This document shows positions 1 through 64,000 of a stretch of 64,000 bases of DNA, piece by piece (positions within the stretch are counted from its first letter, which is position 1; each line of letters begins with the position of its first letter). This stretch comes from Laetmonice hystrix (lineage: Eukaryota): NCBI GenBank assembly GCA_965235115.1, contig OZ249445.1, forward strand, positions 2,046,001 through 2,110,000, in the 5' to 3' direction. The translations under genes and the position numbers were made by a program. The notes under the pieces were generated by a model, which had not been told where the DNA came from, made no database searches, and was given only the letters and a program-made list of their open reading frames with translations.

Positions 1-132
1 CACCATAAAACAAACAAAGCAACCCACATGTGACTATGCACCACAGTTTTTGACCTGGAAAAACCTGGTCATGTGAACAACCTAATCATCACATGATCTG
101 GTTCCGTAAACCTACTTGTAATAAGTACATTG

Positions 133-1618
133 GGGCGATTCCATGAAAAAGTGGACAACATAAAAAAAAAATAAAATGCATGAATTGTTTCAAAAATTTA
201 ATTTTACAATCCTAAGAGCCTATATTTTAGAATTTCACATTAATTTTTAAAATCCCATTTCAGTCGTACCATAAATTAACCCCTTTAACCCCCAAGCGAC
301 CGATTTTGGGATTTTTTAGTAAATTTACATGCTATTTTTAAATCAGATAAAGTAAAGTACTTTGACGGGTATTATGATTTACTGCACATTTATTGCTTCA
401 CTGAGATGCATTCTAGTATTTAAAATCTAATTTGAAGTAGTTACAAGTTATTTTAGTTCGTAATCTTAATTTTAAAAATGGCGGACTGATATGTCCCGTA
501 CAACACAAAATCAAGACAATTTATTATGCTGAAGGAGTATGGGATTTTAAAAAACTATTAAATCAAGGATACTCTAACCTCATGATATAAGCAATAAATT
601 GGGATAGTATTGTTTGGTAATTCCTCTTAACTTTTAGTAAATAACAACTTTTCTTCTGTCCCGTACAACACTTTGTCCCGTACAACACGATGTACATGTC
701 CCGTACAACACAGTTCAGGAAGTACGTTAGTTGCTGCCTACCCCCTATGGCTGCCAAAATAAATTAAAAACTCATGAGGTGTGTGAATTCCATTGTCCTC
801 CATCCCCCAGGTTGTTGACACAGACATTTTTTGTGGATTTTCGTGTTTTTTTAAAGATTCAAATGGCACCAAAAAAGGCACTAAATTTGTGTCAAAATTC
901 AGAAATTTTCCTACCTTTGGCCACAAAATTATAAGTTTCAGGGATTTTGATATTTTCTCCTGTTCATGGAAATGTATGCTGTAGGATTATTACCTGAATT
1001 GTTTCAAAAATTTAATTTTCAAGCCCAGAGGGTAATGTCCCAAACCTACATGATGAAATCGGGGGTCCCGGCCAGACCAGGCCCCAACCGTGCCCAGTTG
1101 CCCCGCCATTTTGTTCACAGTCCCTTTTTTCATATGGTGCTTACATTTGAGTAATTATAAGTTTGTTCATTTTCTTTTAAGTTTACATTCTAAATGAAGG
1201 ATAAAAATGTCCCGTACAACACTTTTCGGTGTGTCCCGTACAACACACCACTTTTTCTGATGCTGCCCGTAAACTAAGACAGAAAGAAGAATCAGTGTAT
1301 ATAATTTAATTAGAGACACCATCCAGGTTCTATTTTAGAGTAACGAAAATACAATGATGTAAGCAAGTTCACAGACTTTTTTGAAAATATCACCCAATAT
1401 CAGAAGTTATGTCCATTTTGGTGTCCCGTACAACACGGAACATTTTTTCGAATATGGGGCTATGGTGACAGATAAATGTTGAATTGGTATTACCTGTCAT
1501 TCACCTGGGTGGTAACCCATATAAAACCAATATAACCACCTAACTTTTATAAGGCATATTTAGCACAGAGGGGGGAAACTGCTCTGAATGTCCCGTACAA
1601 CACACTGTGGAATCGCCC
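133..1618. mobile_element. Non-autonomous TIR DNA transposon (Sola2-like termini) in cathepsin D intron 4
   Basis: Terminal inverted repeat GGGCGATTCCA (133) / TGGAATCGCCC (ends 1618) with 4-bp direct repeat ATTG on both sides (129-132, 1619-1622). Eight same-orientation copies of TGTCCCGTACAACAC inside. No transposase ORF. GRG...CYC ends with a 4-bp TSD fit the Sola2 group; family call is tentative. Confidence 0.8.
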
Positions 1619-1658
1619 ATTGGTATTATATCAACTTAGAGAACTTTAGGCTACTTAC

Positions 1659-3226
<1,568 letters not shown>

Positions 3227-3289
3227 TTTGATGCCTCCTTTGCAGCCGGTGTGTGTGACAGACAATCAACAAAGTACGTTCAGCAACTG

Positions 3290-3314
3290 GTCATATGACC
3301 CGCTGGTCATATGA
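3290..3314. promoter_or_regulatory. Two palindromic GTCATATGA(C) E-box-like sites just upstream of the cathepsin D ATG
   Basis: GTCATATGAC at 3290-3299 and GTCATATGA at 3306-3314, 64-88 nt from the ATG. Same geometry as the CLEAR motif GTCACGTGAC but with a TA centre. Confidence 0.4.
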
Positions 3315-3513
3315 TCAGCTGTTGTTGGGTCGCTTAGTGCATCAAGAAAAGTCGGCTTGCATTTTTGTCGTGAGCATTTTGACATCGAAAAATATATTAA
3401 TAATTGAATAGAAAATTATAGAGTTGTATTTTTTCTTTACTCTCATAGATCCAGTATTTCTCTCTCCCTTTCTCTCTCTCTCTAAAAAAAAAACAAAACC
3501 CAGCCTGATAATT

Positions 3514-3624
3514 AGCCTGGTTCCCCAGCCCGCCGCTATTCTCCTTGGCGCTGATGGTCGCTCGCTTATCGAGCGACCGGCCATCAGCGCCAAGGGGCGT
3601 AGCGGCGGGCAGGCGAACCAGGCT
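3514..3624. repeat. 111-bp GC-rich imperfect palindrome (hairpin/MITE-like)
   Basis: Nested inverted arms AGCCTGGTTC/GAACCAGGCT, GCCCGCCGCTA/TAGCGGCGGGC, CCTTGGCGCTGATGG/CCATCAGCGCCAAGG, GGTCGCTCG/CGAGCGACC around a 5-nt loop (CTTAT). Confidence 0.85.
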
Positions 3625-3819
3625 CTGGCGCTACCATAAAAACTTTTTTTTTTTACATTTCTTACTATTTCTTACGATAAAATAAATAAATAGGCATATA
3701 AATTAATTTTATTGGTATCTTTTGCCCCAACAATTTTTCATATATTTATATTACGAGCCTCGATAGAAAAAGTAAAAGTGCCCTTCACTCTGACTGAAAC
3801 AGGTGCTCGTAACAGAGTT

Positions 3820-3890
3820 TTCCGTAAGATGGCGCCACATAGACCGCATCACCGGAAGTAGATTTACAACACGCCGACGCCATCGTTGTT
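3820..3890. promoter_or_regulatory. Probable core of a bidirectional CTSD / THAP-SETDB1 promoter
   Basis: CpG-rich patch between divergent genes, with YY1-type AAGATGGCG (3826-3834) and ETS-type CCGGAAGT (3852-3859). Confidence 0.5.
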
Positions 3891-4701
3891 TTGTTCTTGC
3901 GTGAATCGCACAAGGCAGCATTATCTGCGTGTAGAGGTGTATCGCAAAGCTTGGCTGCACATCGAGTTAAACAGGAGGTTCTGTAATTGTTATGCAATTG
4001 ATAGGCCGAAATTTTCTCATGCACCTAACGGGTGCTTGATCCGAACAGTTGCTGCGCGAACCAAAGCCAAGTTGTGTAGCGTGCACGTTGCCGACTAGCG
4101 GACGGTGGGGGACAGACTAGCCGACCGGCGGTGGTGGCCGGCGCTCGGGTGTGTATTCTGAGAGGGGAGGGGACGCCCTCCTGGTCCTAGGTTCTGACTT
4201 GAGAGGATAAAATATTGACAGGGGTTGGCGTTGTCACCTTTCTAACTCCGCACTGGAACGGTGATCATCTACGACCGCCGGTCCTTTTACCTGTTTTCAG
4301 TGTTTACATAACCTGATGACATTTGTGACCCATTTGTGGCTGGTAATGATTGAAAAAGGGACTTTTTTTGTTTAATTTGTGAAATTGGCATCAGTGTCTG
4401 GTCCCCACTGTCTATCAATGACTTCATATTACAATAATTTTGTGCACCCTCAAATTTTTTACCTTTTCTAACTCTATCACATGAAAACATTTTTTCCACT
4501 TGGCACTTTTTTTACCGTTTTAAAGTAGACCAATGCTGCATAGTTGTTGGAGATCTGGTGATAAGACATTGACATTATTTGATTGATCATAATTGATACC
4601 CGGTACATTGCCTTGTTTCTCATGCTGGAAACGCTGCTATTGTTGGAATCGACAAGACGGACATCGTTGCTGAAAGTAATTGTAACTGTTGAACAAAAGC
4701 C

Positions 4702-4960
4702 ATGGTGAAATGTTGTATACGAGGTTGTCGGAGCTCATCAAAAAATGTCTTCAATGATGCTGTCCGCCTTCATCGGTTCCCCACAAAGAATGAGGAGTTA
4801 CGACGGAAATGGATTAAATTTGCTCTTCGATCTGGAACCAAAATTTCAAAGCTGGATATGAGTGACCGTAACAACACAAGGATATGCAGCCAGCATTTTA
4901 GAGATAGAGATCGAAATGCCAACCCAGAACCATCCATATATCCACCAGACCTCACCCTTG
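4702..4960 (+). CDS. THAP (C2CH zinc-finger) domain exon; probably spliceable to SETDB1
   Basis: MVKCCIRGC...LHRFP...RRKWIKF...RICSQHF...PEPSIYP carries the THAP invariants (C-x-C, P, W, CxxHF, terminal AVPTIF-like box). Strong Kozak GCCATGG. Donor CTTG|GTTAGT at 4960/4961; unspliced it stops at 4965. Confidence 0.9.
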
Positions 4961-5930
4961 GTTAGTAAATGCCATGGTGACCAAGGATATTGTTTGTAGC
5001 CAATGTGTTGTGTGGTTTTAGTATGTACTTTGTAATAGCACAAGAATTTTACCTAGTAGTTGTATGTGTTAATTAGTCTGTGCATGAAAAAGCTGCATCC
5101 ATGTGACCATGTATGTATTTATTTGATCTTTTTTTCACAGGCATGCGAGGGCATCATGATATACATGTTGTATTGCCTTCAGTATACAGGATGTAACATA
5201 GTTAAGGAAATGTGATTACCACTATTTGCTAATTAATTCAAGAAAAAGTGATTAGTATATAGTAAAATTTGACAAGCAAAATCCGAAGCAGTCACAGTTC
5301 TACAGTGTGGCATTTCATAAAAATGAACTGGCCCAAATCTTAGTTTTTAAGTTGCCCTTGGTCCACTGGATGCAAAAAAAAATTGTAAATATTTAGCCTC
5401 CATAAAGTCATACATTCCTTTTAAGTCATAGATAGAAACATAGCCAAAACAATCAGTAATGAAAAAATATTAATCAGTAGTAATATTAAGCAACCTGCAT
5501 GTTGTTTCTTCTTGTTCTGTAGTTGTAGAGCCTTAACTGACTGTCTTGTGATTATTCATAACCATTCATCCAAGTACTAGATCTTTGCAATTGCAATCTC
5601 TTTCACTTATAACTGCCTTCAGTGCCCAACCAGTAATATAGTGTATGGTTACATTAGGACATTTTTTATAATAGACCTGTTTTCCATTAATGTAGTGCCA
5701 TCTACACTGCTGCTAAGTGATGCTCAAGAAGGGCGGGGGTGCACAAGGGGCCATGTGGACCTCACTGCCCTGCTCATAGTGGGTGGCAGTGTTGAGCAAA
5801 CCTGGGATTTAGGGTTTCTCTTTCTAGTGAGCAGTGCAGATGGTCAAAACTGATATGTCAAGATCACAAAGTCAAATTTAAAAAAAATTAAACTACTGTG
5901 GTATTAATTTCCCCATAGGCCTGCACCATA

Positions 5931-6176
5931 CTGCCGTGAAATGACAAAAGGAAGCAAGTCCAAAAGTTCAAGTTTCAAGAAATGGCCATAAACAAGTTGT
6001 CTCTACAGTGCAGTTGGATGGACATGCTTCCTTCTGTCATGTGACTGATAGCTTCATAGAAGGATGTTTAGCAGTACACCCATTGATAGATAGGGCTTAC
6101 TTCCCTGAATCCAAATTTACACTTAAGTCGATTTTGATGAAAGTTGGACTTGCTTCCTTTTGTCATTTCACGGCAG
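5931..6176. mobile_element. MITE between the THAP exon and the first SETDB1 exon
   Basis: 33-bp perfect TIR CTGCCGTGAAATGACAAAAGGAAGCAAGTCCAA (5931-5963 / 6144-6176), flanked by direct repeat CATA (5927-5930, 6177-6180). Confidence 0.85.
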
Positions 6177-6312
6177 CATAATACTAAGCAGTGGTGCAGG
6201 GGGGCCATACAGGAGTGGAAAATGGTGTTTTAGAATATATACATGTAGTGTTGAGCCCAAGGTCTCTGTGTATGTTTCAGTGGACCTGGAAGAAGGGAGT
6301 GCGGAAGCCAAG

Positions 6313-9300
6313 ATGGCAGCCTCTCTAAATCAGGAAGAGGAGGATCTGGCTGGGGAGTACCGTATAACGGGGGTGACATCCAGCTTAGAGGAACTTATCG
6401 ATGCCAAACTCACAGAACTTGACTTTAGCAGCTTAATCAGTGACAGTATTAGTAGGCTTGAAAAGAAGGTTACAGAAGAGCAGCGTGAGTTGTACATTTG
6501 TTTACATTTAGTATTGTTACAAGAATAGATGATGGGTGCCCTTAAATTTTAAATATCTAGTTATTATATAATATATAATAAGATAGAATTATAAGTATAA
6601 ATATATTATAATCCTTACCAGACAATAAGTGACTTTATACTGGGTTTTTCTAAGGTTTTGGTGCCAGTATTTGGGGAAGGAATTGAGAAGTTTGTACGAA
6701 GCTGGCCAATGTCTTAGTTAAACCTCTGTGTTGTACTACAGGAAAGGCCAGGATGGTGAGCAAAATCTTTGCTGATTGTGAGAAGCAGCTGAAATCTTTT
6801 CGTCATGTACTCGAGCAGGAGCAAGATATTGAGACGTAAGTTGGGTGAATCTTTGTTTGAGTGTTCTAAAGGGATGTTTAGAACTGGAAGAAGGGTGCTC
6901 AAGAATAGAAATGTTAGGTTATAGGTATGTAATGGGATGGCTCTCTTCTACTAGTAGACCTGTATGGAGCTATATCACAGGTTGTATCAAAAGCTTATCA
7001 GTGTCAAAGTGTTTCTAATCCAGCTCTGTGAAAGATTAGGTCTGTAATTCATCCTAAAGAATTTTCATTTATTTCCAGACCAGAAATTATTCCCTCCGGT
7101 TCAGACTCGGATGATGATGTTCAGTTTGTTCAAGCAACATTTGAACCAGGTTTTACACGAACAACTAAAGCAACAGGAATGACAAGGTGTGCCCCTTTTT
7201 CTTAGTTCTTAATCAAATCTGTAAAGTTTTTATTATTATTTTGGTATTTAAACTGACTTTATATGATGTAGTTTGTGGAATAATTTGAGCAAGTCACTCT
7301 TATGATAAGATCACGTGTATGGTTGTAGCAATATCAGATTTAAGCTCTGTTTTGATGGGGTATCAGACCCCCACCAGGTTCAATGATGGTGCGTAACAGC
7401 AGAGGGCAGCACCACTACTACATAGCCGGGACCTCAGACAGTGGCCGAATTGTCATGAGACAGGCAAGTGTAGGCTCTAAAGACATGGCAGCCTCGCTTA
7501 GATCTCAGCCCCACTCTAAACAGGTAAGACAAACACCTGATCCTGCTAGAATGGAATGTGTGAACACCTGTTCACATCAGTGACTCTACAAATATTCACT
7601 CTTTATTTTTCATATTATTTTGTCTGCTTTCTTTAGTTCCGTGCATTTTCTCTTTTTTCCATTTAGATTCAGAGCAGACCTTCATTTTATGTCATTAACA
7701 GAAATTGCATTCAGCTATTTTTTGTTTCGTTGTAAAGTCTAGAATAATGCCTGCTGTGAAGAGATGGGATAGATGCAGTATGTACAGTGCAGTCTCATTT
7801 TGTAGATAACAAAGACAGGCCATGTGATAGGGGGAGATCCTGATCTCATCGCTGTCTCAGGCCCACAAGTATTGCGACCCTTGACCACAATTCATGCACC
7901 ACCTCCAAAGCAAATGTGAGTCGGTTGATTAATACTTTACATTATATTCAGCTGCCTGTCAATGTGTCATACGACACAGAAATTTGTCAGGACTTTGGTA
8001 GTTTCAACAAAGTGAGAGATGTGTTTCAGGGACAGGATTTTTTATAGCAAAGATGTGCATACATAGATTGTGTACCTGGTCGCAAGTCACAAAGTCTCAA
8101 GAAAATCAAAATGAAACAATGGAAAAAAGTCTTTAATGTAACAATTCCACCATTTTCACTTTCACTCCTAGATTTTCAGCCCTTTTCCTGAGGTATGGTT
8201 AGGGAATAATAAAGGAAAGGCTATGTTGTGTTTAGTTACATAACGTTTCATTCCAGTTTCTTCACACCAATGTTCATACTTAAAGGCTTTATGTTCCAGT
8301 TTCAGCAGTTTATCATTACTTTCAAAATAAATACTTGTAAATATGATGCCGTCATTACATGCACTCTGTTTGTAGTGACCTTGTGGTTGGAACAAAGCTT
8401 TATGCTAAGAAATTCAACGACATTTGGTACAAGGGAACTCTGATGGAAATTGTCAACAAGGATAAGTCTCGCAATGAGGTAACAGTTTGTCCAGATAATT
8501 TTATAGCCAGCACCTCTGATTTGGTCATTGATAAAATGGAACCCGGTTGTATCCTTTATCTGTGTGTTCTATATGATGAAGTAGTTTCAGTGGTGATATA
8601 TTAAGATGTTACTGTGTCTTTTAGTGGCATGTTACATATAAAATAAATAATTATAATCAAGGAGTTTCATCTCACACTTTTTTTTTAGTGGAAGTACAAA
8701 GTGAAGTTTGACGGGAAAGGATCGAAGGTTTTACCTGGCAAACAGGTGGCATTTGCTGACAGCCCCAAGGACACCTTGCCTGTGGGTAGCAGAGTAGTAG
8801 GTAAGTAAATATGGGAACATTACACCAATGTACTCATTACATTTTATTATCATGTAAGCACCATAACTTCATTTAATGTGAAAAACTATCAGATTTTGTG
8901 TAGTTAAAAAATTGTTGATATTTTTACTGTTACTGTCAGGTTGATGATGCTGAAATTAACTGAATGCTTGGAATGTTTTGGGGATATTTTGTTATTGTGA
9001 TGACATTCTTTCAACACTTTCTGTTACAGCACTGTACAAAGATGAAGAGTTGTCAACAGCAGCATCCTACTATGCTGGTATTGTGGCCGAGTCTCCCAGT
9101 GTGAGGAATACACAGAGGTATGTTGCAGATTGTTCTGTCGGGCTCCCTCTGTTTTTCAAAGATGTCAGCACTGCAGAGGGATAGGGGGCAAAAGGTTTAA
9201 AAAACCACAAACAAGTACTTAAAGTGGTTTAGTTGGAAGCCATCAGGGCCGGTGGTGAGAGTGTAATTTTAATTTTGCTATAAATTTGCTTTTTACTAAC

Positions 9301-12300
9301 TGTATGGTTATTTTGACTTTACAGGTATCTGGTTTTCTTTGATGATGGCTATGCACAGTACTGTTATTCAAGGGAACTCCACAAAGTGTACGAACAAAGT
9401 AAGTATATGTATATAGCAGATTTAGATAAGATAATGGGCTGAAATAAAACCTTGCAAAATGGGTAATTAAGTAAATACTGTACATAACTTTATTTGGATT
9501 CTGTGTGGATGAGGCAAATCACCTAAAAGCTGCCGATGCTACCTTGAAAGTGATTGAATTCCAATCAGCCCCAACTGTTGTTGCTATGGGGTTCTCGCGG
9601 CCATCATCATAATAAAAAATAAATAAAATAAAATTTAAAAAAAAATAATTAAAATAAATGAATAGTTTTATTTAGAACAACCAGTGTTGTTGAGTAATGT
9701 GTGACTGTAGCCTAAAAATTTGTTAACTTTGACATTGAAACATTTCAGGTCGTAATGTCTGGGACGACATCCATCCAGATTCACAAGAGTTTATCAAGAG
9801 TTACCTCAAGCAATATCCTGAGGTGACTGTTATATTTACACAGCGCTATTTAATCTCAAATTTAACTTGAATGTGGACAGACACAACAGTAGCTTGTAAG
9901 AAGGTGTACTGAGTAAGGATAGTCATGGTCTTGTCAGAAACTATGCATTTAATTACAAATGGGAATATACCTCTGGCCTCATCATTTCTTTTTCATTTTC
10001 AGCGACCAATGGTGCGCCTGCAGCCTGGTCAGGTCATCAAGACGGAGTGGAAGGGTCGTTGGTGGACAGCTCGCGTACAGGTTGTTGACGGTAGCCTTGT
10101 AAAGATGTATTTTGATGCTGACAAACGTGTGGAATGGATCTACAGGGGCTCAACCCGTCTGGAGCCACTCTACACTGAATTGGTACAGTAAAAGTTCCTC
10201 CTCGGACATGTGTGCACTCACTATGTACAGTTTGATGTGTGTGCACTCACTATGTGCAGTTTGACATGTGTGCACTCACTATGTGCAGTTTGACATGTGT
10301 GCACTCACTATGTGCAGTTTGACATGTGTGCACTCACTATGTGCAGTTTGACATGTGTGCACTCACTATGTACAGTTTGATCTGTGTGCACTCACTATGT
10401 GCAGTTTGACATGTGTGCACTCACTATGTACAGTTTGACATGTGTGCACTCACTATGTGCAGTTTGACATGTGGGCACTAACTATGTGCAGTTTGACATG
10501 TGTGCACTCACTATGTACAGTTTGACATGTGTGCACTCACTATGTACAGTTTGATCTGTGTGCACTCACTATGTGCAGTTTTGACATGTGTGCACTCACT
10601 ATGTACAGTTTGACATGTGTGCACTCACTATGTACAGTTTGATCTGTGTGCACTCACTATGTGCAGTTTTGACATGTGTGCACTCACTATGTACAGTTTG
10701 ACATGTGTGCACTCACTATGTGCAGTTTGACATGTGTGCACTCACTATGTACAGTTTGATCTGTGTGCACTCACTATGTACAGTTTGATCTGTGTGCACT
10801 CACTATGTACAGTTTGACATGTGTGCACTCACTATGTACAGTTTGATCTGTGTGCACTCACTATGTACAGTTTGACATGTGTGCACTCACTATGTGCAGT
10901 TTTGACACTAGAGGTACCACAGAATTTGGTGGCTGTGGGTGATGGGGCAGGGTTAGGGTTTCTGCTCTGTTTATAAAGATATCCTAAGGGGAGAATGGTA
11001 ATGTAACATGTTAACATTGCAGGCCAATGCTGAGTTATCAAAGACACAAGGGAAAGGTCACAGACGACATAATCTGAACGTGAAGAGTAACAAGAAGCCC
11101 CTGGTGGAGTACCTGAGGGGGACCGAGGAGGATTTCATGAGGCGCAAACAACCAGGACATATGGGCCAACCACAGCGCAAACATCCAGGTATGTTAGGAT
11201 AACATTGCACACCAAAAGGCAGCAAAGGTTCCGTGCTTCAAGACTGGTCTGGTGGCACTTCGTTCGCGAATCCTAGCCATTTTATCTCATTGAGGCCTAC
11301 AGTAAGGAATTATGATGGAATTAATATCTGTGGTCAGTTCTTGATGGTAAGTCTTGGACAGTGTGCATTGTCAGGAACTGTAGTAGATTCTTTTACTTCT
11401 AGTTGCATATCACGGGCCTCAAATGACTGGAGAGCAACTGGTATGTTCCAAGTTGCCTGCGGTCAAGCCTGGAAATATCTACCAGGCTGGTAGCCCTGCA
11501 TCCAGTATTCACACCACCCACCAGCGTGTTGTGTTTACTTCAGGCCACACCACCCCCAGCCCTGCCTCCAGACAGCACAGTGCTGATGGCACACCACCCA
11601 TCACAAATCTCAATACCATCAAAAAACGACCGGTCGCCAGGAAGAGCACCGCTAAGAATCAGCATAATGAGTCTTCAGGAGAAAAACGGCACCGTAAGAA
11701 TGTCTGTTACATTATATGAAAACCAAGGAGATGCTAGAGAACCTGAGGCGACATCTAGCAAATAGATAATTACCAGCCGTTTATAAATGTGCTTTGAAAT
11801 CGGCACTTCATATCTCCAGTATCATTTTATGCATTTTATTTTATCCATTTCAAAAGCATTTCCACGTGCATGTTTTATCTAGATGTTGTAATGCTTTGTG
11901 ACATGCTAATTGATCGAAATGGCAGGAAAGAATTTCTTGCATTCTTGCACATCCATTTTTTACTTTGTTATCTCAGAATATCATGCCAGCAGCCTGAGTC
12001 GTAATGCGGTGGGCCGAGATATGGCTTCAGTTCTCCAGGATAGGCTGGCCAATGAATTCGCTGATGGTACATATCTTTTATTCAAATAACATTGGTATCA
12101 GACAACCAAAACATAATTAAAACTGAGTCGTTGATTGATCAGGCAGTTTAGATCAAATGAAGGATTCTGGTTCAGTGTTTAGTATATTAAAGGTAAAAAG
12201 TCGGATTGCCTTTTCCACCATTGGTTGATGTTATTTAAGCATGTATTGTCAAATTTTTCAGATGAGGAAGCCCTAGGAGAGAGGATGCAAATAGACCGTG

Positions 12301-15300
12301 GATTAGTGATGATGGCACGTAAAAAATACAGTAAGTGATATCAACAAATCTATTATCTCTATTTTAACATGGAGTGTGCCAGTCTAAACCATACCTGGTG
12401 TATTTATTTAAGCTGTTGATTGATGGTCTATGATGTTATTCTTCAGAGGCCCATGAGTGTTCACATAACTGCCTGAAGGAACATGATGACAATCCCATCT
12501 TATACAAGGGAAATAACCCACTCATTATACCCATGCTGTGTGGCTGGGAAAGGTAAGTTATACAGGATGGATTCTTAGGTCTGGCAATGAAAACCAAATT
12601 CAAAAATATGGATGTATACAGCAGGAATACTGCTGGAACTAATATTAGTCATTTTGGTGGTCGAGTGTAAATACTAGAACATTACAGGAGAATGCTTTGC
12701 TGGCATATTGATCATGATGGTCTAGCCTAAAGTCTCAGTACAATTCAAGCATTGTAGTGAAGCACTGATGAGAAAAATCTTTTACAATTTTCTGCTGAAG
12801 GTCACTATGCGACATCAGAAAAACGTATAACATTTCATTCTGTAGTCGGATAAGATTTGTGCATTTATAATACAGTCACGGTTTTTTTGGAATTGACTTT
12901 TTTGTAACATTTTACAGTAATTAATTTTGCTGGGTGTTTGTTGTTTCTTTTTTTTTCTTCTTTTTTTACAATTAATCTAATCAGAATTGAGCAAGAGGTT
13001 TTTGCTACTACTATATGTTACGTAGTAGCTGGATATATACTCTGCAGCTGATGTCTTTCTCCAGGTTACCTGAATCTTGGAGCAAATTTCTGATTTCTGA
13101 TTTAATGAAAATACCTGGTAACAATAACACAGTATTAGTGGCGGTAAAGACAAAGCTGTCCAGAATATTATATAATCTCTAGATCTTAGCACTTGCATAT
13201 TAAAGTTTTTAGACAGATTATCCAAATTTAGGGTATGTACAAACTGTGGTATCTTGGTAAAAGCCAGGGTTGTGGCTACATTGTCTTTATCACAGACGGG
13301 AAAATGAAGATGCAGGTACTTTTTGCAACAGGCAAATTGCACGACAGAAGAACACGGGCAAGCGTGTTGTGGCCTATCGGGCTCCGTGTGGACGCCGACT
13401 GAGGACTATCAAGGAAGTCCACAAGTATCTCAGTCTCACCGACTCATTACTCACTATTGACCTCTTCTGCTTTGACTCCAACCTCCACACACACTCGGAG
13501 TTTGTCCCAATCAAGGTGCGTGTGATAAGTGTTGTTGTTGCCCAGGTTTAATCCAACCAGTTTATGACTGTTTCTGGCCTTGGACACAGCTGTGGTGTGT
13601 TAAAGAGAATATTTTGAGAATTTCTGAGAAACACTTACATTTTACATAGCCTAAGTACTATTGTATTGATGAAGGTATAAAAGTTATTTTTACTCTAGAA
13701 TTTAAAAAACAACAAAAACAAAGCTGTAGAACTGCAAAGCTGTTTGAAGCCCAGTTAAATCCAAGTGTTGCCTGTAATTTATTATTTTACTTAGAGTGGT
13801 CTTAATTGAATTTGTTTTGTATATTCAGACATTCTGCGACATCAAAGATCTTTCATATGGCAAGGAGAATGTGCCAATTTCATGTGTGAATGGAATTGAC
13901 AGAGCTTATCCAGATTATGTAGAATACTCCAATCAGCGGATCCCAGCCAAGGGAGTTGTCCTTAATTTAGAAACAGACTACCTCATTGGCTGTAGCTGTA
14001 CAGATGGTTGTATCGTAAGTAGTGCTAATCAATCTCCTGTATTTGCTGATGTTTCAAGATCATTTCAGTCTGATTCTGAAGGCTGCAGCGCATTGGCCTG
14101 ACTGACTGCTTTTTTAGGGGAGAAACGGTTCATGTTGCAGTTAGTTTTTTATAAACGTTAAATATACATGAATGTTGGAACAGTAATGATAACAAAACAT
14201 ACCTATAGAAGAGGACCAGTTTTAAATGTGCCTCTTTACTTGTGTCAATTTAAAGGTGCTATTCGTGAAAAAAAGTTCAATCTTTTTATTTTTAATTTTG
14301 TTGACGTTTATGTGATCCCACCTATCATGGAAATAGATTCACAACAAAGGAAATCAAAATTTTTCATGGATAACGGCACAAATGGGGCTCTCTCAGAAGG
14401 CCTGTGGAGACCCTGACACGCCCCACCATAGGAAATGGCTCTATCTCGGTGCGCACCGAGATAGGTTTCAAATGCTGCACACAAACTAATAGAAGGTTTA
14501 TCAGGCCAATGGTATCGGTAGGAATTGTTTCTAGTACTATGTGCACAATGTATGATAGGAGAAATGCCATTCTGTGCGAGACGAATAGCACCTTTAATGG
14601 ATGCTTGTATCTAATAACAACGCTTTACTGCGAGTAATTGTGAAATGTGTTTGCCTCCGCAGGACCCCACAAAGTGTGAGTGCGCTCAGCTGACGATAGA
14701 GGCCAGCAAGGCCAGCTCAGCATCCCGACCTGACGGCAGTCCTGTGGGTTACCAGGAGCGACGCTTGATGGAGCCGGTCTTTACTGGGTATGTTTGGGGC
14801 ACACTGAACCTTGTCCATCCATTCTAACAGCAATTGTCATTTGGGCTGGGATGTTATGCTGATGTATTGGTAAGTACCAGTTCTTGTGCACCAAACACTT
14901 AATTGATTGTAACTGAGTGAATAATTATTGCGATTTCTTTGCAGGATATATGAATGCAACTCAAGGTGTAGGTGTGATCATCGATGTAATAACCGGGTTG
15001 CACAAAATGGACTCCAGCTTCGCCTTCAGGTGTTCAAGACAGAAAAAAGGTGGGCCTAGGTTGAGAAGAGTCGACTCAAAGCCGAGTGTTGAGGCATATT
15101 TAGGGTTTGGCTATTTTGTTTAAAGAAACTGCATTGGTGAAGTTGATACCTGAGTAGCTGTCATCTGCTAAGTGACAAGTTAAAAGGTAATCGTTGAGAA
15201 ATCGTGAATTTTGTGTATCAGGAAGTAGTTTGCACAGAAATTTGGAACATTATCATGTTGTCTCTGATTGTTTTTGTACAGCCTGTCAAATTCCGTGATT

Positions 15301-18300
15301 GTTGCAAGGAAATTCTGTTTTGAAAATGAGAATATCTGGGTTTTTTTCCATTTCCACATTTTCCTCATAAAAACAGTTACACTGATGTAAACGGACACTG
15401 ATTTGGGTCATACACAAAGCATTTCTGATGATGTGACTCACTGTTTCAGAGGTTGGGGATTGCGCTGTCTTGATGACATCCCAGCAGGTGGTTTTATTTG
15501 TATATATGCTGGACAGCTGTTGACAGAGCAAGGTGCCAACGAGGTAGGTAACATGGTTCAATGATACGAAATTCTACATGAGGCTTTTATTTTTCCCATT
15601 GTCAAATTTTTGGGCATTTTTTGTCATTTCCAGAATTAATAGGCAACCTTTCAATTTTCAATCCACCCTGCAACCTGAACTTATGTGCAATATACTTTTG
15701 TGCTTTGGCCCAGAATTGGCACAAGTGTACTTTGCATAAAAATGTCTGAAAATAACTTGTATTGAAGGATGGACAGCAGTATGGAGACGAGTACCTGGCC
15801 GAGCTGGACTACATTGAAGTGGTGGAACGTATGAAAGAAGGGTACGAAAGTGACGTGGATCCCAACATCGATGAAGGAATCGGGAATGATGAGGATGAAG
15901 AATCAGACGATTTCCAGGGTGCATCTGATTCTGACAGGTACTGAAAACACTTTTCTTTTTACAAATTTGTTGTGATGTGTATCAATTATAGTTTGTATTC
16001 CCTCAAGGTGCCACTCAGACATAGACATCGTATTATTGCCATCAATACTATTTCAATCCTTGCCAGGTATTGTTTTTAGCCCCAACCCTAAAAGGCGGGG
16101 AATTCCTATCGTCCTCCCTCATGTATCATGGATGCTCTCACATGGACATCTATCTAAAAAATACAAAGTATGCATAGTTCCTGGACCCACAGATAGTTAG
16201 TCCCTGCCCAGTTGGAGGATGGGGCTTGTCATGTGGCTGAATTATTCAGGAAATCCAAATTTGTGTAAGGACATGTGTTTTGTGTTAGTGATGCTCAAAG
16301 CACAGGCAGTGGTCTCACTGACAAGACCTCAAACAAGAGCCGTACAGAGACGTGTAGTATGGAAGGGTAGGTCACAGCATAGCAAGGTTTAACAGGCCAA
16401 ATGTGTCGTTAAGCAGTTCACGTCTATCATTGGATGGTGATAAGGCATTATCAGCTGCATAATATGGACATGTTGACTGATATAAAGATGCAAATTTCAT
16501 TCTCACATAATGTACTTCCTCACATGGCATCATAAAATGGAAATGGCCTAGAACTGGCCCATTGAACAGTTGATGATGTCTAGTCATATTTTGTTATATA
16601 ATTTCTATTTAAATACGTGTTGTTGTTTCGGGGGCCCAGCTCATGAATAAATTAATACATTAGAATTTAAGTGGGTTAGAGATTTATTGAAAACTTGCTA
16701 ATGGAAATTTAGAACAAACCTTTTCACTCTGATCTGGGCCCTGATAGTGTTTATATTTCTGTTACAATTTTTGCTTATTGCAGTAGATTAAATGAAGCTT
16801 TTAACCTTTAAGTTGTTGATTCACATAAGTCTTTCCACAAAAAGAAAATGAAAGGTTTAGTGTTTCATCAATATTAAAAATAAATTTGATTTGAGAATTC
16901 AGTTACAAAATTAAAATAAAGCCAATTCTCTCCTCGCTGAGATGTTTTGGATCAAATGCAAAAACAGTGCATAAATTATGTTGTAAAATGATGAGCATTC
17001 CCCTCTTTCTAGAGACCAGGAGGATATTTCCAGCAAAGATGGTTTTATCAGTACATTTTGTTTAAGTGTTAAGTTGCTTATTTCATTATTTCAGTACATT
17101 CTCTGGTGAGAAATACCTGGGGAAAAGTGGTGCCCATAATAAGTCTGGGTAAGTAACGACAGGACTGGTCCTGAATCACTTAAAAACTACTCTTTCTCAT
17201 CTTAAAATACCGAAAATACTTCTCTGCTAAGTTGTAAGCATTCTTTTACCAAAAGAATAGTGTACAAGTGGAATTTATAACCATAAAAGTTGCATCTTAT
17301 ATATTGACCTTATACCTTGACTTTACTGCATTGGTGTATTATTTACAGCTGTGTACTTTATTGTGTTTTGTTTTACCTGTCAGGAACCGGAGAAAGTCGA
17401 GTGCAACTGGAGAGAGTCAGGACCAGTCTTTGTCCACCAAGATCGTTTTGAAGCGTGATTCTGGGGCAGATGACCAGGATAAATCCTGGTGGGTAAACGT
17501 GTAGAAAGAGATGTCTTTGACATTCTTCATCTTTGATGTCTTTTGACTTCTGTAAACCTGTTTTTGCATGAGAAATTTTTAAGGCATTGCTGTGAGATTT
17601 GAGGTAGATGATTTATAGCTATATATTGCAATAGCACCATAGCAAAAGGACAATACAATGAGCTACATGCATACTTAGATTTCATGGCAAAATAAACTTC
17701 AGTATTTTTTTATTTCTCTTTGATACACCTTCAAGGTCTGTACGAATGAAAGGGATCAGTCCTCAGAAACAGACAGCTGAGTGGTTGAAGAGTATCCCAC
17801 CACCACCCAGCCTGGATGCCATCGTAATCAGTGATGAAGAGGATCCATATCCAAGGGCAGCCCTCTACATGGGGCCCAGCAAGAAACCAGAGGCTGCACT
17901 TAGTAAAACACCAGACAGTGAGAGTAAACCAGAAAAGGAAGCTGAAACAAGTACCGATTTAAAGGAGAAACTGACACCATCTCCAGCAGAAGGCGACACA
18001 ACTACTGCTGAGAGAGAGAACGTTGACGCTGGATCCGACAAGGAGGGTGAGAGTAAAAATGAACAGGAAGAGGATGAGGGTTTAGTTCAAGATAATGTTG
18101 TCACTGTCCCAGACAGTGATCACAAGGACTCGTCTGTGTCTTCTCACGATAACGGCTCTGATCTCGACTCTCTTGGTGAGCACAAACTGGATAAACCCGT
18201 CAATTCGCCTCCCAAAAAAATGTTCCTTAAATTAAAAACCAACATTCAAGGAGACATGAAGAACAAAGGTTAGTATGAATGCTTAGCCATAAACGCAATT

Positions 18301-21300
18301 TGTAGCCCCACATTTATAACTACTTTCCAGTAGTATTTTCTGTATTTTCATTTATTAATTTGTAGCTATGTACCCCCGGTAATAATACTCATGGTTACAT
18401 TTGAGCATGTGCAAATGTACTGTGTAGTCTTTGGTTTTCCTCTAGACAGCATCACTTTTATTTAAGTGTATCTAATGCCATAGCTTTTGGTTTTGTCTCA
18501 ATTCTTCCTGCCAGTAGAATCTCCTTTCAAGTCTGAGATAGATTTTAATCGTAAACCTCTGAGGATACCAAGGATAAAGGACAAAGCTACGCATCATTCT
18601 TTTAATACATCAGGTAAATAGCGTGGCTAGAATCCAGAATGATAGCTCATTTTTAAATGTTACAAGGTGGTGGCTTTTTACATTAATAATCTAACTGGAG
18701 CTAAGATAGGAACTGTAGGCCTAAGGTGTGGTTATGAGTTATGTTGACTTAGGCACCCTAAGGGGCCGTTCAAAAATTACGTAACGCTCGGGGGGGTGGG
18801 GGGGTGTATGTCCAAACGTTACGGACAGTGCTGAAGTACCATTGCAGAGCGTTACGGGGGGGTGGGGGGGTGTCAGATTTGGCCCAAAATAGCGTTACGT
18901 AATTTTTGAATGGCCCCTAACCTAGGCATCCATAGGTCTGCATGGTTTGTATGCCTCTGGATGGTCTTCAGGTAGAGCTAGCATCCATTGGTAAGTTTGG
19001 TATTCAGGGATCATATACCCTGGCATGTGACGGTGGTCCATGTACCTTTCGATGATTTTTTTTTTCCAGTAAATTCATACCATATGCCTATGGACCTACG
19101 GATGCCTGAATGCATAAGTCTTTCTTGATTCTGTATAAGTTCAGGTTGATGTTTTATAAGGCTTTGGTGTTGGATGATGTTGAAAATATGTATCTTAACT
19201 GGGCTCCCGCTTGCTGATATTTCACTTGAGCCACCGTGGCTAAACGGGCACCCAAATCCTGTAGCAACATAAGATTTTCTACAGCCACATTCTTTGAGCT
19301 ACAATCTGTCCAGTTGTAAATGGATATCTTTGCTATCCCGTATGCGTACATTTTAGGCGGGAGGGTCGCCCGTGTGGCGAAACAAGGGACTATTTCATGA
19401 TCATATCCTTCGCCACCTTGCTTTCTATTTCGCCAATGCGAACGTGGCGAACGGCTAGCGGAAGCCCAGTCTTAATGATTTATTGGATACTCATGACTAA
19501 GGTGATTTTTACAATAATAGCAAATTAAAGCTGGTGATTTGGTCTTGGAAATCAGGTTTGTAATGAAAGCTTGCTGGAATTTTTTCGTTCTGAGTACTGC
19601 CTTCAGACAGACACTGTATTCTGGTACCAGTAACTAAAGGGCTAATCTGGAGGCAAAGGTTTATTATTTAGGTTGGCTCTGGTGGAGACATTGTCATTAA
19701 CTTTGTCACTACAGGTGAGGTGGATAGTCCCGATACCCCATCCACGCCAGCAAATGTGGAGGAAAATCTCGACATCCCCAAGCTGATAGGTGGGCCAGCC
19801 CTGTACTGGGCACGTCATTGTTAACGTTAACCTGCCTCACTCAGGGTTCCCATCCTGGCGGGGAAAGGGTAAAAATTTCTGTCATGGAAAGCCTCAAAAT
19901 TGAAAAAGAATATCACACATTCCCAATTGTGGTTTTATTTCCAAAGAAAGCTTTAAGAACTAAGTCATTAAAAATGATGGAGTGAGAAACCTGACTTTGA
20001 GTGGGAACCCTGGTTGCTGTTCCTGCCATTGTATGGCCCTTAGACTGGACCTTACAACTCTCACAGACTGCTTAGTTGTAACAATAACATCGGTATATGA
20101 GCACAAGGAATGCCCCTCATACTAATAACCTTGGACTTAACATGCCACGTTAACAATGTCTTCCTGTTTTCATGTGCATTTATTGATTAAGTTTCTATTA
20201 TAAGTGCAAGTAAATTTGTGTAATGAAAGTCACATTTTTGTGTTAACTAAGGTATTTACAAAGTTTTTCATGTGATAATCCCCAGTGTTTTATACTTGTG
20301 TATGTCTAATGAAAAGGCATGTTGTATTTTGTTATTTTTTACAGAAGCACTTGAGTCCGAGGATTCTCAGGACGTTCTGCCAGGACAGACAGATGGGCAG
20401 GATGATGAGAAGCCAAAAGAAGATACTGCACCACCCCCTGCACCTCCTGCACCAGCACCAGCACTACCACTACCAGCACCACCACCAACTGGTCCAGAAA
20501 GTGCTGATGGCAATAATAGTGACAGCAAGGACGGATTAGGTACGGAAGACCCGTGGTGCCACGCGGTTGATAATATCTTTTCTGGCGACCGCCACATAAT
20601 TTATATCTTGTTCAAAGATCCACCTAGTTTCATCTTTGCTTACTGGGATAGAAGCTGATATCTGTGAAATGTTTAAATTTTTTAGGATCATACTGTCTCA
20701 AAGTATTCCCCCACTCCATGTCACAAAGTTGAAGGACAATAACAAAATACATTGTATATATATAAAAAAAAAGGCTGCAATGCATGCTTAGTCTACTTCA
20801 TTTAGAAGGTATACATGTAGATATGAGATAGATATGGTGGCTACATATTTTGTCTTTTTCATGTCACTACAACAGAAGAAAATGGGCTCTTCAAGCGAAC
20901 CACCAGATCACAAACATCCCGCTTCCGGGACCTTCCTGATCCTAAGTCTCAGCAGGTGATTTCACCACTCAAGATAAAGTTATCAACCATGGAGATAGAA
21001 GGAAGGGAAGGAGCTAAGGAAGACAGCAAGAAGGAGGAGAAACCAGGTAAGGAGGTCCACCTGATGGATGTTACTGCAGTACGCCGCTACATTGAAACCA
21101 AGATTTGGGCAATGCCTTAGGCCTACCCTGGGCCCAGTTTCTCAAAAATTCTCAACTTGAGTAAAGCTTACTTAAGTATAATCTAACAGGCTTCTGATTG
21201 GCTGGTTTGCTTGCTATACTCAAGTTGAGAATGCTCAGGCACCTTGACTTGTTGTCATCTAACTAATATGAGATGTGTTAACTAATGATGTGTTAACTGT

Positions 21301-22311
21301 TACGAGATGTGTTAACTAATACCAGATGTGTTTCTTACGTCATCTAACTAATATGAGATGTGTTAACTAATGATGTGTTAACTGTTACGAGATGTGTTAC
21401 CTAATACCAGATGTGTTTCTTACAGCAGACAAAAGCATCACAGTGGAGGGAGAGGACCTCTTCAGTACCAGGATGTATTTTGGGGAAGAATTTTGCTATG
21501 TAATGGACGCCAAATCAATGGGAAATATTGGTAGATACCTGAACGTAAGTAACCCAAGAACATACCTGTGCCAGTTTAAGGGGAATAAAGATGGAATTAC
21601 AGATAATATTATCAGTAAAGACCAACTTAGATTTGTTATAAAAATAGTTGTAATATTGATATGTAATTTGAAGGAAAGTATGGCATGATTCCTGCTGAAA
21701 TATAAGATGCAATGTAATCATTTCATATGTTTCATATTACAGCACAGCTGTGCACCAAACGTATTTGTGCAGAATGTGTTCGTGGACACTCACGACCTGC
21801 GATTTCCATGGGTTGCATTTTTTGCTGGACAGTAAGTGTTTAATTTAAGTCTACAATGTCCCAAAAATGTAAAGTCAGACAGTTTGCCTAAGTAACATTG
21901 ATTTTTTTACACTCCTATGAAGGCTAAACCATATACCGCAGTATGTGGTACACAGATAGAGATAATTTAAGTTACAGCAGTCAAATGACATTTTATAATT
22001 TTTATTGAGCTATACGTTATGCAGGAAATAGTAAACTTGTAATCACAGTGAAAAATTTCTTCGTTGTTGAACTGTACGGTAATGAATTGATAGCCATAGG
22101 TATATTACAGAAAAGGTTTTTCCCGTAAATATATTGAATTTTAAATCGTAATGATGCCAGGTATACAGACAGAAATGTGTGTGTTGGTTTCAGGTACATC
22201 CGTGCTGGGACAGAGTTGACGTGGGACTATAACTATGAAGTGGGCAGTGTTCCGGGCAAAGTACTCTACTGCTACTGTGGTGCTGCCGAGTGTCGTGGCC
22301 GCCTACTCTAA
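6313..22311 (+). CDS. SETDB1: Histone-lysine N-methyltransferase SETDB1/eggless, 33 coding exons, 1496 aa from ATG 6313 (1593 aa if THAP-fused)
   Basis: Exons: 6281/6313-6484, 6742-6835, 7079-7186, 7367-7523, 7806-7915, 8376-8478, 8689-8800, 9030-9117, 9325-9398, 9749-9822, 10003-10182, 11023-11188, 11403-11693, 11977-12066, 12262-12330, 12447-12552, 13332-13515, 13829-14014, 14663-14787, 14945-15049, 15450-15543, 15768-15937, 16289-16366, 17095-17148, 17384-17488, 17736-18268, 18518-18613, 19715-19789, 20345-20539, 20876-21046, 21426-21544, 21743-21831, 22194-22311. All GT-AG, phases match, total 4491 nt. Domain order is Tudor x3, MBD, pre-SET, split SET, post-SET. Confidence 0.96.
8376..10182 (+). 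CDS. SETDB1: SETDB1 triple Tudor exons (6 exons)
   Basis: [71 protein letters not shown]. Confidence 0.95.
10205..10906. repeat. 29-bp minisatellite, about 24 copies, in a SETDB1 intron
   Basis: Unit GACATGTGTGCACTCACTATGT(A/G)CAGTTT with minor variants. Confidence 0.97.
12447..13515 (+). CDS. SETDB1: SETDB1 MBD exons
   Basis: [13 protein letters not shown]|[33 protein letters not shown]...IDLFCFD. Confidence 0.93.
13829..15937 (+). CDS. SETDB1: SETDB1 pre-SET and N-terminal SET half
   Basis: [98 protein letters not shown]. Confidence 0.96.
16289..21046 (+). CDS. SETDB1: SETDB1 intra-SET insertion: 8 low-complexity acidic/Pro/Ser-rich exons
   Basis: Open, phase-compatible exons between the two SET halves, including the 533-nt exon 17736-18268 and the Pro-rich exon 20345-20539. 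Support is splice signals and frame continuity, not sequence similarity. Confidence 0.8.
18762..18917. mobile_element. Tourist/PIF-Harbinger-like MITE in a SETDB1 intron
   Basis: TIR GGGGCCGTTCAAAAATTACGTAACGCT / AGCGTTACGTAATTTTTGAATGGCCCC (1 mismatch), with 3-bp TSD TAA (18759-18761, 18918-18920). Confidence 0.88.
19842..20012. mobile_element. MITE with CAGGGTTCCCA termini (hAT-like)
   Basis: CAGGGTTCCCA at 19842 and TGGGAACCCTG ending 20012; no clear TSD. Confidence 0.6.
21130..21232. mobile_element. Truncated MITE/hairpin remnant
   Basis: 16-bp perfect inverted repeat ATTCTCAACTTGAGTA (21148-21163) / TACTCAAGTTGAGAAT (21217-21232), preceded by a GGGCCCAGTTTC-type end. Confidence 0.45.
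21254..21423. repeat. 85-bp tandem duplication at a SETDB1 3' splice site
   Basis: Units 21254-21338 and 21339-21423, built from GATGTGTTAACT subrepeats. Only the second unit is followed by the AG acceptor. Confidence 0.9.
21426..22311 (+). CDS. SETDB1: SETDB1 C-terminal SET half and post-SET
   Basis: [16 protein letters not shown]|[28 protein letters not shown]|...[32 protein letters not shown]; stop TAA at 22309-22311. Confidence 0.98.
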
Positions 22312-24873
22312 AACTCTACTCTATATAGCAGATACATTCCTGTATGACTGCTGGGGGAAATTCACTGCCCAAATAACTGCCTTTAGCTTGTCAACCCAGA
22401 ATTAGATTTCCGTAACCTAAACTGGAAAGCATAAACAGACAGTTGCCATGTGCGATTGTTTATTTTACTTTGTGAGTACTTGTGTTGGTATATGTAGTAT
22501 ATAGCTAATACGTGTTTTTTCTGTTCATGTTATTATGTTACCGATTGTCGTATGTTACAAAATATTGCATCATGAACTCTGTCGGGGAAACAGTATACAA
22601 ATCGCACAGGTTTTTGTCATGGAAACTACGTCCCTGCATAAAGCAGCTGACCCAAACATGTCTTTACATGATGGTAAATGCTACAGTTATTAAAGAACTG
22701 TAGGTGACACACTGTACTGTGCAGCCTTGACTAGAAACAGTAAAGATCTGAAGCGAAAACAAACTTATCTGACAAAATATTTCCAGTCGTTTATAAACAT
22801 TACGATGTTCCATTTGTACCCTTCAACCTTTCCGATACCAAAAATTGTGTTATCCTAACAAGAAAGCTCGCATTTTTGTGTGAAAATGTACTGTATGTGT
22901 GGATGAGAGACGAAATATCACATATTTAATGACTAGGCTTGTATTGATTTCTCGTCAAAATATATAGTATTTCTGTACATTATTACAAGAACAGGATAGT
23001 GAACGTTAGGTTTGATTGAAAAGAAATTTTGTGGTTAGTGTAGGACTAGGCAGTAATGCCTTCTCCCATTTCATTTCGTGGAGATGGTGGCCTGTCGTAT
23101 TATGTACGCGGTTATGAGAGCACCATCTTTATGAAGCAACATTTTGCCAACACACTAGTAATCATATGTATTTCATAGGCATTTCATAAGTATACTAGCA
23201 TGAGTGAGCAGGAAGGAATAATATATAGTGTACCGTTATGAATATGTCAGTTTTAATGTGACAGAAATAATGCATTTGCTATGAGTATGAAGAGCCTGTG
23301 TCAGAATTATGTAAACGTGACCATTCTATGGTCATGAACGTTCTATTAAAATTTGTGGAAACTTTACGAGTGAAATACGTAGTGGGAGCTCTGATATTAT
23401 TAAGGGTTATTTGGTGCTAGAAATTCTACCCATTATTGAATACAAATGATTTTTATCTTATATAAAATTAATATTCAAAATGCTACACTACGCCGAAAGT
23501 GTCTGAAAGGTTGGTGGATAATTCGCTAGATGGCGCCATATGTCTCCGATGCGTTAGGTGCGCCATCTATTGGTACCAGGAGCGTGCACATCTCATGGGA
23601 GATTGGCTGCGTTGATCAATGTGCTGTTTTGGATGTAAAAAAGAGAGGAAGTTTTCTAGTTGTGTAAGTTTTCTTCGTTTGCTATTATCTTGATGAATAT
23701 AATAAAGGATTGAATTTGTATGCCTTAAACTTTTGTTTGCACACCCAGCAGGCCTACTGCTACCACTGTCCCTGAACTGGTAGGCCTACTTGGTAGCTAA
23801 ATTAGGCCTAGGCCTTGCTAGCTACTTTGACATCTCCACCAGTAAAATAATATACTTTATAAAAATAACAAGTGGAAAGGGGGGGAGACCTATTGCTATA
23901 ATATTGCTGATAGATGAAATAATAAAAAGGCACTGATTGACTTTGACTTTGAGCTTAGATATAGGCAAGAGATAGACTCCCACAACATATTGGGTAATTT
24001 CTTTACTTTAGCCTACCTCTTATTTATTTTATTTTTTAGACTAATACTTCTCTAAAAATATAGGTCTATATTTATATTTGGCTAATGAGCTTCAAGTAAG
24101 AATGGGCTCACACATTCATAGTCATAACATAAGCATAGGCATAGCCATAGGCTAGCATAGGACGAGGCAGATGCTTTCCTCTGCGCCTATCCCAGTCCCT
24201 CATGACGTCACGGGCCGCCCCTGCGCCAAGTGGGGCCCGTAAGGGAAGTGCTTAATAGTTCCATTTTCTGAATAAGACGTTGTTTCCTCATTCCCGATAC
24301 CTTGACACGCATGTGTGAGTTTGAATTTTAAAGTTTATATACGTAGTATAATATTAAAACAAAAAATAGCAACTGGATACATATAATTTCGCCTAAAACC
24401 GAAATGTGCGCATTAGCGGGCACTTGCTCTCGGAAATTGAAGCTTAGCCCTAACGGCGCTCAGCAAGCTCCATAGACGATTCCCCAGAAAGAGAGAAGAT
24501 ATGTTGTGCTCGTAGGGAATGGGCTCGTTTCGAGCCAGAATTTCGGGGGTTTAGCAACAGTTTTGTAAATAATTTATATGTGAGATAACAGGGGACCACC
24601 TTGAGTGTATATATTGTAACTATTGTGGAATTTTGTACAGAGACAAGGGGACAATCCGTTGACAAATCGAAGACGGATGCGACCGAGTCCGAGCCAACCA
24701 GCGAACTTCAACCATTGTTCGGAGCATGCCAGCAACGTTTCTGACTAAATACAAAACGGTGAGTAAATTTTCAGGATCTCCTTTTACATTGATATGATCC
24801 TATGGATGGGATCACCAAAATATTTTGCGTCTATTGTTGTATTAGGACAACGTATTCAAACAGGAACTAGGCG

Positions 24874-25167
24874 CTAAAATGTCCTTGTTGGGAAGGAAAT
24901 TTCCAGCTCAGAGCAGGTAGCGTGGGCCTCGTTGCGATGTTTATTTCGGTCAACATGATGTTCCACATTGGCGAACTTATATTTGTTTTGCGCTGTCTCC
25001 ATAGAATTCTTTGTTATTTCCTGAACCTTTTTCAAACCACCAGCAAAACAGAAACGTATATGATCATCTACCGGTACTGGTTGTGTCGGTTTTATGTCAG
25101 ACCGACAGAATTTATAGGGCAATATCGCTGACGTACGGGGGAAAGTAGGTCGTCTTCCTCGTTGCAA
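24874..25167 (-). pseudogene. Possible Ty3/Gypsy integrase C-terminal relic
   Basis: Segment LKKVQEITKNSMETAQNKYK resembles the helix after the integrase core in Gypsy pol. No RT, RNase H, DDE core or LTRs seen. It overlaps an alternative plus-strand exon model. Confidence 0.25.
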
Positions 25168-27375
25168 TGCACCACGGCAAGTTCAAATCAAGTACACACG
25201 TTCCACCAGCACCATGCATATTCATGCCTCTTTGTTGATTTGCCGCCATTTCTTCCACATTGACACTACGATCTATACACTTAGGCTTCATTTATATAAC
25301 AGGTAGAAGTAGTGCGAGGCTAAACTCTAGTGAAGCATTAGCAGGGAATCCCACCATCAGAGTGGTTTGTTGTAAGGAGGCAAGGGACAACCTGGGTAGG
25401 CGGACGGAGCTGAGGCCACCATTCGACCGATTGGCCTCACGTTGGATAGTAAACACACCGAGCCAATCAACAGGCGACGGCTAGCAACGTGGTTCCCCAT
25501 GCACGCTCCATATGTGGTGTTATTCACACAGCCAGCCCAAATCGCTATCTGAGCAGACTTTTAGCTATCTCAGCGAGTTCACCTCTTGCCATTTATTACG
25601 CAGTTCAGCCTGTTGGTTATTATGATCCATGAAAACACATCTGTATGATTCTCAGCTGCAGAAATTTGTCAGCTGAAAAGAATTTTGAAGACTGCCCCTG
25701 TTGAGCCCCTCATATTGCCCCCTTCCCCTCTTAATGTTTTAATATTTAGACCTAATTTGATACGGTACAAGATTAAAAGTGAGGTAAATGTCTCAGTTGA
25801 TCATGATATAAAAAGTGTGTACAGGAGGGGGGGGGGGGGGTTGCAACCCTGATGAATATTTAAGGGTTAGGCCTGTATTAATATAGTGGGTGTGGATCTT
25901 CTTTGATCCAGTACATGTTAGCACTGCCAATGCAGACCCTGTCTTTTGAAAACAACACAAGTGCCATCAGTGACTCTCTAGAAAATAAGAGTCGGGAGTT
26001 AGATATCCTAAATAGTTCTAGGGCCTTGGAAGCTATCATAAGGGGCGCCAGACTGTATTAACCTGTGTTGGCTTTCAGTTTCAGGTACATGTATATACTG
26101 TGTCAGCAGTATTTGTCGTGAATAAGAGACAGTCGCTGTGTACCAGGTACATTGGTTCATTTTGGAAATGTTTAAGAATTCCTGGATAATTTTGCTGGGG
26201 TGATTAGAGTAAAAGAGTGCTCCAGTGTGCCCTTTTCCAGCAGGCTGAGTCACGTCCTAATGCTGGATTGATTAGGTCTAAATCATTTGCCTGATTCGAT
26301 CAGAGGCTAAGAGGACCATGCAGCCACCATTTATTTCCCAACAAATGCACATTTTCTGGGCATGCAATGAAATGTCATGAATATTTATGGGAGTGATTTA
26401 CATGCAAGCATCACACCATCGGTGGCTTGGCTTTTTGGAGGTGCTTTACACAGCATTCCAGTAATACCATATGGCTGGGCCCAGTTAATGAAAGCAGATA
26501 CAGTGATGGCGTTAAGGGCACTGTCTTTGTCGCAAATATGAGTGGTTGCATTTTAACTTGAGGCAGCCATGGCTAGGAAATGCACTAATAATATATATTC
26601 ACGAGTTGTCACCATAATATTGGATCAAGTAAGCGATTGTGCATCACACAGTGACTCACAGGTCTTTGAAGGTTTGGATAGAAAAAGAAAGTACATAAGG
26701 ACCATAGGTGATTATGTACCATTTATGTCATAAAAGAAAACTCTACCAGTATCGCAGTATAATCACCAAAGTGCTTTCTGCATAAAGACGGTATTGACAC
26801 AATGAAACAAATATTTGCTTTTCCATCAGACTGATAATCAGGTTGCCAGGTAGTCTGTGAGTTTTTGATTGCAGGTGGCCTTTCATCTTGGCTTGGATTA
26901 GATTTTACCGCCTGACTCACCCGTATTTTTTATTGAGATGAGGTGGGGGAGGGGGCCTTGACCCAAACTCTGCAGTGAGAGTGGCACTGCTTTGAGATGA
27001 CATGGTTGTTGTTGGCACTGTTATGTATGGTGGCTCTGTTGTGTTCAACTAGATTTTCAAAAGTATAAAATTGAAAAATGCGAAGAAAAGGTGTATGAGA
27101 TTTATTGGATGCATAGATCTCCATGTAGTGACAACAGCTAGCACATCGTTGTCTGTCCAGGATGGTGGTTGAAAGCCGAGTTTATTAGCTGTCGGTGCAG
27201 TGTCACTACCTGTGTGGAGGTAATCCTTTATCCCTGACAGATGAGCACGGAGATAAGCAGCTCGTGTCACTGCCAGGTTGGAGGAGGCACTGAAGGTCAA
27301 CAGGTTGTGACATGAAGCTCCAACCCTCAGAGACAGGAGGAGGGAATGGGCTGGGACTGGGTGAAAGTATCCTAG

Positions 27376-27664
27376 TCCCACGGTCATGAAAAGTCATGGA
27401 AAATGAAATTTGGTTTTCCAGACCTTGAAAAGTCATGGAAAATAGAAAAACGAAGGAGTCATGCAATTTGAGATTTTTCATGAACCACATTTTTGTTTCT
27501 GTTAGGCTTAAATTGTAAAGCTCCACGACGTACTGGGTGGCAATTCTGGAATTTTAGTGTATTTGAATTTTTATTAAATTTTATCTGGAATTGGTCATGA
27601 AATTTGGGAGTTTTGGTCTGGAAAAATCATGAAATTTCAATATAGCCAACCTGTGGGAACCCTG
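27376..27664. mobile_element. MITE, same terminal family as 19842-20012; left end eroded
   Basis: Right end GTGGGAACCCTG (27664), left remnant TCCCACGG, repeated GAAAAGTCATGGAAAA motifs with inverted copies near the right end. Confidence 0.65.
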
Positions 27665-30600
27665 TAGTCGTCGTATCTGTGACTCACCATAATGATAACC
27701 AAAGCAGACTTGCATTTCGTCATTTGAAAGCTCAGATGGAGACTTAATGGCGCATGTGAAAGTGTTGTCTTGATCTATGCACCTGGGACTTGGCAAGGTG
27801 GTTGCCGGTTCACCTACCCTCTACAGTGGAGCTTACCTGTCAGGTCTCTCAGGGCATGGCATACTGTAGTCTTCAGATGTCGCTCAGTTCTCCTAATTAT
27901 CCCAAGAACGATATGATCTGGGCCTAGAGGCTGGTCTCATGGATCATGCGTTGGATGGGAACGAGTTTCCAGAAAATTAGTCAAGCCATAGAGGTACAAG
28001 GCAAGACTCCCTGTGGGTCTAGGTTTGAGTATGACGATTGTGGCAATGGTAAACACGTAATGTCACAATTAGGACTGTTACCTAGCATGTCCTGGAGGTA
28101 ACATTGAACGTACATGAACTTCACAGGTGGATGGGGGGAATTAATATAATACTGACTCATCATGTGAACTTAAGATGTAACACTTTCCTCTGTACATGTA
28201 TACATTGTGTACATGAAGTTTAAGGTTGTGGGGAGGCATTAGGTAATTGCCCCACTTTTTCAAATAATTATTAGTCTACCATTACGTATAAATTAGGCAG
28301 AATCTCTCAATATAATATAAAATTATTAATAAGGTACATGGACTGTATTTTCATTAGTCGTGACTTTAAAAAATAGAATGCATAATGAGCCTAAGCCTAA
28401 GATACACAAACAACCATGCCTGCCAGTGCTGTAACACGCAATGTGTGATGTTTGCCATAACACACCTTTAACACTTAACAGTAAATCTGTTGGATGAAAA
28501 CTTCCGTTTACAACCAAACAATCCAGCATCAGTTATCAGCAGGATATTGTTCTAGGATGTTATCGGCAAGGTCCTCGTCCTTGACCCAGATCTCAGAGGT
28601 TTTCAGCACAATAGAATGACTTTTGACAGTCTGTCTTTTAGTAGAGACTGGTATCACACCAGTGATTTAAGTCATGTCAGAACAAGAAACTCGCATTAAA
28701 CAGGACTTGCCAACTTGTCCTTGAACTGACCTCTGCCGCTATATTCATCATAGCCATCCTCAGGTCAATAATGTTGTGTAATCATGCACATGTAAAGATA
28801 ATAATATTAAGGGTCAATAAGGTAAACATTTAAAGGTTTACTCAAGTTAATACCAGGTAAGTCGTATTGTAAAGATATGAAATAAGGAAAAAGTAAGAAA
28901 AGAAAACAAAACGATATGAAACAACAGTACCGGTAGTCTCCAATATTATGACCTGGTTGTTTGCAGTCATGTCTGAAATTAGTTGCAACATCCGATGTGT
29001 AGAACATGTAACGAAGTTGCATCATATTCATAAGCAGTTAAAAAAAGCTTCTGGCAAGTACACTTCTATTTTGCCATCATACCGGAGGGATGGGATAATC
29101 TGGCGGTCTTTGCTTGAAAAATAAAATATCAACGACTGAATTTCAGAACAGATATTGACAGAGTGGATACATTTGTCAAGCACACTATTCAAATTAGAAA
29201 TAATGCAGTCAATCAACTTCACCTGTAAGTACAGATAATGGACTTCAGGTGATTCAGTGTTGAAGATTTCGTTTCCTTCCAAAATCACGAGTATTTTGAC
29301 AGAAGCCGTCGAGTGAAATTCTCACTGAAATTTCAGTTTGACATTTATTTTTAGAAACATTACTGTGCAGATTAAATTTTATGAGCAGTCCTAAACTGCA
29401 TAGAAGAGTACCGGGTAGGTTGAATTGCAGATGATTAGGCCTGCATTATAAGTGAGCAACTGCACAGTTACTGCGCTAGGTTTGAGCAGATTCAAACTGA
29501 GGCCTTTCTCTCACGCCTTTAGGTGACGGTTGCTGTGCTCTATTGGCAACCATGAAAGCTAAATTGTGCAAAACGCTTCATGGACGAGGCTGTAAATGTG
29601 ATTTAGTGATTCCGAATTCTGATGACTGCATTCGGCCAGGCAACAGCACTGGTTGCCCCCAGTGATGAGTTGAGGCCTATTGGGTAGGTTTTTCTGTCCT
29701 CCCTACCAGGGCTGTCGCCATCATAGAGAAGAGATGCCATTGACCATGGCGTTAGAGGCTGGTGGCTGGATGTTTCTCGGTAATGTTTAGGTAGGCGTTC
29801 CTCTATAAGTACGGTACTAACATTCCCAAGCTGGGAGTAGGAAGAGCCAGACTGACAGTCCATGAATTTATCAGGACATGGCGGAAATAATAACCGTTAC
29901 ACGCCATCAGTTATCATCTGATAAAAACATAATATGATAAGATTAGAAAATTTTAAATTTTCTGACTCTAGCTATTTGAGTGAATGGTGATTCTTCACCA
30001 GTTTGAAATGCCATGGTTCACTATGTTCTATGCATAGAAATGGAATTATAAAATTTTTTAGATAATATTTTTAATATTTATATCATCGACATTGACATGA
30101 AAATGGATGCATGTATCATGAGAGAGGCATGATGAGGTTTTGGTGGAGAAGTGTGTCAGACAGTTTCCAGTGTGGCCTGTGGCCTGTGGCCAGGTCAGGC
30201 CTGGTGCGGGGTGCCCGCTGCTCTGGCTTAATCTCGCCAAAAACAAACTCAGGAGGACCAGCATTTGGCGAACTCCGTAACTATGGGGATATTCCATTGG
30301 CACACTTAAACAAAATTACCTTCATTTAGCTGTGGGCTTGAAAAAAGCAGCACAGTTGAAAAAAATTGAAATAGTTTGTGAAATCTGTATAGAGTAATTT
30401 GCAAAATAATACGAGTGGATAATCCGACTTGGTTTAATTATTAATAGAAAGACATATATTTATTAAGAAGATAGTTCTAAAGAGGCTCAGTACGTACAAA
30501 TTGCCATATTTGGCTGTGCATAGTTTGTGTCTGGTTCTCCAACCTGATTACGTCCAAGGCAATTATGGATAATAGACTTCACAATCAGGTTACTGACTGC

Positions 30601-31227
30601 CTGAATGGGGAGGGGGTCTAATTAAAGGGATGCCTTGTCGTCATGGCGACGGTAACTGGACTGCACTGTGAACCTAAACTACTCAGTCAATTTTATAATT
30701 GACTAAATTTTGTTTTAAGTTTCAGCAGGCCTTCCCAGTCATAACTACAGATATGTTAAATAATTCTTAGATATGGGATGCAAGTTATGTATCGCCACAT
30801 GATATTCTGAGAATGATATAAAAGTTATAATTGGAATACAATTTGTTCAATGGCAGTTAATATTGAATTTTCTCCTTCAAGTACAGAAGAATGTTCATGA
30901 AGATTCTTGTAGTTTTCCTGTGAATCAGGCTGTCGGGTTATTCCGTTGATTGCAGGCGTAGATCTTCGGGGTCCAGTCCTGAGGAGATGGGGGGTATGAC
31001 GGGGAGGCTGGTCGGTGATTTACCCGCCCATGCGGGCCCCGTTATGATGTCATACATACCAGAGCGAGGCCCACGGACGCCGTGTAATGTTGATGTAGTC
31101 TCACGCTCCTTGGATGACTTGTCGTGAAGGAAAGTCGAAATGAATGAATTGATTCTGCCGCATCGGAGGCTGAGCTTCCATGTAGAAATCAGCTGAAGCC
31201 TGATCAGTAGAAGGTGTGGGGTAGAAT

Positions 31228-31684
31228 CAGACATGCTGAAATTCACCGGACTTCGGACAATGACGAAAAAAAATCACAATGTCCGGTAAATGTTGGCAAA
31301 ACACGGGACAAAATGTCCGGTATTTCAATCTTAGTACCCTAAATTTGTGGTAGAAATCAATAATTTTTCTGTGATTTCACAATGAAGGTAAACAAGTCTG
31401 CCGTTATACCATTTTTTTCCCGGAGGTGTTATCTGTTTTTTCTATGACGGTCAGCTCAAGATCATGATGTTATCATAATCATAAAGGGGGCCAAGCCCGG
31501 AAAGGCTAGGCCACAACAAAAACAAATGTACTTGACCACAGCCCCAAAAGAGGGCATGTACAGATGCTATAGTTTTGACTTTATTGTCTGGTAAATGTCC
31601 GGTGAATTGCCCCAATGTCCGGCGAATTTTAGAAATTCACCGGACAAATGTCCGGTGAAACCTCAGAAGATTTCACCATGTCTG
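31228..31684. mobile_element. Non-autonomous TIR element with TGTCCGG subterminal motifs
   Basis: CAGACATGCTGAAAT / ATTTCACCATGTCTG termini, flanking direct repeat TAGAAT on both sides, five TGTCCGG copies plus inverted CCGGAC copies. Confidence 0.8.
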
Positions 31685-34480
31685 TAGAATAATGAATAAA
31701 TGTTGGCGGGGGAGAGATGGGGTGCACGGTTGATACGGTATAAGAGTGAAATTGATGCCAAGACGAAGAGCCAGACCGTGATTTTGTTTTACCCCAGACG
31801 AGGGTGGATATTGATTATCCAAGATGTGACATTCTCAGATAACATTCTGTCTGAAAAATTTATTTGGCATTTATTACCGTTAAAGATCTGCTAATTGTGG
31901 TTCCCGTTATATGATAATATTTATATAGGACAAACGTCAAACGTCATGTGTCATGAGCACCGTCCGTTCTTTACCAGTAGACGTTTCTACCTGGAAACAA
32001 CATATATTACGGTACTACATTGTATTTCTAGTTCTAAGGTTTATTCTCTACCCAGCTGGCTACAACTGCCAGTTGACTTGAAACTCTTGCTGAGATACCT
32101 GAGACATTAGTTTGTTGGGTGTGTGCGTATATGAGCAGCCCTGATACGATAATAGTTGATAATGCAAAGGTTGAGGGCGTGTCCGATGTGTGCATCGATA
32201 GTGGAAGATTTGTGACAAACTGATGAAGCAGTTTTTGTTTGCCTGTGCTTTCATTCACAAAAACATGTAGTATGCTGTCTTAATTGGATGTTCATCTCAT
32301 TTTCCAACAGCAGAAAGGAAATTGTACCAAAAAGTGTTTTTTTTTTGGTGATCAACCTAAAAGGTTCTGCTCATCCATGGGGTTCCTATAGAATTGTAAA
32401 TGGGAAGTAAAAAGTAGCTATTTTGTATGTTGCGAAGCACATGCTTTCCCGTCTTCACTTTACCAAGGTAATTTTGAAGTAAAGTGAACCAGTTTTTATA
32501 GATTGTTTTAAGATGCGGCCTTCATCATGGGTACGATGAGTAGAACACTAGGATAGAGATAGTATCCGGAGTGTTTGAGATGAGTGTGAATCAGCAGCGC
32601 CCTGTGCAATGAGCAGGAGCTGTGTCAGAGTTAAAATCGTTACTCACAATGAGGTCACCAGCCTTGGCAGTGAGTGACGACGAACTCACAGCAGAGCCTG
32701 GCCGGTAGAGGCTCACTCCCACCCCGGCCTGCCTGCTATCTCCGCCCTCCAGTACTCGGGCATTCCTCCAGGTTCAACATCCTTCACTCCAGGCTCCCCC
32801 TAACCTGGGGCCATTGGCGGTGTCCTTGCAAAGCTTCACACATTTCGATGGGACCTGTGCCCCTTTCAAGTTACCTATTAAGGTTGGAAAGTTTATTAAG
32901 AGTTGTGGAGAGTTTTTATTGAAGAAGTCAAACGGTTAATTGTTGTGTGGTGGACGTATTGTGAAAACTGCTTACTCCATGGAAGAGGTTTGACTCGACC
33001 TGCCTGGAACCTTGCGCTGACCTTACCGAGCTCGGCAAAGGTTGGTGGACACTGTCAGGGAATGAAAGGTAACCTTTCTACATGTTTCATCATTATAATG
33101 ATCATTCGTCTCGGTTTTATTTGGGTAACTTTTCTCAAATATTTAGAATGTGTCTGCAAATGAAATGTTTCTTTATCAGGGGGTCTGCGTTCGGTGGGAT
33201 AGAGAAAGCACAAGAATAAAGTTGCTACAACCAGTTGGATGGACTGGCTGGTTGGCCCGGCAAGTGTTCAGGGCCCGGTACCTGTTCTGACCTTTCACAT
33301 TTTGAAATACCAGGTATTTCGTGGAAGCTGGCTGACACTGAGGGCATGTACTGGAGGTGTGTATGTTATTTAGGTCACCCTCCTGGTCATTGTGAAAGGC
33401 TGGGCCCTCGCAAACACTGGGAACTGAAAGTAGCCTCGTATTCTAAGGTATCATATCAGGTGGATAACAAGATCTTTAGTGGTAAATGAACGCCTGTAGA
33501 TAAGATATCTCGTCCACCCGGTTTGGTGGTGGATGGGGCGGGGGGGGGGGGCTTACCTTGAGAAGAAAATACCTGCGTAGTTTGTTCTTATGGTCATGGT
33601 CCAGATGAACTTAACGGTTTTCTCAGATAGATGTGTCATTCAGTCAAGTTATGGCATGCCCTAGAGCGTGAGTTACACCCAGTGGGTCTTTGTTAGCAGC
33701 ATGGAACCTAAGCCAGAAGGACATGGGTATAACTGGTACACGATAACAATACCTGTGTCGGGACACAGGTACGAAGGCTGTGTGGGATGTCGGTAGGTGC
33801 ACTGGACACCATTGAAAGAAGTGATTATTACAAATGTACAGGGACATGGCCGCATTGTCCCCCCCCCCCACCCCCACCCACCCGGTGTGTACCAGGGGCA
33901 GGGGGTTGAGCTGTGTGGCCTCCTCCCACCCCGCCCACAGTCAGATTGTATGTAGTTCACAGTTATTGTCTCCACTGGGCCCGGTCAGGACTACAGGTGG
34001 CACCACCGGCCAGTGAGGAGGACAACACCCAGGCTCACCTGTGGTAAGCCGTGGCAGAGACTGGCTTGGGGATTAGAGCAAGCTGTAATGGCCAAGTTAT
34101 TAAGGTGAGTGGATTGGACGCCACTCGACAGCCCACAGGTTAACCAACAATCGGCCGCATGGACTTTGTAACTGACACGTTAGGACATGTATGTTAGTGT
34201 TACTGTGGCCCAGATGAACAAACCGACAAAGCTGTCAGTGGCAGGACGACTTAAGGTGCTCCTAGTACTGCGTGCACATAGTCGATACGCTGCTCTGTGG
34301 TACTACAGACCTTGTTGTGTGCTACAGCACTAACCCAGCCACAGTTGAAGTGGCAAACGGAATATTATACACTGGTTTAATTCACAGCGCTACATGTGGG
34401 TAAAACCACTACCCCCAACTCCTCGGTGAGTAGAATGTATTGTACCTCTTTCGAAATCTGTGTACTTTTGTTGGGTGTCA

Positions 34481-34945
34481 GGTGAAAACGTCCCCAACCA
34501 AAGACGTCCCTAAGTGAAAACGTCCCCAAGATGAAACGTCCCCATTGGCATGATTAGGCCTATGTATTGTTCCTATATATCATAGACTCTATAATTTGTG
34601 AATTGTTTGTTACATGCTAGTGTGATACCATGTTACAGGCCTTATAAAGTTATATTAGATTGAGAGAATGCCCAACATGTCCACCCCTCCCAAAATCCAC
34701 CCGGTCGTGTCCGCCCCACCCTGCTGCCCGTGTTCCCGGCATATCCAAGCCCTCCGCTCCCTTCCCTACCTCCTCGCGGAACACATTTCATGACATCGGC
34801 CTTTGAAAGTACAAAGTACGGCCCAAAGTAAAATCATTCTTTTCATGGAATAGACTACATTTTCCACCCAGTGGATCAGCGGGAGCATGCCGAGGGGCGG
34901 ACATATGACCGGTGGTGGTTGGGGACGTTTTCACTTAGGGACGTC
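34481..34945. mobile_element. Non-autonomous element with AAAACGTCCCC subterminal inverted repeats
   Basis: GTGAAAACGTCCCCAACCA / TGGTTGGGGACGTTTTCAC and GACGTCCCTAAGTGAAAACGTC with its reverse complement; TSD not resolved. Confidence 0.7.
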
Positions 34946-36092
34946 CTCGCATTCCTTTTGTTGTGGTGAGAGTTCCTTGCGCCATGAATATGTTCACAAA
35001 ATAAAACCATGTGATTGTTGAGATAAGTGAGGTAGGAAAACGTGAATCTACACCAACGATTTTTTCCAACACGAGACTCGGTATGCCTACTCCTCGGGAG
35101 TTTATGAATTATTCAGAAATCACAGTCTTGTTCAGGATGATTTGATGGATGGGATATGTCACGTTTGAGAACAAAAAGTAGGTTAACAAAACGAAAAAAC
35201 ATTGATTATATCAATATATATTTTATTATTGAGAGGAGAACAGTATTAGTACAGTCCGGTATGTTGATGACGCCCTGAGCAGTCCACACCAGTGAAAAAA
35301 ACCGTTTTCGGACTTTAATCCATGGCAGGAACAAAATCGACCAAAATTTAAATGGGTTTGAATTGATGGCGTCTCATATTTTGAATGGTATTAGTGGAAT
35401 TATCGCCACGGTTTGCTGTGAGGAGATTTCAGCGAGCTCAGGCTGTAGGCGTATAAAAACGGCCTGGTGTGGTCCGTATTGTGCAAGAATGGGTGCGGAT
35501 TGGGACAGACTGGGTGGGTTGTCAACGAACCACGCTGCCTGTATTACCTGAGATTGAATTTGGTGAACAGAATGAGCGGCGTTCCGATCAATACGTAACG
35601 ACTCTCCTACAGGCCTCACTGCCTCTGAATGTTTTGTACAGGCGGGAGAAATTAAAGCCTAATGACTTTGCAAGAGTTTGTGAATCATGGCCTGTAGACA
35701 TCGATAGCGGGTCTGTGAGGTGTACACCGGTAGACATAATGTCGGCCTGAACACGTTATTGTTGGACGTACATTGGGAATGGCTACAGCTGACTGGATTT
35801 TGAATTCAACTAGAGTAGGTGTGAATGCCGTTATATTGGTAGCATTTAAAATCTGATGCAATGTATCAAAATTTGAAATTCCATGGATTTTCGCAGGTAA
35901 CTGGTTCAAATTTCATTTCGATGGGCGAAATAAATATTTATTTTATCATTATCATTATCATGGAATCTTATGGAGCCAGGCCGCTCAATAGATTTTCAGT
36001 TTATTATTTATTTTATGAAGTGCGCACATCGCATTTGCTCCAGCCAACCACCTAGTGACATTACCCACGTATTGTACACATGACAAGGCATC

Positions 36093-36330
36093 ACTTGTCT
36101 ACCAAGTGACATATCACTGTTGCCAGCTAACTTGTCCACCAAGTGACATATCACTGTTGCTAGCAAACTTGTCCACCAAGTGACATATCACTGTTCCCAG
36201 CAAACTTGTCCACCAAGTGACATATCACTGTTCCCAGCAAACTTGTCTACCAAGTGACATATCACTGTTCCCAGCAAACTTGTCCACCAAGTGACATGAT
36301 ATCGCAGTTACAAGCAAACTTGCCCACTAA
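36093..36330. repeat. 37-bp tandem repeat, about 6.3 copies
   Basis: Unit ACTTGTCCACCAAGTGACATATCACTGTTCCCAGCAA starting at 36093, 36130, 36167, 36204, 36241, 36278. Confidence 0.95.
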
Positions 36331-39300
36331 CTACCACTGGCCTGGTGTTATTGTATTACTTGGAAACGTGAATTGATGCTTGATTTGAGTTGTAGCGGTT
36401 TGCCATCCATACTTTCCACATGAACACTTTTGTTTTACTGAGAGGACCTTTGGATCAAATAAACCAAAACATCTACAGACAATGCCATTGCCTGGATAGT
36501 TGAGGTTGTAATTTTAGATCTCATCATAATAAACACTTTGATGTTTCCATAGAAACTGACCAATATTGGCAGTTGGCCATGGGCTGATTGGTTTACCGTT
36601 CTCAGACCACAATAGAACGGTTGTGAGACAGAGAATGGCGGAATATAATTAACCGTCCCGTAGTGGTTGGTAAGTGCTTTCACTATTAATTAGCCGGTCC
36701 CTGTGAGCACCAGGGAAGCCCAGGGCTCCCATCCGTCCCGTCCGGGCCCCCAGTAATTTTACCTACCGTAAATATACAAAATTTCGTTAGGTTGTCCATC
36801 TGTATTGTCATTTCTCCATTTGCAAATTGTGCAAAAGTTACAAAGTCCTAAACAAGGTAACATTTTTGACCATTCGAAAATGAAAGGATTTACAGAGCAG
36901 GAGGGTTCGAGTGTTTGATGGGATTTGTGTGGAGAAGTTTGGCCTAAAAATATTTTCCCTCAAAATAAATTCAGTGTTGCGGTGGTGATCTTTGCTGTCT
37001 AAAACAGACGTTGGTTGATGAAGGGACAGAAATGATGCACTTTACAGTACATCGAAATGAAATCAATCAGATAATAAAAGATAGGAAGAAGAATTAAAAT
37101 CTTGGCTTTCTTTGGATGTCATTCCTGACATATTGCGGAGGAGGGGGGAGACGTCCAGATAGTAAGAACCTTAGTACTGTTATTAGAATGTCTGATATAT
37201 TTTAAGTTCGTTATTGAAGTGCCTTTTTTGCACGGTAGAGCCTCTAAACGTCAACAGAGCGTAACAGATGGGACGTTTTTGTAAATGGATTGTTATACCG
37301 TCAGGAATTGAGTCGCTTCCACTCATTACATTACAGAACACGGAATGCATTTGCTCCGGTAATAATGGAGTATTGGTCGAACTGCTGGAGAAACTCATAA
37401 TTCCCCAATTACGTTACAGCAATTGGTAAATATTTATATGCTTTTATTTAGGTAAGAATGAATATGGCAACGAAATGAGCTTATTTTGGAATGCATTTTG
37501 GGGGAGAGGAGATCAGGATTGCTGTTTAATTTGTGAAGCCGATACATTTAATACGTTCTTTAGATTTGAGCTCCGGTGACGAGCTTGAGAGGACGATTCA
37601 GTGTGGCTGTGTTGGCTGCACCCCCCCCCCCCCGACACACACACACATCCAACCTTCGATTTTTCTTCAGAGGTGGGTGCTCGGACGGGTAGGTTCGAGT
37701 TGGGTTAGATTGGTAATGGGTGGGCTGGGGCACTATTTGGTCAAACTACCAAGGGCAGCGGGTGCAGGCACCTTGGGGTCGTGCCATCAGTCTCTGGGTC
37801 AAGTCCCTATAGAAGTGGACGAGTCCACAATTGCCCCCCCCCCTCCAACATAGTATGGGGGCCCCCAACATAGTAGAGGGGGCTCAAGAGAAAGGATTCG
37901 TGTATGTGTTTTGAAAACGTTACTGAACCTTTTCCATGTTGAAAGGACATAATTTTTCGTAGAGACGGGCCACAGAGGGTGCGTACCATTCTCAGTCATG
38001 GTATTATTAACGAAGCAAGGAGTCTTTAAGATATCTTTGTCCTCATCCCGATCATATCAAATTACACATCTTACTTGGATGTAGAATGAAAAAGGAGACT
38101 TGGAATAAACAAAACTGGAAACAGCCGGTACAGATGTATTGACAGATCATCCCGGGCACCAGTTCCCCCAGATATAGACTTGCCGCCAGTGTCTCTTGTT
38201 TGTCAGTAACTGGTCTTACTGCTGACGTAGGACTGTGCGCCCTCTCCCCTCCCTCCCACTCGTCCTCTGTAGTAAATGATAGATCTGAGGAGTTCTGTGC
38301 TCACACTGGCATTGTCTGCCGAGAGCTACCTGGGGTACCTTGCTGGTATTGGCAGCTGTTGCACTCTGGGATACGTGATGCCAGCCCCCCTCCCCACCAC
38401 CGTTCGCCTCTCACCAGGCGCACACTGCTGCGTGGGAAGTGCCATTGTCTGGTTACGTCACAATACGTGATTATGTCATTGGTGCAGCCGACAGTTTGCC
38501 AAGGTCAGGGCGAGTGACCGAAGTACCACTGTCTTTATGTCGTAGTAATAGAAATTGTCCACTGACACCTTTTCTCGAGCCTACCAGCATGTATTATAAA
38601 ACCTTTTATTGTATCGTGAAAACTGAGTACCCGTTTTTCCAAGCGATAATGTTTTTGATGGTTTCGTTTCACTTTGGTATAATCTATTAGTTAGTGGTTT
38701 CAACCGCCCACGCATGGATTCTTTGGCCCCGTTTACCTGCAGTGACATCCGTGACGTCAGCGGTGGTGTGCACAACGCCACCGCCAACACGTGCTGACTG
38801 TAGTAACGATGGCCGCCTGGTGCCAGGTGCACCGTGGGTTCCCTCGTCGACTTTACCTGTAGTGTTCCACATTTATTGGTCAGTCGGCGCTGACCAGGTG
38901 AATGAGGGGAAACCGACCCAGGTAATGGAAGCCGTGAGCCGTCAGAATGTGACATTCCCATCGCAGTTACTTCTGCACACAAGTGATATCATATCGAGCA
39001 CGAAATATGCGTACACATACATATTTCTTATAATAACCATATAAGGAGTGAGGTAACAGGTGGGCCCTCGACAGTGATTGAATTTCTCCCCCATTCCCCA
39101 GTAGTCCCATGAACCGTCCAGAGATGACAGACTATGAACAGGAAATACGGATACATTTCTTTATCATTTATGGGGTCGGGTCTCAGAATTAACGAGAAGA
39201 CAACTCCAACTGCGCAGTCCACAGTTATTCTGGGAGTAAAATAGGGTTAATTGCATTACCTGATAGACACGTTGGTAGGGAGGGCTTAGGTCTTTCTTTG

Positions 39301-39906
39301 ACAGTCGAGAACAATCAGCTTTTTAGCTTAAAATTACCATAGCTTCAAGGCAAGTGAACTTGTGTTCTATTATGCCTACTGTCGGCTGGTCTTAGTGGGG
39401 TGCACTTGGAAAGGTTTCCATGACAACGACAAGAAGCACAGTCTTGTACCTGTAAAGTCATGAAGGTATATGAAGAATGAATTACAACTTCCAGTCGCTT
39501 GGAAGGCCGAGAAAACGTCTTTCTTCAGTAAAGGTCAGAAGGTTGGTGTGTTCTCCGTGGACAAAGACATCGCTTGTAATGTCCAAGTTAAGTTGTGCCC
39601 TTCCAACACCCTTCACCCCATCGCATCCCACCCCACTCGCCTATCAGTTGGCCCACAAAGCTATCACCACATAAGGAGCAGACGGGGAGAAAGTTGATTT
39701 TTCGGATTGATAGTGTGAAACGTGATTGCGGTGAAACGTGAAAGGTCGTGGGTAAGATATGAAGAACGCACTCAGTTCGTTCGGAATATAGTCACGAACT
39801 CCTTTGTCTACGAGCACCGTGAAATGAGGGCATATTGACACAGTTACTTTTCTTTTCTCGCAGCCGACCCCCTGAGGTGGTAAACGCCGGTCAAGAATAT
39901 GATTAC

Positions 39907-40126
39907 CAGGGTTTCCGCCAGAAAAAAATTAATGGGGGGGTCTGGGGGCCCTCCCCCAGAAATTGTTTTTTCATGAACTCCGGAGATGCGTTTTCCTGGC
40001 ATCTCAGAGCGAGAATAGCTTAAAAAAAGACACTGCTCTGCAGATTTATGGGGGGGATATCCCCCCCATGTCCCAATCATGGGGGGGATAAATCCCCCCC
40101 CGTCCCCCCCTCTGGCGGATGCCCTG
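39907..40126. mobile_element. MITE with CAGGG termini
   Basis: CAGGGTTTCCGCCAGA / TCTGGCGGATGCCCTG termini; flanking direct repeat ATTAC on both sides. Confidence 0.75.
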
Positions 40127-42938
40127 ATTACTAGTATACGTCGTTTACATGTAAACATATCTCTTATGGTATTTTTAGTTTAGTTTCCACCGTGTATTTG
40201 TGAAAGTATTGATGTTTTTGTTTCAATTGCGAAAATATTTGTCGGAAAGAGTCATCAGACAGTGCCTGGTTACAAGAAAGGTCGCTGGTGTCTGGTCCCT
40301 CCGATCTGAAAAAAAGGAATTTGAATACACTTATGCAAATTAACAAGAGTGGCGTTCAGAGACTTGAAGGGGGAGCAGGGTTCTTCCTGTTGTCCACCCG
40401 TCTCCTTCCCCTAGGGGTTCACGCGTTTGGGGGCGGCAGGCAGCACTAGCTGTCCTTGTTGCCATGCAGACATCAGCCTAGACTATACTAATACAAAAAA
40501 CTGTGCACGTATGTAAAATAATCAGTAAGTAAATACATTTAAGGGAAGTAAATGACGAATTGGAACGATGAACAAGTAAGCCAGTATAATAATATAAGGG
40601 AATTTATATTTATGTAAATCAGATGGTGAGAATTCAGCGATTACAGTTTCTTATATTGGTAGGTGTATTGAATCGATGCGTTTTCTGTTGAGAAACTACC
40701 AGTGAGTATCTTTTGATTTCTACAGTTTCCAGACTGAGGAATCAATTTACGAATCATCGACTAACGTTGGTGGGGCGTTATAAACCACTCCAAGGCTTTG
40801 TTAGACTCAGTAAGGAAGGCTACCCGTTGTGCCTTCTTTGATCGTAAATCACTTCGATTGCTCTGTAGTCGCAGTTAATTAAACCTTTTATTTCGCTGAA
40901 CTGAAGAGAATATTGGGGAGTAATTACTGAGCTGTCTGCCGAGTGAATATCTAGGTTGTGTTATTGTTTCATGATGACATGATAACAGCTCATGCCCCAT
41001 TGTTCTCCAGAAGAAAGTTTGTCTCGTCATTACAACAGTAAAAATACACCAAAAGTCTGAACTGCAGTTTGACGAGAATTCAGGAGAAATATCGGTTTTC
41101 CTCCGACGTGGATGGCTTTTATTTCAGCATCTTCTTGCATAGACACAGTTGATAGAGTTGAAAGGACAACAGCTGCTTGAGGGATGGTGGGGGTCCCAAC
41201 AGTCAGAACTGCTCCAGTGCCCTCTACCACCGTCGTAAATGTACTAGCGCTGTCGATAAGTGGATGTATTTCGACTTAGATTGGAGTCGTATGTATCATG
41301 CCACCCTTTGGCCCCGTGACCATGACACAAAGTGGTTATTGGCCCTTTCATCAGGCCAGAACACTTTCCTGAGGGCTTAGTTTACAGCACTAGGGAATTG
41401 AAGAATGTACCAAGAAAGTGGAGAGTTCTAGCATGGTTCTGAGTGTCAGGTTGCGGACATCAGGGCGGGTATTGGGTAGAAAGATTTCGTATGGTATCCA
41501 GAGAATTTGTGACTGTCCGGATATCCCTTGTGGAGGTTCTTCCTGTCTGTTAATCATGCTCGGTGCCATCGGAAGGACAAGAAGTCGGTCGACTGTACAG
41601 GATACGGTCTGAGAAAGCGTCCTATTTGTGTTCAGGAAACTGGGCCATATGGTGATGTTCTTGGCAGACGGTCTATGTTATTTCTAGGAAATGTGCTATT
41701 CTGGGGGGGGGGGGGGGGGACGTAGGAGGCTCACTGTAAGCTTCCTAGTGATAGATGTCGGGAAGTAAGGCGGGAGCTCCCGTTGAACTGGCTGTCAGCC
41801 CTGACGGTACAGAACCGGGTGGAGTGGATGGGAAGGTTGGAGATTCATCGTCTCGGGCCAACAGGAGGCCACCCAATAGGTTGGTGGAAAGCCTCAGTCT
41901 TCAGTTCCTTGTCCTAGCTGTTCCCCAGTATATAAGTGAAAGTCCCTTATCACCCGAATCCTGTTGTATTATTTCCCGGAATGCTCAAGCTACAAGTCTC
42001 CTTACAACTGGAGAGACTGAATAAGGACCTGCATGTTTGGTATGCATCGGAGACAGCAGGAGGTAGCGGAGCCCTGCCCTACCCTTCCCTCCTCCTCCGT
42101 ACGGCTAGCCCATCCAAGGGCCATCGGCTGCACAGCCCCACCGTCAGCACGGCCCGTATTCCCTGGGGCTCGTGAGGGAAATAGAGAAAATCAGAAAATG
42201 AAGATGGAACCGGGTGCAGCAGTGATAGGGCAGCTGGTGGTATATTGGCCTGTCTCTGTCGGCCTCACCGGCCAGTGTCGACGCTGCAGTCTCATTCGGA
42301 AAGCTCTGCTTTACGGTACAGCCATACGTTACATGGTGCCTTGCACCCAGGTGGGTAGGACAAATTGTTTTGAGAGACGCCAAGGTTTTACTGCGCACCA
42401 AGTCCATCACCTGACGGCCGTGTATGAAGACCCAGTCCGCGCTTATTTTAATCGCAAGATTGCGTCATAACTAGGACTGTACAATTTGCCCCCGTGTCAG
42501 GAACCTCCGGTAAATACCTCACGTAGCGACCAACCAATTGGTGTTTACGGCATGGAGTGTGTGAGTCAGGGAGATTTGGAAGGCCATTGAACCCCAGGCC
42601 ATGGTGCCCTTGACTGTGACCCCGCGCTAGGCCGGGAGGAGGCGGTGGAGGGTGGGGTATTTAGGTTGAGAACTTGGGAGGTAGGTTAGGTGGCCAGGAA
42701 GGTATTTCAGGCGGTATTTAGGGAAAGTTTGGAATTGATCAGCTGCTGTCATTAACAAGAGCGTTCTATTTCACCTGTACAAGCCCTTTGATGTGATGAA
42801 GCCAGTTACCTGCCAACCGTGGCTGGATCAATAAATGCACATAGTGTTGGCAGGGGTTCGCCCACCCGCCATCGGGATATTCCCTCCCACACGAGTCGGA
42901 TGTAGCGGTGGGCAGGCCCTGCTACTGCGCAAAGCAGA

Positions 42939-42939
<1 letters not shown>

Positions 42940-43008
<69 letters not shown>
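42940..43008. repeat. Pure (CTG)23 trinucleotide tract
   Basis: 23 uninterrupted CTG followed by CCGCCGCCA. Confidence 0.98.
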
Positions 43009-43010
<2 letters not shown>

Positions 43011-43844
43011 GCCGCCACCTCAGGTACCACCACACTGGTGCTGCCGCCGCTACAAGTCTAGGATTCTTGTATTTTAGTTTTCTGATGTCATCACGAGTAA
43101 GAAGACAACTATGACTCGTAGTGGCGGAATCGAGCTGCTGCCTGGAGCTATTCAAAGATGTTTATGTTAGTGCCTGACGTAATAAGTGCCAGAGATGATG
43201 AGGAAAGTACCTGTACAGGAAGAGGAGTGGGCCCATGGAGGGTAGGAGGGGCTGTAGGGGTTTTTAGTGGTGGTGGTGGGGGGGGGGGGGGTGTAACTAC
43301 TACTACCTCCGTCGTTGAACGATTTATTAGAACTTAGATTCTAGAATGTTCCGAGTCTAATCAAATGGAAGGACGTGATTGGTTGGTTTTACCACATGTG
43401 ACATATGTTCTCTTTCTACTTCCAGTTATTGACCAGGTATCTATACAAGAAATACGCGGTGTTTGTTGAACATTTCTGACATGATAATCTGTAGGGGCAC
43501 ATATTGCCATACACACAGGGTGCTGGCCGACCCCAGGGGAGGGGTAACATACACATAACGGGCCAGAGCACTGACCACAGGCTGACCGACACATACGCCA
43601 TCCACCTGATTGGATGAAAGTGACGTCAGTAAATAAGTTTCTCACAGGGCCCCGTCAAAGATATCGGTAGAGTGAAGTGCGCGCCTTGAGATACCTGGAA
43701 CCTGTGAATGCAGGGGTCAGGGATTGAGAGAGTATGCTTGAATCAGCAACATTCCACTCCTTGTCTCGGGGATGGAATTAACGTGGATACCCGGATCTAT
43801 CATTTCCTTGTGTTTGGGATTATTTGTGTGACGTGTCTCTCAAC

Positions 43845-44126
43845 AATAGAGAGAGAGAGAGCTCTCCAATAGCTATGCTAGCTTCCCTTAACAATAAGTG
43901 AACATCTCGCTCTCAACACTTGCAACAAACCAACAAATACACACGTCCCAAGACAGTACCTTGTGGTAGCGAAGGGATGGGGGTTTTTTTTATAGAAAAT
44001 CGCCGCCGTCGTCGTTAAGAACAGGAAATGCTTTCTGTTCAGATGTGATGAATGTGGTGCTGCCGGGTGTATGTTTAATGGAGGCTAATCGGAGAATAGA
44101 AGCTCTCCAAATATAGTGCCATACAC
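43845..44126 (+). other. Candidate non-coding 5' exon of HIPK
   Basis: Follows a (GA)n tract and ends in a consensus donor CAC|GTAAGT at 44126/44127. The frame matching the HIPK acceptor contains a TAG, so it would be UTR. Confidence 0.3.
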
Positions 44127-45995
44127 GTAAGTATGGAGGACGGGAGGGGGTGCATAGAAAAGGGTGACTGGGGTAGGGTGGAGATGAGACTCAGCATAGT
44201 AGACATCAGTTGTACAAAAAATATCCCCTGGGGCGGGTAGGAGGGCTGGGGGACGCGCTCTAAAATAAACTGACTTACCTGACTCTGTACGTGGGGGGAG
44301 GGGGTGGCAGGGTAAGAAAGGGGTAGGGAGGGCAGGGGTACTGTAGTCAGCCGAGGGGAACTAGGTATGAAATTAATAATGACGATGATGCGGTAATTGC
44401 GGATGGATAGGGAGTAAAAGTTGTTGGTGGAGATGACACTTCCGACCGGTCACTGCCTGACATCTGTTAGGCTGACTGGAGACTGGTTATACTTTAAAAG
44501 TTGAACTAAGATTCAAAGGTCAAACTGAGTCAGCCCAGACAAAGGTTTTCGACTGCTAGCGTATTCCATGCATGACGGAAAATATATTTGGTATGAGTAA
44601 CACCCAAAAAATATGACAACGCTCTTTTCTTTATTTTATAATTTAGATTCATTGTAAACAGACGTAAACTGACCTGGCGTCTTTTAAGTGTTTGCCAAGA
44701 AGTATTTTAGTTGTAAATTATTCAGCCCGTTTTGAAGTAGAGCTCCTGTCCTGGTTTGAAAAAGAGCAGAGACGTGTAGACGTCGGACGGCAACAAGACT
44801 GAATGTCTCCGTATTGTTTTATGATGTCATCCAAGGTCATCCAAGGTCGAGGCACCTCAAATTTCTCGCTTCCTTTCTGTGGACCTTAGTGCGAACTCTC
44901 TTGACTCTCACATAAAGAAGTGTAGCTACTGTCATTTTTAAACCTCATGGAATATCTTCCAGCCAAGTTAGTAAAGAGTGTCATTGTGCCGGTTATACAG
45001 GAACATGCTCTGTGTTATTGGTACTGCGAGCAAGTCGCAGGCGTGCTCCGAACTTGAATTTGGAAACAGTTCCTGTTGTCAGGCAATCGTCGGTCTGTTC
45101 CAGCAACCCGTACTTTTAGCAGACATTGACGTCAGATGTTTTTTAAAGACAGTTTGTAATTTTTTTCGGGGACTCCCATTTTAAAGCATTGCATTGTGGG
45201 CTTGTTTACCAGGCCAAGTTATTTTTAAACATTGCATGCTCAGGCCATAAATAGATCTAATAAAGAGATTTTGTGATGGATCATCACTTTGTTGCAGTAA
45301 ACAGTGTGAATCTTGGATTAAAACCACAGGAAAATTTTCTTTTAATTTGTTTGAAAAAAATAAGCAATAAGTGACTGAGTGGGCATATTCTAAAATAATC
45401 ACTAAATGAAGAAATTTCAAATTTCTCGCCGGAAGTGTTGACATGTTTAAAGTGTGCTTCTTAACTGTTAATTGTCCATAAGTTACAAAGAGAAGGAAGC
45501 AGGTGTGGTTTAGGCAGTTAAGTGTTAACTCTGAGTCCAGTTTATATCTGGTTATTGTGTTACTGTAGCCGGTAGGAGGGTGACATAGACGGCCAGGACC
45601 ATCCTGACCATGGTCAGAATGTGTTGGTAATGCTGGCACGTATTGCTGGGTGACAGTACCAACAGGCCAGAGCGTTATTATCGCACCGCTGTCATTATAG
45701 GTCACCATTGCCGCTGTACAAATGAAGCATTGTAACCTCAAGGAAGCGGGAATAAATGGTATTTCTGACCGGTGTTGATGGCATGAAAGTTTGATTTGCT
45801 TTGATCGAGCTGCACAGCTGCTGAGGTTGTGAGCTTGTGAACCCAGCCCCGTTCAGGACGGACACGGGATGGTGATGATAACACTGTAATAACTTAGGAT
45901 GTGCTAATAAAATATGAATTGTGGGGTTTAGATAAGTGCTAGTCCGAGTCCATGTGACCAGAGGACGGCAGAAGACGGCACATGGATCCCATCGT

Positions 45996-46822
45996 GTCCC
46001 TCAAGCTTGGTTGAGTCTGTACAGTCCCTCAAGCTTGGTTGAGTCTGTGCAGTCCCTCAAGCTTGGTTGAGTCTGTGCAGTCCCTCAAGCTTGGTTGAGT
46101 CTGTACAGTCCCTCAAGCTTGGTTCAGTCTGTGCAGTCCCTCAAGCTTGGTTCAGTCTGTAGCCTACAGTCCCTCAAGCTTGGTTCAGTCTGTGCAGTCC
46201 CTCAAGCTTGGTTCAGTCTGTAGCCTACAGTCCCTCAAGCTTGGTTCAGCCTGTACAGTCCCTCAAGCTTGGTTCAGTCTGTACAGTCCCTCAAGCTTGG
46301 TTCAGTCTGCAGTCCCTCAAGCTTGGTTCAGTCTGTACAGTCCCTCAAGCTTGGTTCAGTCTGTGCAGTCCCTCAAGCTTGGTTCAGTCTGTGCAGTCCC
46401 TCAAGCTTGGTTCAGTCTGTGCAGTCCCTCAAGCTTGGTTCAGTCTGTAAAGTCCCTCAAGCTTGGTTCAGTCTGTAGCCTACAGTCCCTCAAGCTTGGT
46501 TCACTCTGTGCAGTCCCTCAAGCTTGGTTCAGTCTGTGCAGTCCCTCAAGCTTGGTTCAGTCTATGCAATCCCTCATGCTTGGTTCAGTATGTACAGTCC
46601 CTCAAGCTTGGTTCAGTCTGTGCAGTCCCTCAAGCTTGGTTCAGTCTGTGCAGTCCCTCAAGCTTGGTTCAGTCTGTGCAGTCCCTCAAGCTTGGTTCAG
46701 TCTATGCAATCCCTCAAGCTTGGTTCAGTCTGTACAGTCCCTCAAGCTTGGTTCAGTCTATGCAGTCCCTCAAGCTTGGTTCAGTCTGTACAGTCCCTCA
46801 AGCTTGGTTCAGTCTGTGCAGT
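45996..46822. repeat. 28-bp minisatellite, about 29 copies
   Basis: Unit CAGTCCCTCAAGCTTGGTTCAGTCTGTG, with 33-bp (+AGCCT) and 26-bp variants. Confidence 0.97.
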
Positions 46823-49081
46823 ATTTCTACGATCAGTCTACATTATGGTGTTAACATCAATGATAGTGGTCCATCATCAACTGGGTTTCCAAAAGGCTGA
46901 ATCACTCCGAGCAATTTGTCTGGGTGAATAAATGTTAGAGCCGTTCTGAGGCATTGCTTTAAATCTTGCATCTCATCGAAAAGCCAAAGACGCCAAAGAT
47001 CTGCTGCGGATGGATTAAATCTTGAAAGATTATGCGCGGCGTGGCTTAATTTGGTAAGCACCGTGTTTATTGTAAGCGTCTGTAGTTGATGGATTTGGCC
47101 AGCAGAGTGGCGGCGGGTAGGGTGGTGGTGGGGGTGGTTGTGGTGGGGGGGGGGGGGGGGCCTGTTAAACCAGTTGAAGTGAACCACCGCCAGGGTAGAG
47201 GCTATTGTTGGTGAAGGAACTGGAGATGTGGACTGGAGGTTGATAGATTGGCCAGTTGTTGTGTGTACTGTTGCCGTTAGAGGACAAGGGGTAGGTGTAT
47301 AAGAAGACTAGATTGGCAGGCCCACAATACCCCCCCCCCCCACCCCACCCCCACCCCCGGCCTGGGCCGCGCCTGACGTCCAGGCAGAGGCCAGGCCGTA
47401 CGTCGTAGGCTGTTTGTAAATCCTGCCCGGTTTTCTCACCGATGCCAAGTGTATTGTTGTGACCGAAGCTTGCTATCATGACCAGTATAAAGATACTCAT
47501 TGGGTGCCGTGCTGACCTGTCCATGTTCGCGGCAGCCTGGCTCGGTTTGGCACGGTGTTGACACTGTAATACCACGAGGTAGTGGTGTTATTATTCAGAC
47601 TTGTCACCTGGGAGTTTGGTACAGAGAGACAGACGGGCGGACACCGTATGGGGGCCGACAGCCCGGCCGGCCGCGGGGCGGGGCGGGCGGACCTTGTGTT
47701 GGATCATTTACAGGACTGCCGCAGGTTACTGGCCGGGTGGGGACTGCCATACCAACCGCTGACCCCAACACTGCAGTGGTCAGTGTACTGAGTGGATACC
47801 ACCTCGTAACACCGATACTGTATGAAGTGATCGTTGATACAGACCCCACAACTGATAGGGTAACGTGATCGCAGCCCCACGGGCAACCTGGGATCAGTAA
47901 TCAAGGACAAGTTTTCCGACACTAGGGGGCGTGCGTGGTTGGCATGGAGGATTCATTGTTACAATTCGTTGTGTGATCAGTGTGATGTGGGGGAAGCCTG
48001 ACAGGAGAAGGAAGGAGAGCTGCTATGGCCAGCCTCCCCGGCAGAATCACCTCATTCAGACCACAGTATGGCAGGCTGATTCCTACATGACCAAATCGAC
48101 TACAGAACAGTTCCCATGGTGGGGATTCAGTACAGGTTGGTGTTCGGTTGGCTTTACCCACGGTGAAAAACCAGAGCAGATCCTTTGAATTAGGCGGACA
48201 ATTTGTAAGTCGTGCGTGTTTCATAGTTAGGATCAGGTGTGAGAAGCCTGGAGGGGCTAGTGCCAAGGTCTCAACACATCTATGAAACCTGACTATCTGA
48301 TATAAAATATTGTTACGTAGTACGATAACACAAGGTGACCTATGAACTCTTAGTGTTAAGTTCCAAAGGAGACAAAATCCTGTATTGTGAAATCAAGTAC
48401 ATATTATTGTAATGTATTTTGTTGAGACCATCTCATGAAATAATTCCCTGAAATGGGCATAGGGTGCAGAGTTTGTTGAACATATAGAGTGGGGCTGTCC
48501 GGGCGGGGCCGAGCTGAGGGCTGGGCAGCTGATGGTAGCTCTCATGTGTCAGTGTCAGACGGGTATGTCCCAGGATCCCACGTCATGTGGGAGGCCAGCT
48601 TTCTGACTGTACATATCGATGGGGATGGATGGTATCTGAGGCCAACAGCTGTGTTACCGGGTTCACCAGCCTACACCCTGGCCCCACATTCAAACACTGG
48701 GTCAGAGCTTTCACTCAAATATCAACCCCCCTCCCCCCCCCCCCCCCGACAAAAACAGACACCAAAACAAAAACATTAAAACAAAAAAAAACGCACAAAA
48801 AAAAGGCAATGAAAGAATGATGGCATATTTAGGACAGGATATTTGGTTTGCAAACTGTGGACCTGTAAGTAAGACGCTATAAATTGAGACATGGGACATT
48901 GTTAATATCCTGTGTGTGGTGTATCATTGACAGTTGCCGGTGTGAGAGAGGATGTCGGCCTAAAGTACTTGCCGTCACTCAGGGTGGTTCTTACCATATA
49001 ACATTAAAAATAGCGCTCGGCCGCGGCGCTAGTGTCAATCTCTTTGGAATAAAAAAGAAAGATTTTTTAAATCAGTGGTAA

Positions 49082-50353
<1,272 letters not shown>

Positions 50354-52847
50354 TAAGGTGTTATAGTGTACCTCTAGTATTGCACATAGTCACTGGGGAC
50401 AGGTGGAGCCACTGTGCAGGTGCAGATTTTTCGCACTAAATGTAGCATAACTACGTCAGAACCATATGAAAACTTTAAATTTTGCATAAAATCCAAATGT
50501 TGCACAACATTTGACAATTTTTTGTTTTGGGCCATACCACACTTGCACATTGTCTCCATCTATGAGCTCATGGTAATTGGCGTTCCTGTTGCTTACTTTG
50601 GGATTATTGTGAACTTTGCCGCCATCATAAAAACAACCTTTGATCACCCAGTATCATTGTGCCTCCCTGTCATGCCTTGTGGTAATCCCAGACGAGATCA
50701 TATTGACCCCTCCAGGTGATTGAGGTGCTTAGTATTGGGACGCAGTGTAGCAGTGGATGATGTATTGAGACAGGTCTGTTGCCAAGAACAACAGAATATG
50801 AAATGGTGAACTGATGACATTTGGAAGGACCGATAATAGAAAAAGGCTCTCTTGTGACTCAGCTAGGTTGTGCTGTAGCAAAGCATTGGTGCAGCAGTGA
50901 AAAAGGCCAACGTTTCTTGCATAACTCGCTCAGGCTGGGCATGGGATGGTTGTTCTATGGCAAATAATTGACAGAAAGAACCGCATTGATAATCATTAGT
51001 GGTCTTGTTCGTTTGTGAATGTAGCAGGAATAATTACCTATATTAGAGCTGGATTTAATTGGAATTGGAAGATACAAAACGCTATGGAACTTGGCAGAAC
51101 ATGACTTTCTTATTGGTTTGTTTAAATGATGCTGATAAAAATAACACTTAAAGAGCTCATCTACTGCTGTAGATGTAGTCACCAGCATTTAATTATTTAG
51201 TCTTTAACTCTGACATGGTAATGGAAGATATATAATAAGGACTCTCGAGAGTCAGAGAAAAATACTTTTTCAGTGTTTGTGCGTGTATGTGAGTGTGAGT
51301 TTGACATGGATGATGTTGTAGGGAGGGTGGTAGTTAGGAATGATGACGGAGATGTTGTGAGAAGATGGTTGTTGTGTGGGATGTGATGTGATCGATTGGC
51401 TCAGACTGCTGCCAGATGCAGCGAGCCCTCGCCGCCAGAAGGCAGGCAGGCAGGCAGCGATGAACATTTGATGACGATGCCAGTGTGCTCCGTTCATCTC
51501 ATCTACTTACCGGTAGCTGCGTGGCAACAGCACACCAGGCACCACAAAACAAGGCCCTTTTGTCACGTTTCATATAATTTATTTCCAAATTTCCAAATTT
51601 GAAAAATTAAAGACATGTTGGATATAAAAATAAATGAATCTAATTCACGTTTCACTTCACACACAATGTATTGTGTATGTGTGTATGTTATGAATTACAA
51701 TATATTATTATGGGCAGAATTTGAAATGGATTAATTCAAATATTAGATGTTATTTGAAGATGTCACTGTTATTAAACATGACTTGCAATTATGATCAGAT
51801 TAATAGTGAATATTCTGATCGGTGGAGGAGAGGGAACTGTCTTTAGTCCCTAGTGATGTACCCAGTATATGAGGTACATTTAGTTAGGACATTCACAGAG
51901 GTTTAATTGGTACAGTGGCCCAGATGGTGGCGGTCGTTACGTTAATAATTGCTGCCGTGTAATGGTCCCATCGTGCCCTGAATGGTGGCTGTGTACAGGC
52001 CGCTCCTGGCCGCCGCTAACGGCTGCACTTTTACATTGTGCTAATTGCTCTCATGAAATCGGATCTCCACTGTTTAAAGAAACGTTTGTAGCCCGAACAA
52101 ATGTCGCGGTTACAAAGTGAACAGAGAGGAGACCCTTAAATTGTTTGTTAAAAATTGTAGTTATAGAAATAGTCAGGCAACACGATCAGCTAATGTTCCA
52201 GAATGGAAAGCGACTGCATCTTGAATTGTAAAGATTCCAGGTAAGGGAAACTACAAACACGGACAAACACAATGTGTGGAAGTACATTTTGAAGACATCA
52301 GATGTAAACATGCTCAGTTTCTATGGAGCTAGAAGTGGGGAGGATTAGATTAGTAATCCCATGGCACACCCCAAACATGACCTTGTTGTGAACTATGCTA
52401 GTGCCTTCGTCACAAAACTCCCTATGTGCTGTGGCTTACCAGCGACGTGAGATGATTGACTACCAGGCGGTGTATAGGACAAGATAAGTATATCGTCCTA
52501 TGTCAGTGAGACTGTATCCTGCTGAAAAAATACAATCTTCTTCTATTTATAAAACGTAGCTGTCTGATGCTATGACTTCAAGGTCAACCTCCCATGGTTT
52601 AGCTTGGGCCTGAGCTCAAGGGGTAGAATGCAGGATGCCCTTTGACAACTCAAGATGTCATTGCCCCACAAACTGAGCTGGCTGACGTATCAAGTGCGTA
52701 CTGCGAAATATCAACTAGAAGCATTCGAACACAGATTGTGCGGTAACCTTGAACTGTTACCAGTTGAAGTAATCGGTTTATATAACCGGTGTGCCGCATG
52801 GTGACGACCCCAGTGACCCGGTTTAGTTCGGTTCTGGAACAAAAGGT

Positions 52848-53109
52848 GTGCACAAACAGCCTGGGAACAAACCCCCAGATCTTCATGTCCTGGGATCGTG
52901 TTTGTCTCTCAGACAATAACAAAAGGTATGCACAAACAGCAACAAATCTTCATGTCCTTGCAATGAGTGAGAGTAGAGCAAGGTGTTACCGTGTTTGTCT
53001 GTCAAACAATAACAAAATTTGTGCACAAACAGCCTGGGAACAAACCCCCAGATCTTCATGTCCTTGCAATGAGTAGAGCAAGGTGTTACCGTGTTTGTCT
53101 CTCAGACAA
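52848..53109. repeat. Three degenerate tandem units of about 80-95 bp
   Basis: Recurrent GCACAAACAGC...ATCTTCATGTCCT...CGTGTTTGTCT; units 1 and 3 share CCTGGGAACAAACCCCCAG. Confidence 0.85.
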
Positions 53110-54305
53110 ATCTCGGTCAGAGTCGAGGGCGTTGACCTGCATTTTGCTATTCAACATCGCGCATAATATATTGATTTTTTTGTTCTGTGTTGATGCTTTC
53201 ATCACCAGTTCGTTCACCAGCTGATCGCTGGAGACAGCTGGCTGATCGATTTGTCGCCTACAGACCGGCGGGCGTCCGCCTGTCTACTGAGATGTCTTTG
53301 GGATACGGATCATCTTTGTCAACCTGTGAATTCAAGAAATGTAGCAAGAACCTTATAAATATTTTAGTCCTGCCCCTACGTGGTGAAGTGCCAAGTATGA
53401 CACAGGAGAACAAAGACTGCAGGGGTTTTGAGCACCTAACCATTTCTGCGTGTTTTGAGACGCATTTATTAGGCCCTTATAGTTAGGTATACCACTTGGA
53501 CCCTGTGGCCGGGGGTTTCTTGTCTCATCTGATCTTATCACCAGATAGAAAAAATTCAAACTGAATTGTTCCTGTTCTTAAGATGACCTACAGTCGATTA
53601 ATCCACCACCAGGATCCGCACCCATAAATTATTTAAAGATAATTATTTAAAGTGTACACATGGTTGTTATGGTTAAATATAATGCTGTTATTAGGACTTT
53701 TGACTAAGAAAAATCCCAGGGAGGGGGAGGGTGTGGGAGTAGATGAGGGCGGGGCACATGGGCCAGTCACTATCATAATGTGGTGGTGGTGAGGGCGGAC
53801 TATCACTGATAACACATGGTTGGGGTAATTAGTACCTCCATTAATAGCCATGCCCTTTACAACAACAGGCACCTACGAAGTGTCAGCTGTTATTATGGCG
53901 TACCAACTGAAGCTGATAAATCTTAAAATAAATGTTAGATTTAGACGGCATTTAAAAAAGTAACTGCTATATATTTGTAACTAAATTGAAGGTAAACAGA
54001 TCAAAAGAAACCATGGTTGGGTTTTTAAAAATTCTGAAGAGGAAACTATGGAATCTGAGCTAAATAAAAGTGCGTATTGTTGGAAGGGGACGGTAACCGT
54101 CACAGTTGTTGTTGATGATATAAGATGTCCTGATCGGTATTCAAGGAGACTTCAAGGACAAAGTTGTAGTGATTGTGAGGTCGATGTGGAGTACGTCCCA
54201 ATAATCGGGTTTCTCCTCCAACTCAATACATGTCTAGACATGTGTATGGGAGAATTATTGGACGGGAGGAGATTCGGTACCGTTTTCACTAGTCGGACGT
54301 ACACG

Positions 54306-54371
54306 GCGCTGTAAACACTGTTGCTAGGGCATTGTTCAGCGCTGTAAACACTGTTGCTAGGGCATTGTTCA
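54306..54371. repeat. Perfect 33-bp tandem duplication
   Basis: GCGCTGTAAACACTGTTGCTAGGGCATTGTTCA x2. Confidence 0.95.
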
Positions 54372-55794
54372 CACCACTGGCAACGTCTCATAGAGGTGGG
54401 CGTGCTGGTGCAGATAGAGAAGGCACCGCCACTAACTATACCATCATGTACCAGTATTGTCAAGCTAAAATGTATAAACAATAGAGGGTATTTATATAGT
54501 AGACGAGCCACATGTTTGCAGTCCCTTGGACTGAATCCAAAGTGAGACTGAGAACCATGGTTGCTAGGCTCAGATCGTGAGACCCGGGTCTCCTTATTGT
54601 GTTTACTCGCCGCCAGAGGGAGGGTCGGCCAAGTATAGCATCAAAGGCTAAAAGACTTGTAGGTGGTATACAGGCAACACCTATAACATAATTAATGTTA
54701 TTAAAGACTAATTGGGGGACGTTTCTGATGCAGCAGTCATTGGCAGTGTTACGAAAAGGGCTGCTGTTCAAACAACTGAGCTAGAGGTTGTCATAGATGA
54801 GTTGAGCTTAAAGGTATGCTAAGGAAGTAAATTAGTTCAAAAACCGTCTGCTCACTCATTCTGGGGAAATTTACCTGTGTTCCGCGCCCAGACCCGGATC
54901 TTGAGCAGCTGTAGGCTAACAAGTTTCCCACAACTTGCCAGTGAGATTGCCACGGGCCAGTGCTGGGCCAGTGCTGGGTCAGCTGGGCGGCCCTGAGGAC
55001 CCCCAACCATAGAGCTAAACAGGAAGCTGAGGGCAGACTGGGCCCAGCGGGGCGAGTTCATGTGGCGGTCGTGGTTGTTGACTGGTCATGATATGGGCGG
55101 AATCCAGCAGTAAGGTTCCTTCCAGCTGGAGAGAGTTTCAGAGATATGAGAAAAGGGAGCCAAGGAGTTTCCAGATATGTCTCTTCTACCTCTGTATGGA
55201 GGCCTGAAGAACAAGAGGACATAGAACTAGTGTCGTGCCAAGACAGATCTTGGAGAACCAAGAAGTGTAGGAAAACTGAAATCAACCAGCGTTAGGGTCT
55301 GTGATTGTGCACACCCCCTGAAACACCCACAGAAAGGGCACATTCACACAATTGTGGTCAAACATTTTCAGAAAATCCAATTTATATTGTCCCAATTTAA
55401 AATTTTACAATCTGGCATTAAAATTAGAATGCCGAAAGGAGCGCGTTCGTGAATTGACAGCAATGGAAATGGCATCCGGACGTCGGGGCTGTCTTTGGTT
55501 TAACCAGAGGCAGGATGTTTGGTTTTAACCTCCACCCAGCTTTTGACAAATGGATGAAATTATACTCGGCTCTCTTTAATTAGATTCTATTTTATTCATA
55601 GAATTTATAATTTTCATTGCTCATGGGCATTAAAATAATGTCCTGAATTTTTATAATTAAATCGAAGTAAGTTATGGTAAAGTTGCATATTTCAAGTGAT
55701 TGTAGACCAGGGAGTGGTGTCCATAAAACGTGGGGGGTAAGGTATAGAGACAGGAGAGATAGGTTAGTGATTATGTGGCCACTATACCAGTTAA

Positions 55795-56173
55795 GGACAA
55801 GTGCTAGTGTGAGGCCAAAAAATTTTTTGAGACAGATTTTTTTTAAATTTTGCAGATAAACAGAGTATGTTGTCCTCTTTCAAAATTCAGCAAAAAAATG
55901 ATACCTCACCGGGTTAGTTTTTTTGTTAAGAGCGTTTGAAATTGATATGTTCGTCATGTTAATTACTAATTACTGTTTAGAATTTTTTTTTTTTTTTTTA
56001 CACCATTTTTATTTGTCATAACGGTCTTCAAGTTATAGAAGTGGTAAAAAAAAAAAAAAAAGTTTAATTTTGAACATTTTCACTTTTTGCTCATTTACAC
56101 CAGTAAGTTCAAAGTCAAAATTTTTTTTTTTTCTGTCTCAAAAATTTTTTTGGCCTCACACTAGCACTTGTCC
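55795..56173. mobile_element. Non-autonomous TTAA-specific element (Kolobok-like) in a HIPK intron
   Basis: About 42-bp near-perfect TIR GGACAAGTGCTAGTGTGAGGCCAAAAAATTTTTTGAGACAGA, with TTAA on both sides (55791-55794, 56174-56177). RR termini with TTAA fit Kolobok better than piggyBac (CCC ends). Confidence 0.85.
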
Positions 56174-59100
56174 TTAAATGACCAGCGGCATGGTGCTGGT
56201 ATCCGGCTACAAACTACCAGTTCTACGTGTTACTGAGAATGTTGTTTTCAACACAGTGGTTGGTCCATGTATGTACATAATCTCAGCCGCGTCGTTCTAC
56301 TTCCCCACTTACCTGCCACATTCAGTAAGCTGCGTGTTTGGGGGGCGAGCGGTTGTGACACGGTTGATGGTTGGACACGAAATCAAATGTTAATAGAATT
56401 TACTGTTTTACTCGTGGTTTTTAAACAGCCGGTTTCTATTTCTCTGGTTTGAGTTCCCCTTGCAGGAATGTGTTGGGAGACAGTAGCAGACGTTCCTGTT
56501 TGGTCCCGCTCAGAATTCCCGCCTACAGAATGAAACCAGAATCACGGGTACTCTGGGCAGCATAATGTGTCGGGAGAAGTGGGATGTACCTGTCATAGAC
56601 AGCGATATTGTTTTACAGGACATTCTAGTCATTGTAATTGACAGCTAGGGGAGGTTACTATTGATCAATTGGTCATAGTTAAAGCTCAATGATCAGTAGA
56701 AAACATAGGTTTCAATTATTGTTGACAGTTCCATAATGATATATTGCTGAGGTATACGTTCTCCGTCCGAACTGTTCGGTGTCAGGCTGAGGTACCTACC
56801 CATACAAGGCATACCTCTGGACAATCATGTACTTTGATATGGCACAGTTTTGAACTGCGCAGTTTTCCAACCAGTGAGGTACGAAATTCAGCTCGTTCAC
56901 CAAGTGCTGGTATCAGCGTGACTAGCTGACGACGTGTTGTTAGACACGGACATGTCTGAGACCGTTGCTGATTCCTACTTACCAAAACAATAACATGGGC
57001 GCGCAAATAATAAAACATGTTCATGCCACTCTTCCTGACTCACAACACGTGTTTTACGTCTTAATGAGCTCAAAGTTAGAAACGGCCATACGACGACTTT
57101 ATGACGTGGATGGGCATTGGAAAATCGACAAACGTTAGGAGTAGAGTATGGTGGCTGGCCAGGTGGGCCTGGTAAGGTCGGGTCCGATCTGGTGGCGGGC
57201 TTTGAAAACATTTGAACGGGCATGTCCGATATCAACGCTCACTGTCTTTGTGTCCTGGTGGGCTTGGCTTATGATGATTTACAATGTCATGGTCCAACTG
57301 TGTGATCATGTATTCATATCACCTGCTTATGTACTTTACGTTCGGTCAAAGAGCGTTTGTTGAACATTTAACCTTTCCTTTCCGTTTGCTATCTATGTGC
57401 ATGTGTTAATTGTGTATAGTTTAAAAACTAACACATGAGCAAACTATATATTTGTCAGTACTGACTGGAAAAAAGTTTCGACCTTCTCTTTATACTATAT
57501 GTTATAGTTAGCAGTGAGTGGCCGGTCTTGATACAATGAAAAACTGCTAACCGAAATAGATGGTGAATCACATGGTGGGCACTCCCAGCAACCAGTGGTT
57601 TCTATGAGCGCGATTGGCTGTACATGTACTAGATTAGCTGGGAAACGCTGGGAGTACGACTACTAGTACATGTATGTGAGGATAGGCACGGCCTCACATG
57701 ATTGTTGACCTGGGGAGACTTGGATCCTAGTTAGGAAATGTAACAACTGTTCAGTGAACTAGGATACATTCAGTTGTAGCTGTCATAATATATTGGCTGT
57801 CCAAAATTGCATAAATGTTTTGTTAGGTGATAGTCTCAGCATATGCTACGTATTCAGTCTGTCTGAACTTTGACTTGTTGGGGGCAAACAAAACTGTAAA
57901 CTCCAACAAATTCTAAACCGTCATTCAATCCAAAGAATCGTATCATTGGTGATCCTATAACATATATCCATGACCGCTGGACTGCCATTGATTGACCAGC
58001 TGTTCAGTGTCCAGAAGCTCAAGACTAATGTACTGAGGGGGGCGTGGCCAGTAGGCTGGACTGATCTGGATATATAAGGTGTGAATCGGATTAGTAGAAA
58101 TCCAGGCGACTCTCGCCTCGACAACAGGTAGGGCGGCGGACGGCGCGCCCATTGCCGGGTAGGCTGGTTGTTAGCCTCTAGAGGTGACTACAGATTGATC
58201 CTTCAGGCTTAGAGCCTCCTCCCCGCCCACTATCTGATATCTAAATGATATCGACGGCTGAGACATATCAACTCGGTCAAGACTTCATCAGTGAGGGATT
58301 GTGAATCTATGTGGATCTCAAAACCTGTTCACTGAACACCACAGGTGGCACAGAAAGTTATACAATGCCTCCCTGGAGTTTTAGAAAATGTTTGTAATCC
58401 CCTACACCTTCTCAAATCAGTAAATATGGATTCTTAATTATGAATTTATTTATGGTTATAACCTGCTGCCTGGTCATCTTTATAATAGGCGCTCTTCCTT
58501 CTAGATGACAACGAAAACAGATATAGTTTTCCCGAGAGAGATGAATAAGCAAACTGCGTTTGTTAGTCACATATAATGTTGTCAGTCTGCCCCAGTCAAA
58601 GGGTTGTAAATAAAGTATCAAGGCGAACAGCCATTCTCTCGGCTCTCTTTTCACATTTGGCATTTCAGTATTGATATTACGTAAAGGTTGTGTTGTCGCC
58701 GAAGTTTTGAAGTTTGTCCAGACACAATACTTAACAAGGCTGGGTGTGTCCTGTTGGACTCTAGGTCTGACACTCTTAACTGTCCAAACGTCAGACTTTG
58801 CATGACGTTGCAAGTTTTATGAACAGAAATGTCAGGGGCTAGACAGAATGCCCTTAAGACTTGTTGTGATCCCAATGTTTGTGAGAGTACCGGTATTCTG
58901 TTTTTCTTTGTTTCTTCCTATATGTATTTCTACCAATAAAAGGTGGCTTGAATTTTTAAAAAAGATTGTTGGACCAGATATAATTTATTGTGAAGTAAAG
59001 TATATCGTGTGGTAAATGCTTTTTGTAAAGAATCATGATATAGCATAGTACCTTTTTCAAGAGGTTATGTAACTGTGACGGAATAAGGTGCGGTAAGTGA

Positions 59101-59416
59101 AAGATTTTGTGGTAAGCGAGTCATAGTTTGAGGTGAAGGGTTAGATGTTGGTCATGCTTGACTGCCAGTCTACCTGCTGGTATTGTTACGGCCTGCCGGG
59201 ACCAGCTGTCGCTTGTGTCGCACCTGTCCTGACAACCCACTTCCCTTGATCTACACCTTGGTGTCATCTTGATCAGGAAGGTTTAACATCATGGAGTGGA
59301 TGCCTGGAGGAGTGGCAGCACTCCATGGCAATATACGTAGTGCTCATCGGGTGCGGCAGGTTAAATTTGAAACCAACCACATCCCACCATTTCTCTTCTT
59401 AGTGCCATTCATAGTT

Positions 59417-59678
59417 ACAGGAGCACTTACACACCTCAGGAGTGCCCTCAGGAGCGCGGATATAGTTATATTGTACATGATAAATAGGGAAGAATTACTA
59501 GTTAGTTATATTTACAGGAGCACTTACACACCTAGCAGTGACCTCAGGAGCGCGGATATAGTTATATTGTAAATGGTAAATAGGAAAGAATTACTAGTTA
59601 GTTATATTTACAGAAGCACTTACACACCTAGCAGTGACCTCAGGAGCGCGGATATAGTTATATTGTAAATGATAAATA
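59417..59678. repeat. 96-97-bp tandem repeat, about 2.7 copies
   Basis: Units start at 59417, 59514, 59610 (ACAG(G/A)AGCACTTACACACCT...CAGGAGCGCGGATATAGTTATATTGTA). Confidence 0.93.
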
Positions 59679-62496
59679 CGAATACATTTGTACTAGTTAG
59701 TGAATCCTTGTTATGACCACAGGATAGGGAGACGTCAATGAGTGGCCTGTTTAACTTGTTTACTGACGTAAGTTTTCTGACACCACCTGCTGTGTGGTAT
59801 TTACAGGAGTGAGGGCAGACCAGGATGGCCTGATGTGTGCCTCTAGTTGTTTTTTAGACCTCCAGTGACATACTTAAGTTGTTGATATGATCTGTCAGTA
59901 ATCTGATGTTCCGGCTTGTACAGCTAACATTACTCGGGTCAACTACACGATCTGAAACCAGTCATATTAATATGATTATTGAAAACGTCAGTGTTATAAC
60001 ATCATGACTTAACGGTTACACAGCACCCGGCGCTGGTGATGTAGGACAGCTTGATATAAAGCAGGCTGTTTTAATGTAGAGTTAGCATGTTAATCATTGT
60101 GTAAACTAATTAGCAGCGCTTCCTGCTTCCACACGGCTGATTATCTGGTACTGCCAATGCCACCTGGTGGCTGTTACTGACATACAAGTTGAAGGTCTCT
60201 CGGAAAGATGTTGATTTTTGAGAACACTTAAATTCACTAAGTATATTAGTCGGACACTCGGAATTTTAGAACTAAGAAGAAAGTCAATACGGACAACGTC
60301 CTGTAACATTATCTGGTTTCATCATGTGAACGGGTATGAAAGGACATCAGAAGAATATCTCAGGATCATGCACTTTGTGTTTTTGGGTGTGCTTTTTTCG
60401 GTTAATGGGTTCAAGGTGATTGTGGGGAGGTTTTCTCCTGTTGATAACATGATATGTGAGAACAATGGCTATATTTACAAGGGATCAAGTAGTTCTAACT
60501 CTTGGACGGCCAAGGACCCCCCCACCCTGTTCCTCCAGCTGTAGCCAGGCCTCGTGACGATGAGTAGATAAGACCGGGATGGTGTGACTCTATGCCCGGC
60601 CCATGGTGACGTGGAGTACCGCCTCATGGCAGTCTGACAGTCCAAGGCCGAGGCGTGACTTGGATCTGTCATGACTTTATCCGCGACACTTGACCAGAAG
60701 TGTACCAATTGAAGGGGACACCATTAAATGGTTTGAGAGTAGAGAGGGATTGGGTGGGCTGGGTTGTGTTTAAAGGGCTGGCCAGGGGACGGGCGCATGA
60801 AATGTTGAAGTAATGTGGTACTACTCCCGATCTTTTGTCTGTCTTTGTGTGTCGGTGGGTAGAGGTCTACAGGTGGCAGCACTGCATGGTCTGCGCCATG
60901 GACTACGGTAGGTGCTGAGAGTGCCACAAGTTCAGGGTATATTGGTTTGGAAGGACAGACCAAACGGATGGAGTATTGCGGGGTTTAATGCCCAGGTAAA
61001 ATCCCCAGGTCTGTTTATCTGTAGGAACGAACGCCAGTGGAAATATACATATAGGGACCCAGATTCTGCAGACCCCACCGGGAGGCTTGCAGGGGGCGCA
61101 GAGAGGGTGAAGAAAAGGGGTCAGGGGTCACAGGGGTGAGGAATAAACATCAGGCTGGCTATTTTGGACAGGGGAGGTCTGGTTGTGGCGAGGCGGGTAC
61201 GAGGTGGGGTGCTATATGGTACTGTGTTGGTTGATATAGCAGGTAGCCGGCCAGGATACCGGCTCACGTCTGACTGGTGGCACCCGGCCGGGCAGTGCCG
61301 GGTTTCATCATCTTCGGCCCACCGCCCAATGTTTACAAGTGCACGCTGGCCCTGGGGGTGACTTGGGGTCCAGTGGTGGGGGTGGAGAACCCCCCCCCCC
61401 CACACACACACACACCCGACTCCAAAACCTTGGGGTCCCCACATTGACTCACAAAGACCGACCCTGGGGAAACCTAGGGTTAGATATGTGTGTACGAATG
61501 GAGCTTGTACCACAGCCCTGGCAGAGACCACTGGGTGCTAAGTAACTCGAGCATTGGTCAGAACGCCCTTCAATATCTCAGGTGGTGGGATGGCCACTCC
61601 ATAGGGAAACACATACAACAGCTGTGTAGGCTGTAGCCGACATACTAACTGTACTTCAAACACAAGAATACCATTGATTCTACATGGCTACCTGTAAAAC
61701 CTGTTCCTGGCGTGTAGTTATGGTAGAACCAGCTGGTTAGATACTAGTTAGATTAGCTCAGAATCCGACCCAATCGTTAACTGAAGCCAAACCAGAGTTT
61801 GAGGTCTCTCAGACCACGGAGTATGGGATTATGTGTCTAGGTGTGTGCATTGAGAGTTCCCACAGTAGAAGTGGCAGCCTCCGTCCGTACACTGTGAGCC
61901 AGTGGCACGTGTCGAGGCGACACGGTACAGCCTGTGACAGGAATAGTTAGCGAGATCTCCTCAAGCTCGGTTAACTTTGAGTGGTCTCAAAAACACTCTT
62001 GATTTATTACAGTGAAGAACGATCCCTCACTTCAAACATGTTCGCCCGAGTATACATGTACATGCCATTGTGTATTCGTACTCTTTGTTGGTATTTTTTT
62101 TCGTTAATTTAATTATTTGTGGCGGTAGTTTTGTGGCCTGTCATACTCGTAGATGAATACCTTGCGGTCATGTCATGAAGGATAGCACTGTTGTTAGATA
62201 GTTACTGGTGGTAATTTACTACCATTGTTATTTATTATCAGTTGACGGGCCTGTAGCGTTACTAGACTATCTAACGAGTGCGTCCATATTTAATTAATGA
62301 CTATTGTTCAACACAGAGTGGCCTCTAGTACCATTGGCCAAACGCTTTGAACAGACACAGGTGGCATGTGAAGCGATACTGCAACAGTGTGTTTATTAAT
62401 GTTTGATTATCTAAGTAATCTGAAAAAAATCCAATGTACATGTACTTCTAGTCTAAGATTTGAATAGTGTGATGGTTTCTGGGAATTTTCATTAAT

Positions 62497-62742
62497 AGAG
62501 TTCTGCTAACTGACACAGAGTTCTGCTAACTGACACAAGAGTTCTGCTAACTGACACAGAGTTCTGCTAACTGACACAAGAGTTCTGCTAACTGACACAG
62601 AGTTCTGCTAACTGACACAGAGTTCTGCTAACTGACACAGAGTTCTGCTAACTGACACAGAGGTCTGCTAACTGACACATAGTTCTGCTAACTGACACAG
62701 AGTTCTGCTAACTGACACAGAGGTCTGCTAACTGACACAGAG
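62497..62742. repeat. 20-bp minisatellite, about 12 copies
   Basis: Unit AGAGTTCTGCTAACTGACAC, with occasional 21-bp variants. Confidence 0.96.
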
Positions 62743-63453
62743 TGACTAGTACCGATATGTTGTACCAGTTGACGCTCTAACTCCGGGTCACACCATATTT
62801 TACCTACTTGGCTGTTAGCATGTAAGACCTTCACTGCGTGTATAAATAATATGAAGGTCACATTCTTGGTTGTATAGTTTTATAGTTGAATTATCTTGAC
62901 CTGTCGGTATCGGTTTCTAGTGTTGGTTTTCATGAAGTCACGACACAGAGACCGATCGTATGTGGTTGTTGGTTGTGTAGGTCCTCACTCAGTTACATGT
63001 ATTACAGCACGAACACCTGGTGCTGACGTTATGACACACCACCCAAGGCAGGGTCTCACCTGTGCTAACTGACCCTGACCTATATATTGTCCCCTCCCCT
63101 TCCCACCACCAATCTTTTTCAAACTTTTAGCCTGCCTGGTAATTTTTATGCAAACCTTTGTTCTTCTGCCATCCCGCTCTGCAGCACCGACTCGTGTACA
63201 AGTTTGGGCAGTCAGAGATCGACCAAGCAGTTAGTAATAGAAGGAGAACTTGAAGAATGTTTCTTTCCAAGGTACAGGATAACTTCCCAGGAGAACTATC
63301 TCCTGGCTGGAATTTGGCACAAACAGCCATCGCCGTAGTACGCCACTAAACAGCGGGACCCTCTCCAACCCTGCCCGACACCAACCGGTGCGATCCCAAC
63401 CGGCAAACCGTCCAGGCAGTTGGTACTGGAGGGTGGTCAGCCGGAGGCTTTGG

Positions 63454-63568
63454 GCAGGCCCTTCCTGGCCCGGCGGTGGGGTGGGGCGGGGGGCAGGCCC
63501 TCCCTGGCCCGGCGGTGGGGTGGGGCGGGGGGTATACCCTCTCTGGCCCGGACGGTGGTGGGGCGGGC
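63454..63568. repeat. 39-bp G-rich tandem repeat, about 3 copies
   Basis: GCAGGCCCTTCCTGGCCCGGCGGTGGGGTGGGGCGGGGG; units start at 63454, 63493, 63532. Confidence 0.9.
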
Positions 63569-64000
63569 GTGAACTGTTCTTGAACTCCACGGTGGGGCAA
63601 GGGATGTTTTCTCTGCTGTAGGAGGGGCGGGTTCCTCCTGCGTAAACTGGAGGTAGAGCGTGGGTCAGCTGCCCCCTGAGCTGGAAGTAGACGTTTCTTC
63701 AGGGCTGGAGGATAAGCAGCGGTTACCTCTGGGCTGAGGGTAGAGACTGTGATGGGAGGGGGGGGGGGGTGCTCCCTGAGTTGGAGGATGGGGGTGGTTG
63801 CCCACAATGAGCTAGGGTACTGGTAGGGATATCCTACTGGAGGATAGGAGCGGTTTTACCCTGAGAGGTCGTCAGCCCTGGAGGAATGCATGCCAGCAGC
63901 TACAGATCACGATTATTTGTTTGTGACAGAATTCCGGGCATTGCTCGAAAGCACAGTGTAAGTGACTTACACAACCGAGGGGTGCACTGCCCACACAAGT

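Follow-up and report, generated by a model that had tools for sequence, protein, structure and literature searches.

A conserved THAP zinc-finger exon in SETDB1 intron 1 of Laetmonice hystrix and a predicted DNA-binding isoform of the methyltransferase

Within the first intron of the SETDB1 gene of Laetmonice hystrix lies an intact open reading frame (ORF) for a THAP zinc finger, conserved together with its splice donor in a deeply diverged relative (L007), which, with slightly better than even confidence, is best explained as a domesticated exon, used either as a cassette or as an alternative 5' exon, from which a THAP-SETDB1 isoform arises beside canonical SETDB1. The window analyzed is a stretch of 64,000 nucleotides (GCA_965235115.1, contig OZ249445.1, positions 2,046,001 to 2,110,000 of the forward strand), within which all coordinates below are given. 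In the proposed mechanism, SETDB1 transcription would start in a CpG island at ~3.2-4.4 kb. In the first form, which an RNA contig shows, exon 1 (ending at 4148) is joined to exon 2 (starting at 6281), and canonical SETDB1 would be translated from ATG 6313. In the second form, the THAP exon would be included between exons 1 and 2, or transcription would begin at a start site just 5' of THAP, and splicing of the conserved donor at 4960 (phase 1) to the acceptor at 6281 could then give a THAP-linker-SETDB1 protein that begins at ATG 4702. Its C2CH finger would provide the H3K9 methyltransferase with a sequence-specific DNA contact of its own, and the presence or absence of the exon would choose between direct and adaptor-dependent targeting. 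A DNA-binding SETDB1 isoform is a likely product of this arrangement, and targeting of H3K9 methylation by DNA motif is offered purely as conjecture. The broader proposal, that the clade has kept an alternatively spliced THAP exon which makes SETDB1 DNA-binding, so that exon choice switches heterochromatin targeting modes, stands in our judgment at even chances. The features on which the argument draws are as follows (a slash in a motif marks the exon boundary).

About 3200..4400, no strand: CpG island, CpG o/e ~0.9-1.3, the only island of the region
4100..4148, + strand: 3' end of non-coding SETDB1 exon 1, donor CGG/GTGTGT, from an RNA-like contig
4149..6280, + strand: SETDB1 intron 1, set by the observed 4148^6281 join, holding the THAP ORF and a MITE
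4524-4525 and 4527-4528, + strand: AG dinucleotides of candidate acceptors for a THAP cassette exon, behind a T-rich tract
4702..4960, + strand: THAP zinc-finger coding exon, 86 codons plus 1 base, phase 1 end
4961..4966, + strand: donor GTTAGT, containing an in-frame stop TAG
5926..6180, no strand: MITE-like insertion with 36-nt terminal inverted repeats, copies in the thousands
6281..6484, + strand: SETDB1 exon 2, acceptor TTTCAG/, 204 nt, phase 1 in and out
6742..22308, + strand: remaining SETDB1 exons, spanning Tudor to bifurcated SET
8359-10188, ~13330-13520, ~13830-14040 and 15430-22308, + strand: Tudor, MBD, Pre-SET and bifurcated SET, respectively

The THAP open reading frame and its orthologue

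The ORF at 4702-4965 (87 codons) opens at ATG 4702 in a GCCATGG context and matches the Pfam THAP family PF05485 with an E value of 2e-14 and 54.6 bits, where the curated cut-off is 23.9 bits, in agreement with the intact THAP domain and strong start context that had been read there earlier. THAP domains are defined by the ligand pattern C-X2-4-C-X35-53-C-X2-H together with invariant P, W and F residues and a C-terminal AVPTIF-like box; the ORF possesses C5-X3-C9, 52 intervening residues and C62-X2-H65, an RFP motif (P27), W37, F66 and the C-terminal box PEPSIYP. The nearest solved structure is that of THAP11 (2LAU, 1.2e-5). If unspliced, the exon runs to the stop TAG at 4963-4965 and encodes an 87-aa protein.

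In L007, the orthologous THAP ORF (L007:3148-3405) occupies the corresponding position 5' of SETDB1 exon 2 and has the same orientation, with 58/86 identical residues, no indel, the same MVKCC start and complete identity of the zinc ligands and of P, W and F; with a THAP HMM made for this analysis, it reaches 2.4e-29. The start codons of both ORFs have a purine at -3 and G at +4. Nucleotide identity between the two ORFs is 60%, third positions are saturated (35% identity, compared with 41.5% across the SETDB1 exons) and dN is ~0.28, while the protein identity of 67-70% falls within the 35-87% range of the SETDB1 exons; introns and upstream DNA of the two species are not alignable. The THAP ORF is therefore, by this comparison, under strong purifying selection at a syntenic position, as is looked for in a DNA-binding domain captured at a fixed host locus. 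The synteny and constraint check that the earlier note had proposed for a related genome thus returned an orthologue in which donor and phase are also kept, and conserved position, strand, donor and phase are what a domesticated, spliced exon predicts.

Among the sequences compared, the THAP orthologue at SETDB1 occurs in only two species. In the more distant relative L018, exon 2 was found with no THAP within 6 kb upstream. In L013 and L010, no THAP was found in the 16 kb upstream of the first Tudor domain, and exons 2-4 were likewise not found there. The L017 locus reaches only 4.6 kb beyond exon 4 on its 5' side, and in L008 and L009 the upstream sequence is retroelement or lies beyond the locus. 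A 195-aa THAP ORF in L014 was rejected as an orthologue; it is unrelated and has no donor-like site.

Splice geometry and RNA at the SETDB1 locus

The gene 3' of the THAP ORF, which is single copy in the genome, is SETDB1, as the earlier note had assigned it: profile matches to Tudor_4 (5e-28), Tudor_5 (1.8e-6), MBD (4.6e-10), Pre-SET (1.1e-6) and the N-terminal part of SET (2.5e-3) agree with the match to human SETDB1 Tudor structures (3e-23). The halves of the SET domain, at ~15430 and 21392-22308, are separated by an acidic insertion (17746-18268), so that the gene has the tandem Tudor, MBD, Pre-SET and bifurcated SET with long insertion of SETDB1/Eggless. A search of 3000-11000 against Rfam gave no match above threshold.

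The THAP exon ends at the donor CTTG/GTTAGT, whose last exon base is 4960 in phase 1, and exon 2 begins at the acceptor TTTCAG/TGGACC (6281) in the same phase. In a virtual splice of 4960 to 6281, the frame crosses the junction into SETDB1 without a stop. The phase-1 donor, the phase-matched acceptor and the open run to ATG 6313, on which the fusion had originally been predicted, were all reproduced, and the second use of this donor sequence pointed out at 18268 is present there as AAAG/GTTAGT. A suboptimal T occupies position +3 of the THAP donor. The G/GTTAGT heptamer at the end of the ORF is identical in L007 and in the same phase 1, in a setting where nearby third positions and the intron are saturated, and the L007 donor is in frame with L007's own exon 2. 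Conservation of a stop codon by itself would leave the third base of Gly, the choice of TAG and the following T free to vary, and the shared heptamer was counted in favor of a spliced exon.

Exon 2 is homologous to L007:5031-5243 and L018:5960-6196. Its open stretch before ATG 6313 is 32 nt long in the window and 38 nt in L007, a difference of 6 nt that keeps the frame, and the two stretches share D-L-x-x-G-S-x-E-A with the codon changes CTG/CTC, GGG/GGA and GAA/GAG; judged by this pattern, the part of exon 2 before its first ATG looks coding. Because L018 keeps a 2-mod-3 length before its ATG without a THAP, part of the frame argument may have another cause. On the 5' side of the THAP ORF, two short upstream ATGs come after the candidate acceptors at 4524..4528. 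In L007, a clean acceptor (cctgtag/ATCGG) lies 33 nt before the THAP ATG without an upstream ATG, and such a strong acceptor would fit an internal THAP exon, as expected.

The CpG island at 3200..4400 was taken as the putative SETDB1 promoter. The interval 5000-9200 is CpG-depleted (o/e 0.07-0.4), and no CpG island precedes 6281 there. A motif of ~30 nt near 3868-3897 recurs 5' of the THAP ORF in L007. Since the only island is 5' of THAP, the THAP exon falls within the SETDB1 transcription unit and has its sense orientation.

Sequencing runs from one specimen, namely three DNA runs and one RNA-like run (X4, 59 Mb of contigs), provide the transcript evidence. One X4 contig, with 48 nt on its short side and a depth of 5.9, joins 4148^6281 across a GT..AG intron; the join is absent from the three DNA runs of the same sample. 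The acceptor at 6281 is therefore genuinely used, and SETDB1 has a non-coding exon 1 in the CpG island. Because exon 1 contains an in-frame stop and no ATG, the 4148^6281 mRNA must start at ATG 6313. This inability of exon 1 to supply a reading frame was counted in favor of the cassette or alternative 5' exon.

The THAP ORF is skipped in the sole transcript detected, and the fusion that the earlier note had envisaged is not the SETDB1 mRNA that was seen. Of the junction check suggested with it, use of the 6281 acceptor was borne out, and the 4960^6281 join was not observed in X4, whose depth on exon 2 is only ~6. No X4 contig covers 4719-5866; X4 also has no contigs on the constitutive exons 3-5, and its silence on the THAP exon therefore means little. 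An X4 piece ending at 4718 was rejected as a sign of THAP-exon expression, since it belongs to G000:C8:24221298 and shares a 22-nt chance similarity.

Alternative readings of the THAP exon

The main alternative, possible though rather doubtful, is that the THAP ORF is never fused to SETDB1 and is instead a small conserved gene or part of an isoform of the SETDB1 transcription unit with a retained intron or an alternative end. Its product, of 87 aa or of 104 aa via an acceptor at 5141, might bind DNA on its own or compete for THAP sites. The ORF is indeed self-complete, in that its ATG lies in a strong context and its stop falls at the same codon in the window as in L007, and neither the fusion junction in X4 nor a fusion protein among 1.84 billion representatives was found. 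No THAP+SETDB1 architecture was found among these representatives, and a phmmer search of them with the THAP ORF gave nothing above 54% identity; the gene caller behind this collection missed the L007 THAP ORF, so that the negative carries little weight. Their long N-terminal-THAP matches are PRDM-like or BTB-ZnF proteins, and many THAP-only predictions of 83-150 aa are present, which suits a stand-alone product. When the THAP alignment of the two species was run against JGI metagenomes, the only match was one at 40%, and the ESM Atlas returned generic THAP clusters. The earlier remark that no described THAP-SETDB1 was known agrees with the representatives and the literature searched, where neither this architecture nor a THAP exon in SETDB1 intron 1 was found described.

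However, a nested gene in sense orientation would need its own polyadenylation site within the host intron, and neither an exon nor a signal conserved further 3' was found, the introns being unalignable with L007. The acceptor at 5141 would add 18 codons before a stop, and no conserved counterpart of it was seen in L007. A product confined to THAP would also be a bare 87-aa finger without an effector or dimerization part, and would leave unexplained why two species conserve the full donor heptamer and a donor phase that fits exon 2. If this alternative were nonetheless true, a conserved THAP gene within the promoter-proximal intron of SETDB1 would suggest coupled regulation.

It seems improbable that SETDB1 is expressed mainly or solely as the THAP-SETDB1 fusion, the 1593-aa protein of the earlier note. 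The geometry and conservation that support an alternative exon would equally support it, but the X4 contig is a THAP-less mRNA with 6313 as its first usable ATG and the sole form detected, and its existence contradicts the fusion as sole form.

THAP domains are derived from transposases, and a THAP-bearing transposon, whether an autonomous P-element/THAP9-like element or another, should show a THAP followed by a transposase core, flanking terminal inverted repeats (TIRs) and several copies. At this locus, neither the THAP ORF nor its DNA has a second copy in the 627-Mb genome, whose next-best THAP loci are 38% identical to it, and DNA read depth around the ORF is at the single-copy level. The surrounding sequence contains no TIRs and no transposase ORF, confirming an earlier observation; the only nearby inverted repeat, detected at 5928-6179, is that of the MITE at 5926..6180, which is unrelated and not part of the THAP unit. 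The single copy and the strong purifying selection indicated also tell against a recent, species-specific, multi-copy fragment under no constraint, which had been named as one outcome that would overturn the proposal. A decaying, non-functional THAP-transposon relic, open by chance and fitting the splice sites by coincidence, is hardly credible: the transposase ancestry of THAP domains and the unrelated L014 THAP ORF 5' of SETDB1, beside large ORFs, speak for it, but the window ORF is single copy without TIRs or transposase, and its L007 orthologue is kept without indel or stop though synonymous sites are saturated (dN ~0.28).

The domesticated cassette or alternative 5' exon is accordingly the reading retained. 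Of the original idea that such an exon targets SETDB1, a single-copy, constrained exon stood, and the fusion as an observed mRNA did not.

Comparison with known systems

Canonical SETDB1/Eggless/MET-2 enzymes are recruited by adaptors, namely KRAB-ZFP/KAP1, ATF7IP/Windei and the piRNA pathway. For SETDB1 targeting outside vertebrates, where KRAB zinc-finger proteins are lacking, the THAP exon on SETDB1 raises the concrete hypothesis of direct, motif-guided H3K9 methylation that could be turned on by exon inclusion. The downstream gene in the window is an ordinary orthologue, with triple Tudor, MBD, Pre-SET and bifurcated SET and a detected THAP-less mRNA; in contrast to described SETDB1 genes, in which no counterpart was found, it has an extra conserved THAP exon in intron 1. 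The MET-2 system is similar in that an animal lacking KRAB zinc-finger proteins has a THAP DNA-binding protein functionally tied to repression by H3K9 methylation, whereas there the THAP protein and MET-2 are encoded by separate genes and here they would share one chain or one locus.

The PRDM family and the THAP-PR-C2H2 proteins P0113 and P0058 combine a SET-related domain and sequence-specific zinc fingers in one chain, and in P0113 and P0058 the THAP domains share that chain with a PR/SET-type domain. Unlike the gene described here, these proteins possess a PR domain, C2H2 arrays and several THAP copies, and lack Tudor, MBD, Pre-SET and bifurcated SET.

SETMAR (Metnase) and KRABINER are host-transposase fusion genes (Cosby et al., bioRxiv 10.1101/2020.05.07.082677). 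In contrast to both, no TIR or transposase core remains at the THAP locus, and the fusion is a prediction from splice geometry: the geometry of an in-frame capture mRNA is present in two species, and the only junction seen in the thin RNA data is 4148^6281. The captured domain is a THAP rather than the mariner HTH of SETMAR, and it sits on the upstream (N-terminal) side, in intron 1, and not on the downstream side, with the H3K9 enzyme SETDB1 as host. In SETMAR and KRABINER, a transposase-type DNA-binding domain is tied to a host chromatin or regulatory gene via splice sites, often as an alternative isoform, as would be the case for the predicted THAP-SETDB1, and as in SETMAR the host part is a SET-domain methyltransferase. 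If the proposed isoform exists, the locus would represent a clean invertebrate case, comparable to SETMAR, of a chromatin enzyme that has captured a domain.

The THAP reading frame and the SETDB1 gene

Downstream of the THAP ORF, a single-copy orthologue of SETDB1 extends as far as 22308; it has Pfam matches to Tudor_4 (5e-28), Tudor_5, MBD, Pre-SET and SET domains, and human SETDB1 Tudor structures match it at 3e-23. The following features lie at its 5' end:

4702-4965, + strand: THAP ORF, 87 codons (Pfam THAP, E 2e-14)
5926-6180, strand unassigned: MITE-like element with 36-nt terminal inverted repeats
from 6281, + strand: SETDB1 exon 2, behind TTTCAG, with 32 open nt and then ATG 6313

The THAP ORF begins in the context GCCATGG and possesses all of the C2CH ligands, the invariant P, W and F residues and the C-terminal AVPTIF-like box; its nearest solved structure is THAP11 (2LAU). 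The 3' end, ...CTT G|GTTAGT, presents a phase-1 donor at 4960, and the TAG within the hexamer GTTAGT is the stop codon of the ORF. A splice from 4960 to 6281 would keep the reading frame open in the window sequence. The best candidate acceptors before the ORF are the AGs at 4524 and 4527, after which come two short upstream ATGs. The earlier note had described the ORF, the phase-1 donor, the 6281 acceptor and the open junction frame, and these details were right wherever they could be checked.

The ORF is present once in the 627-Mb genome at both the protein and the DNA level (its identity to the next THAP loci is 38%), and the DNA depth around it is that of single-copy sequence. No inverted repeats were found near it other than those of the unrelated, highly repeated MITE-like element, whose DNA depth of ~1e5, versus ~50 for single-copy sequence, implies thousands of copies, and which also occurs in contigs of the RNA-like run X4. 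Elsewhere in the window, the 14-mer GTCCCGTACAACAC has eight exact same-strand copies over 1.1 kb at 493-1603 (expected, 0.01), and downstream of SETDB1 are long CAG/GCT-type repeats (42880-42960), a coding-looking minisatellite (46147-46931) and a HIPK-like protein-kinase exon with a polyglutamine run (49094-50356; Pkinase 1.3e-29).

The promoter region and a THAP-less transcript

The sequencing runs found came from one specimen only and comprise three DNA-like runs, each with ~520-600 Mb of contigs and covered introns, and X4, whose contigs total 59 Mb and fall on exons alone, so that it behaves as RNA. When X4 was aligned to 3700-9600, one contig (151 nt, depth 5.9) joined 4148 to 6281, with GT..AG at the skipped ends and a short side of 48 nt; the same joint was sought in the DNA runs and occurred in none. 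This contig places the first exon of SETDB1 within a CpG island and defines intron 1 as 4149-6280, enclosing the THAP ORF on the sense strand. CpG observed/expected reaches ~0.9-1.3 only at ~3200-4400 and is 0.07-0.4 over 5000-9200, so that 6281 has no promoter-like island directly before it and the sole island is upstream of the THAP ORF. Since the part of exon 1 seen has a stop in the frame entering exon 2 and an ATG in no frame, the 4148^6281 mRNA encodes canonical SETDB1 from ATG 6313. No X4 contigs fell on the THAP ORF, a silence that says little because exons 3 and 4 and the first Tudor exons, obligatory in SETDB1 mRNA, also lack contigs. A short X4 piece ending at 4718 was rejected as THAP-exon RNA, as it derives from another chromosome. 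A near-perfect palindrome or hairpin lies within the island at 3517-3621; its matches, to two miRNA families and on both strands, are all below threshold.

Conservation of the THAP exon and its donor

Contigs of related animals (ENA assemblies) were retrieved by a search with the Tudor_4 exon. In the deeply diverged SETDB1 locus L007, Tudor_4 is 81% and the first Tudor exon 74% identical to the window, and introns cannot be aligned. It contains the following feature:

L007 3148-3405, SETDB1 strand: THAP ORF, 1.6 kb upstream of the exon-2 homologue (5031-5243)

The two THAP ORFs align without gaps, with 58 of 86 residues identical, nucleotide identity of 60% (70%, 76% and 35% at codon positions 1, 2 and 3) and dN of ~0.28. 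Between the SETDB1 exons of this pair, third-position identity is 41.5% and amino-acid identity 35-87%; synonymous sites are thus saturated, and the THAP exon shows the same pattern of evolution as an exon for a SETDB1 domain. These figures exclude a transposon fragment that is recent or free of constraint, the reading that the earlier note had set against its own.

The L007 ORF ends CTG G|GTTAGT: heptamer and phase are unchanged despite differences in the final residues, in the intron and at third positions nearby. The need for a stop codon is by itself insufficient to account for this, as it would leave the third base of the Gly codon, the use of TAG and the T after it free to vary; donor function alone is also insufficient, as it has no preference for T at +3. 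If the sequence were kept both as a donor and, in unspliced RNA, as an immediate stop, this heptamer would be expected. Exon 2 of L007 lies behind tttttgcag with 38 nt to the first ATG, versus 32 in the window, and there too the THAP frame enters SETDB1 without a stop. Before the ATG, the two loci have D-L-x-x-G-S-x-E-A in common, their codons showing three differences of synonymous type; this likeness is of limited weight because the stretch is acidic and low in complexity. L007 also has, 33 nt upstream of its THAP ATG, a strong acceptor without any upstream ATG, as expected of an internal exon.

Two further observations concern the same pair of loci. A ~30-nt motif (CCGACGCCAT..TTGTTTTGTTC), spotted by eye, precedes the THAP ORF in each (window ~3868-3897, L007 ~2010-2040); no other upstream similarity was seen, and the motif may be a core promoter element. 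Tudor-region coding split by extra introns in the window (9333-9399 and 9751-9822) is contiguous in L007 (9855-9994), which indicates intron gain or loss between the lineages.

The reading towards which we lean is that alternative splicing includes a domesticated THAP exon in some transcripts, or that this exon serves as an alternative 5' exon, which would give a THAP-SETDB1 isoform beside the THAP-less mRNA; as an alternative 5' exon it would be used within the same promoter region as exon 1. The main rival, a THAP-only product of the locus, accounts for the complete ORF and the conserved stop but leaves the donor heptamer and the phase match unexplained, and is considered rather unlikely. 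The THAP-SETDB1 fusion of the earlier note gains from the conserved exon, donor and phase in L007 and loses from the RNA contig that omits THAP, and this contig contradicts a constitutive fusion. The conservation in L007, for its part, contradicts the idea of a neutral relic.

Distribution and known analogues

Over all fetched loci, a THAP HMM found the domain in L007 and L014 only; 5' exons were not reached in L013, L017, L008 and L009. The second case is as follows:

L014 15193-15777, - strand (the SETDB1 strand): THAP ORF, ~6 kb upstream of SETDB1 exon 4

This 195-aa single-exon ORF, 26-32% identical and without any donor-like site, was not accepted as an orthologue. It adjoins 309-aa and 192-aa ORFs, neither with a Pfam match, and together they possibly represent a THAP-bearing mobile element; a second THAP beside SETDB1 is a curious coincidence. 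In another relative, L018, exon 2 is clear (26 nt before the ATG, 2 mod 3) and the HMM found no THAP within 6 kb upstream, so the THAP exon is clade-restricted. The pre-ATG stretches of the window (6281-6312), L007 (5031-5068) and L018 (5960-5985), at 32, 38 and 26 nt, are all 2 mod 3 and begin with D-L codons; this frame regularity may in part have another cause.

Among 1.84 billion representative proteins no THAP-SETDB1 protein was found, a weak blank given that the gene caller missed the intact L007 THAP ORF; the long THAP proteins there are PRDM-like or BTB-ZnF. P0113 and P0058, two long proteins of the library, have a PR (PRDM-type SET-related) domain and C2H2 arrays as well as about five THAP domains, and THAP and a methyltransferase-like domain therefore exist in one chain elsewhere. 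No description of a THAP-SETDB1 fusion was found in the literature searched, and within the reach of the literature and protein searches the combination of THAP with Tudor, MBD and SET is an undescribed architecture. One of the closest known analogues is LIN-15B, a THAP protein of worms that has a link to H3K9me2 but functions as a protein in its own right (PMC8552245); the putative THAP-SETDB1 would be one chain. The others are SETMAR and further host-transposase fusions (10.1101/2020.05.07.082677) and the PRDM-type enzymes, with their built-in zinc fingers.
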